Part shown: piece after piece, positions 1 through 64,000 of the stretch
Layout of the letters: each line of letters begins with the position of its first letter
Numbering within the stretch: the first letter of the stretch is position 1
Assembly (NCBI GenBank): GCA_021807085.1
Contig: JAKAPM010000002.1
Span: forward strand, 9,125-73,124
Length of the DNA: 64,000 bases
Direction of reading: 5' to 3'
Origin: Nanobdellota archaeon
Lineage (GTDB): Archaea > Nanobdellota > Nanobdellia > Parvarchaeales > Parvarchaeaceae
Made by a program: the position numbers and the translations under genes
Notes under the pieces: generated by a model
What the model saw: the letters and a program-made list of their open reading frames with translations, nothing else
Database searches by the model: none
Told to the model about the DNA's origin: nothing

Positions 1-2674
1 TCTCCAGGGATTCTCCCTCCTCCAGGACCAGGCTTGGTACGTTGTGCTTTCCATATTCTTCGTTGATGGCGTCGAGTCTGGCCCCGAGCTCTGCCTCCTT
101 TATCTTGAGCGAATTGAATTCCTTCGCCAGTTCGCTCTCCCTGCCCTTGAACTTATCCCTTTCTTTCTCGAGCGAGGATATCTCTTTGGACATCTCCTCC
201 CGCGTCTTCCTGAGTTTGGTTAGGGACTCAGATCTGCTGGCTAACTCCTGCTTCGACTTCTCGAGTCTGGTGGCGACGTCCGTTATGCTCTCGTTTATTT
301 CGCTGATTTCCCTCGCGAACCTAGAGTTCTCTTTTTCCAGGTCCAGACTCCTGCGCGTTATATTATTTAGTTCCGTCTTGAAAACGTTCTCTATCCTGTT
401 CATGGCGGTATTGATGGACACCCTCATCTCGCTGGCTTCCCTGTCGAGCTGTTCTATCTCTTTCCTGTAGTCTGTGAGGTCGGGGCGGATCGAATCCAGC
501 TTCTCGAGCTTATCAGACAGTTCGCCCCTCTCGGCTTCCAGTTTCACTATGGCTTCGGATATCTCCGATTCCGAACCGCCGAATCTTACCCTCTCCCTGC
601 TGGCGGCGCTTATCTTGTTTGCAAGTTCGGCGGATTCCTTCTCCAGCGTCTTTAGCTGCGCCATCATGTAGGCTAGAGAGGATTCCTTTTCGACCAGTTC
701 CGATTCGTAGTTCTCCTTGTTCTTGGTGTGCTCTTCTATGCTCTGGTTCAGTTCGTTTATCTTCTTTGATATTGCGGCTATATTGCTGGCTTCGTAGTGC
801 CCACCGGATATCACCCCGGTTTTCTCCATTATCACGCCGTCGGCTGTCACCATCCTGTACTTACCTATCGAACCTTTCGCCTGTTCGAACCCACTGACGA
901 GAAGGGTGTCGCCGAACACGAACTGCATAGCTTTTTCGAACTTAGGGTCGAAGGACACGAGGTTTATGGTGTAGTCCACTGCGAAATCCAGCTGGGGTTT
1001 CTCCCCGGTACGCACGCCGTATATCTTGTTCAGGGGGATGAAGTTGAGCGAACCGAGTTTTTGGGATTTCAGCCTGTCTATGCAGGCTTTTGCCGTATCG
1101 TCGCCGTCTACGACGACGAATTCCGACCTCCTGCCGATGGACTTGATTATCGAATCTGAGTACCTTAGGTCGTTGACGGTGAAAAGCTCCGCGACTGTTC
1201 CAAACACACCCTCGATTTCCTTGCGCAGTCTATCGGCCATCTCCATTGCCCTGCTCTGGTTGAGTATGCTGCCCCTCGAAGCCAGCACGTTTTCCCTGAG
1301 CCAGTAGAGTTTGTCTGATTCGCCCTTCAAAGCAGACTTGAGCCTGTCGACCTCTGGTTTTATCTCGGAAAACTTGATGGTGAGTTCTTTCTTTTCCGAA
1401 TCGACCCTGTGCTTGGATTCATTGAGCTCGCTAAGTCCAGCCTGCAGCTCAGCCACCTGCGGATACTTGGCCAACGTTAGTTTGTGCTCGTATATTTGCT
1501 TTTCTATCTCATTTGCCCTCTTCTCGTAGGTTTCCTTGTCCTTGAGGTACTTTTCCGACGACAACGCCGATTCGGTAAGCTTCAGCTTCCTGGAGTTGAC
1601 CCCATCGTACTTCTTCCGCAGCGCCTCTATGTCCATGTTCTCTTTGTCTATTGACCCGGTTATTTCCCCTTTGGACGATAAGACCTCCTTGAGTGAGGAT
1701 TCTATTCTGGCCACTTGGTCCTTGTCGGCCTTGAGTATGGTGTTGAGTCTGGTGAGTTCCGATTCGAGTTCCCTGGAGCTGCTCTCCGCCCTGGATATCT
1801 CCTTCTCGCCTTCGGATTCCGCCTGGGTGTTTATGCGGTCTATCTCACTTCTATCGGACGTTATTTTCGAGTCTATTTCCCCGAGTTCCTCGGCAATTTT
1901 CCTGTTGTCCCCGTCGATGCTCCCTATCTTAGAACGCACGCCGCTGAGTTCGCCTTCCACCGCGTTCTTCCTTATCAGTATCTGCTTTGCAAGAAGGGTT
2001 TCCTGCCTCTCTTTTAGCTCCTTGAACTCTATCGCCTTCTTTCGCTCTTTCTCGAGCTGCTCCATCAGCTTCTTCTTCTCGTTAAGTATCGTCTCTATTT
2101 TTGATATGTTACCTTCGACCTTCCTCATCTCGGTCATCGCTTTGGATTTCTTGTCCTCGAAAATGCTTATGCCGGATATGTCGTTTATTATTCGCAGCCG
2201 GTCTTCTGAGCTGTAGCCTATGACCTCGAGTATCTTGCCCTGCGGCACTATGTTGAAGCTGTCCTGCCTCACTTTCACTAGTGACAGGACGTTCACTATC
2301 TCTTCCCTAGTAGACGCCTTTCCGTTGACTCTGTAAACGCTCTTGCCGTTCTTGTCAACCTTCCTGCTGAGGGATATTTCCCTGTCATCGAAGCCGGGAA
2401 ACGACTTGTCTGAGTTGTCCATCAGCACGGTGACCTTGGCGTAATCTGAGGCCCTGCCGTTCTTCCCGCCGTTGAATATCAGGTCAGTCAGAAGCTCGCT
2501 CCTCATCTCCCTCTTCGACGTGCCGCCCAGCACGAACATCATCGCGTCTATTATGTTGCTCTTCCCGGAGCCGTTGGCACCTGCTATCGCATTGAAGCCC
2601 CTGGTAAAATCGAATTTTATGTGACCTGCAAAGGATTTGAAATTCTCCAGTTCTATCTGCTTTACGTAGGTCAT
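1..2674 (-). CDS. smc: SMC chromosome segregation ATPase, N-terminal ~890 aa (partial; C-terminus lies beyond window start)
   Basis: Minus-strand frame is open from ATG at 2674..2672 to the window edge. N-terminus is MTYVKQIELENFKSF...GANGSGKSNI (Walker A), followed by a long E/K/L-rich coiled-coil sequence. Plus-strand Ser-rich ORFs 42..2216 are its antisense shadows. Confidence 0.85.
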   Translation of the reverse strand, partial: MTYVKQIELENFKSFAGHIKFDFTRGFNAIAGANGSGKSNIIDAMMFVLGGTSKREMRSELLTDLIFNGGKNGRASDYAKVTVLMDNSDKSFPGFDDREISLSRKVDKNGKSVYRVNGKASTREEIVNVLSLVKVRQDSFNIVPQGKILEVIGYSSEDRLRIINDISGISIFEDKKSKAMTEMRKVEGNISKIETILNEKKKLMEQLEKERKKAIEFKELKERQETLLAKQILIRKNAVEGELSGVRSKIGSIDGDNRKIAEELGEIDSKITSDRSEIDRINTQAESEGEKEISRAESSSRELESELTRLNTILKADKDQVARIESSLKEVLSSKGEITGSIDKENMDIEALRKKYDGVNSRKLKLTESALSSEKYLKDKETYEKRANEIEKQIYEHKLTLAKYPQVAELQAGLSELNESKHRVDSEKKELTIKFSEIKPEVDRLKSALKGESDKLYWLRENVLASRGSILNQSRAMEMADRLRKEIEGVFGTVAELFTVNDLRYSDSIIKSIGRRSEFVVVDGDDTAKACIDRLKSQKLGSLNFIPLNKIYGVRTGEKPQLDFAVDYTINLVSFDPKFEKAMQFVFGDTLLVSGFEQAKGSIGKYRMVTADGVIMEKTGVISGGHYEASNIAAISKKINELNQSIEEHTKNKENYESELVEKESSLAYMMAQLKTLEKESAELANKISAASRERVRFGGSESEISEAIVKLEAERGELSDKLEKLDSIRPDLTDYRKEIEQLDREASEMRVSINTAMNRIENVFKTELNNITRRSLDLEKENSRFAREISEINESITDVATRLEKSKQELASRSESLTKLRKTREEMSKEISSLEKERDKFKGRESELAKEFNSLKIKEAELGARLDAINEEYGKHNVPSLVLEEGESLE

Positions 2675-2723
2675 AGTGTCTGAATACAATTTTTAATATA
2701 AAATACTAACTAAGTCCGCAGAC

Positions 2724-3872
2724 TTATAAGTCTTTGAACTTTGACGGGTCGAACGTGTACTTACTGACGTCCTTCTCCACAACCTTGCGCCTGCGGCGCA
2801 TTTCTGCAAGCCTTTCGTTTATCTTCCTGGCCGACAGTTCCTTCATCTCTCCGCTCAGCATCCTGCCGCTCTTGTAATCGTCGTATACCTGTCTAATCTT
2901 CGCAGGGTCATCTTCAAACATCGCGTATGCGTTGAATGCGAAATCCACGTCTGGATTCGCGCCGTATTTCCGCTGTTCGGCTACTGTGTCCTTACCCCCA
3001 GAAAAAGCGTACTTCATCATCTTCCTCTTAACCGAATCTTCATCATCGTCCAGGAATATCGCACTTCCTTTGATCGAAGAGGACATCTTGCCGTTCTGTC
3101 CCTGCAGGCTGGGCAGGAACTTGGAGATTATTGCTGATGGTTTGTAATAACCGAGTTTCGGCAGGACGTCCCTGGACACCCTGAAGTAGGGGTCTTGGTC
3201 TATGGCGTAAGGTATCAGGCACCTGATATTCTTCCCGGTGATGGCGGACAGTATGAAGGCGGGTACTATCTGCATCGAGGGGAAAAAGACTTTCCCTATA
3301 TTGTCGCTGTCGACCACGCCGAAAACGGCCTTTATTGTAGATATAGTAGTGTGCTTGGCGACGTCTGTTGCGTAGTAATACAGGGTCTTGGCGTTGTCAT
3401 AGTCCTTTATTATGTGCGTCTTTTTGGGGTCGAAACCGAGGGACAGAACGTCAAGGACGTTTTCGTTCGCCACCGTCTCCACTTCCTTCTTGGACCTGTC
3501 TGACTTTATTAAATATTTCTCATCGTCGGTGAACTGTACCAGCAGGTGCACCCCGAACACATCCTGCAGCCACTTTGTGAAGATGAATGGAAGAAGGTGG
3601 CCTATGTGCATCTTGCCAGACGGCCCCCTCCCAGTGTACAGGTAGAACGGTCTGCCGGCATCGTAATCGTCGAGTATTAGGTTAAGGTCCCTGTGTGCGA
3701 AGAACAGCCCGGTCGCCAGGAAAGGATGCAACTCGCCTCCCGCTACCTTACCGAGCCTTTCCATCAGCTCCTTGCTTATGATGTCAACGCCAAACTTCTC
3801 GATCAGGTGTCTGTAAGCGGCATCGTCTAGTTTTCCAGATACTTCCCAAGGCGTCATCTTTAGGCTATCCAT
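2724..3872 (-). CDS. trpS: tryptophanyl-tRNA synthetase (archaeal/eukaryotic type)
   Basis: 382 aa. N-terminal MTPWEVSG, HIGH-region GKMHIGHL, KMSSS motif: class I aaRS of the Trp/Tyr subclass. A distinct TyrRS paralog is present at 40234..41253. Confidence 0.8.
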   Translation of the reverse strand: MDSLKMTPWEVSGKLDDAAYRHLIEKFGVDIISKELMERLGKVAGGELHPFLATGLFFAHRDLNLILDDYDAGRPFYLYTGRGPSGKMHIGHLLPFIFTKWLQDVFGVHLLVQFTDDEKYLIKSDRSKKEVETVANENVLDVLSLGFDPKKTHIIKDYDNAKTLYYYATDVAKHTTISTIKAVFGVVDSDNIGKVFFPSMQIVPAFILSAITGKNIRCLIPYAIDQDPYFRVSRDVLPKLGYYKPSAIISKFLPSLQGQNGKMSSSIKGSAIFLDDDEDSVKRKMMKYAFSGGKDTVAEQRKYGANPDVDFAFNAYAMFEDDPAKIRQVYDDYKSGRMLSGEMKELSARKINERLAEMRRRRKVVEKDVSKYTFDPSKFKDL

Positions 3873-3927
3873 ATCAGACTATGCTTCCGGTTGTATTTAT
3901 CCTTGTCAGAACACACAGCGGTCAAAA

Positions 3928-4662
3928 TCAGGAAATTATGCCGGCCAGCTCGCTAATGTTGTGTATCACGAAGTCCGGTCTATATTTTCCGATCTCCTTG
4001 GATTTTGAATAGCCGTCGAAGAGCACAGTCATCATACCAGCCTCCTTTGCGTTCTGGATGTCGAGATCCGCTCTGTCGCCAACCATCACCAACTCGCCGG
4101 GTTCCAGGCCGACTGCCTTCGCGGTTTCGAGAAATGCCTTGGGGCCGTCCGCCAGTTTCCCGAATGGTATGGTCTCACCAGCTATCACTATAGCGTCGAA
4201 ATCCGCCGAAAACGGGAGGGAACGTATCCTTTTCGCCTTCATGCCGGCAATCGAGTCTTTCTCGCTCAGCAGGGCGAGCTTTTTTCCCATAGACTTGAAC
4301 AGCTTGACGATGGATTCCGTGTCGGCGGAGAACTTGGGGTTGTTAAGCATGTAGGAGTAGAAGAAATCCTTGTAAGCCCTTAGTTCTCCCGGTGGCAGGT
4401 TTATAGACAGCCTTTCCACTACAACCCCTATCCACTCACCGTGATCGTAAGATTTCTTCGCCACGTTAGAATCCGCTACGTTCTCATCCTGCACGCGCCT
4501 GGATTCTTCGAACAGTCTGTCCTTTCCGACACCGAACTTGTTGGATATATCCGAGAAGATTATGTCGTACACCTCGTTTATGATGCCGTTGGTATCCACT
4601 AGCGTGTTGTCGAAATCGAATATTATGCCTTTGGGGTTTATCTTCCCCGTTTTCGAGAACAT
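3928..4662 (-). CDS. HAD-superfamily hydrolase
   Basis: 244 aa. N-terminal motif I FDFDNTLVDT (DxDxT), and the overall haloacid-dehalogenase-like layout. Confidence 0.7.
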   Translation of the reverse strand: MFSKTGKINPKGIIFDFDNTLVDTNGIINEVYDIIFSDISNKFGVGKDRLFEESRRVQDENVADSNVAKKSYDHGEWIGVVVERLSINLPPGELRAYKDFFYSYMLNNPKFSADTESIVKLFKSMGKKLALLSEKDSIAGMKAKRIRSLPFSADFDAIVIAGETIPFGKLADGPKAFLETAKAVGLEPGELVMVGDRADLDIQNAKEAGMMTVLFDGYSKSKEIGKYRPDFVIHNISELAGIIS

Positions 4663-4713
4663 GGATAGTATTAGATTGGAACTGGCTTTTAAGCTTTGTT
4701 TTACAGGAGATTC

Positions 4714-4896
4714 TCAATGCTTCCTTATGCCGTTGACGTTCTTGCTGAGCCACGCGTATTGCCGCACCTTGGCTGTCTTTCCATAGCCGCAGTGGGAACA
4801 GTATCCTTTTCTCTTGAGGTAGGACTCCTTTCCGCATCTCCTGCACGTTACATGGGGCTGTTTTCTGTTGTGCAGACCCATCGAGGCTGTGCTCAT
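4714..4896 (-). CDS. rpl37e: 50S ribosomal protein L37e
   Basis: 60 aa. Zinc-ribbon C-x2-C...C-x2-C with HNRKQPHVTCRRCGKESY...CSHCGY typical of L37e. Start overlaps the stop of the upstream Sm gene (ATGA). Confidence 0.85.
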   Translation of the reverse strand: MSTASMGLHNRKQPHVTCRRCGKESYLKRKGYCSHCGYGKTAKVRQYAWLSKNVNGIRKH

Positions 4897-5138
4897 ACTG
4901 TAGGAGACACTAGTATTATAGTATCGCCCCTCACAAAGACGTTTCCGAGTTTTCTCATGGTATCGTTATCCTTTTTCTCCTCGGCGTTCTCCAGCGTCAC
5001 GTTTATGTGCACATCAAAGGCGACGAGTTTACCGGTTATCGAATGGCCATTCTTCAACTCTATCAGCACCATCTTTCCTTTTGCTGAATTCAGCAGGTCG
5101 AGGGGTCTCGCGAGGCTGTTTCCACCGTTTTCAGACAT
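4893..5138 (-). CDS. Sm-like archaeal protein (SmAP/LSm)
   Basis: 81 aa. PLDLLNSAKGKMVLIELKNGHSITGKLVAFDVHINVTLENAEE is a canonical Sm1/Sm2 fold signature. The Sm-L37e gene pair is a conserved archaeal arrangement. Confidence 0.85.
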   Translation of the reverse strand: MSENGGNSLARPLDLLNSAKGKMVLIELKNGHSITGKLVAFDVHINVTLENAEEKKDNDTMRKLGNVFVRGDTIILVSPTV

Positions 5139-5140
5139 AA

Positions 5141-6784
5141 CTATTCGCCGTATCCGCCCATTCCGCCCATGCCACCCGGAGGCTGCGACTGGTTGGCCGA
5201 TTTGCCTGCGGCTATTATGTCGTCAATCCTGAGTATCATTGAAGCGACCTCGCTTGCGCTCTTTATAGCCTGTTTCTTCGTCCTCAGCGGTTCTATCACG
5301 CCTTCTTTGTGCATATCGGATACTTTGGGTTTGTATACATCGAGGAGGTTGACTCCGCTCCACGTGTGGCCTTTCTGGTGTTCCGCCCTGAGCTCAACGA
5401 TTATGTCTATTGGATCGAGACCCGCGTTCTCTGCGAGGGTCTTCGGTACGACTTCCAGCGCGTCCGCGAACGCGTTTACTGCCAGCTGCTCCCTGCCTTC
5501 GAGGTTCGTGGCAAAATCCTTCAGGTGCTTTGAGACTTCCAATTCGGTAGACCCGCCGCCGGCGACTATGGCACCGTTGTCCTCTATCACGGACCTCAAG
5601 TCTCCGAGGCTGTCATCTATCGCCCTCTGCACCTCGTCTACGACATGCTCCGTTCCGCCCCTGATGAGTATAGTGACAGCCTTCGGGTTCTTGCATTCCT
5701 CTATGAGCGCAAGGTTCTCCCCCGCAAGCTTTTCCACATGCACCTTTCCAGCGTATCCAAGGTTTCCGTCTTCGACGTCACCGAGAGTGGACACGATTTT
5801 CGCGCCTGTCGCCTTACCTATCTTCTTCATGTCGTTCTCGGACACTCTTCTTAACGCCAGTATCCCTGCCTTTGCAAGGAAGTGCTGCGCCGCGTCGTCT
5901 ATGCCCTTCTGCACTATGACCACGTTCGCCTTCGTCTCCTTTATCTTATCGACCATGTCCTTAAGCATTTTTTCCTCCTCGTTTAGGAACGCCTGGAGCT
6001 GTTCCGGTTTTTCTATCCTTATCTGTGCGTCGATGTTCGTCTTTTCTATCTCGAGCGCAAGGTTCAGGAGGAGTATCTTAGCGTTGTCGACAGAATCCGG
6101 CATGTCGGGGTGGACTTTCTCCTTGTCTATTATCACACCTTTAACCAGTCTCGAATCGGAGAGACCGCCGCCTACTTTCTTCTCGACCTTTATGTTGTCT
6201 ATGTCCACAGTCCCCTCGCCGTCAGAGACCTCGCTGACGTGCTGTATCGCGTCCACTATCAGTGAAATTATGTGCTTGTCAGAACCGGTGCTCTTTCCTA
6301 TTATCGCGGTCTTTACTATCTTCGACAGCTCTTCCTTGTCCTTAATGTTCAGCTTGAGCTTTATCTTGTCGAGAACTTCCTGCGCCCTGTCTGCCGCCAG
6401 TTTGTATCCTCTGGTTATCAACGTAGGGTGTATACTCTGGTCAAGGAGCGTCTCTGCGTTCTTAAGGAGCTCTCCGGCGATTATCACCGCTGTGGTGGTC
6501 CCATCACCCACTTCCTCTTCCTGGGTCTTTGCTACTTCTACTATCATCTTAGCGGCGGGATTCTCGACCTCCATGTTCTTGAGGACCGTTACTCCGTCGT
6601 TGGTTATCGTAATGTCGCCTATATTGTCCACTAGCATCTTGTCCATGCCGCGCGGGCCAAGTGTGGATTTTACCGTGTTTGCAACAGCCTTAGCTGCAGC
6701 TATGTTGTTCCTCTGCGCGTCCTTTCCGCTGGTACGGGTGTAACCCTCGGGAAGGATAAAAATCGGTTGAACCGCTTCTGCCAT
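5141..6784 (-). CDS. ths: thermosome subunit (group II chaperonin)
   Basis: 547 aa. TLGPRGMDKMLV, GDGTTTAVIIAGELL, and a C-terminal GGMGGMGGYGE tail: typical archaeal thermosome. Confidence 0.95.
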   Translation of the reverse strand: MAEAVQPIFILPEGYTRTSGKDAQRNNIAAAKAVANTVKSTLGPRGMDKMLVDNIGDITITNDGVTVLKNMEVENPAAKMIVEVAKTQEEEVGDGTTTAVIIAGELLKNAETLLDQSIHPTLITRGYKLAADRAQEVLDKIKLKLNIKDKEELSKIVKTAIIGKSTGSDKHIISLIVDAIQHVSEVSDGEGTVDIDNIKVEKKVGGGLSDSRLVKGVIIDKEKVHPDMPDSVDNAKILLLNLALEIEKTNIDAQIRIEKPEQLQAFLNEEEKMLKDMVDKIKETKANVVIVQKGIDDAAQHFLAKAGILALRRVSENDMKKIGKATGAKIVSTLGDVEDGNLGYAGKVHVEKLAGENLALIEECKNPKAVTILIRGGTEHVVDEVQRAIDDSLGDLRSVIEDNGAIVAGGGSTELEVSKHLKDFATNLEGREQLAVNAFADALEVVPKTLAENAGLDPIDIIVELRAEHQKGHTWSGVNLLDVYKPKVSDMHKEGVIEPLRTKKQAIKSASEVASMILRIDDIIAAGKSANQSQPPGGMGGMGGYGE

Positions 6785-6949
6785 ATCTGTACCTCCAATA
6801 CGTATATAGTTTCAGCCATTTAAGGCCATAAATTATATTGAATAATAAAGCGCGACGGCATATTTAAATGTTTTCATACTGGGCTGTGAAGGGGTTTGCT
6901 CGGGAAACTGCAAAACAAAGGTTTAAAGGTCGCGGTGCTGCTTACTTGT

Positions 6950-7933
6950 ATGAATGAAGATCTCCCCTACGGCAGCGAGATACGCACAGACTACCGCACC
7001 GGAGAAATGTGTGTCGTGGTCCCTGGGAGGGAAAACAGGCCCAAAGAGGTGGAGGAAGAGGACACAGCGGCTGGTGATCTGTCCAAGTGCCCGTTCGAAC
7101 CTGATACTGTAGACAGAAAAAACCTCGAAGTGATGCACACTGGCGGCGACCATTGGGATATAATGGTAATAAGGAACAAATTCCCGGAATTATCCGGCAA
7201 CACTCCGCTCATGTCGGGAGAAGGGTTCTTCGCTTACACTTCCGGCTACGGATACAATGAAGTTGTGATAGAAACGCCTAAGCACGGGGAAAAACTAGAA
7301 GACTTCGACGAAGGAAAGATAAAGAAATGGCTGGATGTGCTTACTGAGCGCGAAGAAGGTCTGTACGGGAAGCGTTACATAAAGAGCGTAATGGTTTTCA
7401 AGAACTACGGCGCCGCTGCCGGGGCGAGCATAGCGCACGCGCACACCCAGATAATAGCTTGGCCGGAACTGGTAGGCACGCAGAGGGTTGAGCTAGACCG
7501 GATAAAAAGATTCGAAGCTGAGAACAGGCAGTGCCTGTACGAGAACGCCATATCTAAGGAGGGTGTGCGAACCATGATAGAGGGCAACGGCTTCGTGACA
7601 CTGGCGCCTTTCGCTTCCAGGATGGCGGGGGAATCCATGATAGTTCCGAGAAGACATGTCAACTACATACTAGAACTCACCGAGGACGAGAGGTACGAAC
7701 TGGCTTCAACGATAAAGACAGTTATAAGCACCAACAAGAAGATGTTCGGCCAGCAGCCTTACAACATGGTATTCCACGAGCTGAAATCCGAGAAGGACTT
7801 CCACTTCCATATAGAGATATACCCGAGACTTGCTAAGCTCGCCGGGATAGAGCTCGGACAGGACGTGTTCGTTAACACGATAGTACCTGAAGACTACGCG
7901 ATTAGGTTCAGGGAGAACTTCACGCAGAGTTAA
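6950..7933 (+). CDS. GalT-like HIT-family nucleotidyltransferase (galactose-1-phosphate uridylyltransferase family), paralog 1
   Basis: The ORF tracker's start at 6896 is a TTG; the first ATG is at 6950 (MNEDLPYGSEIRTDYRTGE), matching the N-terminus of the paralog at 51539..52558. SKCPFEPD metal site and HAHTQI (H-x-H-x-Q) active-site motif. Confidence 0.65.
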   Translation: MNEDLPYGSEIRTDYRTGEMCVVVPGRENRPKEVEEEDTAAGDLSKCPFEPDTVDRKNLEVMHTGGDHWDIMVIRNKFPELSGNTPLMSGEGFFAYTSGYGYNEVVIETPKHGEKLEDFDEGKIKKWLDVLTEREEGLYGKRYIKSVMVFKNYGAAAGASIAHAHTQIIAWPELVGTQRVELDRIKRFEAENRQCLYENAISKEGVRTMIEGNGFVTLAPFASRMAGESMIVPRRHVNYILELTEDERYELASTIKTVISTNKKMFGQQPYNMVFHELKSEKDFHFHIEIYPRLAKLAGIELGQDVFVNTIVPEDYAIRFRENFTQS

Positions 7934-8850
7934 GCCAGCTTCTTCTCTTCTAGGAATTTGCGCGCATCTATCGCAGCCATGCTTCCCCAACCTGCCGCTA
8001 TCACAGCCTGTTTGTAGACCCTGTCCTGCACGTCCCCTGCTGCGAACACGCCTTCCCTGCTGGTCTTTACCGAATCATGGGTTACTACGTAGCCGTTCTC
8101 GTCTATGTCCAGCTGTCCCTTGAAAAGGTCAGTGTTCGGGTAGTGTCCTATCGCTATGAACAGGCCGTCCGTCTTCAGATGCGTCTTCTCGCCGTTTATC
8201 TTGCTAGTAACCTCAACGCCGGTGACGTGGCCGTCTCCAAGCACTCTTGTGACTTCACTGTCGAAGATTACCCTTATCTTCTTGTTTGCGAACACCCGCT
8301 CCTGCATTATCTTGCTTGCCCTGAATTCCTTCCTCCTGTGCACCAAGGTAACGCTTTTGGTCAGGGTAGACAGATACAGGGCATCCTCCATCGCGCTGTC
8401 CCCGCCGCCTACAACGACGACGTCCTTGTTCCTGAAGAAAGGGCCATCACACACGGCACAGCCGGAGACGCCTTTGCCTATAAGCTCCTTCTCTTTTTCC
8501 AGTCCGAGCCATTTTGCCGATGCACCGGTTGCTATTATTATCGAATATGTCTGATACTCCTTGTCTCCTGCCCAGATCCTATAAGGATATGTACCCAGGT
8601 CGACCTTAGTAACGTTTCCGTCGACTACCCTGCAGCCAAGCGCCTTCACCTGCTCGTACATCGAATCCATCAGGTCTGGGCCCAGGATGGACTTGAAAGC
8701 AGGGAAATTCTCCACTTCGCTGGTGAGCATTAGCTGGCCGCCGGCTTCGAAACCCCTTATGAGAATGGGATCCAGTGCGTCCCTTGTGGCGTATATAGCG
8801 GCAGTGTACCCGGCTGGTCCGGACCCTATTATAACCACTTTTTCCGTCAT
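7930..8850 (-). CDS. trxB: thioredoxin reductase (low-Mr type)
   Basis: 306 aa. FAD motif IIGSGPAGYTAAIYA, redox-active CAVCDG, NAD(P) motif VVVGGGDSAMEDA. Confidence 0.9.
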   Translation of the reverse strand: MTEKVVIIGSGPAGYTAAIYATRDALDPILIRGFEAGGQLMLTSEVENFPAFKSILGPDLMDSMYEQVKALGCRVVDGNVTKVDLGTYPYRIWAGDKEYQTYSIIIATGASAKWLGLEKEKELIGKGVSGCAVCDGPFFRNKDVVVVGGGDSAMEDALYLSTLTKSVTLVHRRKEFRASKIMQERVFANKKIRVIFDSEVTRVLGDGHVTGVEVTSKINGEKTHLKTDGLFIAIGHYPNTDLFKGQLDIDENGYVVTHDSVKTSREGVFAAGDVQDRVYKQAVIAAGWGSMAAIDARKFLEEKKLA

Positions 8851-8956
8851 TACCTGTAACTGTCAATCACCAAATAAATACTTGAGATAACTTTGCGTTG
8901 TCAACCCCTACCGCGAATAGCACTAACTTAAATATAAAAACGACTCAGATATTCTT

Positions 8957-10702
8957 ATGAATACCGGCGAGATAAAAAAGGTCGTTGACAGCTTCGATTC
9001 GCAGAAGACCGGCGCCAAAGAAGTAAACGAGTGGATAAAAGAGCTCAGAGCGAGAGCATCTGGCACGGAAACGCACTACAGGGGAGAGATAGACTTCAGG
9101 TTTGCCAATGAGATGAAACTTCCAGATCCGGGATTCATAGGCAATCCCGACGGCTACTCAGTCACGATGGACATAAGGAAGCGGCACCAGTTCCAAACTG
9201 AATACATGTCAATGAACCAGATGCTGGCTTCTCTTGGGTACTCTAGACTAGCAACCAATGAGAGCATAGACCCGTCGGCTGTCTCAAACCTAATGACTAT
9301 ATTCCTGGACAAGAAGAAGGCCCTCGAAGACAGGGTGATGCAGCTCCTCGGGAACATAAACACCGTGCTCAAATCCGTGATCGCGATAACTTACGAACTC
9401 AAGGAACTAGACAGGAACCTGTCGTTCTACAAGCTCTCAAAAGCTGGTGAGAAGGAGAAAGCAGAGGCGGCAGAGCTGGCGTTAAAGAGAATATTTCTGG
9501 ACAACGTGGACGCAAGGAAAGGCGGAGCCAGCCTATCGTCGCTGTCGAGGTCGTCGACCCAGGCACAGGGCGGAGGACCTGGTTTCATAGATATAGTGGC
9601 GGCGTTCTACCAGGTGAAGAGCCTTAAGGCGATATCGGATCTACAGAGGAACGAACAGTACAAGAACATACTCAAGAACAGGTACATAGAATATGAGGAC
9701 TGGAAGAAAATAAACGGGGAAGACTTGAAGAACAGGAAGAATATGCTCTTACAGTACCTGAAAAGCCAGGTGAGTTCGTTTAACATGTACACCGAATGGG
9801 CAGCCCAGTACATGACGATAATGAACCGCATAAGGATAGAGAGGATAAAGGGGGGAAAAGAACTGGTGAGCTCGAACGCGCCTGCCGACATATTCGAGAC
9901 GGCGATGTTCAAGATAAACATGATCGGGTACAAACAGATGTATCTCAGGGAATACGACATCGAGCACAAGAAGCTTTTCGGGGAGAGAGGCCCTGAGATT
10001 GTGAAAGACGCCGCGCTCAAAACCATAGGCCCAAGGGGTACGCTCATGACCCGGGGACACAAGGAAGACAACAGGTCTTTCATATACAAGCACATCAAAA
10101 AATACGGACCGGTAGTGGTAACGGCAGTGGATACATCGTTCGGCTTCAGGGAAAAACAGGCGTTCCTGCCGGAATTACCGCAGCCTCCTAACGCGCAGTA
10201 CGAAGGGACTTTCTTCCTTACAATCACCCCGCTGTGCTTCACGCTGGACGAGTGGTTCGTATACAAGAAGGCGCTCGAGGCATATTCGAACAAGACGGTG
10301 TTCGCAGGAGTGGACCAGGCGGTATACCATTCGCTCGACATCATAAAAAAGGACCTTGATAAATACATAACGGAGGCAGACGAGGCGGAAAAGGACAAGG
10401 GACCGAAAAAGAAACAGAACGACATGGCACTTAGCGACATATACAGATCCTTCAGGGACGACTTTTTCGGGATATCCAAATCACTATCTCAGCTCGGAGA
10501 ACCTATCAAGAAAGGGGCAGCAGCGCCCTTCAATAAGGAGCTGTACGAGATAGTCATAAACAAAAAGTTCCACAAGACGAACCATAAGGATGCGATAGAG
10601 GCGGGCCTTTTCGTGGCGAACAAGGAAGCCGAAGGCATGTACAACGAATTCAAGAGAAGATCCAAGCTGTTAAACAACCTGTCGCCGTTCACGATATACT
10701 AG
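8957..10702 (+). CDS. hypothetical cytoplasmic protein (581 aa), no recognisable motifs
   Basis: Long ORF with normal composition, no TM segment and no P-loop. Preceded by a TATA-like cttaaatataaaaa at about 8926. Its stop is 4 nt upstream of the mini pilin-like ORF cluster, in the same frame. Confidence 0.6.
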   Translation: MNTGEIKKVVDSFDSQKTGAKEVNEWIKELRARASGTETHYRGEIDFRFANEMKLPDPGFIGNPDGYSVTMDIRKRHQFQTEYMSMNQMLASLGYSRLATNESIDPSAVSNLMTIFLDKKKALEDRVMQLLGNINTVLKSVIAITYELKELDRNLSFYKLSKAGEKEKAEAAELALKRIFLDNVDARKGGASLSSLSRSSTQAQGGGPGFIDIVAAFYQVKSLKAISDLQRNEQYKNILKNRYIEYEDWKKINGEDLKNRKNMLLQYLKSQVSSFNMYTEWAAQYMTIMNRIRIERIKGGKELVSSNAPADIFETAMFKINMIGYKQMYLREYDIEHKKLFGERGPEIVKDAALKTIGPRGTLMTRGHKEDNRSFIYKHIKKYGPVVVTAVDTSFGFREKQAFLPELPQPPNAQYEGTFFLTITPLCFTLDEWFVYKKALEAYSNKTVFAGVDQAVYHSLDIIKKDLDKYITEADEAEKDKGPKKKQNDMALSDIYRSFRDDFFGISKSLSQLGEPIKKGAAAPFNKELYEIVINKKFHKTNHKDAIEAGLFVANKEAEGMYNEFKRRSKLLNNLSPFTIY

Positions 10703-10705
10703 GGT

Positions 10706-10876
10706 ATGGAAAGAGGCCAGATGCCGGTAACTGAGATAATAGCTATAATCCTTGCGATCATAGTCCTGCTGGTTGGGATAGCTATAGCACTCTACTTGTC
10801 GCACGGAGGGAACAGCATCTCGACTGCTATAGTGCAGCTGTTTTCGTTCAGATGGCTGTACGGTGGCGGACTGTGA
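10706..10876 (+). CDS. mini pilin-like protein 1 (56 aa; class III-like N-terminus MERG|QMPVTEIIAIILAIIVLLVG)
   Basis: Short basic N-terminus ending R-G, followed by a hydrophobic helix of about 22 residues. Not in the ORF track because it is under 60 aa. Confidence 0.45.
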   Translation: MERGQMPVTEIIAIILAIIVLLVGIAIALYLSHGGNSISTAIVQLFSFRWLYGGGL

Positions 10877-11043
10877 ACAACAGAGGTGTAATAAGCGCGT
10901 TCTTCACGTATATCATACTCATAATAATAGGGATAGTGCTGATACTGATATTCCTAGAGTTATTCACGCCCTACAAGATATCGTCGGTCTTCGGGAATTT
11001 TATATCCTCGCTGACCAACATAAACCCGGGTAGATATGCTTAA
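10852..11043 (+). CDS. mini pilin-like protein 2 (63 aa; ...NNRG|VISAFFTYIILIIIGIVLILIF)
   Basis: In the ORF track. RG followed by a hydrophobic helix of about 24 residues. Overlaps ORF 1 by 25 nt. Confidence 0.45.
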   Translation: MAVRWRTVNNRGVISAFFTYIILIIIGIVLILIFLELFTPYKISSVFGNFISSLTNINPGRYA

Positions 11044-11182
11044 CAGGGGCGTTTCGGATTTCATGCTCCTTCTGATAGTAACAATCATAGTGCTAATCGT
11101 AATAGTGATATTCTATCTCGTATTATATTCACCTTCGTCGCTAGAGCACATACTGCCCAAGTTTCCGTCCATACCGGTGTAG
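11036..11182 (+). CDS. mini pilin-like protein 3 (48 aa; MLNRG|VSDFMLLLIVTIIVLIVIVIFYLVL)
   Basis: RG plus a hydrophobic helix. Overlaps ORF 2 by 8 nt. Confidence 0.45.
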   Translation: MLNRGVSDFMLLLIVTIIVLIVIVIFYLVLYSPSSLEHILPKFPSIPV

Positions 11183-11185
11183 AAT

Positions 11186-11347
11186 ATGGAAGCTATCTGG
11201 TTCTACATACTCGCTGTCATATTGGGTGTTGTATTGGTGATTACTTATATATTGTTGGTAGGTCCAGCCGTGATATTGAAGGACATAACTGGCGCATTCA
11301 CTGGTTTTGAAAATTCTCTGTTTTCTGCGTTTGGAAAAGCGTACTGA
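11186..11347 (+). CDS. small hydrophobic protein 4 (53 aa; MEAIWFYILAVILGVVLVITYILLVG...)
   Basis: Begins 4 nt after ORF 3. Single TM helix and no RG motif. Confidence 0.4.
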   Translation: MEAIWFYILAVILGVVLVITYILLVGPAVILKDITGAFTGFENSLFSAFGKAY

Positions 11348-11382
11348 GCGGTTTAAAGTTTATATTTCTGTTTCTACATCAG

Positions 11383-11961
11383 ATGGATATGATTACTTAC
11401 AGTGAGTTCGTAAGGATAAGAAGGCAGGAGCAAGAGGATAACAGAACCCTGACGAAACTCAACGACGGTCTCTACGACGAGATGAAGGAATACATCGCCA
11501 TAAACAAGAACTCATTCGATGAGGCCAGGAACATCGACGACCAGAGGAAGATGGATGAGATTGCGATGCAGATAAAGAACGCACTCAACACGCTAGACCA
11601 GATAATAAACATAAGGATAATAAAGATATCTAACATGGCCGTCCTGGGAATAAACAGCGAAGAAGCCAGGGGCAACATGATGTCGAAGGAACTCATACTG
11701 TTCGACAATCTGCTGGACGTTATCAACAAGCACAAATCTGAGCTGCTCGACCATGTCAGGAACGTTGAACCGAAAAAACTTCAGAAGGTGGAGAGCGATC
11801 CTGACTCTGAGAAGACCATAATAAAAGTGATAGCCGATATACCAAAGTTCATATGGAGGAACAACAAGTCCTATGGCCCGTTCGGGTTCCCGAACGTGAT
11901 AGAGATAGATACCGACGTCGCGGACATTCTTATAAAGAGCGGTAAAGCCGTAGGAGTCTAA
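11383..11961 (+). CDS. hypothetical protein (192 aa), start/stop overlap with downstream Hef-like helicase
   Basis: TATA-like gtttaaagtttatat about 20-25 nt upstream. Helical acidic protein. A GINS-like identity is only a weak guess. Confidence 0.5.
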   Translation: MDMITYSEFVRIRRQEQEDNRTLTKLNDGLYDEMKEYIAINKNSFDEARNIDDQRKMDEIAMQIKNALNTLDQIINIRIIKISNMAVLGINSEEARGNMMSKELILFDNLLDVINKHKSELLDHVRNVEPKKLQKVESDPDSEKTIIKVIADIPKFIWRNNKSYGPFGFPNVIEIDTDVADILIKSGKAVGV

Positions 11962-13493
11962 TGTTCATCAAAAAAGACAGAGTGGCGTTCAGGGAATACC
12001 AAAACAACATTTTTGAGAGCGCGAAGGACAAGAACACCCTTGTAGTCCTGCCTACGGGTCTCGGGAAGACGGTGATAAGCGCACTGGTCGTTGATTACAG
12101 GCTAGAGAAGTTCGACGGCACAAAGGCACTGTTTCTCGCTCCGACAAAACCGCTGGTCAACCAGCACAAGAGGACTTTCGACAGCATATCCACTCTCTAT
12201 GGAGAGGTGGTGAGCGGAACGGTGTCTAGGGGGGAGAGAAAAAAGATATATAATGAGGCACAGATAGTCTTTGCCACGCCGCAGACCGTGGAGAACGACG
12301 TAGAGAACGGGATAGTAGACCTCGGCACATTCAGTGTTGTCATAGTCGACGAGGCGCACCATGCTGTGGGGAATTATTCGTACGTAAAGATAGTCTCGGA
12401 ATATATGCGCGTTTCGAAGAACCCGTTGATACTAGGCCTCACTGCCTCGCCGGCGTCGGACAGTGAGAAGATAAGGCAGATATGCGACAACCTCCGCATA
12501 GCCAATGTAGAGATAAGGAGCGACGAGGACGCGGACGTCAGCCCGTACATAAAATCCAAGCTGGTAGAGGAGGTGAGGGTCGAGCTTCCCGAGGATATAA
12601 ATAGGCTTGCGGCCTCGCTCGACGGAATGATAAAGGCTGGCGTGGACGAACTAAGAAGGGCGGGCTTCTACAAGGACATGCCGGTCAGCAGGATAAGCAG
12701 AGTGTCCATACTCATGCTGCAGAAGAGCCTGCAGAAGCAGATGATTTCAGGAAAGAGGAATTTCTACACCATAAGGGGAATAATAATATCGTCCAAGCTC
12801 CTCAAACTGTACCACGCCTACAACCTGCTCTCCACCCAGAGCCTGGAATCGTTCGTAAACTTCGCGATGAAGCTGACGGCCGGCAAATCTAAATCGGACA
12901 AGGAGATAGCTGCGAGCGGAGGGTTCGTATCCCTGCTGGAAGAATCGGAAAAACTGCTGGCATCGGGGCGAGAACACCCCAAATTGGACAAACTGAAGGA
13001 AATACTCGCCGGTGACTTCAAGAAGGGGCAGAAGGCGATAATATTCACGCAGTACAGGGACACGGTCGACACCATCTGCGACGCGATAAGCGGAGTGAAC
13101 GGTGTAAACGCCGTAAAGTTCATAGGACAGGGCAAGGGCGGCTTGTCGCAGAAGGAACAGATAAGGATAGTCAAGGACTTCGAATCCGGAGTGTACAACG
13201 TACTGGTATCAACCAGCGTAAGCGAGGAAGGGATATCGATAAAGGGCGTCGACATAGCAGTCTTCTACGAGACCGTACCCAGCGCGGTTAGGTCTATACA
13301 GAGGCGGGGAAGAGTCGGAAGGTTCAACGCGGGCAGGATATTCATACTGATAACCAAGGATACGAGCGACGAGAGCTATTACTGGGTGTCGAAGAGAAAA
13401 GAATCTAGGATGAAGAAGATAATAAAGAACATAAAGGATAACCCGGAAACGCTCAGGAACGACGGTACGCTCAGGTTCTTCGTGAACCGCTGA
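11961..13493 (+). CDS. hef: Hef/FANCM-like superfamily 2 helicase (helicase domains only, no ERCC4 nuclease domain)
   Basis: 510 aa. YQNNIF...LVVLPTGLGKT (motif I), VVIVDEAHHAVGNYSY (DEAH), C-terminal helicase motifs QRRGRVGR. Ends without a nuclease domain. Confidence 0.75.
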   Translation: MFIKKDRVAFREYQNNIFESAKDKNTLVVLPTGLGKTVISALVVDYRLEKFDGTKALFLAPTKPLVNQHKRTFDSISTLYGEVVSGTVSRGERKKIYNEAQIVFATPQTVENDVENGIVDLGTFSVVIVDEAHHAVGNYSYVKIVSEYMRVSKNPLILGLTASPASDSEKIRQICDNLRIANVEIRSDEDADVSPYIKSKLVEEVRVELPEDINRLAASLDGMIKAGVDELRRAGFYKDMPVSRISRVSILMLQKSLQKQMISGKRNFYTIRGIIISSKLLKLYHAYNLLSTQSLESFVNFAMKLTAGKSKSDKEIAASGGFVSLLEESEKLLASGREHPKLDKLKEILAGDFKKGQKAIIFTQYRDTVDTICDAISGVNGVNAVKFIGQGKGGLSQKEQIRIVKDFESGVYNVLVSTSVSEEGISIKGVDIAVFYETVPSAVRSIQRRGRVGRFNAGRIFILITKDTSDESYYWVSKRKESRMKKIIKNIKDNPETLRNDGTLRFFVNR

Positions 13494-13494
13494 A

Positions 13495-13944
13495 TCAGGA
13501 TTTTATCTGCACTATACTCTCGCAGAATCCTCCGGATTTGTAGGTCTGCCCGCCTATCTCCACGGAGCTGCCTGTCGTGTTACCTATGAAGATGTTGTTA
13601 CCCGGCTGCAGCTGGAAATCCTGCGAGAATATGCTTGAACCTACAAAGTATGCACCGGCGAAAACCGGACCGGTCAGCGGAGGAATCTCGGCGTAAACGC
13701 TGTAATTCAGACCGGGACTGCCTTCCGACACTGTGACCCTGAAATAATCCGTCTTGGTAGGGGTGCTGACGTTGACCGCCGATATGTTGCACTGGGCGGG
13801 ACTACCGGTGAGCGACGGATTAGTTTGGCCTATGGCTAGCAACGAGAAGTGGAACACGGAGCTCGCTACCAGTATGCCTATCACTACGAAGGATATAAGG
13901 AGGACCATTATGATGATATAATCTATCGTAGATGTTCCTGTCAT
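13495..13944 (-). CDS. pilin-like extracellular protein (149 aa), last gene of five-gene operon
   Basis: N-terminus MTG|TSTIDYIIIMVLLISFVVIGILVA (G followed by a hydrophobic helix). Mature part is Ser/Thr/Gly-rich. Confidence 0.6.
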   Translation of the reverse strand: MTGTSTIDYIIIMVLLISFVVIGILVASSVFHFSLLAIGQTNPSLTGSPAQCNISAVNVSTPTKTDYFRVTVSEGSPGLNYSVYAEIPPLTGPVFAGAYFVGSSIFSQDFQLQPGNNIFIGNTTGSSVEIGGQTYKSGGFCESIVQIKS

Positions 13945-13945
13945 A

Positions 13946-15439
13946 TCAGGCCGCCACCGCGCACAAGTACATCTGATTCATGCCGAGGTAAGCAGCGCTG
14001 TCCACGTGCAGGTTCTGCTGGAACCAGCCGACTATCGAGCCTGCACACTGCTCCAGACCGCTTGTCTTGAAAAGAGTGGTACCCACAAGATTCGGGATGT
14101 TGGACAGCACATAATTGTTGCAGAAGGTATTGGTCTTGCATCCTGCACTGCTGGCACCTATGACTATCCCGCTCGCAGCAGCTCCGGCTATGGATCCGAA
14201 GCTCAACGAGGCGCTCGGAAGGCCGCGCGTGAGCAGCGCATAGGTCGTTACTGCCCTGGAACACTCGTACTCTATCCCGGAAGTCGGGTAATTTACGACG
14301 AAACTGGTCTGTACGCATTCGGACGGAAGCGTGACTTTGTCGGGAGGGAACCTCGTCCCGACGAGGCTGTTCAGGTAGACGATGTAGAGCTGTGCCTTCG
14401 ATATGGACTTGTTGCTGTCTATCGGCACCGCGTTGGCACTCCCTGATGTCTTGTTCTTGTAGCTGTAGTTGACGGTGAAGCCGGGCCTGAGGTAGTTGAA
14501 ATAGGATACGTTCACCACGGAAGTCGGCTTAACAGGTTCTGTTATCTGGCAGGTGTTCGGGACCTCGTAGGAATTCAGCACCGAATCGTAGCCGATGGAG
14601 CACACGTAATCCCCGCTCTGGTTCTTTGCGCAGAAGTCTGTGTACGGCGTAGAGCATCCTGTCGTGGCGCCGTCCTGATTGGTGCACGTACCGACGGAAG
14701 TGTTAAAGGAACAGCCCTCCGACGCGGAACACAAGTACTGCGGTAGGTCGTTGTACGCGGTGTTGGGGGCGGTGGAACTGTAAAGGGGCACAACCGTCAG
14801 CGAGTAACCCTGTGTGAAGGAGGTGTAGCCTGGCTGGTCGAAGCAGCTGAAGAAATCGCTGTTGTTGGATATGCATTCACTGGGATTGTTAAAGTTGCAT
14901 GAGAAGCCGTTCGGATTGGATGATGAGAAAGGGTCAGCGCACGCTTGTGCGGCGGTGTGGTTGAGGCAGCTCACTTCTGTCGTGAAGGGTGTGTTCTGTA
15001 GATATGTGGTCAAGTTGCCAAAGGTTATGTTTTGGTTCAGATCCAGGCTTATAATGCTGCATATCCTCGTGGCGCCGGGGGACACCGTAAGTCCCTGCGA
15101 ACCGCCGTACTGGTCCCAGCATTCGGACAGCGCGGTAGCCACTCCGGAGAAGACACTGGGAGTGGACGCCCCGCTGGAGAAAGTCTGGGACGAAGTGGTG
15201 CAGCCGAAATCGGGGGGATTTATGCCATAGGACTGCAAGGTCGAGCTCAGGCAGAAGAAATTCGAGAAACACAAGTCGTTATAGAAGAAATTCGACACCT
15301 GCGAACTCGCGTAGCACGTGGTAGCGTTGGAGAACCCAACGCCCAGGAATAGGAAGGATGCGAATATGACTATTATGAATATCATGAATATCACTGACAG
15401 GATGATGAAAATGAAGTTCTCTCCCGGCGTCTCAGGCAT
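13946..15439 (-). CDS. Cys-rich extracellular protein with pilin-like N-terminal helix (497 aa)
   Basis: MPETPG|ENFIFIILSVIFMIFIIVIFA, then about 470 aa rich in Cys (more than 25), Asn, Ser and Thr with many N-x-S/T sequons. Confidence 0.6.
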   Translation of the reverse strand: MPETPGENFIFIILSVIFMIFIIVIFASFLFLGVGFSNATTCYASSQVSNFFYNDLCFSNFFCLSSTLQSYGINPPDFGCTTSSQTFSSGASTPSVFSGVATALSECWDQYGGSQGLTVSPGATRICSIISLDLNQNITFGNLTTYLQNTPFTTEVSCLNHTAAQACADPFSSSNPNGFSCNFNNPSECISNNSDFFSCFDQPGYTSFTQGYSLTVVPLYSSTAPNTAYNDLPQYLCSASEGCSFNTSVGTCTNQDGATTGCSTPYTDFCAKNQSGDYVCSIGYDSVLNSYEVPNTCQITEPVKPTSVVNVSYFNYLRPGFTVNYSYKNKTSGSANAVPIDSNKSISKAQLYIVYLNSLVGTRFPPDKVTLPSECVQTSFVVNYPTSGIEYECSRAVTTYALLTRGLPSASLSFGSIAGAAASGIVIGASSAGCKTNTFCNNYVLSNIPNLVGTTLFKTSGLEQCAGSIVGWFQQNLHVDSAAYLGMNQMYLCAVAA

Positions 15440-15472
15440 AAACTAATAGAGTCACTGTCCACTATATATCGT

Positions 15473-16366
15473 TTATTTCGAAGTTATGCACACGAACACT
15501 CTGCTCTGTTTGTACACCATGGCGTTCGTGAGATAACCGCACTGCGGGATGTAGTAGGTGCACCCCGTGCTCAGGTTTCTCACCACCTTCGAGGGGTCGC
15601 CGTTGCTTAGGGAGCTGACCGTGCTCCGGGTCTCTGGAACGGTCTGGTTGCCGTAATAGCACTCGGCCGGGTCCAGCACCGGCTGCTGGTAGTTAGACGT
15701 CAGTATGCACTGGTCCTGGAAGGGTATTGTGCAGTCCTGCGGCGGATTGGTGGAGGGATAGCCGAAATACGAAACGAGATAACTGGAATTGGAGATTAAA
15801 TCCGACGGATTTACGTACTGTGCGCTGCCCCCGGTGCCATTGGTTATGAAAACTATCTGCAGCGGGTAGGAATTGTTGTAAGCGTTGTCTAGGGAACGTA
15901 TAAGCTGGCCATAGTCTACGCTGGTGCCGCTGCTGGGTGAGAGGATGCCGTAATAGCATTCGAACACTTGGTTCATGTTGGAGCTGCTTATCACGCTGTT
16001 TCCAGTGCCGCTGGTTGCACCGTGGAACAGGGAGAAGCACGACGACGCGTCCGCGAACAGCCTGCTGCTAACGTCGGACGTGGAGGAGAAGGCTATGTTC
16101 GAGCTCTGGAGGCACGATATCTGGACCTGGGCTGCCTGTTCGGGAGAGACGTAGTACTGCGATAAGCCGAAATAAGACGCTACGTACGTCAGGGGTGATA
16201 CGATAGAGTTTATCAGGTTGTACTGTTCGAACGCCACGAAACAGCTGAACCCGAAATTTATAGTGCTGATATCAGTTATTATCTGGAAGGAGAAAATCGC
16301 CACGATTATTCCGGCGATAACCACCAGGAAAACGGCTATTATCGTCAGTATTATCCCCTCCTCCAT
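15473..16366 (-). CDS. extracellular protein with pilin-like N-terminal helix (297 aa)
   Basis: MEEG|IILTIIAVFLVVIAGIIVAIFSF, then a Cys/Ser/Asn-rich domain. Confidence 0.6.
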   Translation of the reverse strand: MEEGIILTIIAVFLVVIAGIIVAIFSFQIITDISTINFGFSCFVAFEQYNLINSIVSPLTYVASYFGLSQYYVSPEQAAQVQISCLQSSNIAFSSTSDVSSRLFADASSCFSLFHGATSGTGNSVISSSNMNQVFECYYGILSPSSGTSVDYGQLIRSLDNAYNNSYPLQIVFITNGTGGSAQYVNPSDLISNSSYLVSYFGYPSTNPPQDCTIPFQDQCILTSNYQQPVLDPAECYYGNQTVPETRSTVSSLSNGDPSKVVRNLSTGCTYYIPQCGYLTNAMVYKQSRVFVCITSK

Positions 16367-16548
16367 CAGGCGCCTCCGCCGCCAAGAATGTTACCGAAGT
16401 ATGAGAACGGGGATTGCCCGTGCGAACTCACGTAGAACATGAGTGCCAGGACTGTTATGGCGATTACGAACGTTATCACCACTATTATGAGCCACGTTAT
16501 CCTCCACTCGACGCTGCCTTTGTTATTAATCATACCATCACTGGCCAA
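16366..16548 (-). CDS. small pilin-like protein (60 aa; ...NNKG|SVEWRITWLIIVVITFVIAITVLALMF)
   Basis: K-G followed by a hydrophobic helix and a GGGGA tail. Translationally coupled to its neighbours by overlapping stop/start codons. Confidence 0.5.
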   Translation of the reverse strand: MASDGMINNKGSVEWRITWLIIVVITFVIAITVLALMFYVSSHGQSPFSYFGNILGGGGA

Positions 16549-17044
16549 CGCACGGCGGACAGTACGGACTGTCGCCCTTCACGCACGCTGGTGTGCTCAT
16601 GTCGCAGTTCTCTATGACCGTGGCATTGTTGGCCACCACCGTGCTCTGGTCGCAGCTGAACAGGTCCGCTGTGTTGGATGGCGAGACCACCTTGCACGCG
16701 TTTAGGACCGACTGCGGCGGGGCTGATATGCAGTTCTGTACGCTGACGTAGTCCCCCTGGCCGTTCTTGTAATAGAGATAGTAGCATTCGTTGCTCAGGC
16801 ACGTCTGGTAGGCGGATGACTGGTTGTAGCAGGCGTCGGTCCCGTAGCACCTGAAGAGGGGCGTCCCTTCCATCCTGTTAGGATAACCGTATTCAGCGCT
16901 GGTGAACTGGTTCTCCAGTATGTCGTTGTTATTGCACCCCACCGGGAAGACCGACGAGAAATTCTGGTAGAAGGACACGAAGAGCACGATAGACACCGCT
17001 ATGCCGAATCCCACCTCGAACAGCATGAATTGTTCGTCGTCCAT
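16538..17044 (-). CDS. Cys-rich extracellular protein with N-terminal hydrophobic helix (168 aa), first gene of operon
   Basis: MDDEQFMLFEVGFGIAVSIVLFVSF, then a domain with about 14 Cys. Promoter-like ttgatttttattatgaaaaa lies about 20-30 nt upstream on the minus strand (plus coordinates about 17060-17078). Confidence 0.6.
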   Translation of the reverse strand: MDDEQFMLFEVGFGIAVSIVLFVSFYQNFSSVFPVGCNNNDILENQFTSAEYGYPNRMEGTPLFRCYGTDACYNQSSAYQTCLSNECYYLYYKNGQGDYVSVQNCISAPPQSVLNACKVVSPSNTADLFSCDQSTVVANNATVIENCDMSTPACVKGDSPYCPPCVGQ

Positions 17045-17125
17045 GTGATATCTTAGAGTTTTTCATAATAAAAATCAATCACCGGCACGGTGCGTACAGA
17101 ATTATCCGTCACTGGAAAACGCGGC

Positions 17126-17530
17126 TCAGCGCGCAGAATCAGCCATCAGAACTTCGTACCAGCTGCTCTGGCCGTCGTCTACCAGGAAATAAGAGCCGAG
17201 TACCCTCATGTTGCTGTACTTTCTGGATGCCCTGCTCTCTGCTATCCTCTGCTTGCTGATGTTGAGATTGTAGAATATACCCGATTTGCTTGGCCTCCTG
17301 GCATGCGTGGCCCTGGGTCTCCTGAAACTCCCCTTTCCTATCCTGACCCTAACGACAACGTAACCCGGCTTGGCTCTGTACCCAAGCTCCCTCGCCCTGT
17401 AGAGCTTGGACGGACGCTCGATACGTTCGATTAGCGGGCCGTTCCTGGCTTCGGTGAGCAGCTGTTTAACCCTTTCCCTGTTCTTGTAGATGTTCCTCTC
17501 GTTATTGCGTATGTACTTGGATGCTCCCAT
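17126..17530 (-). CDS. rpl15e: 50S ribosomal protein L15e
   Basis: 134 aa. ERPSKLYRARELGYRAKPGYVVVRVRIGKGSFRRPR...RASRKYSNMRVLGSYFLVDDGQSSWYEVLMAD matches the L15e core. Shorter than typical L15e. Confidence 0.8.
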   Translation of the reverse strand: MGASKYIRNNERNIYKNRERVKQLLTEARNGPLIERIERPSKLYRARELGYRAKPGYVVVRVRIGKGSFRRPRATHARRPSKSGIFYNLNISKQRIAESRASRKYSNMRVLGSYFLVDDGQSSWYEVLMADSAR

Positions 17531-17577
17531 AGGAATTAATCTAAAAACTGGAAGTATAAATAACTATCACCAGTTCG

Positions 17578-18009
17578 TCATACCGACACAGAACCCTTGG
17601 CCGCTATCGTGGGCGGTGAGGATATGTTCATCGGGGTGTAATATATGTAGACCAGCCCGGAAAAATGTGATGTGGCGGTATAGGTTATGTTGCATTCGTA
17701 GTAGGCAAGAGTCTGCAAGTACCCGCCCCCGCACCCGGTATAGTTCTGGGAGCCGATTATCAGCGACACTGCGTCGATTTTTACGTTCTCGTTGAGTAGG
17801 TTTTGGACCTTCATGTAGAATATGCTGGACGGGGCGTAGTAACCTATTGCGATCACGTCGAAACCCTGCAGTCCGGAATAGGTTGCGGAAGTCGAGGCCT
17901 GTGAGAAGGTGGGGAAGAACGTAAGTACGAGCGAGACTGCGAGGATTATCGCCACCACCGCCAGCCCGTAGATAATGGCTATCTCCAGCGACATCTGCGC
18001 GCGCATCAT
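17578..18009 (-). CDS. type IV pilin-like protein with class III signal peptide (143 aa)
   Basis: MMRA|QMSLEIAIIYGLAVVAIILAVSLVLTFF: [KR][GA] then Q with a hydrophobic helix. Ser/Thr/Tyr-rich mature domain. The overlapping ORF 17567..18013 in another frame is rejected. Confidence 0.7.
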   Translation of the reverse strand: MMRAQMSLEIAIIYGLAVVAIILAVSLVLTFFPTFSQASTSATYSGLQGFDVIAIGYYAPSSIFYMKVQNLLNENVKIDAVSLIIGSQNYTGCGGGYLQTLAYYECNITYTATSHFSGLVYIYYTPMNISSPPTIAAKGSVSV

Positions 18010-18043
18010 ACAAAGGAGTTGGCTCCCATAGGATATTAATCTA

Positions 18044-18114
18044 AGCCTCCAGAGGGAGTTGAACCCTCGTCTCCTGCTTACGAAGCAGATGCTCTACCGC
18101 TGAGCTATGGAGGC
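18044..18114 (-). tRNA. tRNA-Thr (anticodon CGU)
   Basis: Folded manually: acceptor GCCTCCA/TGGAGGC, D-arm GCTC-AGCGGTA-GAGC, anticodon stem TCTGC/GCAGG with loop TTCGTAA, T-arm GAGGG-TTCAACT-CCCTC. No encoded CCA. Confidence 0.8.
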
Positions 18115-18123
18115 GACTATCTA

Positions 18124-18294
18124 AACCCTACGTTCTTCCGTGTTCTTTTCTTGTATTCGCCATCGCTTATTATATGTTTTCTAGCTTCGAAACTCTTGCC
18201 GCAGAAGAAGCATTTGACCTGTCCGAGCGAAGATGTGCGCCTGAAGTTGCCGCAGTTCGGACACCTGACCATCCTCACCGGCATAGTATCATTC
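18124..18294 (-). CDS. small zinc-ribbon protein (56 aa)
   Basis: MPVRMVRCPNCGNFRRTSSLGQVKCFFCGKSFEARKHIISDGEYKKRTRKNVGFR; C-x2-C...C-x2-C. Not in the ORF track (under 60 aa). Function unknown. Confidence 0.45.
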
Positions 18295-19011
18295 CCCGAC
18301 CAGAGATCCGGCCAGCTCGAAAAATGCCCTGGAAGAGGCTAGTTTCCTGTCCCAAAGAACCACCGGCAGACCCTGTTTCAGGGCGGAGTATAGGGACTTG
18401 TCTTCGGGGACTATCCACGTGTTGCTTATTCCAGTTATTTCGGATGCTTCCCTCTCGCCTACTCTGTCCCTGATTCTCCTGTCGTACCTGTTCATCACCA
18501 GCCCCAGGACGTTCACGCCGCTGCTCCTGAGTTCGTCGTTCAGCTTCCTCGCTTCTATCATCGCGGTTATCTCCGGGACTGAAACTATTATGGCGCTGAT
18601 GCCGCGTATCGCCTTGACGAAGTCGACGTCGTACGACGGCTTTGAGTCTATTATTATGAAATCGTAGTTTCTCTCCACTTTCTGTATCTGGTAGAACAGG
18701 TTTATTATCTTGTACCTCGCGTTGCCGTCGCCCCTCCCCTTGAACACCCTGGACGGGAGGATGTGCAGGTTGTTCACGTCTGTCTTGTATATGGCGTATT
18801 CGACCGGCACGGAGCTGTTGAACACGTCCTCCAGAGAATATTTATACCCGACGAAGCCGAAATATATCGCCACGTGCGGCGTCTCTAGATTCGCGTCTAT
18901 TATCAGAGTCTTCTTTCCCAGCGATGCCAGCGTCGCGGCGATGTTGACCGACGTGGTCGTCTTGCCGACCCCTCCCTTCGGGCTCATGACAGCTATAACT
19001 TTGGCTACCAT
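18289..19011 (-). CDS. ParA/MinD-family P-loop ATPase
   Basis: 240 aa. Deviant Walker A SPKGGVGKTTTSVN, and Walker B IIIDSKP. Confidence 0.8.
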   Translation of the reverse strand: MVAKVIAVMSPKGGVGKTTTSVNIAATLASLGKKTLIIDANLETPHVAIYFGFVGYKYSLEDVFNSSVPVEYAIYKTDVNNLHILPSRVFKGRGDGNARYKIINLFYQIQKVERNYDFIIIDSKPSYDVDFVKAIRGISAIIVSVPEITAMIEARKLNDELRSSGVNVLGLVMNRYDRRIRDRVGEREASEITGISNTWIVPEDKSLYSALKQGLPVVLWDRKLASSRAFFELAGSLVGE

Positions 19012-19085
19012 ACGATACAGTTTATATGCACGCCGCCATATATTTATTTATATCTGGGTGCGTACGGCGTACCCTTACATGTATG

Positions 19086-19604
19086 GACCAAAAAACGTGC
19101 AAGGTTTGCGGAAATGGCGCGGATTTCTACTCGCCGTACCTGAAAAAGTACCTGTGCAGGAAACACTTCGAGAAGATGATAATAAGGAGGCTCAGCAAGA
19201 TAGTCACGTCCGAGGGGATGAAGAGCAAGGGTTACAGGCTGGACGACGACGGCTCTGACGCGCACAGGCTGCTCGCCTTCGTCTTCAAGGAGGACAAAGG
19301 ATCTGGGGTCAGGCTGAGCAATCTGACGATGGAAGACTTCGCCCTGGAGACTATGAAGTATTTCACGGACAAGAGATACCGGCCTCGAGTGAGGATATCG
19401 ACCAAAACGTCGGTCAGTCCGCTCTACACGACATCTGAGGGTGAGATAAGGGATTTCCTAGCCGCAAAGAACATCGTGTCCGCAGGGAGAAAAAGGGACG
19501 CGGAGGACGAATGGCTCCTAAATTTTATAAGGGGATTCGAGGAGAGGCGCCCCGGCGGGATGATATCACTGGTCAGGATCGGGAACGAGCTCGAAATAAT
19601 CTGA
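19086..19604 (+). CDS. zinc-finger protein, TtuA/NcsA N-terminus-like but lacking the PP-loop
   Basis: Likely start MDQKTCKVCGN (the ORF track begins at 19026). CKVCG...LCRKHF zinc-finger arrangement as at the TtuA N-terminus, but no SGGKDS motif. 173 aa. Confidence 0.45.
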   Translation, partial: DQKTCKVCGNGADFYSPYLKKYLCRKHFEKMIIRRLSKIVTSEGMKSKGYRLDDDGSDAHRLLAFVFKEDKGSGVRLSNLTMEDFALETMKYFTDKRYRPRVRISTKTSVSPLYTTSEGEIRDFLAAKNIVSAGRKRDAEDEWLLNFIRGFEERRPGGMISLVRIGNELEII

Positions 19605-19611
19605 CGGTCCG

Positions 19612-19863
19612 TCACTTCCTGATGAGTGTGTAATACTTTTTGCGGGCGGTCTCGCCCCAGCTGAACCTCCCGTTTTCGGTGGATTCCTCCACCGCCAGCC
19701 TGCCCTCTTCCACACCCATACGCAGGTAGTGATATACTAGCCTTGCGCTCAGGTGGTGGTATCTGCCCTTTATGCTCTTGTATATATCATAGCCGGTCAG
19801 CCTCTTCCCCTCCAGCGTCGCAAGTATGTTGTTGTACAATTCAGCGTTTATCTTCTTTGCCAT
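19612..19863 (-). CDS. PadR-like winged-helix transcriptional regulator
   Basis: Probable start MAKKINAELYNNILATLEGKRLTGYDIYKSIKG...YHYLRMGVEEGRL...KKYYTLIRK (84 aa); PadR-type wHTH pattern. The N-terminal extension in the tracker ORF is probably not translated. Confidence 0.55.
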   Translation of the reverse strand: MAKKINAELYNNILATLEGKRLTGYDIYKSIKGRYHHLSARLVYHYLRMGVEEGRLAVEESTENGRFSWGETARKKYYTLIRK

Positions 19864-19864
19864 A

Positions 19865-20392
19865 TCAACCGCACTGCGGGGCGCTGCTATTGATGGACAG
19901 ACATATGTACCGCAGTATCTCGTTATCCGCGGCTGTCGCGTTTGTGAATCCACCTATCTTGTAATATTCCCCATTGAACACTATCAACGGGACCCTTCCC
20001 TGGGACAGCTGGTCGAACAGATTCATTGCGGACAGAGGGGCGTCGACCGAAGACGCGTTTTGGTTGTAAGCGCTGACGTTGAACTTCCACGCGCAGAAAT
20101 ATCCGCTGTAGAACCTGTCTCCAGTCCACAGGCCAAAAAGGGAGGTGGTATTCACGAACGACCCTATCTCGGTGTACGTGGAGGTTGTGTTGGGTCCGTA
20201 GAACAGAACCACGGAAGGCTCGCCGCCGTTGCACAGATACGATACGTTGATGTCTGCCGAGTGGAAAGCGTAGAGCGAATCGAAATAGTCCACCCTATCC
20301 ACCAGAAAAACAGTGACAACGACGATGAACACGGCGAACGCGGCGTAGGCGTACATCAGTTTTCTGCCCCTAACCGACGTAGAACGACGCAT
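19865..20392 (-). CDS. membrane-anchored extracellular protein (175 aa)
   Basis: Basic N-terminus then TM anchor, MRRSTSVRGRKLMYAYAAFAVFIVVVTVFLV. N-glycosylation sequons. Overlaps the upstream gene by 23 nt. Confidence 0.55.
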   Translation of the reverse strand: MRRSTSVRGRKLMYAYAAFAVFIVVVTVFLVDRVDYFDSLYAFHSADINVSYLCNGGEPSVVLFYGPNTTSTYTEIGSFVNTTSLFGLWTGDRFYSGYFCAWKFNVSAYNQNASSVDAPLSAMNLFDQLSQGRVPLIVFNGEYYKIGGFTNATAADNEILRYICLSINSSAPQCG

Positions 20393-21260
20393 TTATAGCC
20401 TCCATCTCAGAACTGTTGCACGTATTGGTGGCGGTGACGGAACATATGTTGGTAACGTCCGCGCCAAGGCCGGAATACAGTGATGCATACACAGGATTTA
20501 GAAAAGCGCTCTCGTTCGTCACTATGTTGAATATATGAGCCGGCGAATCGCATGCTGTGGCGTTCAGGAGATGAAAGGTCCTGAACGTGAAGGGCCCGTA
20601 GAAGGACACATCGTTGGACACCACACTGCCATTGCCGAAGAGCATAGTATTCTGCCCCAGTTCCTTAAGGGATAAAATAGTGCCGATCATATTGGTCTCG
20701 TTGCCGAACTTCGTGGAGTTGACCAGTCTTGCATCGTATACCACAGGCGCAGCGCTGGGGAGACTGCTAAGGTTCGAAGCCAACAGCTCGCTGTAGAGGG
20801 AGTAGACCTCGAACGCGGTCTGGTTGTACATCTCTTCTATGTCGCTGGCGTTCAGCGTGGATATCAGTACAGACAGGTTGTCCCTGGCCCGTGCGCAGAT
20901 GCTTATATTGGCCACCTCGCACATCGACAGCAGGCCAGTGTCCTTGACGATGGAGGCATACTCGCTGCCGCTCGGTGTGCCGAAATATTGGGAGGGCAGC
21001 TGCGGAAACGCGGGAACTATCACGTAGTTGCAGCCGAACACGATGGAATTATTGACCTGGCTGCCGTAGAAGGCGTTCACCGAGGTTATGTTGGGTATGG
21101 AATATTCGCCAACGAATAGACTCTGCGCCAGCCTGTTCGCGTCCTGCTGGACCAGCAGACCGGACTTGTAGCTGTAGTTCACGTACATGAATGCTACTGC
21201 GACGGCAAGAAAGACCGCTACGGCGAACAGTGCAATCGTCAGGCTATTTATCTTTGCCAT
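20370..21260 (-). CDS. secreted/anchored Asn/Ser-rich glycoprotein-like protein (296 aa)
   Basis: MAKINSLTIALFAVAVFLAVAVAFMYV signal/anchor. Many N-x-S/T sequons. Confidence 0.55.
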   Translation of the reverse strand: MAKINSLTIALFAVAVFLAVAVAFMYVNYSYKSGLLVQQDANRLAQSLFVGEYSIPNITSVNAFYGSQVNNSIVFGCNYVIVPAFPQLPSQYFGTPSGSEYASIVKDTGLLSMCEVANISICARARDNLSVLISTLNASDIEEMYNQTAFEVYSLYSELLASNLSSLPSAAPVVYDARLVNSTKFGNETNMIGTILSLKELGQNTMLFGNGSVVSNDVSFYGPFTFRTFHLLNATACDSPAHIFNIVTNESAFLNPVYASLYSGLGADVTNICSVTATNTCNSSEMEAINASFYVG

Positions 21261-22050
21261 CGGAAAGTTTCCCCATAAACTCCTTGGCCAGAATCTCCGG
21301 TACCACGCCTATTTCGTTTATCCCAAGGAGTTCGAACACGTCCACAAGCCTGTTGTGCACTTCCACGTGAAAATGGCCGTCGCCGTACTCGAGCAGCGCG
21401 ATGGTGGTGTCCCCGCCCCCGATGTGCGCAACGACTTTCTTCAGAGTATCGGCCAAATCGAAAAGAGTCACCGGATCCAGATCCACTATCGAGGCGTGGC
21501 GCACCGGAGCTATGTTGACCTGCACATCCGAGACCGGGGCGAATGGAACGTACGCTGATATGGTCTCGGTGCGGTGAATCTCCCTGTTGCCGACCTTCTT
21601 CACGTAATCGCACTGGAAACAGTTCCTCTCTCCAGATTTTGGTATCGGCAGGGCCACCAGGTCGAAGACCCCGTGGCCACCGCTGTGCCTAGCGGCGCAT
21701 ATGTTTCCGCCTATGCCGTAACCTAGCACGTCCCTGACCCTGTTGCCCAGTATACTGAAAAGCTGCTCCACGTCCTCTATCGAGTATTCCTTAAACCTGT
21801 CCCCGTGCCCGGCTTGGTCCACTATTATCTCTTCGTAGCCGTGCGCGGCAGAGGACTTGAAGAACTGCCCCTCCAGCGCGTATTTTGACGGCTGGACCGC
21901 GTTCTTAAGCTCGTAAACCCTGGCGTAGTCTTTCTTGAAAGGGAAGGAGACGATGCTCTCTGATTTATTGGAACAGGCTGGGCATCCCTTCTCGGATTTG
22001 GCCACTATGCTGAATCCAAGCGTCTCCGGATTAAGCCTGAACTCCCCCAT
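21244..22050 (-). CDS. GalT-like HIT-family protein, short paralog (268 aa)
   Basis: CPACSNK metal site, HSGGHG, and HFHVEVH histidine triad-like motif. Immediately downstream of secD. Confidence 0.5.
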   Translation of the reverse strand: MGEFRLNPETLGFSIVAKSEKGCPACSNKSESIVSFPFKKDYARVYELKNAVQPSKYALEGQFFKSSAAHGYEEIIVDQAGHGDRFKEYSIEDVEQLFSILGNRVRDVLGYGIGGNICAARHSGGHGVFDLVALPIPKSGERNCFQCDYVKKVGNREIHRTETISAYVPFAPVSDVQVNIAPVRHASIVDLDPVTLFDLADTLKKVVAHIGGGDTTIALLEYGDGHFHVEVHNRLVDVFELLGINEIGVVPEILAKEFMGKLSDGKDK

Positions 22051-22051
22051 A

Positions 22052-23632
22052 CTAACCCTCCAGCGCGCCGACTATCCTGGCGAAGGCCGGCCTGGTTATC
22101 AGCAGCCCTATCAGGGATGCGAGTATGGTGGTTATCGCGAACCCGGAGAACAGGGACGCGGTAGAGAAAAGAAGCGGGAACATTATCGCAGCGAACGAGA
22201 AGAACGATACAAATATTATGAAGAACGCCCTGCTTATCCTCTTCTTGGTCACCGTGTACTCCGCCTGCGCGGATCCCCTGCGTATTTCGTCGGTTATTAT
22301 TATCTGGTCGTCGACGGATATCCCTATGCTGGCGATTATACCGGCCATGCTCGGTATGTCCAGGGTCCAGTGTATCGCCGCTGCTACGCCTATGACTATG
22401 AATATCTCCGCTATGCTGGTCATGAGTATAAGCGAGGACACCCTGTAATCCATGTACCTCAGGAATATCACTATGCTTACTACCACGAAAGCGACCAGGA
22501 GTAGTATGTATATCTGGCTCAGGAACTGCGAACCGCTTGCGGGGGATATTGAGTTTATTGAGATTATCTTTACCGGCACTGGGAGGCTGCCGCTCTGGAA
22601 GACGGCCTGCAGCGTCTTCATGTCGAACAGAGACTGCTGGGCGTTCGTGCCGCCGCCCTGTATCTGTATCGCGCCGTTGAAGTTGCTGAGTATGCCGACG
22701 GATATAAGGAGGGGCGAACCCTGCTGCTTCCCGTTCAGGTAAAGATATATGGATTCGTTGTAGTAGCCTGGGTTGGCTGTGGATGTCTTAAGGCTGCCGA
22801 CCGCGTTCTGGAAGTTTATAGCCGCCTGGCTTGCAAGCTGTATGCCGAACTGGAACTGGTAGTTGTTTGACGCAGAAGGGGTCTGGTACTGCCCGTACGG
22901 ACAGCCGGAGGAGAGGCACACGTGCAGTATGCTCTCGTTTTTTACGCTGCTGTTGAAGACGGTCTTGTTGCCTATAGTCGCGTAGAAACTTCCCTGGTTC
23001 TGGATGAGGGACAGCGCCTGGCTCTCGCCTATGCTCGGCATGCTTATCTGTATAAACGGCAATCCCGACAGGGTGTTAACCTGCGTTACAGAAACCCCGC
23101 TTATCCCGTATACGTCTAGCCTCTTGGATATTACCTGTTCCAGGTCGCTCACTACCGATGAGTTGTAGCTGGTGCTGTTGGGCGCGACGGATATCTGCGT
23201 TCCTCCGACTATGTCGAGACCGTAGTTGAGGTGTGTCGAGGGTATACCCTCCACCTGTATAGTGCTGGAATTGAAGACCGCGCCGGGTATGACCAGGACG
23301 GTAGCCGTATGCTGTTCGTAAATGTACGGGAACACTTCCTGTTCGTAGCCTATGGATAGGGTGCCGTTTACCACCGCCGTCCGGTTAAGGACCGAGTAGA
23401 ACTGCTGCACTGATGTCACAGGTACAGAATTCAGCGAGGTTATTATCGAGCCAGCGGAGAGACCCACCACCCCCCTCGCGCTGAGATTGCCTATGTACGA
23501 ATTTACGGGCATGTAGAGCACCTGCACCCCGCTTATGCCGGTCAGGTTCGGCTGCACGGCTAGAAAGGCGAATACGACGGCGATTATAAGGACGATGACC
23601 CTCCAGTCCTTGAATATCTTTTTTACGGCCAT
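22052..23632 (-). CDS. secD: protein-export membrane protein SecD
   Basis: 526 aa. N-terminal TM, a large periplasmic-type domain, and a C-terminal block of six TM helices (LILMTSIAEIFIVIGVAAAIHWTLDIPSMAGIIASIGISVDDQII). Confidence 0.8.
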   Translation of the reverse strand: MAVKKIFKDWRVIVLIIAVVFAFLAVQPNLTGISGVQVLYMPVNSYIGNLSARGVVGLSAGSIITSLNSVPVTSVQQFYSVLNRTAVVNGTLSIGYEQEVFPYIYEQHTATVLVIPGAVFNSSTIQVEGIPSTHLNYGLDIVGGTQISVAPNSTSYNSSVVSDLEQVISKRLDVYGISGVSVTQVNTLSGLPFIQISMPSIGESQALSLIQNQGSFYATIGNKTVFNSSVKNESILHVCLSSGCPYGQYQTPSASNNYQFQFGIQLASQAAINFQNAVGSLKTSTANPGYYNESIYLYLNGKQQGSPLLISVGILSNFNGAIQIQGGGTNAQQSLFDMKTLQAVFQSGSLPVPVKIISINSISPASGSQFLSQIYILLLVAFVVVSIVIFLRYMDYRVSSLILMTSIAEIFIVIGVAAAIHWTLDIPSMAGIIASIGISVDDQIIITDEIRRGSAQAEYTVTKKRISRAFFIIFVSFFSFAAIMFPLLFSTASLFSGFAITTILASLIGLLITRPAFARIVGALEG

Positions 23633-23634
23633 GC

Positions 23635-24555
23635 TCAGGAATTCGCCTCCTTATACTTAAGCCCGAAGAGCTGGGTGGATCCGTTCAGTATCCATACCGT
23701 GAAATCGTCGAATATCACGCCCACTATAAGTATTATGGCTATACTGTGTATCGTGGAATTAGAAGTGCCGAAGAACAGGACCAGGAAGGTGGCGAGGGCT
23801 GCAGCGTCCATGGTCAGCGAAGTCTTTATCGTGTGTACCAGCCTGTATTTCATGGTAGCCTCCTTCCTCTTCAGGATGTTGGTGGCGAGTATTATGTTCC
23901 TGTCGGCGGAATAGCCCATTATCATCAGTATACCTGCTATCGACGCGGTGGAGAAGCTGAAACCGATTATGTCGAGGACACCTATTATGTTTATTATGTC
24001 GCTTATTATGCTGACCACGTTGGAGAAGGCCTGCCACGCGTTCCTGAAGTAGAACAACGAGACAAGCGCGACTAGCACGAAGGCCACTCCGAGCAGTATG
24101 AAGGAGCTGTACAGCTGGTTCTGCGCAAGGCTGGCGCTTATGAACGTAACGCTCGAATCGCTGCTGTTTATTGGTATCCCGAGGGCGGACGAAACTGCGT
24201 CCTGCAGGTCGGTTTCGTTGACTGTGCTGAGGGTGGTTATGGAGTACCCGGATATAGTGTTGGAGAACGGTGTACGCACCACCGTCACGGTCACGGGCGC
24301 GCTGATGGAGCTGCTGACAAGGCTGGAGACCTGCTCCGGGTTCACGGATATGTGCGTGTTGACGCTGAGCGATGTACCGCCGGCTAGGGATATATCCTCT
24401 TTGAAGAACTGCCCGTGTGTGTAATAATAATAGCCTATGAAGGCGCTGAAGAAGACTATGAAAGCTATCGGCAGGAATACCATCTTCTTGTAGTTCCTTA
24501 CGTAGTATTCTACGATTCTGTCTATGGCCGCGCTTATGTCCCCCCTTATACCCAT
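23635..24555 (-). CDS. secF: protein-export membrane protein SecF
   Basis: 306 aa. Same fold organisation as SecD's C-terminal half. Adjacent to and co-oriented with secD. Confidence 0.8.
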   Translation of the reverse strand: MGIRGDISAAIDRIVEYYVRNYKKMVFLPIAFIVFFSAFIGYYYYTHGQFFKEDISLAGGTSLSVNTHISVNPEQVSSLVSSSISAPVTVTVVRTPFSNTISGYSITTLSTVNETDLQDAVSSALGIPINSSDSSVTFISASLAQNQLYSSFILLGVAFVLVALVSLFYFRNAWQAFSNVVSIISDIINIIGVLDIIGFSFSTASIAGILMIMGYSADRNIILATNILKRKEATMKYRLVHTIKTSLTMDAAALATFLVLFFGTSNSTIHSIAIILIVGVIFDDFTVWILNGSTQLFGLKYKEANS

Positions 24556-24614
24556 AAATATAGATTATATACAAACCTTGTTCTATAAATAATCTAACTA
24601 TCAGAAATGACCGC

Positions 24615-25361
24615 TTAAATAGGTTTTTTGCCGCCGGATTTCATCGGCACGGACAGGTATATGGAATCCAGGTCCATGCTGCCGAACTCTGAACGGAGCG
24701 AATATAGGGTCCTCTCCATAGGGGATACCCACGCCGATTTCATGGATTCGTTGTAGTTTGTCAGCAGCGTTTTGTCGTCCGCGTTCCTGCAGTAGTCGAA
24801 AAGGTTGCCCGTGACCACGTAGAGATTGTGCACATTCGCGCCGTCTATCGACAATCCTGAGAGCTGGTTTCTCGCGATTTCTATGGAATCGTCGAGGTAA
24901 GGCTGCTGCATGTACCTCCCGTCTATCGCCACGGAAAAACGCACCTCGTCCACGCCGCTCAGGTGGGTGTAGAGGTGGCTGTGTTTCCTGCGCCCGTGGA
25001 ACTTGGAATCGTCGTAGCTGAGTATACCGCCGACTATCTCGCCCTTTTTCATTATGTTCTTGACCCTTCGCCTTATGTTGGATACGTGTATGGTCTCCAC
25101 CTCGACTATCTCGTATATGGACCTGCCGTTCTCCACATACTTCAACACAAGGTCCGCAGCCCACCTGGCTTCTGAGCTCTTGGTGCTGTTTTTACCCGGT
25201 TTCTCCGCATACGGCAGGTAGAATTCGCCCCTTGCGAAGTATATATCGTGCTTGTTCCCTAGGTAGGAAAAGGTGGAAAACTGCATCATTTTGTGGTATA
25301 TCATAGGGGTGCCCTTCACAAGATCCCCTATCAAAATGGAATCCAACCCGTCGGATTTCAT
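24615..25361 (-). CDS. hypothetical protein (248 aa)
   Basis: ORF with ordinary composition and no recognisable motif. Confidence 0.5.
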   Translation of the reverse strand: MKSDGLDSILIGDLVKGTPMIYHKMMQFSTFSYLGNKHDIYFARGEFYLPYAEKPGKNSTKSSEARWAADLVLKYVENGRSIYEIVEVETIHVSNIRRRVKNIMKKGEIVGGILSYDDSKFHGRRKHSHLYTHLSGVDEVRFSVAIDGRYMQQPYLDDSIEIARNQLSGLSIDGANVHNLYVVTGNLFDYCRNADDKTLLTNYNESMKSAWVSPMERTLYSLRSEFGSMDLDSIYLSVPMKSGGKKPI

Positions 25362-25412
25362 AGTTATTTAAGATGCGGTATAGTATAAAATGGTATCGGG
25401 CTTAGAAATGTT

Positions 25413-26075
25413 ATGAGGGCGCAGTTTTCCTTCGAATTCGTCGTAGATGTAGCCCTTGCACTGGTCATCATAGGGTTCATAGTGGCCTTCTTTTCCTCCA
25501 TAACCACTAACAATACAGCCGCAGGGGATATGAACGGGATATGCAGTCTAATAGCCGATTCTGTGAACTCGGTCGTGAATTCCGGCGGCCTGTCCGCAAC
25601 GGTTTACCTTCCGCTGCAGAATATGACCGCAGCGGCTAATTACACGATAAACGTCTCAAACGGGGTCATAATAGTATACGCTTACTTCAACAAGAAGATA
25701 CCCGCGAAGTTCCTGTCCGGGACAAACGTCGTATCCTGCGGAGCCAACACCCGCGCCACGGCCAACGAATCGTTCGAACCTGCCAACCTGGTGCTGTACG
25801 CCAACTACAGCGACGTGGCTATAGGGTACGTGTACGCCAACTACAGCGCCAACTATTACCCATACTTCGTCTACGTCGGCGGATTCTACGGGAAGGCTAC
25901 TCTATACCTCCAGTATTCGAACGGCACCCTGCTGAAGCTTATGGACGCCACTTCCCCCTATATATACAACGCCAACGTAGGCCTTCCGATACTGACTACG
26001 GGCGAGTACACGCTGCTTGTGGAGGCGGACAACAACACAGCTCTGAGTGCCAGTCAGAGTTTCACGCTCGCTTAA
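25413..26075 (+). CDS. type IV pilin-like protein with class III signal peptide (220 aa)
   Basis: MRA|QFSFEFVVDVALALVIIGFIVAFF. Mature domain is Asn/Tyr/Ala-rich. Confidence 0.7.
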   Translation: MRAQFSFEFVVDVALALVIIGFIVAFFSSITTNNTAAGDMNGICSLIADSVNSVVNSGGLSATVYLPLQNMTAAANYTINVSNGVIIVYAYFNKKIPAKFLSGTNVVSCGANTRATANESFEPANLVLYANYSDVAIGYVYANYSANYYPYFVYVGGFYGKATLYLQYSNGTLLKLMDATSPYIYNANVGLPILTTGEYTLLVEADNNTALSASQSFTLA

Positions 26076-26126
26076 GGCATTTTCGGGTAAAAGTATACTT
26101 AAATAGAACAAAAAGGTTAATAGAAT

Positions 26127-26603
26127 ATGGTAAAAAGAGCACAGTCGGCTTTGGAGTACATGATGACGTATGGTTGGGCCATACTAATCATAGTAATCGT
26201 AGCTGCTGTCCTGTACTCGATGGGCATATTCAACCCTTCGAGCAGCGTAACCACGTCGTCGAGCGGCTTCAGCCCGTTCACCGTCAGCGCGGCGCTTTGC
26301 AACAGCTCAGGTACATGGGTATCTTTCGTTGTAGGCGGTTATCCTAACGGTGCACAGAGCGCGACCAGCGTGACCCTGACCCTCACCGCGACAAGCGGCG
26401 CGAGCGGCAGCGGCACTGCAACTGCAATCGGATCGCCGACATACACGTCTGGCACAAGCTTCAAAATGACAGCTGCTGGCGTAACATGCGCGACAGCCGG
26501 AGGAAAGTTCTCCGAGAGTGGTTCGATAGGTTACTCGGTAACCACGACACTAGGTGCGCAGTCTTACACAACGACGGGTACGGTAGCAGGATCAGCTAGT
26601 TAA
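26127..26603 (+). CDS. type IV pilin (class III signal peptide), Ser/Thr/Gly-rich, candidate major pilin (158 aa)
   Basis: MVKRA|QSALEYMMTYGWAILIIVIVAAVLYSMGIF. TATA-like aagtatacttaaatag about 27 nt upstream (leaderless). Followed by an oligo-T terminator at 26610..26640. Confidence 0.8.
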   Translation: MVKRAQSALEYMMTYGWAILIIVIVAAVLYSMGIFNPSSSVTTSSSGFSPFTVSAALCNSSGTWVSFVVGGYPNGAQSATSVTLTLTATSGASGSGTATAIGSPTYTSGTSFKMTAAGVTCATAGGKFSESGSIGYSVTTTLGAQSYTTTGTVAGSAS

Positions 26604-26645
26604 ACGATTTTTGAATTTTTTATTTTTTTAAATTTTTTAAAAACT
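26604..26645 (+). terminator. oligo-T transcription terminator downstream of pilin gene
   Basis: ttttgaatttttttatttttttaaattttttaaaaa, followed by a short inverted repeat ggaaaggg...cccttcc. Confidence 0.6.
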
Positions 26646-27212
26646 GGAAAGGGAAAATCCAGCCCTTCCGTATTTTTCGTCCCCTAACTCCTTTTTCTGC
26701 TTTTTTCCAGGCAGTATCACTGACGGCCGAAGAAGAGCGCCACGCCGGAATAATAAGCTTGGTATCTAGAAGTGAACAGATTTTAAATATTATGGTAAAC
26801 AGAATATGCTGGTTTTGCGGGAGTGAGTTCGGCAGTGGCGCAAGCTACTCTCCTGTTTTTATCGTATTGTTTGGAATAATCATAACATTGGTTGTTCGTT
26901 CATTCCTATCCAATAGAAGGGGAAGAAGCGAAGAGTAAAGATAGCAAAAAAGGGGATTAACCTGCATTCCGTAGCGACACTATAGGTTTAAATATCCAGA
27001 TAAGTCTTAAGTAATAAATGAAAACGACAAGATTAGAGGCAGGCGGTCCGATGATATCCGCTTTGGTTCATAGGCTTAATTGAAGATAGCAAGCTGTTAC
27101 TCAGTTTTCTCGAAATGTTTTCAATCTATACTTTCAGTTCTTCTGTAAAGTACGCATTTTCCTGTCCTGTTCTTTCCGGGTTCCCGGAATACAAAACATT
27201 GGGAGGTAAAAA

Positions 27213-27310
27213 ATGGAAAAGGAAATGAAAGAAGGAAGGAAGTATAGCGGGCCCGAAGGCCTGGAGCGGATGCTGAAGAAGAAGGGAGGAGAGGTTCATA
27301 TCAGGAAATA
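27213..27310 (+). CDS. SD-led 32-codon ORF overlapping the GNAT reading frame (possible frameshifted 5' end of GNAT gene)
   Basis: gggaggt lies 7 nt upstream of the ATG (a strong Shine-Dalgarno, unusual in this window). MEKEMKEGRKYSGPEGLERMLKKKGGEVHIRK. The GNAT frame (+1) is open from 27277. Confidence 0.4.
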
Positions 27311-27930
27311 AAATTGATATAATAATAAGAAACTACGAAAACAGGGATTTTGACGGCGTATACGAACTGTACAGAAAGGCGTTTTCCGAGGAGCCGCTGA
27401 AAGAGTACAAGCGGTGCAAACTCTGCGGCGCTGACTACGGCTCAGAGCAGTTTGCGCCGAAGACATGCGGAAAATGCAAAAGTCCGCTAGAAATGGCGGA
27501 TAGCTGGAGCCGCAGAGATACTGCCAGTCTTATCGAGGATGTCGTTTCCAAGGTCTGGAAAATGGCGCTTGTGGCAGAGATAAACGGCGAGCTCGCGGGA
27601 TTCGTATGGGGATACAAAGCCAGCTGTAAACGCGGATCCCTCGAGAGTCTGGACACGCTGTTCATGGGCGATGTGCCAATAGTAACAGCTCCAGGCTTCA
27701 GGGACATCGGAATAGCGACGACCTTAGAGACCACTCTACTGTCGGAAGCCGCGAAAAACGGGATGGAATATGCATGGGTGTGTCCTTACGAGACATACAA
27801 ACCTGTTGTATCTCTGTATGAAAAGCGGGGATTTCGGATAGACAGAGGTGCCTGGACAGACGACAGGAAGGAAGGAATGTACCCTGTGAGGTTGCGCATG
27901 TTAAAACCGCTTAACATGTACGGCCCGTGA
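27277..27930 (+). CDS. GNAT-family N-acetyltransferase with inserted zinc-ribbon; no in-frame ATG/GTG/TTG before the GNAT N-terminal motif
   Basis: Frame open from 27277. IDIIIRNYENRDFDGVYELYRKAF (GNAT N-terminal beta-strand), CKLCGADYG...CGKCK insert, and a C-terminal GNAT core (first ATG only at 27493). Either frameshifted or a pseudogene. Confidence 0.55.
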   Translation, partial: RRREERFISGNKIDIIIRNYENRDFDGVYELYRKAFSEEPLKEYKRCKLCGADYGSEQFAPKTCGKCKSPLEMADSWSRRDTASLIEDVVSKVWKMALVAEINGELAGFVWGYKASCKRGSLESLDTLFMGDVPIVTAPGFRDIGIATTLETTLLSEAAKNGMEYAWVCPYETYKPVVSLYEKRGFRIDRGAWTDDRKEGMYPVRLRMLKPLNMYGP

Positions 27931-28682
27931 TTATGGAAACAGGTACGGGGGTGGGTAAAGCCACCCCTTCGAGAATAAACGGGCCCTTAGCGCCGACGAA
28001 GAAACCAGGCAGGATACTTCCATTATCCGACAACAAAGAAGTTAGAAAATTCCTTATTGCTGGCGGAAACTCAACCGCATTGGTGTATGGGTGCCCTGCT
28101 GCGTATAGGGGTGGAGCCGCAAAGAAGCTTTTGAAGGAAGTCGAACAGGTGGGTTTCGTTTCCGCGAGAGCGGGACTCCCAAAAATGACGATGATGGGCG
28201 GTGAACTCTGTATCAATGCAACACTAGCATTCGCCTCAACCTTGGACGAAGGAGGGAAACTTGCAGCAAGCGGTCTGAAAGACCTGGTCCGCTACTCAAA
28301 TAAAAACGAAACGGCTACGATCTGGGTCCCATTGGGATTCAAGAAATACGGAAATACCATCTTACTGGAGGGGATAGGATTCATACTCTATGATGTAAAG
28401 GAAAAATCTAAGATAGAAAAGCAGGAGCTTTTATCCTTATCAAAAAAGTATAGACTTCCTGCTTTTGGCGGGATTGTCTATGACGGGAATAGGATAACTC
28501 CCTACGTTTATGTGAAGAAGGTTGACTCTTTCGTTAAAGAAACCGCTTGCGGTTCCGGTAGCATCGCTTTTAGTATTTTCTCCGGGATCGGGAAGGTGAT
28601 CCAACCAACGGGAGAAAAACTCCGCATTAAGAGTAAGAAGAGGTTTTTCGAGGTCTCTGCAAAAGTTAGTGATTATGCATAG
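27927..28682 (+). CDS. DapF/PhzF-fold-like protein (251 aa), uncertain
   Basis: C-terminal TACGSGSIAF resembles the second-half Cys motif of diaminopimelate-epimerase-fold enzymes. Start overlaps the GNAT stop (ATGA). Confidence 0.35.
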   Translation: MIMETGTGVGKATPSRINGPLAPTKKPGRILPLSDNKEVRKFLIAGGNSTALVYGCPAAYRGGAAKKLLKEVEQVGFVSARAGLPKMTMMGGELCINATLAFASTLDEGGKLAASGLKDLVRYSNKNETATIWVPLGFKKYGNTILLEGIGFILYDVKEKSKIEKQELLSLSKKYRLPAFGGIVYDGNRITPYVYVKKVDSFVKETACGSGSIAFSIFSGIGKVIQPTGEKLRIKSKKRFFEVSAKVSDYA

Positions 28683-28984
28683 AGATTATACGTCATCCCA
28701 AATTTTAGAGTTTAATGCCTGTTCTTGGCCAGAAAAGCCATGACAGAATCGTCCTCGTACACTATCCTGGCTTCTGCTGAGTGTGCGGTTATCTTGCAAA
28801 AAATACAATCCATGTAATTGGTTTACAATTCGCGTATTTAAAATTTAAAAAACCGACAAACAATTTCATTAATGCAGATTTAGTTCGTGGAAAATGTCGG
28901 TGTTACTGGGATAAATTACAATATGGCAAGTCGGCAACGGTTTACTGTTTGTCACAGATAACAGCCTGATAGAAGTTAAGCTGC

Positions 28985-29833
28985 TTATCTCCGGAACCCT
29001 TTCGCAGCTCCAAGTGTGTACGCGTTCACCTTGTCCATGTTCAATACTGTATTGTCAGCAGCATCGATAAGGCCGTCTCTCAGTCTACCCTGCGCATCTA
29101 TGGAAAAAGCATCCGTGGACAGAAGTCTCCTTATCTTGGTCACCGCATCGCCGACGTTATCGCCGGATAGTCCGCCAGCAAAGCATATGTTTCCCCCGAA
29201 ACCGCTGCTTTTCAGTTCGTTATATATAATCCCAAGTTCCTCTATCTTCAAAGAGACTCCTCTCCCTCCTGATGGGTCCAGTATTACGTAATCTGAGCCG
29301 CTGTAATCTCTCATAATCCTATCAGCTGTCTGGTACGGTCGCAGGTTCTGCATGGCCTTCCTTGTCGCAGACAGTATTATCATCAGACTGGGATAATTCT
29401 CCTTTAGTTTACGGATGGAATCTTTCGGCGGCCAGGTTACATTGAGCTGTACACCAAGCCCGGGATTGTCCTTGTATATATTGTCTTTTTCGAGGACTGA
29501 CGATAGCTCGTAATAAAGGTTTCCGACGTCTTTCGTATTGTAGTGTATGGTATTGAAGGCTTTTCCACGCGATGTTTCAATCAAGTCTGCGAGGTCTCTT
29601 AACGGCGGATATCTCTTGTCTCCCGGGTTGTACCCAAATTCCAGGGTTTTGTAGGAGACCAAGTAACCAATCATTGGAATATGAGTCGTATTCATATCTA
29701 TGCCCGACCTTTCGAATGCCTTTAGGCAGCCCACGACCTCGTGCTTAGACGTTGCACCGGTTATGCCTATATAGTTTTTACCGGCTGCAGTTCGGTCGTG
29801 ATAGTCCAGCTTTGCTTCTAGTTTTTCTGACAT
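28985..29833 (-). CDS. hypothetical protein (282 aa), possibly TIM-barrel-like
   Basis: C-terminal FAGGLSGDNVGDAV resembles a phosphate-binding loop of TIM-barrel enzymes. GC is somewhat lower than the core genes. Confidence 0.45.
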   Translation of the reverse strand: MSEKLEAKLDYHDRTAAGKNYIGITGATSKHEVVGCLKAFERSGIDMNTTHIPMIGYLVSYKTLEFGYNPGDKRYPPLRDLADLIETSRGKAFNTIHYNTKDVGNLYYELSSVLEKDNIYKDNPGLGVQLNVTWPPKDSIRKLKENYPSLMIILSATRKAMQNLRPYQTADRIMRDYSGSDYVILDPSGGRGVSLKIEELGIIYNELKSSGFGGNICFAGGLSGDNVGDAVTKIRRLLSTDAFSIDAQGRLRDGLIDAADNTVLNMDKVNAYTLGAAKGFRR

Positions 29834-30086
29834 ACCCTAATAAGATTAAATTCTGTATAAATAGATTAACGAAAGAGAGATATTGTATATCATTCATGCG
29901 GCTTTCTTCAGTATTTTCGACACATAATCTATGTCAGTAAAAACTAAAACCTACCGATTTATTTATTGCAAGTTGCCCACATCATCCAGGCTGTAGAATA
30001 TCTTTCCATTGGGCTTTATTCTCTTGAACTCTTCCAGTTCTTTGCCCCGACCGGGTGCCGACATTTCTGTCATATTAGAATGATAT

Positions 30087-31070
30087 TTAATGTTTGTTGT
30101 TATATTTAAATCCATGCAATAGAATTCTTACTACCATAATTTCAGATGTGTCATATATTGTTTCTATTAAGAGTTCTCCCGATTCTTTATTTTTTTCTAC
30201 CCATTCTTTTATGGTTTTTACGTTTGTGGGATTTATGCCATGGATGAAAAAGCCTGGAAATTCATAGGTATAAGAACTAATAATTTTTTGCTTTACCTCA
30301 TCTTCTAAATCATCTATTGACATGTTGCTATTAACAAAAATTGCTAACACAGCATTTTTTATAACTAATTCATATATTGAATCAGCTTTCTTGCGTTCTG
30401 TATAAGAATAGAGTGGATAAATAAATTTTTCAAAATAATCTGCATTACATAAGTTAGCTATATTATTACCACGCATACCAAATCTTTGACTTATTTGTTG
30501 TTTTAGATGCACAATATTTTTTCCCTTTTTACTTTGAGATCTTAAAAATAAAGAGTTTGCTAAGGCATCCAGATCATATTCGGGAATTTTATCTTTGAAA
30601 TACTCTAATAATGCATCATCCGCTCTTTTATTTTGTGAGGAGTTATAACTAGCAAGTTCATCAAATATCTCTAAATCCTCGGCTCTAAAGATTGCTTTAT
30701 CACGTTCGGTTTTACGTTCGATTAATATCTTAGATAACTCTTCTTTTTCTGAATCTGTTAATTTGTCCGCATTTATAATCAGTTGTCTTTTACCTTCTAA
30801 ATAAAGCACTTTTTCACTGTTTTCATTAGATGTTGTTACCCCTACTTGCTCTACAATTTCTTCTTTTTGCTCCGTTTTTTGTGAGGGGGTATTATAGAAG
30901 ATATTCACTGTACCAACATCATGTATGTTTATTGATTTTTTGCCAGAACTAACATTGTTATTGCTCCCACTAATAGTTTTAACATCTACACTATCATTAT
31001 TTGTTTCGTGTTCGCCACCAAGTATCTTTTTTACAAATTCTAATGCAAGAATAAGATAGTGGTGTACCAT
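30087..31070 (-). CDS. hypothetical protein of integrated element (327 aa)
   Basis: AT-rich ORF (Asn/Lys/Ile-rich) with no motif recognised. Confidence 0.5.
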   Translation of the reverse strand: MVHHYLILALEFVKKILGGEHETNNDSVDVKTISGSNNNVSSGKKSINIHDVGTVNIFYNTPSQKTEQKEEIVEQVGVTTSNENSEKVLYLEGKRQLIINADKLTDSEKEELSKILIERKTERDKAIFRAEDLEIFDELASYNSSQNKRADDALLEYFKDKIPEYDLDALANSLFLRSQSKKGKNIVHLKQQISQRFGMRGNNIANLCNADYFEKFIYPLYSYTERKKADSIYELVIKNAVLAIFVNSNMSIDDLEDEVKQKIISSYTYEFPGFFIHGINPTNVKTIKEWVEKNKESGELLIETIYDTSEIMVVRILLHGFKYNNKH

Positions 31071-31076
31071 ACCACA

Positions 31077-31436
31077 TCAATTTCTTTTGAACAGTCTACG
31101 TATAGAATCTACATTGTCTTCTATAAAAATATCAGAGCCATTTTTTATACCACCAAAGTTTTTCTTCAATATATTATTACCTTCAAAGGTAATGACTTTT
31201 TCTTTATTCTTTTTATTAATTATATACCCTTCTTTATCTGTTTCATAGCCAAAGGTGTCCAAAACAAAGTCAATAGCCGAACTATCAAATGTTATGTCTA
31301 GGTTTTCATCAACATTCTTATAAGTGTTAAGTTCTGTTTGCATATTATTATTATTACTATTATGTATAAATATTCGATTAATGACACCTTCTGCCTTATA
31401 AAGCTTACTAACTATCGAGTTAGAGAGGATCTTCAT
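31077..31436 (-). CDS. hypothetical protein of integrated element (119 aa)
   Basis: AT-rich ORF. Stop overlaps the integrase start region. Confidence 0.45.
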   Translation of the reverse strand: MKILSNSIVSKLYKAEGVINRIFIHNSNNNNMQTELNTYKNVDENLDITFDSSAIDFVLDTFGYETDKEGYIINKKNKEKVITFEGNNILKKNFGGIKNGSDIFIEDNVDSIRRLFKRN

Positions 31437-32389
31437 AAAGCCCCCTCTCTAAGCTTCTTATTCAGCTCCAAAACCGCCGGCAGGATGTCACGCCCAGATA
31501 AATGCACGTAAATCTTGGGCATCCCGCTTCCTTGAATCCACCCTAGGTACACGCACATCTGTGATTCTGTCAGATATTGCGCCAAAAACGTAGCCCTCGA
31601 ATGCCTGAAAAGATATGAATAAACCCTCTTGTCGAAATTCAATTTAAGGGCAAGGTTCTTTATTAGAGAGTTGAGCCAATATACGCTCACAGGGAACAGC
31701 TTGTCCGCCGGCTTGATCGGATTTGCTTCTAGGTACTGCTCCAGATAATAATCGCTTCTTGTCGTCAATATCACCGGAATCTGCCTCGAACCCGTCTTAG
31801 TGTTCTCCGGCACATAGACGAAAAGCCCGTTCTCGTTCTTTTGCACGTCCTGCCTATTTAATGACAATAATTCGTGCGGACGGCAGCCCGTATCGTAAAG
31901 AAGACTTAATACGGCTTTATCTAAAGGTTTTTTAGCGGCGTCTATAATCCGTTTTATCTCGTCCAAAGACAGCGTTTCGTGTGGCAGCATACGTTTCTCT
32001 TTTGTTTGGAATCGGTAACGGGACAGTTTTAAGTCCGGATCCAGCCACAGGGCGAACTTTCTGAACCTGCTTAGGTAATGTTTTTTTGTCTCGAAGACGA
32101 AGTCGCTGGAGCGTATATACTCGAAAAACCTGTCCACGTCCTCGGCTGTGACGAGGCTTATGTCCGGTTTTACCGCTTTTTGGAACCGGTTAAGGACGAC
32201 GACATACCACTCCTTAGTCCTTTCATTGAAGCCCTCTCTGTCCAATTCCTTCAAAAACCGGCTGATTATCTCGTTTTCCACGTCAAAGCACTCCGGTTCT
32301 CGTGCCCATCCCCGACAATTCACCATTAAGGCCAGACGCAGCCGGCTCTGAGCCGGCGCTGCAATCGTCGCTGTCTTCGTGTTCCCCAT
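31433..32389 (-). CDS. int: tyrosine recombinase / phage-type integrase (XerC/D-like)
   Basis: 318 aa. The C-terminal catalytic region has GCRPHELLSL, HSRATFLAQ (H-x-x-R) and the YLGW...YVHL tyrosine region. Lies about 450 nt from the tRNA-Glu 3' end. Confidence 0.8.
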   Translation of the reverse strand: MGNTKTATIAAPAQSRLRLALMVNCRGWAREPECFDVENEIISRFLKELDREGFNERTKEWYVVVLNRFQKAVKPDISLVTAEDVDRFFEYIRSSDFVFETKKHYLSRFRKFALWLDPDLKLSRYRFQTKEKRMLPHETLSLDEIKRIIDAAKKPLDKAVLSLLYDTGCRPHELLSLNRQDVQKNENGLFVYVPENTKTGSRQIPVILTTRSDYYLEQYLEANPIKPADKLFPVSVYWLNSLIKNLALKLNFDKRVYSYLFRHSRATFLAQYLTESQMCVYLGWIQGSGMPKIYVHLSGRDILPAVLELNKKLREGAL

Positions 32390-32499
32390 AATTTAAGCTT
32401 TCTCCGGCTGCTCTCGTATCTCTTCCACGGTCACCCTGACGACCTTGCCGGCTAGAGAGTTTGAAAGGATTAAAATTAAACGAGGGATTATAATAATTA

Positions 32500-32655
32500 A
32501 TGGATTGGGAATGCATAGCAGGGATAATTGCGTTTATTGTTCTTGGAAGTGTAATTGGATTAGTAGGAGAGCAGGTCTCAAATGTAGCAGTCCTGATTAT
32601 TGGCGCAGTTATCATAGTTGTACCATCCGGCTTAATTGCTTATTTCTGTCGATAA
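32500..32655 (+). CDS. small membrane protein (51 aa) within element
   Basis: MDWECIAGIIAFIVLGSVIGLVGEQVSNVAVLIIGAVIIVVPSGLIAYFCR; two hydrophobic segments. Speculative. Confidence 0.3.
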   Translation: MDWECIAGIIAFIVLGSVIGLVGEQVSNVAVLIIGAVIIVVPSGLIAYFCR

Positions 32656-32838
32656 TTGAAGGCAGCCAAAACGCCTCAGAATTAATAAGAAAACCGGTAA
32701 TTAACAATGTAAGAGTAATTTCTTGGGATTTTGAAAGTAAAATCAAAGAAAACCAAAAATAGCTAGTCGCAATAAGTATAAAACTAGTAATTCTTAAGAG
32801 AGTTAGTCTCTCTCGCTTCTTTCCCCGTTTTCTCTCGA

Positions 32839-32930
32839 TGCCCCGACCGGGATTTGAACCCGGGTTTCTGCCTGTCCTCCCAAAAGGTCGAAAGGGCAAT
32901 GTCCTTGGCCGCTAGACTATCGGGGCACCA
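32839..32930 (-). tRNA. tRNA-Glu (anticodon UUC) with a ~15-nt intron at canonical position 37/38
   Basis: Acceptor GCCCCGA/TCGGGGC, D-arm GTCT-AGCGGCCAA-GGAC, anticodon stem TTGCC/GGCAG with loop CTTTCG|A interrupted by ACCTTTTGGGAGGAC, T-arm CCGGG-TTCAAAT-CCCGG. The loop CUUUCGA is the characteristic archaeal tRNA-Glu loop. Confidence 0.75.
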
Positions 32931-33011
32931 AACACATATACTTCACTTTATATTTTATATAAGCTACGCAGAATTTAAAAAGGATTTAAGCGGCGCTTAT
33001 TATAGGATAGT

Positions 33012-34202
33012 ATGCCCAACGTAACCTTCTACTTTGAGGTGCACCAGCCGTACAGGCTGAGGAGAGTGTTCTCCTTCGACAAGAACCAGAATTTCATCGA
33101 CACGGACAGGAACAGGGCAGTATTCGGCAAGGTGGCCGACAAATGCTACATACCGATGACGAAGATGCTTGTGGACCTAAACAAGGAATACCCAGAGCTG
33201 AAGACGAGCTTCTCGTTCACGGGCATATTCTTCGAGCAGGCAGAGGAATTCAGGCCGGATGTTATCAACGTTTTCCAGGAGCTGTTCGACACGGGCTCTA
33301 TGGAGATACTGGACGAAACCTACTACCATTCGCTCGCCTACCTGATAGACAGGGACGAATTCGAGGACCAGGTGAAGCTGCACAGAGAGGCGATACACCG
33401 ATACTTCAAGTTCAAACCGACGGTCTTCAGGAACACGGAGGCCATGTATTCCAACGACATAGCCTCCCTGGCCGCTAAGATGGGTTACAAGGCGATAGTC
33501 GCGGAGGGATGGGAGAAGAGCCTCGGATGGAGGTCGCCTAACTACGTTTATACGGATCCCGGCAGGAAAATAAATTTACTCCTGAGAAACTACAAGCTGA
33601 GCGACGACATATCGTTCAGGTTCTCGTCCCATGGATGGAAAGAGTACCCTCTGACGTCGGAAAAGTACGCGGGTTGGCTCGCCGACAACGAAGGGGACAC
33701 AGTCAACCTATTCATGGACTACGAGACCTTCGGCGAGCACCAATGGAAGGATACCGGGATATTTGACTTCTTTAGGGCTCTTCCGGGAGACATGATAAAA
33801 AAGGGTATTGGGTTCAACAAGGTGTCCGACACGGCAGCCGTAAAGCCTGTCGGTATAGTGGATGTACCGGACATAATGTCGTGGGCAGACGTGGACAGGG
33901 ACCTCACGGCATGGCTCGGCAACAGGATGCAGAATGCTGCGTTCGAGAAGCTGAAAGGCATGAGGAAGGACGTGCTGCAGACGGAAGACAAGGACATAAT
34001 AAGCGAGTGGAGGGTTCTGCAGACTTCTGACAACTTCTATTACATGTGCACGAAGTGGTTCGCGGACGGGGATGTGCACAAGTATTTCAACGCGTACGAT
34101 TCTCCGTACGTGGCGTACATAAACTACATGAACATAATATCCGACCTGGACAGAAGGGTCAAATCCGCTTTAGAGCTGCGTCGTAAGCCTGCAGATATAT
34201 AG
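33012..34202 (+). CDS. glycoside hydrolase family 57 protein (alpha-amylase/4-alpha-glucanotransferase/branching-enzyme family)
   Basis: 396 aa. N-terminal FYFEVHQPYR motif typical of GH57, and the overall length. Confidence 0.7.
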   Translation: MPNVTFYFEVHQPYRLRRVFSFDKNQNFIDTDRNRAVFGKVADKCYIPMTKMLVDLNKEYPELKTSFSFTGIFFEQAEEFRPDVINVFQELFDTGSMEILDETYYHSLAYLIDRDEFEDQVKLHREAIHRYFKFKPTVFRNTEAMYSNDIASLAAKMGYKAIVAEGWEKSLGWRSPNYVYTDPGRKINLLLRNYKLSDDISFRFSSHGWKEYPLTSEKYAGWLADNEGDTVNLFMDYETFGEHQWKDTGIFDFFRALPGDMIKKGIGFNKVSDTAAVKPVGIVDVPDIMSWADVDRDLTAWLGNRMQNAAFEKLKGMRKDVLQTEDKDIISEWRVLQTSDNFYYMCTKWFADGDVHKYFNAYDSPYVAYINYMNIISDLDRRVKSALELRRKPADI

Positions 34203-35936
34203 GCAGGAACTTTTCCCATCCGAACTGCTCAGACAGCTCCCTAGCGGACACCCTCATCTTCAGCAGCTCGTCCTGGTTGGTCGTCACTATCTTCAGCATG
34301 TCGCGGGATATCTGGCCGACGACGTCGTCCCTCTTCCTGTTTATCAGGCGTTCCACGAATATCCCTCCGGACTGCTCCTTGATCTCGTTGATGCAGTATT
34401 CACCGAACCCTCCTTGGTCGGTGGTGAAGGCTATGGACATGTAGGACGCCGCCTCGAGGGGGGTGTAGCCGAACGGCTCGTACTTGGACAGGAAGAACCC
34501 AGCAACAGCTATCGAGAGGGCCTCGTGGTAGGTTAGGTTTAGAAGCTCGTCTCCGAGAGTCAGGTACTTGGGGTAGTATATGACCTTCACGTGGCAGTTG
34601 GGGGAGTTGTCCAGGCCGTTCTCCCTCAGCCTGCTGAGTATCTGGTCGTCATTTTCTGAATAGGATAGTATGAACGGGCACAGGGGCGGATTGACCAGCT
34701 TGGAACGCCTAAGCTGCGACGTCATCCTCTTGGTGTCGTTCACTATCTTGCTGTATGCCTTGTCCATGACTGCCGACGCTGTGGTCGGATTGGACGAGAC
34801 CAGCTTGTCGAAGCTCTCTATGTCTTCGTGCAGGGTGGCTTTTATGCCGAGGTAAGTTAGGTAATTCGCCACCACGTCGCTCTTGGTCCCTACGGTACCG
34901 GACGGGACGGCGATGAAGGCTACCACGTAATTGTCGTCGGACAGCGTCTTGTTGAGCCTGCCGAGAGCGTCTATGAAAAGATCGAAACCCTTCCCGTAGA
35001 ACTCGTACCTTCCCCCTGTCAGGAAGACTGTGGCCTTCTTCGCATCGAAGTCGTAGTAGGGAAGGAAATACCCGTTAACGAAGTTTTCGAACTTCGCTTG
35101 GGCGCTGTTCCTAAGTGCATCTAGGTCCACCGGCGCGGGCAGGTCCTTCAGGTCTATCCCGTTTATGGTCACGAAATCGGTCTTTCTTCCGAGCATTACC
35201 TCCGCTTCCTTAGCGACTATCTTGCTCACGGTCGTGAACACCGTCGCGTTCAGGGCCGCAGCCTTCTCCGTGAGGTGCTTTGCGGCAACGCCGTATTGGT
35301 AGGGGAGGGAAGGGCCTACGCTAGTGTTAGAGTTTACGAACGCCAGAGTATCCCCCCCGTTGTAGGATATCGCCCTTCCGAGGACGGTCGCGTGTACCGT
35401 GAAGACAGTGGGGACCCTTACGTTGCTGGATTTAAGGTAGAGAAGTGCGCCGGCGGAAAGCCATTCGTGCACCTGGGCCACCATCGGCATGTGCACTGCC
35501 TTGCTGAGGGAAGCCAGGAACACGCCAGCCGTGTACGACCACGCGAGCGGCTCGGTGTAGTCCTCCGGAGCATTGAGCGAATCTATCTTGAATTTGTCCC
35601 AGAACTCCTTCTTTATCTCGTTACCGTGCCTCTGTTCGAATTCTTTGGAGTCTATCAGGAGAAGATTTACATCGCTTCCGGACGCCCATCTGCCGAAGTA
35701 TATCTTTACGCCGTCGAGCTTGATGTCGGCTATGGCGTCCTTGACGAACTGCGGCGCCGGCGCCTCTACGAATTCTATCGCGCACTGCGTGGGGTTGTAG
35801 AAGCCTACGGCTAGGTAGTTAGGGCCGAACTTCTGCTTGATGTATTCCGATTTCGAGGTTAGGACGGTCCATATTCCCCCGACTTTGTTGCCCGCCTCGA
35901 ACGATACCTCCGCCAAAAAATAGGGACTGGACATAC
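34159..35936 (-). CDS. glycogen(starch) synthase, eukaryote-like GT3-type
   Basis: Probable start MSSPYFLAEVSFEAGNKVGGIWTVL (cf. eukaryotic glycogen synthase EVANKVGGIYTVL); 592 aa. The ORF track extends 30 codons further upstream. The 3' end overlaps the convergent GH57 gene by about 44 nt. Confidence 0.7.
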
Positions 35937-36099
35937 AATAATAGTGGGTCGTTTTCAATATATTAGTTGCTGTCGAAACTTGGGTCCCGCACGGGAGCCG
36001 GAAGGGCGGACTACACACCACATATGGATTTGGCTTTAATTAATGTGCAAAGCCCATGAGAAAAATAACTATTTATAGAGATACTCTTCAGTAGTTGAC

Positions 36100-36708
36100 A
36101 TGGCAAACACACTGGAGAGATTTTTGGACGGCCTTGGGTCCATAAATTCAGAGGAGTGGAACACCGTCTCTAAGGCAGAGGAATACGGCTTTACCCCCAA
36201 CAATCCACTGGTAAGAACCCTTCTTCCGTTCCTGAAAGATGGCAGAGACATAGAGAGCGGCGGTACGATGTATTATTCAGATTCAGATGATCAAGATTCC
36301 TTAACTGACGACGATTTCAATATGCTTGCGTGGCTAAGAGGAAGATATGGCGAAGGCAGGCTGGAAGTAAAATTAAATTTCTACCACTTTCCGACCACAA
36401 AGTATATCCCGTTGGACGCCCTGCCGTCAGATACCGACATAAGAAAGGAGGATACCTCACTCAGAACGGACAAGTTCGTGAAAGAACAGCACAAGACAAT
36501 GTATGAACTGAGCATATACGGCAGTCTGGATTCCATACCCGTCAGCGTGACCGTCGAATACAACGGTTCATACCACGCCAAACCACCCTCGTTCAAAACA
36601 GTTTATGAGAGGGGTGGTATCATAACTCCAGAACGTCTTTCAAGATGGACAAGGGACAGCAAAGCGGCAGAGGAAGCCGTTATGAAAAATACCTTCCTCG
36701 ACGAGTAA
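36100..36708 (+). CDS. hypothetical protein (202 aa)
   Basis: ORF with an acidic stretch SDSDDQDSLTDDD and no motifs. Confidence 0.45.
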   Translation: MANTLERFLDGLGSINSEEWNTVSKAEEYGFTPNNPLVRTLLPFLKDGRDIESGGTMYYSDSDDQDSLTDDDFNMLAWLRGRYGEGRLEVKLNFYHFPTTKYIPLDALPSDTDIRKEDTSLRTDKFVKEQHKTMYELSIYGSLDSIPVSVTVEYNGSYHAKPPSFKTVYERGGIITPERLSRWTRDSKAAEEAVMKNTFLDE

Positions 36709-36824
36709 ATTCGTGCGGCTAGTGTAAAATAAGCGGGTCTATGTATTATCCAATTTCACTTGTCGAACTACTGCCAAAAAGACTTATATATAAAAGCGTA
36801 CATTAATTCACATAAAGTCGGTTT

Positions 36825-37922
36825 TTGAGGTATGATATGCATCAGACAGAAAACGTGAATCCGATAGAGGCGAGCCTAAACAAGCTTTTCTCGACAATAG
36901 ACGCACTGTCGTCGAAGATAGACGAGCTTAACGAGCGCGTAGATTTCATGGGTTCGTTCATAGGTCTAGAGTCTGGCGAGGGGGAAAACGCCGAGAAAGT
37001 GGAACCGCCTGGACAGCTGGCCGGACTCACACTCGACAACCTCAACAAGATACTCCCTCCAAAGGACGCTAACGCCGTTAGGGCGTATTTCCTGAGAGTC
37101 CTGAGCCTTTTCAGGCGCTACGTAAAAGCGATAGTCATGTTCGGAAGTTCAAAGACAAAGAGCGGCGTGACAAACACGTCCGACATAGACGTTGCGTTCA
37201 TAGTGGACGACACCGACATACAGAGGTTCACCCTCGAACAGCTAAAGGACAGGCTATTCACGAAGATGGCGGAGATAGCGAGGGATTTTTCGGAGAAAAT
37301 CCACGCGCAGGCTTACCCTCTCTCCGAGTTCTGGGGTTCGATAATAAAACCAAACCCAGTCATACTTACGCTACTGAGGGACGGCATGGCAGTGTACGAC
37401 ACTGGTTTTTTCATACCGATACAGCTGCTCTACAGGACCGGCAACATAGTACCTACGATAGAGACGATAAACAGCAACATAGAGAATTCGGAGGGGCTGA
37501 TAATGCTGGCGGAGAACGTGCTTACGACCAAGCTGTCGCTGGACCTTTACAACGCAGTCGTCGCGTCCGGACAGGCGCTTCTTATGGAGTACGGTTACCT
37601 GCCGCCTGTGCCAAAGGAGATCCCGAAGGAGCTCATGGCTGTAGCCGTGGAGAAGGAGAGGATACTCGCGAAGGAGGACGTCGACAGGATAGAAGACGTG
37701 ATAAAATGGTTCAAGAAGATAGACCATGGGGAGACGAAGAGCGTAAGCGGCAGGGAGTTCGACGAGAAACTTGCTGAGACGAAGGAAAGCGTCGACAAGA
37801 TAATAAGCGTGATAGACGGGCTAAGGGAGAAGAGCGGCCTGCCGAAACCCGTCATAGAAAAAGATTTATTAAAGAAAACTGGCTCTGATGTAGATAACAA
37901 ATACATGCAGAAGACGGAATGA
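36825..37922 (+). CDS. nucleotidyltransferase-domain protein (Pol-beta superfamily)
   Basis: 365 aa. MFGSSKTKSGVTNTSDIDVAFIVDD = GS...DxD NTase motif. N-terminal helical region. Confidence 0.6.
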   Translation: MRYDMHQTENVNPIEASLNKLFSTIDALSSKIDELNERVDFMGSFIGLESGEGENAEKVEPPGQLAGLTLDNLNKILPPKDANAVRAYFLRVLSLFRRYVKAIVMFGSSKTKSGVTNTSDIDVAFIVDDTDIQRFTLEQLKDRLFTKMAEIARDFSEKIHAQAYPLSEFWGSIIKPNPVILTLLRDGMAVYDTGFFIPIQLLYRTGNIVPTIETINSNIENSEGLIMLAENVLTTKLSLDLYNAVVASGQALLMEYGYLPPVPKEIPKELMAVAVEKERILAKEDVDRIEDVIKWFKKIDHGETKSVSGREFDEKLAETKESVDKIISVIDGLREKSGLPKPVIEKDLLKKTGSDVDNKYMQKTE

Positions 37923-38179
37923 ATATGACAAGCATAAAGATAGTCTCGTACAGAAGGGGCAGAAAGACCCAGAACACCAGGCAGGCCATAGCCAGGATTT
38001 CGGAAGTAAACACGAAGGAAGCGGCCAGCAAATTCGTCGGCAAGAGGGTCGAGCTGCCGTTCCCGAAGAACCCGATAAAAGGAGTCATAACGGGGACCCA
38101 CGGCGGCAAGGGTAGAGTTATCATAAGGTTCAGGAGGGGAATCCCCGGCCAGGCAATCACAAAGGAAGTCAAGTTCTGA
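37919..38179 (+). CDS. rpl35ae: 50S ribosomal protein L35Ae
   Basis: 86 aa. IVSYRRGRKTQNTRQAIARI...EAASKFVGKRVELPFPKNPIKGVITGTHGGKGRVIIRFRRGIPGQA matches the L35Ae consensus. Start overlaps the upstream stop (ATGA). Confidence 0.85.
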   Translation: MNMTSIKIVSYRRGRKTQNTRQAIARISEVNTKEAASKFVGKRVELPFPKNPIKGVITGTHGGKGRVIIRFRRGIPGQAITKEVKF

Positions 38180-38181
38180 AT

Positions 38182-39216
38182 CTAGCTCGAAGCGGTTTCA
38201 AGTATTTTCTCCAGCGGTTCGTCGCTTCTGAATCCCTTGCTGTCCAGTACCGTCCTGTTCCCGAAGACTTCTATGGGTTTCTCTTCTGTCTTCGTATAGG
38301 ACGCCAGTTCAGAGGTGGTGTAGAACGAGACTGTGTCCTTCTCGTCCCTGAGCACGCCAAGGTATCCTTTCAGTTTTTCGCCGGCGGACTCATACATCTT
38401 GTCCACAAGCTTCCTGTCAAATGTGCTCCCCAGCCACAGCGGGCCGAGCGCCATCATAGCGGAACCGCAGTGTGCGCATTTACCGCTGTCTTCCAGGGAC
38501 CTGTACGGACACTCGGGGCACTGGTACACGAATCCGATCTTCCCGGACGTGCCGGCACGCATCAGCCTAAGGTAGACTCTGGCGTAATGTTTCCTGACGT
38601 CGAACAGCACGGGTTCCACCGACCTGAAGAACAGGTTGGCTATCTCCTCCGCCCTCTTTATCATTATCCTCAGGCCCAGTTCCCTGAAATACGGCGTCTT
38701 GTAGGAGACGGCCCCGTACTTCAGCGCGCAGGCCCTTTTGGCCTTGCCGTAGAGCGCCGCCGTGTCTGTCGCGGTTATAGCGAGTATACCCCCTGTGTTC
38801 AGGGAGGGAACAGCTTCCACCATATACCTGACCGGCGAGCCGAAAGGGTCTATGTCGATGTAGTCGTATTTCCTGCCCTGCGAACCGATGTCGACTGCGT
38901 TGAAACTCGTGCAGGAAACTTCGCAGCAAAGGGCCTTTTTGTTCGACTTTATGTTCTTGGCTACCGCCCTGTACGTCTTTATGTCGTTTATCGTGAAATC
39001 TGAGAACGCCTTCGTCTCGACGCAGAGCCGCAGTCCGCGCACGCCGCTGGCGCCGAAGACATCCACGCCGGACAGGTCTTTTCTCCCGAGGGAATCAACG
39101 AACAGTACGTTCAGGTCCCTGTCGAACTCCCTAGACGGGTTGAAGAATACGCCGGCATCCCTTGTCTGCCGGTTCTCCGCGGCGAAGGACACTTTCCCCT
39201 CGCGGAAGATTTCCAT
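38182..39216 (-). CDS. trm1: tRNA (guanine26-N2)-dimethyltransferase Trm1
   Basis: 344 aa. SAM-binding region, IDIDPFGSP motif, and a C-terminal CPECPY...CAHCG zinc finger. Confidence 0.8.
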   Translation of the reverse strand: MEIFREGKVSFAAENRQTRDAGVFFNPSREFDRDLNVLFVDSLGRKDLSGVDVFGASGVRGLRLCVETKAFSDFTINDIKTYRAVAKNIKSNKKALCCEVSCTSFNAVDIGSQGRKYDYIDIDPFGSPVRYMVEAVPSLNTGGILAITATDTAALYGKAKRACALKYGAVSYKTPYFRELGLRIMIKRAEEIANLFFRSVEPVLFDVRKHYARVYLRLMRAGTSGKIGFVYQCPECPYRSLEDSGKCAHCGSAMMALGPLWLGSTFDRKLVDKMYESAGEKLKGYLGVLRDEKDTVSFYTTSELASYTKTEEKPIEVFGNRTVLDSKGFRSDEPLEKILETASS

Positions 39217-39230
39217 AGAGACGCGCGTCC

Positions 39231-40181
39231 CTAATCCTCGATCTTGTATCTCTCCTTGAGATTAAGCGAGTTGTAAAGTTCCTTGTACCTGTTCCTTATC
39301 GTGACTTCGGTTATGCCCGCCGCCCTAGCCGCGTCTCTCTGCGTCTTCTTCTCCTTGTTTATGAGGGTCGCCACGTAGAGTACAGCGGCTGCTATGCCCA
39401 TTGGGCCCTTTCCGCTTGTCAGCCCCTTCTCTTCGGCTTCTTTGAGGAGTTTGACTGCGTCCGACACCGTCTTGTTTGACACGCCGAGCTCTGAAGCGAA
39501 TTTGTAGATGTAATCGTTCGGTGAGGTGGGGAGTATCTTTATCCCGAGTTCCCTGCACAGGAGCCTGTAGGCCTTGCCGACCTCTTTCCTCTCAACGTTG
39601 AATGTCTCGGATATCTCGTCCAGGCTTATGGGTCTGCTGTGTTTCCTGGCTGCCGCGTACAGCGCACCTGCTATCACGCTCTCCATGGACCTGCCGCGCA
39701 CCAGCCTTCTGGTTATGGCTTCCCTATACATTTTCGCGGCCTCCTCTTGTATTATGCTGGAGACGTGCAGACGGTTGCTGGCGTGCCTCAGTTCTGTGAG
39801 CGCGAACTTCAGGTTCCTCTCGAACGCGGTGGATATCCTCGGCTGCCATTTCCTGAGCTTGTAGAACGTCCTCCTGTTGGTGTTGGACAGCTTTATCGAC
39901 TCGCTAGCCTTGCCTATCACCGTGCTCGTGCCCTTGTCGTATTTTGCGTAGCTAAGGGGAGAACCCATCCTTCCCTTGCCTTCTTCCCTCTCGTCCTCGA
40001 ATGAACGCCATTCTCTGCCGTAGTCTATCGTATCGCTCTCTAAGACGTAGCCGCATTTCTGACAGACCAACTCCCCGGTCGCCTTGTCGTATATGACAGA
40101 ATCGCTCCCGCAGGACGGGCATTTGGTGACGTATTTATTGGATATTACTTTCACAATAACCTTTATATACTTAAGATACAA
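39231..40181 (-). CDS. tfb: transcription initiation factor IIB (TFB)
   Basis: 316 aa. N-terminal zinc ribbon CPSCGS...CQKCG, two cyclin-fold repeats, and a C-terminal HTH RDAARAAGITEVTIRNRYKEL. Confidence 0.9.
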   Translation of the reverse strand: MYLKYIKVIVKVISNKYVTKCPSCGSDSVIYDKATGELVCQKCGYVLESDTIDYGREWRSFEDEREEGKGRMGSPLSYAKYDKGTSTVIGKASESIKLSNTNRRTFYKLRKWQPRISTAFERNLKFALTELRHASNRLHVSSIIQEEAAKMYREAITRRLVRGRSMESVIAGALYAAARKHSRPISLDEISETFNVERKEVGKAYRLLCRELGIKILPTSPNDYIYKFASELGVSNKTVSDAVKLLKEAEEKGLTSGKGPMGIAAAVLYVATLINKEKKTQRDAARAAGITEVTIRNRYKELYNSLNLKERYKIED

Positions 40182-40233
40182 GCAGTATTTAAAGCTTTGC
40201 TTTTTGCAAAGTTTTGCAAAATATTAACCATTT

Positions 40234-41253
40234 TCAAGGGAGGAATTCTGGCCCTAGTTCCTCAAGAACGTCCCTGTGCTTCTCGAAGTACTCCCTGGCT
40301 GGCGCGAGCCTGGCGACAAGATATTCCGCCAGGGCTTTCTTCAGGTCCGCCGGGTGAAGTTTCTTGTCCGTAAACGCCTTCTCCATGTCAGCGTACGATT
40401 CAAACACTGCGTCGCCGCCGAACTTCTGCGGCCTGGAGACCTCGAACTTGCCGTCCATCGGGAAGACTAGGAACTTGACCATCTGGAGCACCAGGTTGTC
40501 CTTCACCACACCCTCCGGGCAATACGCGCTGTTTATTTTTTTCCTCAGGTTCTCCTCCGAATCGTACACCTTTATGTGGCTGCTCGGTACCGACGAGCTC
40601 ATCTTGGTCCCTGGCCCCAGCAGCGAAGCGACGAGCGGAGTCATGACCTCGACTCTCTTCCTGTAGCCGAGCTGCGGCAGATAATCCCTGTCGAACACGA
40701 ATATGTGCCTCTGGTCGTTTCCGCCCAGCTGTATGTCCACGTCGAGGTACTGTTCGTCGAGCGCCTGCATGATCGGGTATATGAGTTCGCTGACCTTTGG
40801 GTTCTTCATCCTGGTGACTTCCGAAGCCGCCCTAGTGGCCCTCTCAACGGTGGTTATCGTAGACATCTTCAGCATATCGAGAAGGTAATCCCTGTTCAGC
40901 TGGTAGTCCGACCCCTTGACAAAAACAGGCTTTCTATCCCCCCAATCAAACGCGAGTTCTATACATTTGCGGGTGTACTCGACCCTCTTGTCCAGTTCCT
41001 CCCATTTCGCCTTCAAGTCATCCAGTGCTGCGTGCACGTCTGCAAGGAGTATCTTCACCTCCACGCCGGCGTTCATGAAATCGAACAGTTTCCCTATGGC
41101 TATCAGATGACCCAAGTGAAGCGGCCCGGTGGTGGCCCTCCCTATGTAGACGGAGGGGCTCTTCTTCTCGTTCAGGAGCGTCCTGAGGTCCTCCTCAGTT
41201 ATTATTTCTAGGGTGTTCCTCTTTATCAGCTCGAACCTCTCCTCTACGTTCAT
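40234..41253 (-). CDS. tyrS: tyrosyl-tRNA synthetase (archaeal type)
   Basis: 339 aa. YIGRATTGPLHLGHL (HIGH) and KMSSS. Confidence 0.85.
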   Translation of the reverse strand: MNVEERFELIKRNTLEIITEEDLRTLLNEKKSPSVYIGRATTGPLHLGHLIAIGKLFDFMNAGVEVKILLADVHAALDDLKAKWEELDKRVEYTRKCIELAFDWGDRKPVFVKGSDYQLNRDYLLDMLKMSTITTVERATRAASEVTRMKNPKVSELIYPIMQALDEQYLDVDIQLGGNDQRHIFVFDRDYLPQLGYRKRVEVMTPLVASLLGPGTKMSSSVPSSHIKVYDSEENLRKKINSAYCPEGVVKDNLVLQMVKFLVFPMDGKFEVSRPQKFGGDAVFESYADMEKAFTDKKLHPADLKKALAEYLVARLAPAREYFEKHRDVLEELGPEFLP

Positions 41254-41299
41254 ACGAGAGTGAAACAGAACGAGATTATAAATCTATCAGAAGGAACGT

Positions 41300-41979
41300 T
41301 CAGTTGAAAAAACAGGCGGAGTAGAACACCTGGTAGGTGCGGGGAAACACCCTTATAATGTAAAGCGGCAGGTCGGTGCTAACAGGTACAGAACCTGAGT
41401 ATTGGCCGTTCGAAGAGGTCTCCGTCTGGCTCGCGATGTAGGCCCCAGACTCGGAATAGACGGTTATGTTGAACGTCACATCAGGGAGGAGGTCGCCGTT
41501 CTCGTCGAAAAACTCCAGCGAATAGTCTATGCTACCGGAAGAATAGGAGAAACTCGAATCCATGGAAGATAGGGGAAAATTCAGGCCCATCTCAGTTATC
41601 GTGCCGTTGAACGTGAGATAGGCGTGGTACAGGCCGGGTATGAACGGCATCAGCCCAGACATGTTGACGTTCGCCTGGTCTATGTACGACGACGCTCTGC
41701 TGCCTAATTCGACGATGTCGCCGCAGAAAAAGGAGGACTGCACTGAGAGCAGCGGGAAGGTGACGGCTATCACCGTCTTGGAGTCGGCCCCCTGGGCCGA
41801 CACGTAGTTCGCCGCTTGCACTATCTGGGCGGCTGCGGTGGATATCTGGTTGGAGGAGGACGAACTTGAGTAAGAAGTGTAGAAAAAGAGCGCGTACACC
41901 AGCGCGGCGGCTATCACTGCCATGGCTATCCCGAGGATTATCACGTATTCGGTCGTGTATTGGGCTCTGCGGCGGTCCA
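41300..41979 (-). CDS. pilin-like protein with class III signal peptide (226 aa)
   Basis: Probable start MDRRRA|QYTTEYVIILGIAMAVIAAALVYALFF (ATG at 41979; the tracker ORF starts 56 codons earlier). Ser-rich mature domain. Confidence 0.65.
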
Positions 41980-42033
41980 TAAATGATAGACGACCTTCAC
42001 GTATATATAAAATACGGGGAGAGATAGATATTA

Positions 42034-43172
42034 TGGCCATCAAACCCAAGATAGCCCTGCTGGTCCCTTGGATAAAAAGCAAGGGCGGAGTGGAGAGGGA
42101 CATACTGATATTCCTCAAGGACAAAAGATACGACATCGATGTGTTCACCTTCTTCTACGACAAGAAGAAGACGTTCGAGGAATTCGGTGATTTCGACATA
42201 AAGGTCATCGGGAAGGCGAAGGGTGGGGCTTTTCTGTCGAGGGGCGTCAGCCTGTTCAGGGCCCTGCTGTCGTCGAAGATACCGTCGCTGGACAGCTACG
42301 ACGCCTTCGTGATATCAACGGCGGGCATAGCGGAGTTCGCGGTCTTCAGGAACAGGCACAGGCTCACAGTCGCAGTGACCCACACGCCGCTGAGGGCTGC
42401 GCACAACATGTACGAATACTATTCTAAGTCCAGCGCAAAGAACAGGCTGATACTCCCCTTCGCGGCCCTTTTTTACAAGTTCCTGGAGAAGCGCGCGTGG
42501 AGGAGGATACGCTACGCGATAGTTTTCAGCGACGAAGTCAGGCGCAGGCTCATACAGTACAGGCTGATAGATTGGGACAGGATAATCAAGATAAGCCCGC
42601 CGGTGGACTACAGAAATATAAAGGTCAGCAGGAAGCACAGGAAGATAATATTTTACCCGAGCAGGTTCGTGCCGTACAAGAGGCAGCACCTGGCAGTGTA
42701 CGCCTTCAAGGCATCCAAACTTCCGCAGAACGGGTTCAAGCTCGTCCTCGGCGGCTTCCCCGAAGACAGGAAGTACTTCGAATCCATAAAAGCGATGTCC
42801 GGCGGGGACGTAATAGTCAGGGAGAACTTGTCCGAGAAGGAGCTGTCGAGGCTGTACAGGGACTGCTACGCCACCATGTTTCTCGCGGTGAATGAGGATA
42901 CCGGGCTGGTGCCCCTCGAATCCCTCGCGTACGGTAAGCCGGTGGTGGCTGTCAACGAGGGCGGCCCGAAAGAGTTCGTCAACGACGGCGTGAACGGCAT
43001 GCTGGCGGAGGCGGACACGAAGTCCATAGCCCGTGCACTCGACTCGCTGCTTGACAGGAGGCTTTATGCGAGTATGGTAAAGGGCGCGATAAAGTCTGAG
43101 AGGCACGATGAGAGCAGGATGTCCGGCGAATTCGACAGGGCGATGGACTCTATACTGGGAAAGAAAGGTTGA
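42034..43172 (+). CDS. glycosyltransferase family 4 (GT-B, retaining)
   Basis: Probable start MAIKPKIALLVPW. C-terminal EDTGLVPLESLAYGKPVVAVNEGGPKEFV (GT4 E-x7-E region). Divergent from the pilin gene and shares the AT-rich tatatataaaata promoter region. Confidence 0.7.
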
Positions 43173-43178
43173 AAGCGC

Positions 43179-44900
43179 TCAGATGCGCTTTATTTTTCTT
43201 ATCTCCCCCATTGCAGAGGAGTAATCTTGCGTGAGTTTCGGCGATATTTCATCGAACTTAATTATGTCTGCTATCTCTATGTCTGTATACATGATGTTTC
43301 CGTCGTAGATGTTCCTCTCGTAGACTGCGCCGTCCACGCTGATTGCAACCTTCTGCCCGATGACGGCCCTGTCAAGCTTGCTCTTCTCTTCCTGTATATC
43401 CAGTATCGTGCCCACGCGCTTTCCGTCCTCCCTTATGAGGCGGTATCCCGGCCTTATCTCCCCCGCAAGAACCTCCACACCGAAAACGCACGGACTGGAC
43501 CTCCTGAACATGTTCCCTTTCAGAAACACGATTTTCCCGGGAAGCCGAAGGGAAGACAGCTCGCCCTCCAACTGCATCCTCTTCCTGTCGGATATGAATT
43601 CTCCGTATCTCTCGAAAAGATTGTATATCGAACTGCTGGAAATCAGTTTAACGCCGTCCTGCGAAGCCATGGATTCCGTAGCCTTCTGCACCGGAACGTT
43701 GAAGCAAAGCAGCACGCCGTCGTTCAGCCTGGCGACCCGTATGTCGCTCTTGGAAGGCTCGCCTATCTTGGTCCTGCCTATTGCTATCCCTCTCGATTTC
43801 CCGATTTTCCTTATCGCGTCTATGCTGCCGAGCGAATCCGCGCACACCACCACGCCTTTAGCTTCATCGCTGTTGTATCCCTCTTCCCCGGACTTGATCT
43901 CATTCATCAGCTTTTCTCTCTCCCCGTCGCTCCTGAAAACGGAAATTGAGGTGCCTATCAGCACGTCCGGCTCTTGGAGTATCATTCTGACTGGAGTAGC
44001 CGCCGAAGCCGACTTCACGTTCTCGTACCTGCCGAAATTCTCGCGGCTCTCGACGAGCGGCACCAGCCTCATTATGCCTTTTACCTTGTTCTCGCGCAGG
44101 CCGTCCATCGTCTGGGACACCACTCTGTCGCCGACCGAGACAGTCCCGGAATATACTATCGCGTCGTATATCTTCCCCATCCCTTTGACAGCCTTTTCCT
44201 CTATTACAGCCGCGCTGTCACCGCCCTGCGCTTCGAGCCCTATGTATCTCTGCGCCAGACCTATTATCATAACGAGAAGGTCCATCACACCCACATTGTT
44301 TACAGAGGAGAGGGGTATTATGGCTATCTCCTTGGTGAAATCCTTGACCCTATCGTACCTCTCGGCCTGGAATGAATAGTTGGACAAGTCGGACACCAGC
44401 TTGTAGAGCCTCTCGTCGAGGCTCTCCGCGTATGACTGCCCGGATTTTGACAGCAGATCGGAAAAAGACGCGTCCTTCACAGTGGGGAAGCCCCTTATAG
44501 TGTCTATTTTTGTGAGCGCAACCAAGAAAGGGGTCTTGTACGATTTTAGTATCTCTATGGATTCTATTGTCTGCTTCTGTATGCCTTCCATTATGTCGAC
44601 TGTGAGTATCGCGAGGTCCGCTATCGAAGCCCCTCTCTGGCGCAGCGTAACGAAAGCTTCGTGACCGGGAGAGTCAACGAATATTATGCTGGGTGTCTTG
44701 ACCTGGACGCTGAATTTCTTGAGCAGTCCGCCGGCTATCTCCTCTATCCTGTCAGTCGGCACCTCGGTGACGCCTATGTTCTGTGTCAGCCCGCCGGTCT
44801 CCTTGTAGGCAGAGAAAGTATCCCTCACCGAGTCCATTATGCTCGTCTTGCCGGCGTCTACGTGTCCCAGAAATGCACATATAGGAGATCTCACAGACAT
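43179..44900 (-). CDS. infB: translation initiation factor aIF5B (IF-2)
   Basis: 573 aa. G1 GHVDAGKTS, GGLTQNIG, DSPGHEAF, TKID, followed by beta-barrel and C-terminal domains. Confidence 0.85.
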   Translation of the reverse strand: MSVRSPICAFLGHVDAGKTSIMDSVRDTFSAYKETGGLTQNIGVTEVPTDRIEEIAGGLLKKFSVQVKTPSIIFVDSPGHEAFVTLRQRGASIADLAILTVDIMEGIQKQTIESIEILKSYKTPFLVALTKIDTIRGFPTVKDASFSDLLSKSGQSYAESLDERLYKLVSDLSNYSFQAERYDRVKDFTKEIAIIPLSSVNNVGVMDLLVMIIGLAQRYIGLEAQGGDSAAVIEEKAVKGMGKIYDAIVYSGTVSVGDRVVSQTMDGLRENKVKGIMRLVPLVESRENFGRYENVKSASAATPVRMILQEPDVLIGTSISVFRSDGEREKLMNEIKSGEEGYNSDEAKGVVVCADSLGSIDAIRKIGKSRGIAIGRTKIGEPSKSDIRVARLNDGVLLCFNVPVQKATESMASQDGVKLISSSSIYNLFERYGEFISDRKRMQLEGELSSLRLPGKIVFLKGNMFRRSSPCVFGVEVLAGEIRPGYRLIREDGKRVGTILDIQEEKSKLDRAVIGQKVAISVDGAVYERNIYDGNIMYTDIEIADIIKFDEISPKLTQDYSSAMGEIRKIKRI

Positions 44901-44969
44901 TCACCCCGAATCTATCCTATTGAATATATTATCCACACTAATAAAGCTAACTAATCCAGCGCCGGAACG

Positions 44970-45836
44970 CTACGGGCTGGAAGAGTTGCCAGGCAACGGA
45001 CTGCCGCTGGAATTTGTTGCCGCGTAATTCGGCGTAAGGTAAAACACCAGGTCCAGCGGGCCGTAATATGGCGAGTTTGGGGTCCCGATGACCAGCGTCA
45101 GCAGGACTGTGGAGCTCCCACCAACTGTCATGGGAGGGTTGGGAGTCTCGTTCAGAATAGAGAAACCGGTAGTGTTCACCGAGATATTCGTGAGTGTGAC
45201 CGACGACGGCGCGTTCTGTATGCCTTTCGGGATGGACATGTCGAATGACAGGGTTTCGCGGCTGCCTGGAGTGACGTTGAAAGAACTCGACGAGGGGGAT
45301 ATTGTGAAATAAACGTACTGGTTGTCGGAAAAATCGGTCATCATATTCAGGTAGTTTACGTAGACGTCATTGTTATTTTGGTGGGGCTGCGCCGATCCTC
45401 CCGCTGGTCTGGCCCCGTGCGTACTTGAAACGGAAAAATTGAAGTTGAGATAACCCAGGCGCCATGCCGAGAGAAAAGCCATAGTCGCAAGCACAACCAC
45501 CAGCGCGAGGATTATCTCCCTTCGTGGCGCTCTTACGGACGGCAGGCGGACTTCCGGTTTCCTGATGCGTATGTATATTTTCTGTCTCGGAATCCTGGCG
45601 GACATGGGCTTTATCGACAAAGATCTCCTTACCAGTCTTTCTTCCACCCCTTTTATTTTCCCTAGCTTTACATTCTCCCCTCTTACAGGCAATCTTCTCC
45701 TGATTCTCTTGCTGAAGCCTTCAAACAGTTCGGACTTCCTGCCGACAGGACTGAGGGTCCTTGCGACGTCTCTCTTGAACCTGTAAAGCTCCAGCCAGTC
45801 CTTGAGTTTGGTTATAGGGTTCATTCTCATATTCAA
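44970..45836 (-). CDS. membrane-anchored surface protein (288 aa) with Arg/Lys-rich cytoplasmic N-tail, co-transcribed with giant YVTN protein
   Basis: About 120 aa basic N-terminus, a single TM EIILALVVVLATMAFLSAW, then a Ser/Thr/Asn/Pro-rich ectodomain. Start overlaps the upstream stop (ATGA). Confidence 0.55.
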   Translation of the reverse strand: MNMRMNPITKLKDWLELYRFKRDVARTLSPVGRKSELFEGFSKRIRRRLPVRGENVKLGKIKGVEERLVRRSLSIKPMSARIPRQKIYIRIRKPEVRLPSVRAPRREIILALVVVLATMAFLSAWRLGYLNFNFSVSSTHGARPAGGSAQPHQNNNDVYVNYLNMMTDFSDNQYVYFTISPSSSSFNVTPGSRETLSFDMSIPKGIQNAPSSVTLTNISVNTTGFSILNETPNPPMTVGGSSTVLLTLVIGTPNSPYYGPLDLVFYLTPNYAATNSSGSPLPGNSSSP

Positions 45837-48800
45837 CCAGAAGAGTGCCCCGCCCCTATGACCACTGCCCTCCAGTTATTTGCCTGCGGTATCGTTATTG
45901 GCGTCAGAAACGCGTTGGAGGGGTCGGATATCGCAGCCGACGTGTTGAGGACCGATATTTGATTGGTGTTCCAGTTCGCGATATACGCGAATTTGCCGTC
46001 TGTGGTGAGGGCTATTCCCTGTGGGTTGTTGAGCCCTCCCCCTCCTACAGCGTCTATCTCCGACAGCGATGTAAGGTTCACAACGTCTACCTGGTTAGCG
46101 CACGAGTTCACGACGTACGCTATCGTACTGTTCGCATTTGAAGTCAGCCAGTTAAGGCAGCCGCCTAGTGGCAGTGTTTTGACTATGGAATTGGTCTGCG
46201 TGTCTATAAACAGCAGAGAACTGGACGGCAAGCACTGCGTGTCGACAAGCGCGTATTTTCCGTTCTGTGTCACCTTAACGAATTGGGGACAGCCCGGCGC
46301 GGTTATCGTATCTATCAACGCGTTGCTTGCTGTCGAGATGACGGAGACTGTGGAATTTGTGAGGAGCCCGCCGTTCTTGTTATAGTTCCCGCTGATTATG
46401 CTGGACGCCACGTAGAGGAGGGACTTATCGGGTGTTATAGCTATGGCGTGTGGTAATGTATTGTTGAGGTATATATCGGTCAGGGGCATAAAAGAGGGTG
46501 AACCGTCGTTGGATACGGACAGGTTTTGAACAGCTACCGACGGGAGCGACCAGGAATTTTGCACGGAGTACATAAGGTTCCCGTCCTGCACGAGGCCAAG
46601 GTCGCCACTACAAGGGACATTGCACGACGGCGGAATCGGTATGTGGTTGGAACCCGTCCACATATACGTCATGGAGGAACCGCTGCCGCTTATGTACAAT
46701 TTTGACAGATCAGGAGAAGTCGCCAGGCCCCATATCGCTATTCCCGGACCGTAAACGTATCTAATCAGCCTCAATTGCGGCGTAAAGATTGCAACACCGT
46801 TGTTGCCTATTGTAGTAAGCCAGCTGTTTCCGCATGTAAAGGTCTCGTACACCGTTCCGTTCGGGGAAACGGTTATCGGACCGGGGCAGCCGCCAGATAC
46901 GTACGAATATTGCAATACGCCCGCGGAGACATTCACCGCCTCTATTATAGCACCCGTGCTCAGATAAGCCAGCCTGTTGTCGTTGCTGAACGCCAAGAAA
47001 GCGTTTCCGCCCCAGCCAGTATTGACGGTGTACATTACCTTGTGTGATGTCAAATTTATCATAGACATTGCGGCGCCTTCGTTGTTGCAGTCACCGCTCA
47101 TCTCTGCAGCGTACTCGCCGTTTGGTGATATCGCAATCCTTCCTGAGCAGATGGTGAGGAGATTGCCCACCCTGGTCTCGACCTGCAGGTTCACGGGGTT
47201 GTATACGACGAGCGGGCTCTCTTCATGCCAGTGAAAAAGCGCGAAAAGACGGCTACCTCCGCTTGAAAACATGAGGGAGGACAAGTCGGTGCCCTGGTAA
47301 TACTGCTCGAGGGCTATTGTGTTGTTGGCCGTGTAAATCTTTGTAACGTCCGCATTGTTCTGGCACCACGCCCCTGTGTAAACATAATTACCATCGTGGG
47401 AGACTGTCACAGCCCTGATACACCCGCCGTGAGTCACGCTCCCTATCACAGTCGAATAGGTGTTAGTGACGGCATTTATGACGGAAACTTCATTGCTGCT
47501 GTAGCAGGCTATGTAAGCGTACTGCCCGTTTGGGGTGAACGCGATTCCTTCGGGATTGTTGCAGTTGATACTCCCTATGTCCATCACCAGGGAATTTGTC
47601 GCTGCGTCTATCACCGAGACTGTGTTGGAGCCGTAATTTGATGCGTAAACCTCTGAAGAGTTGGTGGGGGAGACAGCGAGGACATACGGGTTTGACTGCA
47701 CGCTTATAGTTGTCGTAGGGGTTCCCGACGGGTAAGAGAACACCGAAACGGTGTTCCCGTTCCAGTTTGTCACAAATATCTCGTTGTCCGTCACGGCCAC
47801 GTCCTGCGGGGAATTTAGCCCGTTCCCGCTTATCGTCTGCACTACCTGCAGGGTGGTGTTGTCTATCACCGAGACTGTGTTGGAATTCGAATTGACAACA
47901 TATATATAGCCGTCCGGCGCCACAGTAATGCCGAGAGGATTGTGGCCGACAAGTATGTTCTTCACAACTACGTAGGACGAGGAGTTCATGACTGACACGC
48001 TGCCCTGTGTGTTTCCCCAGTCAAATGAATTCGATATGTAGAGGAATTTTCCTGTGTTGCTCATAGCCATGAACTGCGGGTCGTAGCCTATGCCGCTCAC
48101 GTTACCGACGATAGAATTTGTAGAAGTGCTAATCACCGAGATATTGTTGTAATTGTCGTAGCCGGATGGGACGTATACGTCGTTCGTCTTGCTGTCGTAC
48201 GCTATATCGAAAGCGTTAGGGGCGCCTATGCTGGTTATGTTGCCCACGTTCGTCATGGTTGCTGGATTTACCACAGAGACCGCGTTCGAACCGGAGTCGG
48301 CTACGTATATGTCCCCGTTGCTCGCCGTGACCATCTCCTGCGGGCTCCCCAGAGTGCCTATATGTTTGAAATCTGAGAAAGTGCTAGGATTCGACAGGTT
48401 GACCACGTCCACCGCGTTCTGTCCGCAGCCTTCGAGAGAGACAAAGGCGTATTTCGAGTTTGGCGGTACGTCGATATAGAAGTCGCCGCATCCAGCCGTC
48501 CAGTACTTCTTTATCAGGCTGAAATTCTGCGTGCTAAACACCCCCAAGGTCGACCAGCCGTCAGGTTCGTAAGCTATGCTGCCGTTCGCTGAAAAAGCTA
48601 TCTGTGATACGCCCCACGTCGGATTGCCGATTGTAGTTATCAGTTTGTTGTCGGTAGTGTTTATCTCCGCGAGCGTGCCTGTCCAGCTGCTTACGTACGC
48701 GATGTCGTTTGTCGCCTGAAAAGGCCCTCCGCTGATGAACGGCGCTATCTTGGCGCCGATGCTACCGGATGACATGTAATTGGTGCTGAAAACGTTGCTC

Positions 48801-49198
48801 GAGGTGTACAAGACGTCGACTTTCACGGACGAAAAAGAGTTAGTGGACCCAAAGTTTCCAGAGATGTAACACAGTGTAGACCCGCCTTCGTCCAGCTTGC
48901 TGCTATCGCATGTATAGGTAGTGTATGTGTTGCCGCCGGCTGTAGCGTTAAGGCTGTCTATGGTTATTGCACTGCCAGCTATATTTTGAAGTTGCAGGCC
49001 CATCTGGCTGCTGCTCATCGAGGCTGTAGAAACCGTTATGCCGGAGAATCCGCTTATCACCAGGCTGACCGGGGGGCTTATGTTGAATATACCCATCTCG
49101 TACATTATGGCTGCGGCTATAACTATTATGAGGATGGCCCAGCCATATGTCATCATGTATTCTAAGGCCGATTGGGACTTCTGGCCGCAAGGTGCCAT
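45833..49198 (-). CDS. giant surface protein (1121 aa): class III (pilin-type) N-terminus fused to multiple YVTN-type beta-propeller repeats
   Basis: N-terminus MAPCGQKS|QSALEYMMTYGWAILIIVIAAAIMYEMGIF is nearly identical to the pilin at 26127. At least 15 repeats of the form G...P.GIA..PDG...YV.N..SNTVSVID. Confidence 0.8.
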   Translation of the reverse strand: MAPCGQKSQSALEYMMTYGWAILIIVIAAAIMYEMGIFNISPPVSLVISGFSGITVSTASMSSSQMGLQLQNIAGSAITIDSLNATAGGNTYTTYTCDSSKLDEGGSTLCYISGNFGSTNSFSSVKVDVLYTSSNVFSTNYMSSGSIGAKIAPFISGGPFQATNDIAYVSSWTGTLAEINTTDNKLITTIGNPTWGVSQIAFSANGSIAYEPDGWSTLGVFSTQNFSLIKKYWTAGCGDFYIDVPPNSKYAFVSLEGCGQNAVDVVNLSNPSTFSDFKHIGTLGSPQEMVTASNGDIYVADSGSNAVSVVNPATMTNVGNITSIGAPNAFDIAYDSKTNDVYVPSGYDNYNNISVISTSTNSIVGNVSGIGYDPQFMAMSNTGKFLYISNSFDWGNTQGSVSVMNSSSYVVVKNILVGHNPLGITVAPDGYIYVVNSNSNTVSVIDNTTLQVVQTISGNGLNSPQDVAVTDNEIFVTNWNGNTVSVFSYPSGTPTTTISVQSNPYVLAVSPTNSSEVYASNYGSNTVSVIDAATNSLVMDIGSINCNNPEGIAFTPNGQYAYIACYSSNEVSVINAVTNTYSTVIGSVTHGGCIRAVTVSHDGNYVYTGAWCQNNADVTKIYTANNTIALEQYYQGTDLSSLMFSSGGSRLFALFHWHEESPLVVYNPVNLQVETRVGNLLTICSGRIAISPNGEYAAEMSGDCNNEGAAMSMINLTSHKVMYTVNTGWGGNAFLAFSNDNRLAYLSTGAIIEAVNVSAGVLQYSYVSGGCPGPITVSPNGTVYETFTCGNSWLTTIGNNGVAIFTPQLRLIRYVYGPGIAIWGLATSPDLSKLYISGSGSSMTYMWTGSNHIPIPPSCNVPCSGDLGLVQDGNLMYSVQNSWSLPSVAVQNLSVSNDGSPSFMPLTDIYLNNTLPHAIAITPDKSLLYVASSIISGNYNKNGGLLTNSTVSVISTASNALIDTITAPGCPQFVKVTQNGKYALVDTQCLPSSSLLFIDTQTNSIVKTLPLGGCLNWLTSNANSTIAYVVNSCANQVDVVNLTSLSEIDAVGGGGLNNPQGIALTTDGKFAYIANWNTNQISVLNTSAAISDPSNAFLTPITIPQANNWRAVVIGAGHSSG

Positions 49199-49393
49199 GC
49201 ATATTAAAGTAAGGGGGAATTAAAAAGCTTGTCGAGTCTCACTCTGCATGTTTTAAACGAGCTAGTGGAACTACGCCAAAAAGCGATGAAAGGCGGCCCT
49301 CCCAAGTGACTCGGGGCGCGCTCGGTCAAAACGATCCGCTACAGAACCAACAGTAGGGCTTGATTTCAGCATAGCCGTAAGAACCGCGGCTTT

Positions 49394-49939
49394 TTAGAAG
49401 AATTCTTTCTCGAACAACTTGGTCTCTATATCCGCCCCGTCTGAGTCTGATGCGTGGACAAGGTTCCTTGTGGCTCTTCCTTCCCTGTTTGCGTTCAGGA
49501 TGGAGTCGTCGGCGAAGTCTCCCCTTATCGTGCCCTTCTCCGCCTTGGAAGGGTCTGTTTTGCCGATGAGCTCCCTCCCCTTTCGCACCGCGTCATCCCC
49601 TTCCAGTATCATCGCTATTATGTCGGTGGACGTCATGAATTTTCTCGTCCACTGTATCAGTTTTTTGCCTATTTCGTAAGGCTCCTTTGATCCGAATATC
49701 TTCTCTATCTCATCTGAGAAACCAGCTGATGTCATCGACTCGAGTGTCTTGTTGCCCATACCGGTCAGCTGAGTTTCGGTGTCTCTGTAAAGCTTCACGG
49801 CGATGCTTTCGGACAGCCTTCCTTTTTTCAGCCTTACGATGCCAAAACCGGCGTTCTCGAAATAAGACAGGATTGTACCGGCGAGCTTCCTCTCTATAGC
49901 GTCCGGCTTTATCATTATCAGCGTCTTCTCCGCGGCCAT
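49394..49939 (-). CDS. ndk: nucleoside diphosphate kinase (long archaeal form with insertion)
   Basis: 181 aa. TLIMIKPDAIERKL and NLVHASDS (active-site His). Confidence 0.8.
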   Translation of the reverse strand: MAAEKTLIMIKPDAIERKLAGTILSYFENAGFGIVRLKKGRLSESIAVKLYRDTETQLTGMGNKTLESMTSAGFSDEIEKIFGSKEPYEIGKKLIQWTRKFMTSTDIIAMILEGDDAVRKGRELIGKTDPSKAEKGTIRGDFADDSILNANREGRATRNLVHASDSDGADIETKLFEKEFF

Positions 49940-50032
49940 AATTAATTTTATACGGCAGTGCGCAATTTAAACCTTGCTGTCTTTTTGCAGGTCAGAAAAA
50001 GGGTAAATAATATGAGTGCCTAGGAAAAAACG

Positions 50033-50407
50033 ATGTCGAACAGAGGTCTGGAGGGTATACTGTTAGAACCGCGAGAAACGCGCGGGCGAAAGCGCGGGAG
50101 TGAAGGGGCCTGTAAGAAGTTGCTAGAGCGCGTTATCGGTGGGTTCGTGTACAGCGGGAGAAAGATAAAATTCGGTCTGGCCGCTGCGGCGGCCGCGCCG
50201 CTGACATACGCGGCTTTGGAAATAGCCAGATCCACGGCAATAATACCTGCCACAGAATACAGTGTAGTGTACGCCCAGCACGCCCTGATAAGTATGCCGA
50301 TGCTCTACTGCATGTCGATTGCCACTTCCTACCTCGACATATCTATAACGCAGAAGATTGTTGGGAGGGCGTACGAACGCATCAAAAGCGCCAGAGGAGC
50401 CCGCTAG
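50033..50407 (+). CDS. hypothetical small protein (124 aa), doubtful
   Basis: Only ORF in a 550-nt gap; Ala-rich with a possible TM. No supporting motif. Confidence 0.25.
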   Translation: MSNRGLEGILLEPRETRGRKRGSEGACKKLLERVIGGFVYSGRKIKFGLAAAAAAPLTYAALEIARSTAIIPATEYSVVYAQHALISMPMLYCMSIATSYLDISITQKIVGRAYERIKSARGAR

Positions 50408-50495
50408 GACGGCGGGCTGGAGTCTGTTGGTCCATTTGAAAGTTACTATGATAGAATAAGTATTTATATCTATATCGTTCTCATAGATATTATTA

Positions 50496-51536
50496 TTGCT
50501 TGGGATGGAACCGAAGGTGAGTAAGGCAGTAATTCTTGCCGCCGGTGCCGGCAGCAGGGTCCAACCTTTCACCAGCTACATGCCCAAGACAATGCTCCCG
50601 TACGGTTCGTACCCTATTCTTTACCACCAGGTCGACATAGCTTACAATGCCGGGATAAGGGACGTTGTTATAGTCTCAAGGGAAGACGATGAAAAGACGG
50701 TTTTGGGATACAAGAACGACCCGAAGATAAAAGGTATATTCCAGGTGCAGAATGACTACATAAACGGCCACCTCAAGGGCGAATTCGCGAAGAAGGGTGT
50801 GAAAGTGGAGATAGTCTACCAATCGAACAACGCGGAGACCGGAAAACCCAGGGGCCCGGGCGACGCGGTTATAAGCGCGGAGAGGTATATCGGCAAAGAC
50901 AACTACGCGGTAATACTCGGGGACTTGATACTCGAGCCCAAAGAGAAGGGGGAGAAGAGCCTGCTCGAGAATATCCTGTCCAGATTCGACGGTGAGAACG
51001 ACATTGTGTCCAGTAGTGTACTCGACATGGACAGCGCAAGGGAAGGCGGTATGATAAGAGGCGAATACTGCGGGAATGGACTGATTAAGATAATGGAGAT
51101 AAGGCAGAAGCCGAGAAAGGAGGAGGACAAGGAGTTCATAGACGGGTGCAGGACGCCGGACGGGAAATACCGTGCTACGTGGTCTGGCATATACATATTG
51201 AACAAGTACAGCATAGGTTACCTCAAAACGGCCACCCCGCGCAAGGATCGCAACGAGATAGACATAGAAGACGGATTGATGATGCAGTGCCTGGACGAGA
51301 ACAGGAAGACGGAAGCGTACGCATTCGATTACAAAGGGGCGGACGGCACCCGATATATAGAGAGAAATTTCGGCAGCGTGGGTGAATGGCTCTCCCATAA
51401 CGTGGAGGAAAAGACTATCGTTAGATTCGTCGAAAGCCTGAAGAGACAACCGGAAGGGTTCCAGAAAGAAGTAGCCGAAGAACTCGCCAAGCGCTACCCT
51501 GACAGGGACTGGAGCATACTCGGCAAAAATGGGTAA
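50496..51536 (+). CDS. sugar-1-phosphate nucleotidyltransferase (UDP-glucose/dTDP-glucose pyrophosphorylase family)
   Basis: AVILAAGAGSRVQPFTSYMPK = the G-x-G-T/S-R-x-P NTP-transferase signature. TATA-like tatttatatctatat at about 50460. Confidence 0.7.
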   Translation: MLGMEPKVSKAVILAAGAGSRVQPFTSYMPKTMLPYGSYPILYHQVDIAYNAGIRDVVIVSREDDEKTVLGYKNDPKIKGIFQVQNDYINGHLKGEFAKKGVKVEIVYQSNNAETGKPRGPGDAVISAERYIGKDNYAVILGDLILEPKEKGEKSLLENILSRFDGENDIVSSSVLDMDSAREGGMIRGEYCGNGLIKIMEIRQKPRKEEDKEFIDGCRTPDGKYRATWSGIYILNKYSIGYLKTATPRKDRNEIDIEDGLMMQCLDENRKTEAYAFDYKGADGTRYIERNFGSVGEWLSHNVEEKTIVRFVESLKRQPEGFQKEVAEELAKRYPDRDWSILGKNG

Positions 51537-51538
51537 AC

Positions 51539-52558
51539 CTATCTCCCTGCGTCCTTCCCAGAACCCTGCTTACCTGCCACATCCATTTCCTTGGAGAATA
51601 TATCCGCGTAGGTTTCAGGGATAAGCTGGTTGGTGTAGAACCCGGCGAACTCGACGGCTGCAAATGTTATGACTCTGTAGTATATCTCTATGTGGAAGTG
51701 GAAGTCCTTCTCGGATTTCAGCTCGTGGAAGACCAAATTATAAGGAAGGCGCCCGAATAGCTTCTTGTTTACGGATATAACCGATGAGAGGAGCCTCACC
51801 ATATCCCTTACCTCCCCTTCAGACAGGCCTGCGGCGTAGTTAACGTGTCTCTTGGGCATCACAACGGTCTCCGCCGTGAACTTTGACGCGAACGGGGCGA
51901 AAGCCACGCAGGTGCCGTTCTCTATCAGGAGCCTGTCCTTTTCCTCCGGGAGCGCCTCCTCGTAAAGGCACTTACCGGTCTTCTTGAGGTTCTCCTTTAT
52001 CCTCTCCGCCTCCGTGGCTATCGCCGGCGTGACGTCGGGGAAAGCCATTATCTGGCTGTGGGCGTGAAAGAGGCTGGCGCCGCTGCCAGGCCCCTCGTTC
52101 TTGAAGACGTACACGTACTTTATGCCGTCCCTGGAATAGAGAGCCTCCTCCCTCTCTACTATGTTTTCAAGCCAAAGTATCCTTTCTTCCTCGCCTATCT
52201 CCTCGAACGGCAGATCGTGGACGGGAGTTTCCACGAGCACTTCGGAGTAACCGAACGGCGTAGATTTCTTCAGGAAAGCCCCGGAAGAGAAGAGGCCTAG
52301 GTCGGGGAATGTGAATGGAAATTTGTTCTCTATGGCGCGCAGCTTCCAGGAATACCTGTCGCCGCCTATGTATTTTATGGTCCTGTTGAGCGAGTCGTTG
52401 GCGTATTCGAACGGGCACCTAGATATGTCCGATTCCCATTTTCCCACCGCGGTTGAGAAGTCCATGGGTTTCTTGTCGCGTATCGGGGAGAATATCACCC
52501 TGCTGCCGGTCCTGTAATCTGTCCTTATCTCGCCTTCGAATTTCTCGAATTCTATCAT
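51539..52558 (-). CDS. GalT-like HIT-family nucleotidyltransferase, paralog 2
   Basis: 339 aa. EIRTDYRTGSRVIFSP, SRCPFEYAN, HAHSQIMAF. Convergent with the sugar-1-P nucleotidyltransferase gene. Confidence 0.65.
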   Translation of the reverse strand: MIEFEKFEGEIRTDYRTGSRVIFSPIRDKKPMDFSTAVGKWESDISRCPFEYANDSLNRTIKYIGGDRYSWKLRAIENKFPFTFPDLGLFSSGAFLKKSTPFGYSEVLVETPVHDLPFEEIGEEERILWLENIVEREEALYSRDGIKYVYVFKNEGPGSGASLFHAHSQIMAFPDVTPAIATEAERIKENLKKTGKCLYEEALPEEKDRLLIENGTCVAFAPFASKFTAETVVMPKRHVNYAAGLSEGEVRDMVRLLSSVISVNKKLFGRLPYNLVFHELKSEKDFHFHIEIYYRVITFAAVEFAGFYTNQLIPETYADIFSKEMDVAGKQGSGKDAGR

Positions 52559-52613
52559 AACGATACAATAATAAAAACCATTCCTGTATAAATAATGGAA
52601 TGGCCGGATTAAG

Positions 52614-53642
52614 TCACTGGACAGTGGCTTTTCCGGCTATCCTTAGGACTCTTATCGGCAGGTCTTTGTTTAGGAGGAGTATCCTGTCGCTGCCGTCGAA
52701 GCAGAAGTTCTTGTCTGCCGTGAAAGACGCCGTCACGACGTCGCCTTCCCTCTTCACGCCGGAGAGCGTTACGGAAACGCTCTGCCAGTTGCAGATGAGA
52801 GTCAGCAGAGCGCCGTCGACCAGCGGCTGCTTGTACAGGGGCGGCACCTCTATCCTAAGGGTTCCGGAATCCAAGTCCCTGAAGCTGCCCTTCTGTCTTA
52901 TCTCGACACCTCTGGGAAGGTCCCACGGCCATACGCCTTTTATCGAAACTCCGACTCTGTCCCCGGCCTCGGCAGACTGCCTGTCCTCCTGATTTATCTG
53001 TATAGAATTTATCGAGATGTCCTTGGTGAACGGGGACGGTACTATAGTGCCATCGCTGTGCACAAATATCTTTCCCGTCGATAGCGTCCCGACAGCAACC
53101 GACATCCCCTTGGATTCGAAAGCGTGGTCTATGAGTATCCTGAACGGCTTGCCGGTGTTTCCGCCATCGTACGGTATGGCTGCGACCTTCGCACGCACGT
53201 CGGCTATGTTCTGCTCGTTGTTTATGTCTATAGGGACTATCTCGAAGTTTTCCATCGACGTGCCCTTCAGCAGCGCGGTTATCTTTGCCGAGAGCCTCTC
53301 CACTTCCTCGCTTGTCGATATGTCTGTCTTGGTTATGCAGACGATGCCCCTGCTGATTCCAAGAGAGGCCGCCATTATTATCTGTTCTCCTACCTGGAAG
53401 TTTATCCCTATATCCGGCGATACGCAGAGTATTACAGCGTCGGATATGGACAGTACGGAGCCTATCGTGGTGGGCACGTCCATGTCTCCCGGCGTGTCTA
53501 TCAGCGTCACGTTCTTGCTGGAGTACTTGAAGTAGTAGAACGATACATCCTCCTCTGCCCCTTTCCTCTGCTGGAGTTTGTTGACCAGAGTGGTCTTTCC
53601 GGATTTGTACGGTCCTACGACGCTTACTGTCAGAGAGTCCAT
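52614..53642 (-). CDS. EF-Tu/SelB-like translational GTPase paralog (short, 342 aa)
   Basis: G1 VGPYKSGKTTL, G3 DTPGD, G4 TKTD, followed by two beta-barrel domains (GKPFRILIDHAF...). Confidence 0.6.
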   Translation of the reverse strand: MDSLTVSVVGPYKSGKTTLVNKLQQRKGAEEDVSFYYFKYSSKNVTLIDTPGDMDVPTTIGSVLSISDAVILCVSPDIGINFQVGEQIIMAASLGISRGIVCITKTDISTSEEVERLSAKITALLKGTSMENFEIVPIDINNEQNIADVRAKVAAIPYDGGNTGKPFRILIDHAFESKGMSVAVGTLSTGKIFVHSDGTIVPSPFTKDISINSIQINQEDRQSAEAGDRVGVSIKGVWPWDLPRGVEIRQKGSFRDLDSGTLRIEVPPLYKQPLVDGALLTLICNWQSVSVTLSGVKREGDVVTASFTADKNFCFDGSDRILLLNKDLPIRVLRIAGKATVQ

Positions 53643-53683
53643 ATCTTAGAGATAAAAAGCGTCTTATTTAAATAACTTTCCTC

Positions 53684-54616
53684 TCATATTTCGATTTTGT
53701 CCAGGTCGTTGGGGAAAAAAACATCTGCGCCGAGCTCCAGCTTTTCCTTCATGGCGGCAGCTTCCTTCACCAAAGCGTCGTCGTTCTCGTATCTCTGGCT
53801 GGTGTGGACCAGGTAGACCTTCTTCGCGCCCGCCCTCTTGGCTATTTTGAGTGCCTGCTCTACGGTCAGGTGGAAATAAGAGCCGGCTTTTTCTCCCATC
53901 GACGACGAGAAGGTCGCCTCTATCACCAAGGCGTCTGCGTCCCTGGCGAACCTTCCTACGGAATCGGAATATGCCAAGTCTGTCACGTACACCACGGATC
54001 TTCCTTTCTTGACGTATGTGAACTGTCTGTGCGGCAGCTTCCTTCCGTTGTAGACCGCGTCCTTTCCCTCCTTCAGCCTCTTCAGGATAGGATCAGGTTT
54101 TATACCGTACTTCTTGAGGAGGTCCTCGCGGAGGTTTAGGGTGTCCCTCTCCTTTATTTTGTAAGCCAAGCACTTAACGGCGTGCTTCACGTTGAGGGCG
54201 TACACGTCATAGTCGTTGATGGAGGCGATTACGCTCTCCTTTGGCGCGTCCACCGGTTTCGATACCACTTTGACTGCTGAATGGAACTGGTAAGTCTTTG
54301 ACAGGTGCGCCATCCTGGAATTCGTACCTGCGGGCCCGTACACGAACAGAGGCTCCCTCCTGTTAATCATGTTCAGGCTCTGCAGTATGCCCCCCACTCC
54401 GAGAGAATGGTCGCCGTGCCAGTGGGTTATGAAGATATAGTCTATCGCCGGGCTAAGGCCGGCCCTCCTTATCTGCCTCTGCGTGCCCTCCCCGCAATCC
54501 AGCAGGACCTTGGCGCCACCGAGCGATACGTACACCGACGGGTGGTTCCTGGACGCAGTTGGAAAAGCCGAAGCTGTGCCCAAAAACGTGATTTCAACCA
54601 TTGAAAAACCTCTCAA
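53684..54616 (-). CDS. rnz: ribonuclease Z (tRNA 3' endonuclease)
   Basis: 310 aa. Metallo-beta-lactamase motif FITHWHGDH and overall tRNase Z architecture. Confidence 0.8.
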   Translation of the reverse strand: MRGFSMVEITFLGTASAFPTASRNHPSVYVSLGGAKVLLDCGEGTQRQIRRAGLSPAIDYIFITHWHGDHSLGVGGILQSLNMINRREPLFVYGPAGTNSRMAHLSKTYQFHSAVKVVSKPVDAPKESVIASINDYDVYALNVKHAVKCLAYKIKERDTLNLREDLLKKYGIKPDPILKRLKEGKDAVYNGRKLPHRQFTYVKKGRSVVYVTDLAYSDSVGRFARDADALVIEATFSSSMGEKAGSYFHLTVEQALKIAKRAGAKKVYLVHTSQRYENDDALVKEAAAMKEKLELGADVFFPNDLDKIEI

Positions 54617-55340
54617 AGTTATTATATAGTTTGTCCTTTAATAGGTTAAAGCCTGTGTTCCTCAGAAGCGACATATATTCTATTATTCTCGGGAGGTTCA
54701 GCGGTGTGTTCGCCCTCTCATCCGGGGAGAGTACCGGCGAGTCGGTCTCCACAAAGAGGCTGTCTGCGTTTGCGTTCTTTATGACGTTGTCGCGCTTGAA
54801 CTTCAGGAAACCTGTGGAGATGCTGATACCGACGCCCATGTCCGTAGCCCTGGCGAGATGTGACAGGTTCCCCTCGAAATTGTGTATTATCACCTTAACT
54901 CTGAAGGAGGTTATCGCCGATAGTACGTCGTCTATGGCCTTCCTGCTGTGCACTATGCACACCTTCCCCTCCTTCTCCGCCAGCCTTAATATGTCCTCGA
55001 AATATTTCTTCTGTATGAACCTGCTGCTCTCGTCCTTTCCCCGGTAATCCAGCCCTATCTCCGACACGGCGAACGCACGGTCTATGTCTTTGGCGACAAG
55101 TTCGAATTCCCTGTCCACCTCCGACAACGGCTTATCGTACATGGAGTTCGGGTGGAAACCTGCGCAGGGAAGTATGTTCGTGTGCTTTCTGCTCAGTTCG
55201 AATGTCCTCTCGTTGTCGGCGTGGTTCTCGCCGGCGTTAAGCACGATGAAGCCGTCCTCGAGGTCAGAGAACAGGCTGGCCACGTGGCCGAACGCCTTAT
55301 CGCTCATGTGCGCGTGGATGTCTACGAACTTGCTTTCCAT
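54594..55340 (-). CDS. tatD: TatD-family metal-dependent hydrolase/DNase
   Basis: 248 aa. DIHAHM, EIGLDY, VETDSP motifs. Confidence 0.75.
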   Translation of the reverse strand: MESKFVDIHAHMSDKAFGHVASLFSDLEDGFIVLNAGENHADNERTFELSRKHTNILPCAGFHPNSMYDKPLSEVDREFELVAKDIDRAFAVSEIGLDYRGKDESSRFIQKKYFEDILRLAEKEGKVCIVHSRKAIDDVLSAITSFRVKVIIHNFEGNLSHLARATDMGVGISISTGFLKFKRDNVIKNANADSLFVETDSPVLSPDERANTPLNLPRIIEYMSLLRNTGFNLLKDKLYNNFERFFNG

Positions 55341-55347
55341 TTCTTCA

Positions 55348-55419
55348 AGCCTCTGGCGAGTGATGATCTCGCGACCTTCTGCTTACAAGGCAGACGCTCT
55401 ACCGCTGAGCTACAGAGGC
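55348..55419 (-). tRNA. tRNA-Thr (anticodon UGU), unusual T-loop
   Basis: Acceptor GCCTCTG/CAGAGGC, D-arm GCTC-AGCGGTA-GAGC, anticodon stem TCTGC/GCAGA with loop CTTGTAA, T-stem GCGAG/CTCGC with loop ATCATCA (lacks the usual T54 and A58). Confidence 0.6.
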
Positions 55420-55539
55420 ACAGCGCGCATTCCTATAATAGAATTCTCAGATTTAAATTGCTTCTAAACATCCGGTCAACTTCGCAGCCTGACGGTAGCG
55501 CGGCTATACGAGGAAACCTGGAAAAGTAACGAACCTGCG

Positions 55540-56475
55540 TCACTGCTGGGCGGACTGCGATATCTTGTCCTTTATCTTGTCTATCACGTTCTGCACGTTC
55601 TGCTGCCCGCCGAGCGAAGCTAATCCGGCTGCGGAGAGTCCGGCGACACCTCCGAGCATGCTGCCGGCATTCTGCATGAACTGCATCGGAAGAACTATCT
55701 TGGACGAGCTCGACTCACCCATCTGCTTGAGCGCTTGAAGGTACAGGTACATCACTGACCTGTCGTCCAGTGACTTTCCCCCCTCTCCTATGGCTTCCAT
55801 GACTATCTTCTGGGCGTCCGCCTTGAACCTCTGCGCCTGAAGAAGGTTGGCGGCTATTTCCGGCTGCTGCATCGCCTGTATGACTTCCGAAGGAGGAGCC
55901 ACAGTCCTTATCTGGACTGAAGGGACGTCTATCCCCCACTTCCATGTTGTGTGCCTTATAGCGTCTGCGAGTATGTCATTGAGCTTGTCCAGGTTTCCGA
56001 AGACCTGCCTCATCGTCAGCGATGCTATCGCGTTCCTTATAGACGACTGGACGAGCGTAGAGAGCCCCTGGCCGTAGTTGTCTATCTGGAGGGTCGCTTT
56101 TTCTGGGTCGGTTATTTGGTAGTATATAGTCCCCTCTATCATAAGCTTTATATCATCAGCCGTGAACGCCTCCTGAGAATTCACATCCAGCATCTTGACG
56201 CGGACGTCGACTTTCTTGTACTCCTCCTCGAAGAACGGAACGACTATCGCCCACCCTGGTCCGGCTATCCTGTTGAACTTCCCGAGCCTGAATATTATGC
56301 CCCTCTCGAACTGCGTATATTTCTTGACAGTAGTTATGAAAAACACGGATACAGCCACCGCGAAAAGGACTATCAAAAATACGTAATAAAGGCTCGGTAC
56401 GAATTCGCTAAGGAAGAAGAGTATTATTATGGCCGCGACCCCTATTATGAACGCCCAAAATTCGCCCGGATTCAT
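55540..56475 (-). CDS. SPFH/band-7 (stomatin/prohibitin-family) membrane protein
   Basis: 311 aa. N-terminal TM pair, then SPFH core (IIFRLGKF...VDVRVKML...TADDIKLMIEGTIYYQI) and a coiled-coil tail. Confidence 0.75.
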   Translation of the reverse strand: MNPGEFWAFIIGVAAIIILFFLSEFVPSLYYVFLIVLFAVAVSVFFITTVKKYTQFERGIIFRLGKFNRIAGPGWAIVVPFFEEEYKKVDVRVKMLDVNSQEAFTADDIKLMIEGTIYYQITDPEKATLQIDNYGQGLSTLVQSSIRNAIASLTMRQVFGNLDKLNDILADAIRHTTWKWGIDVPSVQIRTVAPPSEVIQAMQQPEIAANLLQAQRFKADAQKIVMEAIGEGGKSLDDRSVMYLYLQALKQMGESSSSKIVLPMQFMQNAGSMLGGVAGLSAAGLASLGGQQNVQNVIDKIKDKISQSAQQ

Positions 56476-56533
56476 ACTATTAATAGGTGTTATCTGTCTT
56501 TAATAGCTTTTTTGATAATGTATCGGATGCCCG

Positions 56534-57229
56534 TCAGACTAACATGAGACTGGTCGTCAGCCTGTGCGTCACTTCCGCGTATTTCATCAACCCTATATCG
56601 TCGATAGAATCGGTACTGCCTATGTACTTGTTGAATTTAGGAAAGCAGATGCCGTGTTCTAGCCTTCTCCTGCCGTATTTTCCAGCAGGGAGAGCGACGT
56701 CCATCAGCAGCCAGCAGTCGTTCTTGTATGGTACTCCGTTGGCGTCCCTCACGACGAGAGAGGGGTGGAGGTGGCCGAAGCAGACTGTCTTCACGCTCTC
56801 CGCGAGATGTCTGGACGGCATGCTGTGGCCGTGCATGAACCCGACGTCGCCGGATACGAATTCGCGCTCCAAAGACACGTTTCGGAGCCTGTGGGTTAGC
56901 TTTATCAGCCCACCGTCGTGATTGCCCTTAGTTATCACTATCTCGCCGAACCTGTCCGACAGCAGGCTCATGAACCTGAAAAGTATCCCCCCTTCGTCCG
57001 GTTTTATCTCGGCGTAATCGTCCCTTAAGTCGCCGAGTATTATCAGTTTTCTGGAACCGAGCGATATTATTTCGTCCAAAAGCTCCTGCGTCTTGTCCCA
57101 CACGTTGAACCCCTCCGAGCCGAACCTGCGCTCGAAGCCGACGTGAACGTCACCGACGACGGCGTAATCGCCGTAGAACGCGGCTGGGACGCCTTTCCTC
57201 GTCCTGAAAGGGAAGTCCTCCATCTCCAT
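56534..57229 (-). CDS. calcineurin-like metallophosphoesterase
   Basis: 231 aa. GDVHVG, GDLRDD, GNHD, GHLH motifs. Confidence 0.75.
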   Translation of the reverse strand: MEMEDFPFRTRKGVPAAFYGDYAVVGDVHVGFERRFGSEGFNVWDKTQELLDEIISLGSRKLIILGDLRDDYAEIKPDEGGILFRFMSLLSDRFGEIVITKGNHDGGLIKLTHRLRNVSLEREFVSGDVGFMHGHSMPSRHLAESVKTVCFGHLHPSLVVRDANGVPYKNDCWLLMDVALPAGKYGRRRLEHGICFPKFNKYIGSTDSIDDIGLMKYAEVTHRLTTSLMLV

Positions 57230-57278
57230 CCTAATATGAATACGTTAGATATTTTAATCAATATTTACTCCATTAGGT

Positions 57279-59159
57279 ATGGCACCGGTCCTGCACGTTC
57301 TGTCCAAGGACGGCACATTCCTTTTCCGCTTCAACAACGGGGAATTCGGGTCCAAATGGTGCGGGGTATGGGACGGGCCGACTAAATATTTCGACTATTT
57401 CGCTTTCTCGCTGGACGGTGAACCGCTCTCGGAAAGAAACGCGGAAGGCTTCGAATACTACAATTCCCAGTTCTCCAAGATAATCTACAGTACCGGTAGG
57501 GGAAAAGTCGAAGAGGAGGTGGTGTGCACCGACAAAAAGGTCATAATAACCTTGAAACCGAAATTCGCCTGCAGCGTCGCTGCAGAGGTTGGCGTGAATC
57601 TGAGAGACAGGAGCGAGAACTACGTGAAAGGGAAGGTATACGGCACGTCCGCCGTTGAAGACTACAAGATAAGCGCGGAGAACGGGGGCAGGACCGGCTT
57701 CGTGCTCTATGACAGGGGAAGGTTTGAGAAGAAGGAATACTACGGCATACATTCCCCGGGAAGGTACGCCATCGAGAAAGGGTTGACCAAATATATGGAC
57801 GACGGCAGCGTGCAGAACAAATACGTGCCTGGAATAATCTCTGCCGACCTGAAGGAGAGGGAAGAGTTCACAATCATACTCTCGTCGGAGGACATGGACA
57901 GGGACCAGCTGTACAAGGCCGTCAAAAACAGGCTCTACCACAGCAAACAGCACGGGGACCTGATAAACGCCACCGTTTCGGCGTACGGGGGCATGAACTT
58001 CATCGACTCCGACTTCTACAAAGACGTAATAGACGGGATATATTCGTACGCGGACATGATGGGCAAGAAGATATACGCGGGTTTTCCGTATTTCAACCAG
58101 TTCTGGCTGAGGGACGCTTTGATGATCGCTCCGTCGTTCCTATCGATAAACAACACGAAGTTTGTCAGGGACTTGTTGATTGGGATAGCGGCAATGGCGA
58201 CAGACAACGGGCTCCCAAACGTTGCTGATGGCGGCAACTATCCTATGGACGTACCGGCACTGTTCATAATCAACCTGATAAGATATTACAAGTGGACAGG
58301 GGATTCCGCGACGCTAGAAGAGCTGCTGCCTGCCGCTAGAAAGTTAGCAGAGGCGGCGTCGAGGAGAATCGAAGACGGGCTGGTCCACGACAGGGGCAGG
58401 GAGACATGGATGGATTCAGCCGACAGGAGATACTCCTTGGAGATACAGGTGCTGTGGGGAAGGGCGTTCTCCGATATTTCAGAGGTCGCAAAAGACGACG
58501 GCGCTTTCTACAGGCTCTCGAACGGGATACGCGGGGGCCTCAAGAGGTATTATAGGACCGGCCATTTCGCAGACCAGCTGGACGTCGATGTCGACAGCAT
58601 AAACCAGATCTTCCTCCTGCTGTTCGGAGACGCGGACGCACAGACTGGGAAGGAGATACTCAATAACATCGACTCGGAAATGATGACAGACTACGGACCG
58701 ACATCGGTCTCCCAAAAGGACCCGGCATTCTCTCCGAAAGGCTACCACAACGGCGCGATCTGGCCGTTCACGACGTCGGTGTTGGCTGCATGCTCATACA
58801 GGTACGGCAGGATAGATTTAGGACAGAAATGCTTCGACATCCTGCAGAGAAGAAATTTCGGTTCGCAGTGCACCGCCAGGATAAACGAGATATTCCAGCC
58901 GGACGGAGAACCGAAAGGCTGCCCTTCGCAGGCCTGGTCAATCGGGCTGCTGCCGTATCTGATAGACGAATGCGTGCTGGGCATACACGTCGACGTGCCT
59001 AAAGGAAGGATACTTGTGGACGAGCCGCCTATGGACGTTGACATCGACAGGAAGATATACGTGAAGAACAGGGAAGTAGAACTCCGCTTCAGGCAGGGGT
59101 CGCTGTGGTCGAACGCGAAGATGGAAAGAGTAGGCGGTTCTTTTATAGTGAGCCTATAG
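57279..59159 (+). CDS. glycogen debranching enzyme (amylo-alpha-1,6-glucosidase, GDE C-terminal (alpha/alpha)6 barrel; GH133-like)
   Basis: 626 aa. FWLRDALM and GYHNGAIWPF signature segments of the GDE_C family. Confidence 0.7.
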   Translation: MAPVLHVLSKDGTFLFRFNNGEFGSKWCGVWDGPTKYFDYFAFSLDGEPLSERNAEGFEYYNSQFSKIIYSTGRGKVEEEVVCTDKKVIITLKPKFACSVAAEVGVNLRDRSENYVKGKVYGTSAVEDYKISAENGGRTGFVLYDRGRFEKKEYYGIHSPGRYAIEKGLTKYMDDGSVQNKYVPGIISADLKEREEFTIILSSEDMDRDQLYKAVKNRLYHSKQHGDLINATVSAYGGMNFIDSDFYKDVIDGIYSYADMMGKKIYAGFPYFNQFWLRDALMIAPSFLSINNTKFVRDLLIGIAAMATDNGLPNVADGGNYPMDVPALFIINLIRYYKWTGDSATLEELLPAARKLAEAASRRIEDGLVHDRGRETWMDSADRRYSLEIQVLWGRAFSDISEVAKDDGAFYRLSNGIRGGLKRYYRTGHFADQLDVDVDSINQIFLLLFGDADAQTGKEILNNIDSEMMTDYGPTSVSQKDPAFSPKGYHNGAIWPFTTSVLAACSYRYGRIDLGQKCFDILQRRNFGSQCTARINEIFQPDGEPKGCPSQAWSIGLLPYLIDECVLGIHVDVPKGRILVDEPPMDVDIDRKIYVKNREVELRFRQGSLWSNAKMERVGGSFIVSL

Positions 59160-59723
59160 CTTTTTCACGATAGACAGCATCCTCGAGAGGTTCCTCTTGA
59201 ATTCCTTCTCGCTGGAATTGTTGAGTATATAATAGTCAGAGACCGCTATGACTTCGGCAACGCCGTAGCCGAGCTCGAGTTTCTCCCTCCATTCGAATTC
59301 TGAGAGGGACGAGAAATCCTCCTTTGCCCTCTTCCTTCTGACTATCCTTCCGAATCTGACCATCTTGTCGGCTATTATTCCGAGCACAACGGCCGTGTAC
59401 CCTTCCTCGACTATCTCGTTAACTTCGAGTATGTTCCTGGAGCCATCCAGGATTATTGTGTCGCTATTTTCGAATTCCTTCGCGATCTCCTTCTTGACCA
59501 GGTTTATGACGTACTTGTCCCCGAACTTTTTCCTGCGGTCCTTGGCGAAGTTCCTGAGCGTGCGGTTAGTTATTTTCAACCCGAGCCTGTTCATTTCATT
59601 CCTGACGGCGTCGCCCATGCCGACGGAGGGGACTCTCTTAGACGCCAGTATTTTCGCTGCCAGGGACTTGCCGCTGCCGGGCATACCAGTAAGTACTATG
59701 ACTCTCTTGTTTTTCATTTTCAT
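59154..59723 (-). CDS. UPF0200-family P-loop nucleotide kinase-like protein
   Basis: 189 aa. RVIVLTGMPGSGKS...VGMGDAVRNEMNRLGL is the typical UPF0200 N-terminus. Overlaps the upstream signal peptidase gene (ATGA). Confidence 0.6.
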   Translation of the reverse strand: MKMKNKRVIVLTGMPGSGKSLAAKILASKRVPSVGMGDAVRNEMNRLGLKITNRTLRNFAKDRRKKFGDKYVINLVKKEIAKEFENSDTIILDGSRNILEVNEIVEEGYTAVVLGIIADKMVRFGRIVRRKRAKEDFSSLSEFEWREKLELGYGVAEVIAVSDYYILNNSSEKEFKRNLSRMLSIVKKL

Positions 59724-60280
59724 ATATAGCTGGTGATGGTGTACAATAAATACTTGGGGTACCCGAGGTACGGTATAACCTGGCCTACCTTGCCCACGAC
59801 GTTCCCGTACGGGATATTGTATTCGAATGGAAGAGAATACGGATTGGCGTCGCCTTTGGTCGTGTAGTAGTATGCCCCGTTAACGACGGTCACGTTCACG
59901 ACTCTGTGTATTATGTCCTCGCCGGTGCCTTCTACCCTGTATATTATCACGTCACCCACATCTATCTGCGACGGCTGGACCTTGTAAGCGAGGGCGATAG
60001 ATCCCAACGGTATGCCGCCGGGAAAAGGCCAGCTGGAGACTGCCGACATGTTGTACCCGTGCAACTCGAGCCAGTCGTAATAGGTCAGCTGAATAGACGG
60101 GTACGAATGCACCATGCTGCTGGACACCACGGCGCTTATGTAGTCGAGCGGCGACAGGGCGTAAACCGATGGCAGCGCTACGTACGTTACCACGACGTAG
60201 ATTACAATTATATAAAAAAGTATTGAATATACGTTGTTTCCCGACAGCAGGTAAGAGACTGCCCGTTTGGCATCCATCAT
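59720..60280 (-). CDS. signal peptidase I (archaeal S26B/Sec11-type)
   Basis: 186 aa. N-terminal TM, AVVSSSMVHSYPS (catalytic Ser box), GDVIIYRV and HRVV boxes. Confidence 0.7.
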   Translation of the reverse strand: MMDAKRAVSYLLSGNNVYSILFYIIVIYVVVTYVALPSVYALSPLDYISAVVSSSMVHSYPSIQLTYYDWLELHGYNMSAVSSWPFPGGIPLGSIALAYKVQPSQIDVGDVIIYRVEGTGEDIIHRVVNVTVVNGAYYYTTKGDANPYSLPFEYNIPYGNVVGKVGQVIPYLGYPKYLLYTITSYI

Positions 60281-60295
60281 TAGATTTACGCCGAG

Positions 60296-60568
60296 CTATT
60301 TAAAAAGTTTTGCAATCGCCTTCTTGGCATCGTCCAGGTCGCTCTTTGTGTTCGAGAGCACCTTCTTGAACAGCTTATCGACGTCCTTCTCGCCTTTTAT
60401 CACGAATATGGAGGATTTTTCCAGAGGGTGCTCCAAAACGAAGCCTGCGAAGGTTACTCCCTCCGCGTTGTCTGCCTCCTCTTTCAGAAGATTCAGGACG
60501 GATTGGGAGCCTCCCCTAACTCTGAATTTTATTGACTTGTCGTCTTTTTCCAGTACCTCTATTTCCAT
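60296..60568 (-). CDS. rpoL: DNA-directed RNA polymerase subunit L (Rpo11)
   Basis: 90 aa. MEIEVLEKDDKSIKFRVRG...LLKEEADNAEGVTFAGFVLEHPL matches the RpoL/Rpb11 pattern. Confidence 0.8.
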   Translation of the reverse strand: MEIEVLEKDDKSIKFRVRGGSQSVLNLLKEEADNAEGVTFAGFVLEHPLEKSSIFVIKGEKDVDKLFKKVLSNTKSDLDDAKKAIAKLFK

Positions 60569-60605
60569 TTAGTTTAGATAACCCGTTTATTTTAATAGCT
60601 TTCCC

Positions 60606-63600
60606 TCACTCGCATTTGGTGTAACCGCACGATTTGCAGACGAAGCACCCGTTCTCGTAGATAAGAGTGGCCTGGCCGCACTTCGGGCACATGACGGGCT
60701 TTCCGTCGGCGAGCTTGTCGTCATTGTTGAGCACGCCGTGGAGAGTGGCGTTGTCCTTCTCTGGGTTCTTGTTTCTTAGTGTAAGTTCTATACCTTTGGC
60801 CACAGCATCGGGGACGGAGAATATCTGTATGCCGTTGAACCACATTGAGTTCCCTCCTTTTATACCCTTCAGAGTCTTTATTATCCTGACGATGTCACCA
60901 CCGCCTTGCAGATATATACTTATCAGCCTGCCTAGCGCCTCAGTGTAGCTCTTCTGCGCCTCACCGGACCTACCCATGTCTATGAATATCTCTTTTATCC
61001 TGCCGTCCCCGTTCTTGTTGACGGTCAGATACATCGTACCTTCGTTGGTCGGGAGCCGTATGGTCGTCCCGCTCAGAAGGAAAGGCCTGCCTTCGTCCAA
61101 CAGATTCTCCCCTTTTTCCTCGCTTTCTTCGTCTTTAGACTTAAGGATGTCCTGTTTCGACCCTTCTCTGTAGACTGTTATGGATTTACAGCCCATCTCC
61201 CATGCATAGAAATATATTTTGTTGACCGTCTCCTCATCAGCCGATGCGGCGAGGTTTACTGTGGATGATATCGAAGAATCTATATGCTTCTGGATGGTTG
61301 CCTGCATCTTAACCCTGAAGATTGGGTCTATCTTGTGAGCTGTCACGAAAATGTCCGGCAGGTCTTTCTTGTCCTTTATACTGAACTTTTCCATGTACTC
61401 CTTGACTACAGGATCGAACACCTCGAAGTATTCATTCGACAAGGATTCTGACCTTCTTGTGTAGCTGAGCGCGAATATCGGCTCTATCCCTCCGCTTACC
61501 CCAGCCATGGAGGATATGGACCCGGTTGGCGCCACGGTGAGTATACACGCGTTCCTCAGTCCCTGTTTGCGTATCTTATCTTTCAGGGAATCATTGAGCC
61601 TCCCGACGAACTCCCTACCGAGGTGCTTGTCAGCTACGAACGCTGGAAATGCACCTTTCTCCTTTGCTATGTTGGAACTCTCGTCGTAAGCCAGCTCCTT
61701 TACCCTCTTCAATAGGTCGTCCGTGAACTTTACCGCCTCTTCTGTGTCATACCTGAGGCCAAGCTTGACAAACATCGTGGCCATTCCCATTATACCCAGA
61801 CCTATCCTTCTTGCATATACCGTCTCCTCTGCCTGCGCCTTGAGAGCGTGCCTGTCGTAGCTGTAGTCGAGCACATTGTCGAGAAACCTCACGCCGTACC
61901 TTACCGTCTTTTCCAAGTCATCCCAGTTCAGGGATGCTCCCTCAGTGAATTCTCCCGAGACGAAGCTGGAGAGGTTTATTGCGCCTAAATCGCACGCACC
62001 ATAATTTTCGAGGGGCTGCTCCGAACAGTTGTGAACCACGAAACCGTTCGCAACAAACGAATGCGATTTCGTCTCACAGTCATAAACCGGTAATTTTCCA
62101 AGCGGTATGATATCTGTAAGAGGAGTCTCCACATGCGTACTATCCACCCATCTGTATTTTGAACTGAACTGAGTGTTTCCTTTGCCATTCATTCTGTCCA
62201 TCTTATGTATGAGTATACCAACGTGTCTATTTTTATCGGACGAGACAAATCCTATTTCTTTCTTAAATCTTACCAGACTTCTCAAGTCTGTTATATCGAG
62301 AACGTGTATATTCTTCCCCGGCTTATGTCTTTTTGACGTGTGGATTGCTGAGAGTATGCCGAATTTCAGCAGTAGCTGCTGGATCTGCGCTATAAATTTA
62401 GTGGAAACGCTGTCTATAGTCACCCTGTCATAAACGCAAGAGCCATCACTTTCGAAAGCCCTTTTCAGGAAGGCGGCTACTACACTCCTTGGAGATGAAA
62501 GTACTTGTGTAGGAATTTCTACGTCATCGTGATACTTGTTGAGTCCGAAATATTCAATGAATTCTGCCAGATTCTGACCATGCACTGACCAATCCCTGAC
62601 TTTTTTATTCTTCCGCGGTTTTCCATCCTTTGGCTCTGTTCCAAAAACGTTTCTTATAAGATTGGATATATCCGAGTCCTCCTCTTTGTTTATTGAAATT
62701 ATATCTATGAATCTTTCCGCATCCAGAAGTCTGGATTTTTCGCGCTTGTGTGATATCGACACACCACCGGTTAGTATCCACCCTAACAAGCTTCCTATAG
62801 TTTCGTCTATGTAATTCGTGAATTTGAAAATGTTCCTTTTATGGCCGTTTATACTAGCTGGCAGTTCCAAGTACTTCGATGGGAAAACCCCCTCCTTCAC
62901 ACTCACCAGCAACTTGTCGCCCTTCTTCAACTGCCCAATCTCCCTCCACTCGAAGCTGTTTATTTTGCTGGAATTGGCACTGAGCTTTAGAAGAGTCTTT
63001 CCTACGGAGTCTTTTGATATTTCGAGAAGTTTTTTCTTGGATAGTGTTCTCACGTACCTGTATAATGCTTGTACCGATATACCGGTTGATTTTTTGAGGT
63101 CTTTTATAGAAATATGATTATCTTCCCTCAAATTATCCATTATTCTCTTTTCGTTGGGATTTATGCTGGGGCCGGTTCTAGACATTACGTTGTGGTTTGA
63201 TGTTGCACTTAGGTACAGACCGAGGGCCGTGCTGAATTTATATACGTCCTTCACTCCGGTTAACCATACCTTTTTAGCGGTGGTTCTTTCTATTGTATCG
63301 GCCAGGGCAAATTTCTGCTTTGTTTCGAGTTTTGCGATAGGCGTCAACCCATACTCTGTCTGCAGGAAGGTATCACCCAAAAGACACGGATTTGTCCCTT
63401 TGATTGCTATCCTGTCGTCGTATTCTGTAGGGGATTCCCTCTTCATCCTGTCCCAGAACATTATACCAGGGTCGCCAGTGTTCAGGGCGGTCTTTATTAT
63501 CTTCCCCCACAGTTCCTTGGCATTCACTTCCTTCTCGAAGGACACCTTTTCGTTCTTGAACCTGAGCATGAACGGCTTGTCGTCCCTGACAGCTTCCATA

Positions 63601-64000
63601 AAGTTATCGTAGACCTTGACGCTGATGTTCGCGAACCTAACGCTCTTCTTGTCGCTTTTTATCGTAACGAAATCTTCTATGTCGGGGTGTGTGACGTCCA
63701 GGGTTATCATGAGCGCGCCTCTCCTACCAGTCTGCCCTATTATCCCAGTCGTCACCGAGTACAGCTCCATGAACGACGTAGAGCCGGTGGAGAACCTTGC
63801 AGCGTTGTTGACGGCTGCGCCCTTCGGTCTCAGCACAGATATGTCTATACCGACACCCCCGCCGTAGGAGTACGTCCTGGCCATTTCTTTGGCAGTATCG
63901 TATATGTTCTCTATCGAATCCCCTTTTATGGGAAGGTAATAACAATTGAGCAGGGTTGCTCGGTGGTTTGCCCCGGCGCCGAAGAGTATCCTACCGCCAG
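60606..64000 (-). CDS. nrdJ: class II (adenosylcobalamin-type) ribonucleotide reductase NrdJ, intein-containing; N-terminus beyond window end
   Basis: Frame open to 64000. ...NCYYLPIKG...GGGVGIDISVLRPKG, catalytic TNP-C-SEQPL site split by the intein, and a C-terminal zinc ribbon CPKCGQATLIYENGCFVCKSCGY typical of archaeal NrdJ. Confidence 0.85.
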   Translation of the reverse strand, partial: GGRILFGAGANHRATLLNCYYLPIKGDSIENIYDTAKEMARTYSYGGGVGIDISVLRPKGAAVNNAARFSTGSTSFMELYSVTTGIIGQTGRRGALMITLDVTHPDIEDFVTIKSDKKSVRFANISVKVYDNFMEAVRDDKPFMLRFKNEKVSFEKEVNAKELWGKIIKTALNTGDPGIMFWDRMKRESPTEYDDRIAIKGTNPCLLGDTFLQTEYGLTPIAKLETKQKFALADTIERTTAKKVWLTGVKDVYKFSTALGLYLSATSNHNVMSRTGPSINPNEKRIMDNLREDNHISIKDLKKSTGISVQALYRYVRTLSKKKLLEISKDSVGKTLLKLSANSSKINSFEWREIGQLKKGDKLLVSVKEGVFPSKYLELPASINGHKRNIFKFTNYIDETIGSLLGWILTGGVSISHKREKSRLLDAERFIDIISINKEEDSDISNLIRNVFGTEPKDGKPRKNKKVRDWSVHGQNLAEFIEYFGLNKYHDDVEIPTQVLSSPRSVVAAFLKRAFESDGSCVYDRVTIDSVSTKFIAQIQQLLLKFGILSAIHTSKRHKPGKNIHVLDITDLRSLVRFKKEIGFVSSDKNRHVGILIHKMDRMNGKGNTQFSSKYRWVDSTHVETPLTDIIPLGKLPVYDCETKSHSFVANGFVVHNCSEQPLENYGACDLGAINLSSFVSGEFTEGASLNWDDLEKTVRYGVRFLDNVLDYSYDRHALKAQAEETVYARRIGLGIMGMATMFVKLGLRYDTEEAVKFTDDLLKRVKELAYDESSNIAKEKGAFPAFVADKHLGREFVGRLNDSLKDKIRKQGLRNACILTVAPTGSISSMAGVSGGIEPIFALSYTRRSESLSNEYFEVFDPVVKEYMEKFSIKDKKDLPDIFVTAHKIDPIFRVKMQATIQKHIDSSISSTVNLAASADEETVNKIYFYAWEMGCKSITVYREGSKQDILKSKDEESEEKGENLLDEGRPFLLSGTTIRLPTNEGTMYLTVNKNGDGRIKEIFIDMGRSGEAQKSYTEALGRLISIYLQGGGDIVRIIKTLKGIKGGNSMWFNGIQIFSVPDAVAKGIELTLRNKNPEKDNATLHGVLNNDDKLADGKPVMCPKCGQATLIYENGCFVCKSCGYTKCE
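62028..63386 (-). mobile_element. intein (453 aa) with LAGLIDADG homing-endonuclease domain inserted in NrdJ at NP|C...HN|CSEQPL
   Basis: Begins CLLGDTFLQ (block A) and ends GFVVHN followed by Cys. Internal LGWILTGGVSIS and AAFLKRAFESDGS (LAGLIDADG-type) blocks. The insert is AT-rich relative to the flanking extein. Confidence 0.8.

What the first reader, a model, noticed from the sequence alone, without database searches (positions are those of the whole stretch)
30043..32930. Small AT-rich integrated element at tRNA-Glu with intact integrase and 13-bp att direct repeat
The exact 13-mer TGCCCCGACCGGG occurs at 30043..30055 and at 32839..32851, the latter being the 3' terminus of the tRNA-Glu gene (chance expectation in 64 kb is about 0.002). 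The interval between them is sharply AT-rich compared with flanking genes. It contains a full-length XerC/D-type tyrosine recombinase oriented toward the tRNA, two unknown ORFs (327 and 119 aa) and a tiny membrane ORF. At ~2.8 kb this is far smaller than typical archaeal integrated plasmids or proviruses. It may be a minimal integrative element or a decayed remnant. The lower-GC stretch 28700..30040 to its left could be an older adjacent insertion.
Basis: seen in the sequence. Interest (0 to 1): 0.6.

Follow-up and report, generated by a model that had tools for sequence, protein, structure and literature searches.

The report
Mini integrative element at archaeal tRNA-Glu
A 2.8-kb mobile element, carrying only an integrase and a two-gene cargo of unknown function, sits in the 3' end of the tRNA-Glu gene of an ultra-small (DPANN) archaeon, and it belongs to a previously undescribed family of 2-5 kb elements that share the same ends but carry different, often antiviral, cargo genes.

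Summary
TGCCCCGACCGGG occurs only at 30043-30055 and 32839-32851, and the second copy is the 3' end of an intron-containing tRNA-Glu(UUC) on the minus strand. Between the copies lie an intact tyrosine integrase and an AT-rich gene pair (88/119 aa and 327 aa).

The "minimal integrative element" reading is supported; "decayed remnant" is not. Seven further elements (2.0-4.9 kb) in related Parvarchaeota/Nanoarchaeota-type contigs have the same core, the same conserved ends and a 63-81% identical integrase. Their cargo differs: AbiL/PARIS-like ATPase pairs, a Card1-like nuclease with an MTase-Mrr fusion, and others.

Two related species have an empty tRNA-Glu site. Two hosts with 99.3% identical flanks carry different elements at the same site.

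Corrections: only the cargo half is sharply AT-rich, and the integrase reads away from the tRNA.

New features: the distal end carries a conserved TATA-like box and an ATG 18 nt before att. In silico circularisation joins them to a 74-88-aa membrane-protein ORF in 6 of 8 elements, upstream of int. This resembles the Pcirc promoter of ICEclc.

The 327-aa protein belongs to a large unnamed family that is always paired with the small gene; its function is inferred (defence or toxin-antitoxin), not shown. No excised circle was found.

The parts
32839..32926 (-). tRNA-Glu(UUC) gene with a 15-nt intron. It is the integration target and remains intact after integration.
   Evidence: Rfam RF00005 at 54.8 bits.
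32839..32851 (-). tRNA-proximal att copy. On the tRNA strand the core reads CCCGGTCGGGGCA, which is the last 13 nt of the tRNA.
32814..32838 (-). Conserved proximal end of the element (TCGAGAGAAAACGGGGAAAGAAGCG on the minus strand). It is present in most of the elements aligned (L110 differs here) and absent downstream of the tRNA at empty sites.
   Evidence: Alignment of the proximal ends and comparison with the empty sites L025 and L022.
32612..32838 (-). Distal-less body of an ORF that has no start codon of its own. It is in frame with att and with the ATG at 30073. After in silico circularisation it gives an 85-aa protein with a basic N-terminus and hydrophobic segments.
   Evidence: The frame in phase with the distal ATG stays open for 68-82 codons in 6 of 8 elements, against 4-35 codons in the other frames.
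32500..32655 (+). 51-aa hydrophobic ORF, antisense to the rest of the element. Other elements have small membrane ORFs in the same spacer, but these are not detectably homologous. Its status is uncertain.
32461..32473 (-). Conserved motif TAATCCTTTCAAA, 70-90 nt upstream of the integrase start. It is a candidate internal promoter region for the integrase.
   Evidence: Function is inferred only.
31433..32389 (-). Tyrosine integrase. The longest ORF is 318 aa; the likely GTG start at 32281 gives 282 aa. Candidate catalytic residues R170, K198, Y259 (in the usual His position), R262, W284 and the nucleophile Y294 are all invariant in the family.
   Evidence: Pfam PF00589 (E = 3.9e-11) and a sub-cutoff PF13495 match; PHROG 1, integrase; archaeal XerA structures 4a8e and 5hxy; alignment A4.
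31077..31436 (-). Small cargo gene: 119-aa longest ORF, with an 88-aa version starting at 31343. Its start overlaps the integrase stop in an ATGA. It is the conserved partner of the 327-aa gene.
   Evidence: 38% identity to the L009 88-aa protein. It aligns with the small genes upstream of family members in L101 and L104.
30087..31070 (-). 327-aa cargo gene. It belongs to a large unnamed family whose members are typically 265-285 aa. It has a helical middle domain and a C-terminal beta-alpha-beta-alpha-beta-beta (Alba/IF3-C-like) domain carrying a conserved IHGxG motif. Its last 9 codons run into the conserved distal end.
   Evidence: 495 cluster representatives at E <= 1e-3. No Pfam, NCBIfam, PADLOC or PHROG match. 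AlphaFold2 model with pLDDT 85.4. Foldseek hits cover only the C-terminal domain.
30056..30113 (-). Conserved distal end of the element, about 58 nt. It holds a TATA-like box TTTAAATAT (30110->30102), the motif ATCATTCTAATATG, and an ATG at 30073 that lies exactly 18 nt before att. It is a candidate outward-facing promoter plus start codon.
   Evidence: Conserved in 8 of 8 elements with fixed spacing, while the upstream cargo does not align.
30043..30055 (-). Distal att copy, which marks the element/host boundary.

Best explanation
Window 30043-32851 is an integrated copy of a minimal, non-replicative mobile element of 2,796 bp from att to att. It belongs to a family found in Parvarchaeota/Nanoarchaeota-type DPANN archaea.

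Its tyrosine integrase recombines a 13-nt core on the element with the identical last 13 nt of the host tRNA-Glu(UUC) gene. The tRNA stays intact and the element ends up flanked by direct repeats. This is integration with an intact integrase gene, not the SSV type.

The family backbone is: att, a conserved proximal end, a spacer with a small membrane ORF, the integrase, a cargo slot that starts at the integrase stop codon, a conserved 58-nt distal end, and att. The cargo slot holds different AT-rich modules in different elements. Here it holds a conserved pair of genes (about 88 aa and about 300 aa) of unknown function. The pair is most likely a two-component defence or toxin-antitoxin module, because sibling elements carry recognisable defence systems in the same slot.

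The distal end carries an outward-facing TATA-like box and a near-leaderless ATG. Once the element excises and circularises, these are joined across att to a small membrane-protein ORF and lie upstream of the integrase. Expression of that ORF, and probably of the integrase, should therefore switch on only in the free circular form. This is the logic of the Pcirc promoter of ICEclc.

Because the element has no replication, capsid or transfer genes, its spread must depend on something else, such as vesicles, viruses or cell contact.

Shown here: the anatomy, the family, the empty sites and the replacement of one element by another between near-identical hosts. Inferred: excision and circularisation, promoter activity, the role of the split ORF, and the cargo function.
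For: Repeat and target:
- The exact 13-mer occurs only twice, and one copy is the tRNA-Glu 3' end.

Integrase:
- It has a Pfam PF00589 domain, a PHROG integrase match and invariant catalytic residues.
- Its nearest annotated viral relatives are integrases of archaeal pleomorphic viruses, at 35% identity.

Family:
- Eight elements of 2045-4874 bp have both att copies, the conserved proximal end (one element, L110, differs) and the conserved 58-nt distal end with fixed ATG-to-core spacing.
- All the close integrase homologues whose contig reaches that far lie next to a tRNA-Glu(UUC).

Mobility:
- L025 and L022 have the GH57 gene and tRNA-Glu with a single core, no integrase and no proximal-end motif.
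- L019 and L002 share host flanks (99.3% over 3,850 bp on the left, 94.7% on the right) but carry different elements, with 68% nucleotide identity in the integrase and unrelated cargo.
- Integrase identity does not track host identity. For L009 the integrase is 78% identical while GH57 and GlgA are 67% and 64%. For L021 the integrase is 64-73% while GH57 and GlgA are 78% and 77%.
- L106 and L108 show a tandem array.

Cargo:
- In all eight elements the cargo slot is 26-34% GC, against 36-48% for the integrase.
- Sibling cargo includes AbiLi/AriA/PDC-M38A-like ATPases with a partner gene, a type II MTase-Mrr fusion with a Card1/CARF-PD-(D/E)xK-like nuclease, and a weak HEPN-like match.
- The small-plus-large pair is conserved in L009, L101 and L104. 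In L104 it lies next to a type I restriction-modification system.

Split ORF:
- The frame in phase with the distal ATG is open for 68-82 codons in 6 of 8 elements, and the products have one or two hydrophobic segments.

Precedent for the promoter logic: ICEclc Pcirc (PMC5812530).
Against: - No excised circle or attP junction was found. A scan for the distal motif joined to the core gave no hits in IMG/VR or JGI metagenome contigs, and the 2,735-bp contig L105 is simply the integrated form.
- All relatives come from MAGs or metagenome contigs, so some mosaics (L001, L013) could be assembly chimeras.
- In L021, L016 and L015 the att-spanning ORF is only 43-49 aa and not hydrophobic, and an antisense membrane ORF is present instead. 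The split-gene reading is therefore not universal.
- The conserved ends could simply be integrase arm-binding sites.
- The cargo pair matches no known defence or toxin-antitoxin model, so its role rests on position and context alone.
- The L021 integrase is frameshifted, which shows that some copies decay.
Confidence: 0.85

Rival explanations
1. It is a decayed remnant of a larger provirus or integrated plasmid, of which only the integrase and a few leftover genes survive between the old att sites.
For: The element has no replication, capsid or transfer gene. One relative (L021) has a frameshifted integrase. No circular form was found.
Against: Eight elements from different hosts are all 2.0-4.9 kb and share both conserved termini with fixed spacing, which random decay would not preserve. 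The integrase is intact in 7 of 8 and its catalytic residues are invariant. No larger relative carrying the same integrase appeared in any contig, or in IMG/VR or the phage and plasmid collections. Near-identical hosts carry different small elements, so the small form itself turns over.
Confidence: 0.07
2. The recombinase is a host XerA-like chromosomal gene inherited vertically next to tRNA-Glu. The 13-bp repeat is either a chance match or a small duplication, and the neighbouring genes are ordinary variable host genes.
For: Pfam and PDB matches are to XerC/D/XerA-type recombinases. Integrase homologues occupy the same GH57/tRNA-Glu locus in several species. More distant relatives at 46% identity or less are mostly not next to tRNAs.
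Against: The repeat is absent from shuffled sequence and recurs with the same core and the same conserved ends in seven other elements. L025 and L022 have the locus without the gene. The gene also occurs at a tRNA-Glu in a different chromosomal context, in L002 and L019. Integrase identity does not follow host identity. Similarity to XerA is only E = 1e-8.
Confidence: 0.03
3. The element is real, but the conserved distal and proximal ends are only recombination sites (integrase arm sites and bending sites). The att-spanning ORF and the promoter are coincidental, and the real spacer gene is the antisense small membrane ORF.
For: attP regions of tyrosine-integrase elements usually contain conserved arm sites, which is established knowledge. 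Gene callers annotate the antisense 51-, 61-, 109-, 111- and 125-aa membrane ORFs. In L021, L016 and L015 the att-spanning ORF is short.
Against: The ATG lies exactly 18 nt from the core in 8 of 8 elements, and a TTTAAATAT box sits about 30 nt upstream of it. That spacing fits an archaeal promoter driving a near-leaderless mRNA. The in-phase frame stays open for 68-82 codons in six diverged, AT-rich spacers where the other frames close after 4-35 codons. None of these ORFs has an N-terminal Met of its own.
Confidence: 0.35

Closest known systems
Cryptic integrated elements (CIE) of archaea, as defined for Thaumarchaeota (Krupovic et al. 2019, PMC6563490); the smallest is NitUzo-E2 at 2.6 kb with 4 genes
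   Same: Both are site-specific tyrosine-integrase elements flanked by att direct repeats. Both lack virus, plasmid-replication and conjugation hallmark genes. They are the same size class as the smallest CIE, and both carry defence-type cargo ('guns for hire').
   Different: The host lineage is different (DPANN, Parvarchaeota/Nanoarchaeota-type). This is a coherent family with one target (tRNA-Glu), conserved termini and a defined cargo slot coupled to the integrase stop codon. It also has an att-spanning ORF and an outward promoter. CIE is a catch-all class with no signature genes.
pNOB8-type (integrase-intact) versus SSV-type (integrase-splitting) archaeal integration
   Same: As in the pNOB8 type, the integrase gene stays whole after integration and the element is bounded by a short repeat inside a tRNA gene.
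   Different: Unlike pNOB8-like plasmids (tens of kb, conjugative), this element is 2.8 kb with no replication or transfer genes. A gene does appear to be split by integration, as in the SSV type, but it is a small membrane-protein ORF and not the integrase. The statements about pNOB8 and SSV rest on my own knowledge of the field.
ICEclc of Pseudomonas (18-bp identity with the tRNA-Gly 3' end; outward Pcirc promoter; PMC5812530)
   Same: Both have a short core identical to the 3' end of a tRNA gene. In both, a promoter at the far end faces outward when integrated and is placed upstream of the integrase only after circularisation.
   Different: ICEclc is a bacterial conjugative element of more than 100 kb, and its promoter activity has been measured. 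Here the promoter is only predicted from sequence, the element is about 40 times smaller, and the junction also creates a coding sequence.
Tycheposons of Prochlorococcus (Hackl et al., bioRxiv 10.1101/2020.12.28.424599)
   Same: Both occur in hosts with streamlined genomes. Both have an inward-facing tyrosine integrase next to a tRNA, modular exchangeable cargo, tandem arrays at the same tRNA, and likely dependence on vesicles or viruses for transfer.
   Different: Tycheposons are bacterial, usually 10-20 kb, have a lineage-specific integrase and usually a replication module, and often carry nutrient-uptake cargo. None of these defining genes is present here.

Membership tests
tRNA-targeting tyrosine-integrase integrative element (integrase-intact type) | Tyrosine recombinase with a complete catalytic set | tested here: met
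   PF00589 at E = 3.9e-11. R170, K198, Y259, R262, W284 and Y294 are invariant across 17 homologues.
tRNA-targeting tyrosine-integrase integrative element (integrase-intact type) | Direct repeats at both ends, one of them inside a tRNA gene that stays intact | tested here: met
   The 13-nt exact repeat includes the tRNA-Glu 3' end. The same holds in seven relatives.
tRNA-targeting tyrosine-integrase integrative element (integrase-intact type) | Empty target site in related genomes, or a different occupant in near-identical hosts | tested here: met
   L025 and L022 are empty. L019 and L002 have 99.3% identical flanks and different elements.
tRNA-targeting tyrosine-integrase integrative element (integrase-intact type) | Excised circular form carrying attP | tested here: inconclusive
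   No attP junction was found in IMG/VR or JGI contigs, and L105 is the integrated form. Raw reads from the source samples could not be searched.
SSV-type integration | attP lies inside the integrase gene, which is split on integration | tested here: not met
   The integrase ORF 31433-32389 is uninterrupted and lies 450 nt from att.
Provirus | Capsid, packaging or other virion genes | tested here: not met
   Only the integrase matches PHROGs. IMG/VR and INPHARED hold no relatives of the cargo.
Integrated plasmid or ICE | Replication initiator or conjugation genes | tested here: not met
   The 119-, 327- and 51-aa products have no Pfam or NCBIfam hits, and PLSDB holds no match. Very divergent Rep proteins cannot be excluded.
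Cryptic integrated element (Krupovic 2019) | An integrase-bounded element with att repeats and no hallmark genes of the other MGE classes | tested here: met
   This follows from the rows above. The definition is taken from PMC6563490.
Archaeal XerA / dif chromosome-resolution system | Single conserved host gene acting at a dif site, present in all relatives | tested here: not met
   The gene is absent from L025, L022 and L023 at this locus, is flanked by att repeats, and resembles XerA only weakly (E = 1e-8). A dif site was not searched for.
Known anti-phage defence systems (PADLOC) for the 88/119-aa plus 327-aa cargo | Match to a PADLOC, Pfam or NCBIfam defence protein model | tested here: not met
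   The window cargo gives no hits. Sibling elements do match AbiLi/AriA/PDC-M38A, type II MTase and CARF-nuclease models.
Tycheposons | Lineage-specific tyrosine recombinase plus shared replication hallmark genes | not tested
   There was no direct comparison with tycheposon integrases. No replication module is present. I treat tycheposons as a functional analogue only.

The most novel reading that the evidence does not exclude
These elements may be a dedicated cassette-shuttle system of ultra-small DPANN archaea. In this reading a fixed integrase backbone with a defined cargo slot moves anti-viral modules between cells. A membrane-protein gene that exists only in the excised circle would mediate or signal transfer, for example through vesicles or the cell-cell bridge to the host archaeon. 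The widespread pair of an ~85-aa and a ~270-aa gene carried here would be a new two-component defence system, with an Alba/Smr-like IHGxG effector domain.
Probability: 0.2. Interest if true: 0.8.

Novelty: new variant of a known kind. Interest (0 to 1): 0.55.

Why it matters
DPANN archaea have tiny genomes and very few described mobile elements. How they exchange genes, and how they defend themselves against viruses, is poorly known.

This family of 2-5 kb elements has one precise target and recognisable ends. That gives a simple handle for finding mobile DNA in their MAGs and a list of cargo modules that are probably under selection for defence. It is also a candidate minimal integration system (one integrase of about 282 aa and a 13-nt core inside about 100 bp of attP) that could be developed into a genetic tool for organisms that currently have none.

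The predicted gene that is assembled only on circularisation can be tested directly. The 88-aa plus ~300-aa pair points to an uncharacterised protein family of several hundred sequence clusters.

Tried and rejected
- Default ARAGORN missed the tRNA because of its intron. Rfam and ARAGORN with introns allowed resolved this.
- I looked for an empty site or a circle in assemblies of the same species. All six contigs (L003-L008, L105) are the integrated form, and the odd end of L006 is an inverted-duplication artefact.
- A scan for the distal motif joined to the core found nothing in IMG/VR or JGI contigs.
- Protein scans of IMG/VR with the integrase and the cargo profile found nothing.
- The JGI scan with the integrase profile returned only relatives at 46% identity or less. 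These are mostly not next to tRNAs, so they did not extend the family.
- The word-indexed homologue search saw the 327-aa protein as an orphan, and a profile re-search found only five proteins at E <= 1e-5. Only the exhaustive HMMER search found the family.
- A single-sequence AlphaFold2 model was poor (pLDDT 48); the MSA-based model was good.
- PDB profile searches for both cargo proteins found nothing significant.
- I searched for older att remnants left of 30043 to test the proposed older insertion and found none.
- I considered an Smr-nuclease assignment for the C-terminal domain, based on the IHGxG motif and the beta-alpha-beta-alpha-beta-beta topology. No Pfam Smr hit appeared in 44 family members, so this remains a resemblance only.


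Full report
**1. The observation**

TGCCCCGACCGGG occurs exactly twice in the window, at 30043-30055 and 32839-32851. None of 100 dinucleotide-preserving shuffles contained two copies, and allowing two mismatches adds no further copy.

Default ARAGORN found no tRNA at this position. Rfam's tRNA model matches 32839-32926 on the minus strand at 54.8 bits.

On the tRNA strand the repeat reads CCCGGTCGGGGCA. It consists of the 3' strand of the T stem, the 3' acceptor strand and the discriminator base.

**2. Anatomy of the interval**

All the main genes lie on the minus strand, the same strand as the tRNA, and read away from it. In order they are:
- the tRNA (32926->32839);
- a 450-nt spacer;
- a 318-aa tyrosine recombinase (32389->31433);
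- a 119-aa ORF whose ATG overlaps the integrase stop codon (31436->31077);
- a 327-aa ORF (31070->30087);
- the second repeat copy (30055->30043).

A 51-aa hydrophobic ORF (32500-32655) lies antisense in the spacer.

The recombinase has a Phage_integrase domain and a sub-cutoff match (24.2 vs 27 bits) to the SAM-like N-terminal domain. It matches PHROG 1, integrase, and is weakly similar to archaeal XerA structures. Its nearest annotated viral relatives are integrases of archaeal pleomorphic viruses, at 35% identity.

In an alignment of 17 homologues, R170, K198, Y259, R262, W284 and Y294 are invariant. I read these as the catalytic Arg-Lys-(His->Tyr)-Arg-Trp-Tyr set, by comparison with the XerD motifs. 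That assignment rests on established knowledge of the family and was not tested here.

Homologues begin at a position equivalent to V37, which is a GTG codon at 32281. The real product is therefore probably 282 aa.

The composition is not uniform:
- cargo, about 30% GC, which is the lowest kilobase in the 64-kb window;
- spacer, 38% GC;
- integrase, 48% GC;
- host flanks, 45-53% GC.

**3. The same element in other samples**

Six other contigs from ENA and Logan assemblies are 99.9-100% identical to the window across this region, and all show the integrated form.

A MAG contig, L001 (GCA_027320385.1), is 99.94% identical to the window to the right of 32460. At its end it carries 224 bp of unique sequence and then an integrase 5' end that is 97.6% identical to the integrase of a different element, L002. 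This is either strain-level mosaicism or a chimeric contig end.

**4. A family of mini-elements**

The closest integrase homologues (63-81% identity) all come from metagenomic contigs of Parvarchaeota/Nanoarchaeota-labelled DPANN archaea. Wherever the contig reaches far enough, they lie just downstream of a tRNA-Glu(UUC).

The last 13 nt of the tRNA recur downstream in seven further elements, with one substitution in L106:

| Element | Length, att to att (bp) |
|---|---|
| window | 2,796 |
| L002 | 2,220 |
| L009 | 3,291 |
| L019 | 2,045 |
| L021 | 4,056 |
| L110 | 3,369 |
| L016 | 4,874 |
| L106 | 3,521 |

The elements share three sequence features:
- About 25 nt immediately after the tRNA, (T/A)T(C/T)GAGAGAAAACGGGGAAAGAAG; L110 differs here.
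- In five of the eight (window, L002, L009, L016, L021), the motif TAATCCTTTCAAA 70-90 nt upstream of the integrase.
- In all eight, about 58 nt immediately before the distal repeat. This stretch holds TTTAAATAT, then ATCATTCTAATATG, then exactly 15 nt, then the core.

Everything between the integrase stop codon and this distal block fails to align between elements.

**5. Evidence for mobility**

A scan of species-representative genomes with the neighbouring GH57 gene found the conserved GlgA/GH57/tRNA-Glu neighbourhood in five related species.
- L021 has a 4.06-kb element whose integrase is frameshifted.
- L025 and L022 have the tRNA with a single core, no integrase and no proximal-end motif. 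In L025 the tRNA is followed directly by ordinary metabolic genes.

L019 and L002 provide the strongest evidence. Their left flanks are 99.3% identical over 3,850 bp, and their right flanks are 94.7% identical over the 152 bp available. Between the att copies, however, the integrases are only 68% identical at the nucleotide level and the cargo is unrelated.

Integrase divergence does not follow host divergence:

| Locus | Integrase identity to window | GH57 / GlgA identity to window |
|---|---|---|
| L009 | 78% | 67% / 64% |
| L021 | 64-73% | 78% / 77% |

L106 and L108 show a degenerate distal end of one element abutting the att and proximal end of the next, which is a tandem array.

They also argue against a decayed remnant, because the small size and both termini are family characters.

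**6. Cargo**

In all eight elements the cargo slot is markedly more AT-rich (26-34% GC) than the integrase (36-48% GC). In four elements the first cargo gene overlaps the integrase stop codon in an ATGA.

Sibling cargo includes:
- 426-432-aa ATPases matching AbiLi, AriA (PARIS) and PDC-M38A models at E = 1e-27 to 1e-31, each followed by a 206-211-aa partner;
- a type II methyltransferase fused to an Mrr-like domain, together with a Card1/CARF-PD-(D/E)xK-like nuclease;
- a 175-aa protein with a weak HEPN-like match.

The window's 327-aa protein has no Pfam, NCBIfam, PADLOC or PHROG match, and it looked like an orphan in the word-indexed search. An exhaustive HMMER search found 495 cluster representatives at E <= 1e-3, mostly 265-285 aa and aligning to residues 80-318.

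In every context I could inspect (L101, L104 and the L009 element), the large gene is preceded by an 82-89-aa gene homologous to the C-terminal 88 aa of the window's 119-aa ORF. In L104 the pair lies next to a type I restriction-modification operon. The 337-aa protein of L009 matches the family profile at E = 7e-6, so the window and L009 elements carry diverged versions of the same two-gene module.

An MSA-based AlphaFold2 model is confident (pLDDT 85.4). Foldseek matches only the C-terminal beta-alpha-beta-alpha-beta-beta domain (residues 242-318) to Alba, Pop7, IF3-C, SpoVS and SepF-like folds, at weak E-values.

The nearly invariant residues (D166, K190, G198, R200, G201, N206, Y212, Y233, F245, Y269, H277, G280, N283) include an IHGxG motif after the second strand. 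This recalls Smr nucleases, but no Smr hit was obtained, so it is a resemblance only.

I infer, but have not shown, that the pair is a two-component defence or toxin-antitoxin module.

**7. A gene and promoter assembled by circularisation**

In all eight elements an ATG lies exactly 18 nt before the distal core. A TTTAAATAT box lies about 30 nt upstream of the ATG, which fits an archaeal TATA box driving a near-leaderless mRNA. The spacing argument rests on general knowledge of archaeal promoters.

In the integrated state this unit points out of the element. When the two ends are joined in silico, the ATG continues through att (encoding P-G-R-G) into an ORF at the tRNA-proximal end that has no start codon of its own. 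The products are as follows:
- 74-88 aa in six elements, with a basic N-terminus and one or two hydrophobic segments; the window product is 85 aa, MTEMSAPGRGIERKRGKKRE...;
- 43-49 aa in L021 and L016.

After att, the in-phase frame stays open for 68-82 codons in those six elements, whereas the other two frames close after 4-35 codons.

The same junction would place the promoter upstream of the integrase. This is the logic demonstrated for the Pcirc promoter of ICEclc, which also uses a short identity (18 bp) with a tRNA 3' end (PMC5812530).

I rate this reading at about 0.5. The alternative is that the conserved ends are only integrase arm sites and that the antisense membrane ORFs are the real spacer genes.

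**8. What was not found**

- No attP junction or related sequence was found in IMG/VR or JGI metagenome contigs.
- The cargo has no relatives in the phage or plasmid collections.
- The window holds no second integrase.
- Rfam finds no RNA family in the interval other than the tRNA.
- Integrase relatives at 46% identity or less are mostly not tRNA-associated.
- The suggested older insertion at 28700-30040 has no att remnant. However, the three genes at 27493-29833 have no homologues at this locus in seven related loci.

**9. Comparison with known systems and verdict**

The element meets the tested criteria for a tRNA-targeting tyrosine-integrase element of the integrase-intact type. It also fits the catch-all class of archaeal cryptic integrated elements, whose smallest reported member is 2.6 kb with four genes (PMC6563490). 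It is not an SSV-type element, a provirus, a recognisable plasmid or ICE, or a host XerA.

Functionally it resembles tycheposons of streamlined cyanobacteria, which have an inward-facing integrase at a tRNA, modular cargo and tandem arrays (bioRxiv 10.1101/2020.12.28.424599). It shares none of their defining genes.

The literature searches I ran found no description of this family in DPANN archaea.

I class it as a new variant of a known kind. It is solidly supported as a mobile mini-element family. It has two interesting but unproven features: expression that depends on the circular form, and a new two-gene cargo module.

Noticed in passing
L002:11750-17200: Directly after the mini-element's distal att lies a second, unrelated tyrosine integrase (405 aa, 32% identity), followed by a 254-aa ORF and a 997-aa MmeI-like type IIG restriction-modification gene. 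The tRNA-Glu site therefore appears to accumulate an island of several elements.
   Followed up: partly
L001:1-350 (corresponds to window ~32110-32460): A MAG contig that is 99.94% identical to the window to the right of 32460 ends in 224 bp of unique sequence plus an integrase 5' end that is 97.6% identical to the L002 element. This is either strain-level mosaicism or a chimeric contig end.
   Followed up: partly
L013:4858-5250 versus L009:10632: L013 is 100% identical to L009 up to about 3 nt before the first base of the conserved 58-nt distal end (L009 ~10635), and then diverges into unrelated sequence. The breakpoint falls at the cargo/end boundary, so it is either cargo exchange or an assembly branch at a repeat.
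   Followed up: partly
L106:70-165 and L108:70-165: A degenerate distal end (ATG changed to ATA) is followed by the variant core CCCGTTCGGGGCA and a normal proximal end. This is a tandem array of two elements with no tRNA between them.
   Followed up: yes
window 27493-29833: A GNAT acetyltransferase (145 aa), a 251-aa protein with a weak CntK_N/DapF-like hit, and a 282-aa protein with a weak PRAI-like hit form a block of slightly lower GC. It has no homologues at this locus in seven related loci. It is a variable region, but no integrase or att remnant is present.
   Followed up: partly
window 25413-26603: Two genes encode archaeal type IV pilin-like proteins (N-terminal QSALEYMMTYGWAILIIVIVAAVLY). 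Their synteny near the tRNA-Glu locus is conserved in L021, L022, L023 and L025, and in some of these the gene is duplicated.
   Followed up: no
L023:7390-8211: In this related species the region next to tRNA-Glu holds fragments that look like a broken transposase, and no integrase. The tRNA 3' end differs from the 13-nt core.
   Followed up: no
window 34159-34202: The GH57 gene (33012-34202, plus strand) and the glycogen-synthase-like gene (34159-36021, minus strand) overlap convergently by 44 bp. The same arrangement is seen in the related loci.
   Followed up: no
window 18044-18114 and 55348-55419: Two intron-less tRNA-Thr genes (CGU and UGU anticodons) have no nearby integrase or repeat.
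   Followed up: no
window 29963-30115: Gene callers annotate a 50-aa ORF here. It is the outward read-through of the element's distal ATG region into host DNA, and is probably not a real gene. The same outward promoter would point at the host 282-aa gene (29833->28985) on the same strand.
   Followed up: partly

Follow-up and report, generated by a model that had tools for sequence, protein, structure and literature searches.

A YVTN beta-propeller surface protein with a putative class III, type IV pilin-like N-terminus in an uncultured acid-mine nano-archaeon

The locus described here lies in a 64-kb stretch of DNA, which was analysed as a whole and is referred to as the window, from an uncultured acid-mine nano-archaeon. 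Its main gene is an open reading frame (45833..49198, minus strand) encoding a 117-kDa surface protein of 1121 aa, with an ATG start and the N-terminus MAPCGQKSQSALEYMMTYGWAILIIV, as put forward in an earlier examination of the bare letters (the sequence-only reading). MAG relatives are labelled Parvarchaeota or Nanoarchaeota, and the archaeon is related to them. The neighbours of the propeller gene include NDK, aIF5B and a glycosyltransferase. A TATA-like box, TTTTTAAT (49219..49226, minus strand), was read from the upstream sequence 21-28 nt before the ATG and hints at a promoter from which a bicistronic transcript, leaderless or with a short leader, would start. For the mature protein, a pI of 4.35 and few charged residues are predicted, and the sole hydrophobic segment is located at aa ~11-40 (Kyte-Doolittle peak). 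In the C-terminal tail (aa 1093-1121 plus the TGA stop, 45833..45922, minus strand), where AF2 places a strand at 1109-1115, the hydropathy scan revealed neither a TM segment nor a sorting signal, and no membrane anchor besides the N-terminal helix was found in the 1121-aa protein. The AF2 models of this protein were built from 8 sequences only, with a pLDDT of 72.

The N-terminal part begins with a leader peptide, MAPCGQKS (aa 1-8, 49175..49198, minus strand), with K at -2 and S at -1 of a class III cleavage site predicted before Q9. It is followed by the predicted mature N-terminus QSALEYMMTYGWAILIIVIAAAIMYEMGIF (aa 9-38, 49085..49174, minus strand), with Q+1, E+5 and a hydrophobic helix of ~21 residues; the predicted junction reads MAPCGQK-S, then QSALEY. 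Features that characterise class III signals were found, namely a short charged leader, K/R at -2, G/A/S at -1 and a hydrophobic stretch directly after, as was the layout of TFF subunits, in which a hydrophobic N-terminal helix of ~20 residues precedes a beta-rich globular domain. In the AF2 model, indeed, a helix at aa 11-34 is followed by a beta-sandwich at 47-148. This globular domain (aa ~45-150, 48749..49066, minus strand; pLDDT 67-89) carries an invariant Cys97-Cys110 pair. Its Foldseek matches in the PDB were FlaF/FlaG (6pbk, the best, E 2e-4), the type IV pilus of P. calidifontis (8fk7), archaellin (9eq7) and Iho670 (5kyh), archaeal type-IV-filament proteins making up four of the seven top matches; the structural similarity is weak throughout (E 2e-4 to 1e-2, TM 0.35-0.5), and FlaF/FlaG, at the top of the list, is a membrane-anchored stator, not a filament subunit. 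No match to Class_IIIsignal (PF04021), Pilin_N (PF07790) or TIGR02537 was obtained at E<=10 with the N-terminal 158 aa or with the small pilin described below, nor to any Pfam or NCBIfam class III or pilin model in any of 71 relatives at E<=0.001, the sensitivity of such searches being limited by short models and HMMER filters.

An iterated blade profile delimited exactly 21 YVTN blades at aa 160-1092, and 168 blades (8 x 21) in the orthologs, which most simply correspond to three 7-bladed propellers. The sequence-only reading had extended such repeats over the remaining ~1070 aa; this holds for aa 160-1092, but not for aa ~45-150, which form the separate beta-sandwich. Inferred propeller 1 (blades 1-7, aa 160-459, 47822..48721, minus strand), delimited by the blade profile, an all-beta AF2 model and matches to TIGR02276 and Pfam propeller models, contains the invariant pair Cys237-Cys258. 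Inferred propeller 2 (blades 8-14, aa 463-759, 46922..47812, minus strand) is the region of best conservation and highest confidence, with an AF2 pLDDT mostly of 84-92 and the invariant pairs Cys546-565 and Cys684-704. The more divergent blades of inferred propeller 3 (blades 15-21, aa 771-1092, 45923..46888, minus strand; blade profile and AF2) carry the invariant pairs Cys771-789 and Cys1014-1033, together with Cys970-989 in seven of the eight orthologs; six invariant Cys pairs and additional co-varying pairs were counted in the whole protein. The YVTN repeat model TIGR02276 was matched with an E of 1.6e-32 and 111 bits against a cutoff of 27.85, which places the protein in this family, and the NHL, Lactonase and YncE propeller models matched as well. 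The best solved relative was 1L0Q, a Methanosarcina YVTN surface-layer protein (phmmer E 3e-32 over aa 386-581, a stretch that inferred propeller 2 overlaps). Equivalog identities were rejected, with scores of 184 vs a cutoff of 287 for TIGR03866, 93 vs 700 for L-NosZ, and 90 vs 560 and 59 vs 400 for hydrazine synthase beta and YncE, respectively. The density of N-X-S/T sequons, a check proposed in the sequence-only reading, was not elevated (22 observed vs 22.6 expected from composition), but sequon Asn are conserved preferentially, being invariant in 13 of 22 cases vs 19 of 87 for other Asn. Together with the Cys pairs and the acidic, charge-poor mature protein, this conservation is taken as an extracellular signature.

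A one-TM protein is encoded immediately downstream by a conserved gene (44970..45824, minus strand; 284 aa) with a basic N-terminus, one TM and a conserved ectodomain of ~110 aa. The layout previously described for a 288-aa neighbour was indeed observed: a basic N-terminal region, described as cytoplasmic and measured at 102 aa with 31 K+R (rather than ~120 aa), a TM helix at ~103-128 and an S/T/P-rich ectodomain (156 aa, 37% S/T/P) with the conserved motif FNVTPG...TP..Y.G. By contrast, the ATGA overlap taken as a sign of translational coupling is absent: the stop of the propeller gene is a TGA within GGT-TGA, and the possible starts of the partner are a TTG at 45836 (TTGA overlap, 288-aa ORF), an ATG at 45830 (2 nt past the stop) and an ATG 8 nt past the stop, the last giving the 284-aa form used by public gene calls. 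The role of possible partner gained support from orthologous loci. In three loci (L003, L004 and L005) with differing outer flanks, the propeller gene is followed after 4-14 nt by the partner ortholog, and the partner gene is kept 3' of the propeller gene in all orthologs while the wider neighbourhood is not; on these comparative grounds, we regard the one-TM protein as a conserved and dedicated partner of the propeller protein.

All full-length homologs (41-54% identity) carry at their N-terminus [KR]S directly followed by QSALEYMMTYGWAIL, so that the union of a pilin-like N-terminus with YVTN blades, claimed from the single sequence, recurs in every one of them; homologs without a pilin-like N-terminus, which would have counted against the sequence-only reading, were not encountered. 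Searching with aa 1-165 (phmmer), 2076 clusters were retrieved at E<=1e-3 and 210 at E<=1e-10. Among the matches listed, mostly query residues ~6-150 were aligned, nearly all near the N-terminus of proteins of 147-1960 aa, and many were stand-alone proteins of ~150 aa, homologous end to end to the first ~150 aa. These residues thus constitute an entire pilin module, made up of leader, helix and beta-sandwich, which agrees by homology with the class III/pilin-type N-terminus of the sequence-only reading. In the 91 paralog ORFs, position -1 is S in 80, A in 7, G in 3 and T in 1 (S/A/G in 90/91), and position -2 is K in 52, R in 30 and H in 5 (K/R/H in 87/91). At Q1, S2, L4, G28, F30 and P32, positions not covered by the peptides with which the loci had been located, the residue is the same in 90-91 of the 91 ORFs, with all synonymous codons used. 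The N-terminal helix is near-invariant in orthologs and paralogs of related Parvarchaeales-type MAGs while synonymous sites are free to change; as far as sequences tell, the N-terminus is under purifying selection. The window itself holds a stand-alone 158-aa pilin-like gene (26127..26603, plus strand), with the N-terminus MVKRA followed by QSALEYMMTYGWAILIIVIVAAVLY and 41% identity to the first ~120 aa of the propeller protein; the two share 19 identical helix residues with 11 synonymous differences, and the small protein is a candidate major subunit with which the propeller protein could co-assemble. At least 14-15 paralogs with the shared N-terminus were counted per genome. Laminin_G_3 was detected in 14, DUF2341 in 12 and propellers in ~7-10 of 71 proteins with the module, ConA/LamG-type lectins being the commonest added modules in the family.

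As regards filament machinery, two MAGs (loci L019 and L022) carry a T2SSE ATPase gene (PF00437, 1e-36) and two T2SSF genes, i.e., a split platform, beside 2-3 tandem genes with the same N-terminus, a layout that corresponds to archaeal "system 1" (split platform, in DPANN; bioRxiv 10.64898/2026.04.22.720090). No T2SSE/T2SSF pilus genes were found at the propeller-gene locus or in the 64-kb window. Motif-based scans of the window and of 1.25 Mb of related loci, with Pfam on one candidate, found no A24 prepilin/class III peptidase; the only GxGD protease was of the presenilin/SPP type. The pilin-type class III reading thus gains from the paralogs beside T2SSE/T2SSF, but not from curated class III HMMs, a peptidase gene or the target locus, which provided no match, no candidate and no pilus genes, respectively. 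We nevertheless assign the protein to class III signal, type IV pilin-like proteins because of the stand-alone ~150-aa homologs, the cleavage-site pattern and the paralogs beside T2SSE/T2SSF.

This assignment has to be weighed against other explanations of the same locus. The N-terminal helix might be a plain signal-anchor, i.e., an uncleaved type II membrane anchor that keeps the propeller array at the surface and is unconnected with type IV filaments, in line with the lack of a curated class III HMM match, the peptidase gene not located, the position of the propeller gene outside any pilus locus and the membrane-anchored FlaF/FlaG as best structural match. However, such an anchor leaves unexplained the K/R at -2, the small -1 residue and the invariance of Q+1, E+5, G28 and P32 over 91 paralogs with saturated synonymous sites, as well as the stand-alone 150-aa homologs and the paralogs adjoining ATPase and platform genes, and we consider it unlikely. 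Propellers tiling the cell surface as a structural, S-layer-like envelope, a role put forward for the YVTN surface layer protein of Methanosarcina, seem less likely still. The closest solved relative, 1L0Q, was indeed deposited as "Surface layer protein", and the protein is large, acidic and cysteine-stabilised, with conserved sequons, but lattice formation is without support and the protein belongs to a large set of paralogs whose C-terminal modules differ. Moreover, the experimentally supported S-layer protein of the neighbouring ARMAN lineage (Micrarchaeota) is PF05123-type (bioRxiv 10.1101/2021.04.28.441871), while neither PF05123 nor the TIGR01564-01567 S-layer domain appeared among the Pfam and NCBIfam matches of the 1121-aa protein. 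A secreted or surface enzyme (lactonase, PQQ-associated propeller or redox propeller) is very improbable: matches to the Lactonase, Cytochrom_D1, TIGR03866, L-NosZ and hydrazine synthase beta models exist, but they fall on the generic blade repeat, equivalog scores stay far under the curated cutoffs (as with TIGR03866 and L-NosZ above), and the sister modules are lectins and the adhesin-associated DUF2341.

Several known systems offer points of comparison. Like the bacterial modular type IV pilins PilB and PilC of Streptococcus sanguinis (PMC8179133, PMC9934059), the propeller protein joins a complete pilin module to a bulky C-terminal binding module, and the prevalence of ConA/LamG-type lectins among the added modules of its family is a further resemblance. 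Unlike them, it is archaeal, with Q+1, KS ahead of the cleavage site and a pilin domain that is a beta-sandwich; its added module, three YVTN propellers of ~930 aa, is far larger, its filament role is putative, and it has a dedicated conserved partner gene. A second comparison is with archaeal class III signal proteins of "system 1"/Epd-type pili and with the large adhesins or minor pilins predicted in archaeal T4P loci (PMC4858521; bioRxiv 10.64898/2026.04.22.720090). The short basic leader, the small -1 residue, the paralogs beside an ATPase and a split platform, and the DUF2341 modules in the family are shared with them, whereas the N-terminus missed by PF04021, PF07790 and TIGR02537, the helix almost identical over dozens of paralogs per genome and the propeller gene apart from any pilus locus are not. 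In Methanococcus, EppA substrates carry Q+1/E+5, as the propeller protein does. Genes scattered off the assembly locus are also a trait of the Sulfolobus bindosome (PMC3047682), from which the present protein differs in having an array of propellers as its ectodomain instead of an ABC-transporter binding protein; no transporter genes adjoin the propeller gene. 1L0Q, from Methanosarcina mazei, belongs to the same blade family and is likewise an extracellular archaeal protein, but combines one propeller with PKD domains, while the present protein has three propellers, no PKD and a pilin module. In the tip adhesins PilY1/PilC of bacterial type IV pili, adhesion at the filament end is likewise the task of a beta-propeller; PilY1 is no pilin itself and joins the tip via minor pilins, unlike the propellers considered here, fused directly to a pilin module. 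Paralogs sharing the N-terminus contain DUF2341, a domain associated with PilY1-like adhesins, and no PilY1/PilC propeller model was found among Pfam matches at E<=0.1 to the 1121-aa protein.

With some reserve, we thus favour the explanation that this acidophilic DPANN archaeon encodes a modular surface protein of the class III signal, type IV pilin-like kind, and this 117-kDa protein is probably an adhesin. From a mechanistic point of view, the invariant helix would let filament machinery handle the propeller protein, which may cap or prime a thin pilus whose subunit is the small pilin with the same helix; alternatively, it could be held in the membrane by its helix, as in a bindosome. Two points count against this explanation: only the tip of a filament could accommodate a C-terminal load of ~105 kDa, and at least 14 paralogs per genome is a high number for proteins of the tip. 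The three propellers, stabilised by disulfides and probably glycosylated, would offer a binding surface for a host cell or another ligand, and the partner, presumably co-transcribed, may dock or stabilise the protein at the membrane.

DPANN archaea depend on direct contact with their host, and few of the molecules that establish it are known. It is possible, though we advance it tentatively, that the near-invariant pilin module is a general display handle by which one type-IV-filament machine presents a large, fast-diversifying repertoire of binding modules at the host-contact interface, with the triple-propeller protein and its dedicated membrane partner as the largest conserved member. In at least one MAG, single members of the repertoire appear to be turned on and off through slippage of (AGAC)n in the coding region of the leader peptide. 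If so, the Parvarchaeales-type module machine would be the main host-contact interface of the organism, with a repertoire of at least 14-15 genes (propellers, lectins and DUF2341) per ~1-Mb genome, and (AGAC)n slippage would represent contingency-locus phase variation in an archaeon. The "modular pilin" idea would be carried from bacteria to archaea, with no new principle revealed. The N-terminus was found in MAGs of the Ca. Acidifodinimicrobium lineage, for which only VirB11 and TadC were listed as cell-cell interaction genes (PMC7779479), which suggests that the module family had gone unrecognised. Once recognised, it supplies candidate host-recognition adhesins, including the triple-propeller protein and its partner. 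The signature common to the family, [KR][SAG] directly before QSALEYMMTYGWAIL, locates its members in metagenomes.

The ATG-started open reading frame at 45833..49198 on the minus strand encodes a 1121-aa protein with the N-terminus MAPCGQKSQSALEYMMTYGWAILIIVIAAAIMYEMGIF, and a protein identical to it is present in public assemblies. A sequence-only reading had proposed a pilin-type head joined to YVTN propellers at this position, and such an architecture was indeed found there. The YVTN repeat model TIGR02276 matched at E 1.6e-32 (111 bits, cutoff 27.85), as did the Pfam propeller models NHL, Lactonase, YncE and Cytochrom_D1, and the best solved relative by sequence was 1L0Q, a Methanosarcina YVTN surface-layer protein (E 3e-32). 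The Micrarchaeota-type S-layer protein contains a different domain, which rules out that assignment. The same reading had taken all of the remaining ~1070 residues as YVTN repeats; this holds for the larger part of the protein, but not for the region directly after the helix. The AlphaFold2 model of the whole protein (8-sequence ortholog alignment, pLDDT 72, pTM 0.56) indeed shows a helix at aa 11-34, then a beta-sandwich at aa 47-148, followed by an unbroken four-strand periodicity up to residue 1115. A blade profile iterated inside the ortholog family counted exactly 21 blades at aa 160-1092, and 168 (8 x 21) across eight orthologs. From this count, the simplest reading is a 7+7+7 split into three seven-bladed propellers, predicted at aa 160-459, aa 463-759 and aa 771-1092. 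With the whole model as query, Foldseek returned generic multi-propeller proteins only.

Hydropathy analysis of the whole protein revealed a sole strongly hydrophobic stretch, at aa ~11-40, and no C-terminal anchor. Six pairs of cysteines, ~13-21 residues apart, are invariant in every ortholog, while two more pairs have both members present or both absent, a co-occurrence which suggests disulfides. These pairs, together with the low pI (4.35) and the scarcity of basic residues (28 K+R) of the predicted 117-kDa mature protein, fit an extracellular location in an acidic habitat. An elevated density of glycosylation sequons was ruled out, with 22 observed versus 22.6 expected from composition. 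The asparagines invariant in orthologs were 13 of the 22 in sequons versus 19 of the 87 others, which may stem from glycosylation or from nothing more than the blade motif ...V(I/V)(N/D)x(S/T).

The N-terminus of the propeller protein fits the rule for archaeal class III signals: its short basic leader has K at -2 and S at -1, the residues at +1 and +5 are Q and E, and ~21 hydrophobic residues come next. Five lines of evidence (motif, homologs, selection, phmmer and Foldseek) point to the pilin-type N-terminus that had been proposed, and curated models do not match it: in Pfam and NCBIfam (E<=10), no relevant class III or pilin model matched the first 158 aa, and nothing matched the stand-alone 158-aa small pilin that has the same helix (26127..26603, plus strand). 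When homologs sharing both the N-terminus and the YVTN fusion were sought, all full-length ones (41-54% identity) were found to keep [KR]S/QSALEYMMTYGWAIL, the slash marking the predicted cleavage site. A scan with the peptides EYMMTYG and WAIL[IV]IVI[VA], in one genome per species, gave 443 matches, 333 of them confirmed as relatives, of which the best 75 loci were retained. Nearly all of these 75 come from DPANN MAGs of acid-mine origin under the labels Nanoarchaeota, Ca. Parvarchaeota or Ca. Acidifodinimicrobium; one further label is Micrarchaeota and another simply 'bacterium'. The 91 ORFs taken from the 75 loci hardly vary at positions that the search peptides do not cover (Q1, S2, G28 and F30 in 91/91, L4 and P32 in 90/91); the -1 residue was S, A or G in 90/91 and the -2 residue K, R or H in 87/91. 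All synonymous codons were nevertheless in use at these six positions, and the propeller protein and the small pilin of the window agree in 19 residues while differing at 11 synonymous sites. Since synonymous sites differ freely, the pattern reflects purifying selection on cleavage context and helix, and gene conversion is ruled out as the source of the identical helix.

A phmmer search with aa 1-165 among 1.84 billion representatives gave 2076 clusters at E<=1e-3, of which 210 reached E<=1e-10. Among the matches listed, whose lengths were 147-1960 aa, most covered query residues ~6-150 (helix and sandwich), nearly all began close to the start of the protein hit, and many were stand-alone proteins of ~150 aa; the first 150 aa thus form a complete, self-sufficient module. 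Residues 1-165 were also modelled alone with AF2 (pLDDT 72), and this model was compared with the PDB using Foldseek. Archaeal type-IV-filament proteins made up four of the seven top matches, all weak (TM 0.35-0.5): 6pbk (FlaF/FlaG, E 2e-4), 8fk7 (type IV pilus of Pyrobaculum calidifontis), 9eq7 (archaellin of Halobacterium, two chains) and 5kyh (Iho670). A PDB sequence search with the pilin-module profile gave chance-level matches only, and a word-index search for homologs of the 59-aa N-terminus was uninformative, returning only short fragments (<=103 aa).

We consider it reasonably probable that this is a modular, pilin-like surface protein with a class III signal: its helix would be recognised by type-IV-filament machinery, its three propellers would bind a host or environmental ligand, and the one-TM protein encoded directly downstream would act at the membrane. 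Because of its size, the only position that it could take within a filament is the tip; the data agree equally well with its being retained in the membrane, as in a bindosome. An uncleaved signal anchor seems unlikely, as the purifying selection on cleavage context and helix, judged from codon usage, far exceeds what a plain membrane anchor would need. An S-layer-like envelope protein is, in our view, still less probable. We give very little credit to an enzymatic role, every equivalog score being far under its cutoff, which rules out the enzyme equivalogs considered.

The pilin-like reading is in line with the wider family of paralogs that have the same QSALEY-type N-terminus. Single MAGs contain at least 14-15 such genes, and protein lengths peak at ~150-180 aa and ~330-570 aa, with a tail at 700-1454 aa. 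At the C-terminus, some have a single YVTN/lactonase propeller (proteins of 516-569 aa); DUF2341 (780 aa), DUF5074 (458 aa) and an NHL-rich propeller (819 aa) also occur, as does a C-terminus with no recognisable domain (382 aa). Laminin_G_3 was found in 14 of 71 representatives of at least 300 aa, DUF2341 in 12, propellers in ~7-10 and pentaxin in 2. In the MAG FK2.bin89, paralogs have a common leader, ATGAAGCCGGGGTCCTCCGTATATATTAC(AGAC)nAGAAAA..., in which the ATG is in frame at n=2 (loci L042, L066 and L077) and still in frame at n=6 (L024), while at n=9 (L036) the ATG frame runs into a stop codon, leaving the pilin frame without an ATG. The tracts of (AGAC)6-19 in this MAG fall within the conserved leader-coding part of QSALEY-type genes, at L024 93-128 and 4135-4158, L036 9947-9982, L054 9935-9982, L056 9947-9982 and L072 9890-9965; in the 1.25 Mb of related loci, all six tracts of (AGAC)>=4 sit 28-45 nt upstream of a Q+1 codon. 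The pattern resembles slipped-strand ON/OFF phase variation of archaeal surface proteins, although repeat lengths are uncertain at an assembly coverage of only ~1.7x. The gene for the triple-propeller protein in the window has no (AGAC)n repeat.

Filament machinery was found beside paralogs. In two related MAGs (L019 9941-17477 and L022 9932-16295), two to three tandem QSALEY genes (384-477 aa) directly adjoin two T2SSF genes and the gene for a T2SSE ATPase (PF00437, E 1e-36). Such an ATPase with a split platform resembles the archaeal 'system 1' layout of methanogens and DPANN (bioRxiv 10.64898/2026.04.22.720090). No T2SSE, T2SSF or A24 gene was seen among the ~45 ORFs scanned in the 64-kb window, and motif scans of the 1.25 Mb of related loci found no A24 peptidase. 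Two GxGD candidates did emerge from these scans; the one scanned with Pfam, at L035 8033-8890 (minus strand), immediately upstream of a QSALEY gene with DUF2341, is a presenilin/SPP-type aspartyl protease (PF06550, E 8.5e-9) and is thus ruled out as an A24 prepilin peptidase.

Other class-III-like genes occur in the window. A 220-aa one at 25413..26075 (plus strand; MR/AQFSFEF) adjoins the small pilin; SecD/SecF (22052-24555) lies upstream of this pair, and an AT-rich tandem repeat after it (26607-26641) may be a terminator. Another (17578..18009, minus strand; MMR/AQMSLEI) stands with four further genes at 13495..17044 (minus strand) in a five-gene run with N-terminal hydrophobic helices (143, 168, 297, 497 and 149 aa, several cysteine-rich), broken up by a ribosomal L15e gene and tRNA-Thr and adjoined by a MinD/ParA-type ATPase (18289..19011, minus strand). 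Pfam gave no match for the five proteins, whose genes may form a minor-pilin or accessory cluster. A 226-aa protein with MDRRR/AQYTTEY and a hydrophobic helix (41300..41980, minus strand) has 31%-identical homologs in loci L033 and L071; its gene overlaps the start of a longer glycosyltransferase ORF call on the opposite strand.

The downstream one-TM gene (44970..45824, minus strand) had been proposed as a possible partner, and its linkage is indeed kept: in three related loci (L003, L004 and L005), orthologs lie 4-14 nt downstream of the triple-propeller gene, while the outer neighbours NDK, aIF5B and glycosyltransferase are not conserved. The ATGA overlap claimed for the two genes is absent, the junction reading GGT-TGA-AT-ATG-AGA-ATG. 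Possible starts are a TTG (TTGA overlap, 288-aa ORF) and ATGs 2 nt and 8 nt past the stop, the last of which is called in public assemblies (284 aa). In the 284-aa protein, the N-terminal 102 aa (31 K+R) precede a single TM helix, beyond which lies an ectodomain of 156 aa; aligned with its orthologs, it varies in the cytoplasmic part and is conserved over ~110 aa of the ectodomain (FNVTPG...TP..Y.G). A TATA-like TTTTTAAT lies 21-28 nt upstream of the propeller gene's ATG, and the intergenic gap has no space for a promoter, so that a bicistronic transcript is likely. Partner orthologs were recovered only via position and tblastn: Pfam and NCBIfam gave no match, a PDB sequence search with the partner profile gave chance-level matches only, and a word-index homology search found only the protein itself. 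Most other QSALEY-type paralogs have no comparable one-TM neighbour. A one-TM gene after a ~380-aa paralog (L057 1444-2115) nevertheless matches the partner profile (E 1e-5), and another, downstream of a 393-aa paralog in L066, is partner-like by topology only; pilin-like proteins may thus have bitopic partners outside the triple-propeller orthologs as well.

Every single component of this system is already known. The QSALEY-type family recalls the 'modular pilin' pattern of Streptococcus sanguinis PilB and PilC (PMC8179133, PMC9934059), and also echoes the archaeal bindosome (PMC3047682) and Epd locus, in which class III signal proteins bear binding domains. Makarova et al. predicted large class III proteins to be adhesins or minor pilins (PMC4858521), and YVTN/PKD expansions in ARMAN were proposed to serve cell-cell contact (PMC5498576). 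For Ca. Acidifodinimicrobium, the interaction genes listed were VirB11 and TadC only (PMC7779479). A system that joins a pilin module to three YVTN propellers and adds a dedicated partner appears undescribed, and it sits in a very large family whose N-terminus is missed by every curated model.

Elsewhere in the window, a low-GC island (30001-32400, 35% vs ~51%) with a tyrosine integrase (31433-32389), a 327-aa hypothetical protein and no adjacent tRNA is probably an integrated mobile element. A ribonucleotide reductase gene (60606-63884, minus strand) is split by an intein with LAGLIDADG homing-endonuclease and winged-helix domains. Glycogen metabolism genes (GH57, glycogen synthase and a debranching-enzyme-like GDE_C protein; 33012-36021 and 57279-59159) are present, although the genome is expected to be reduced.
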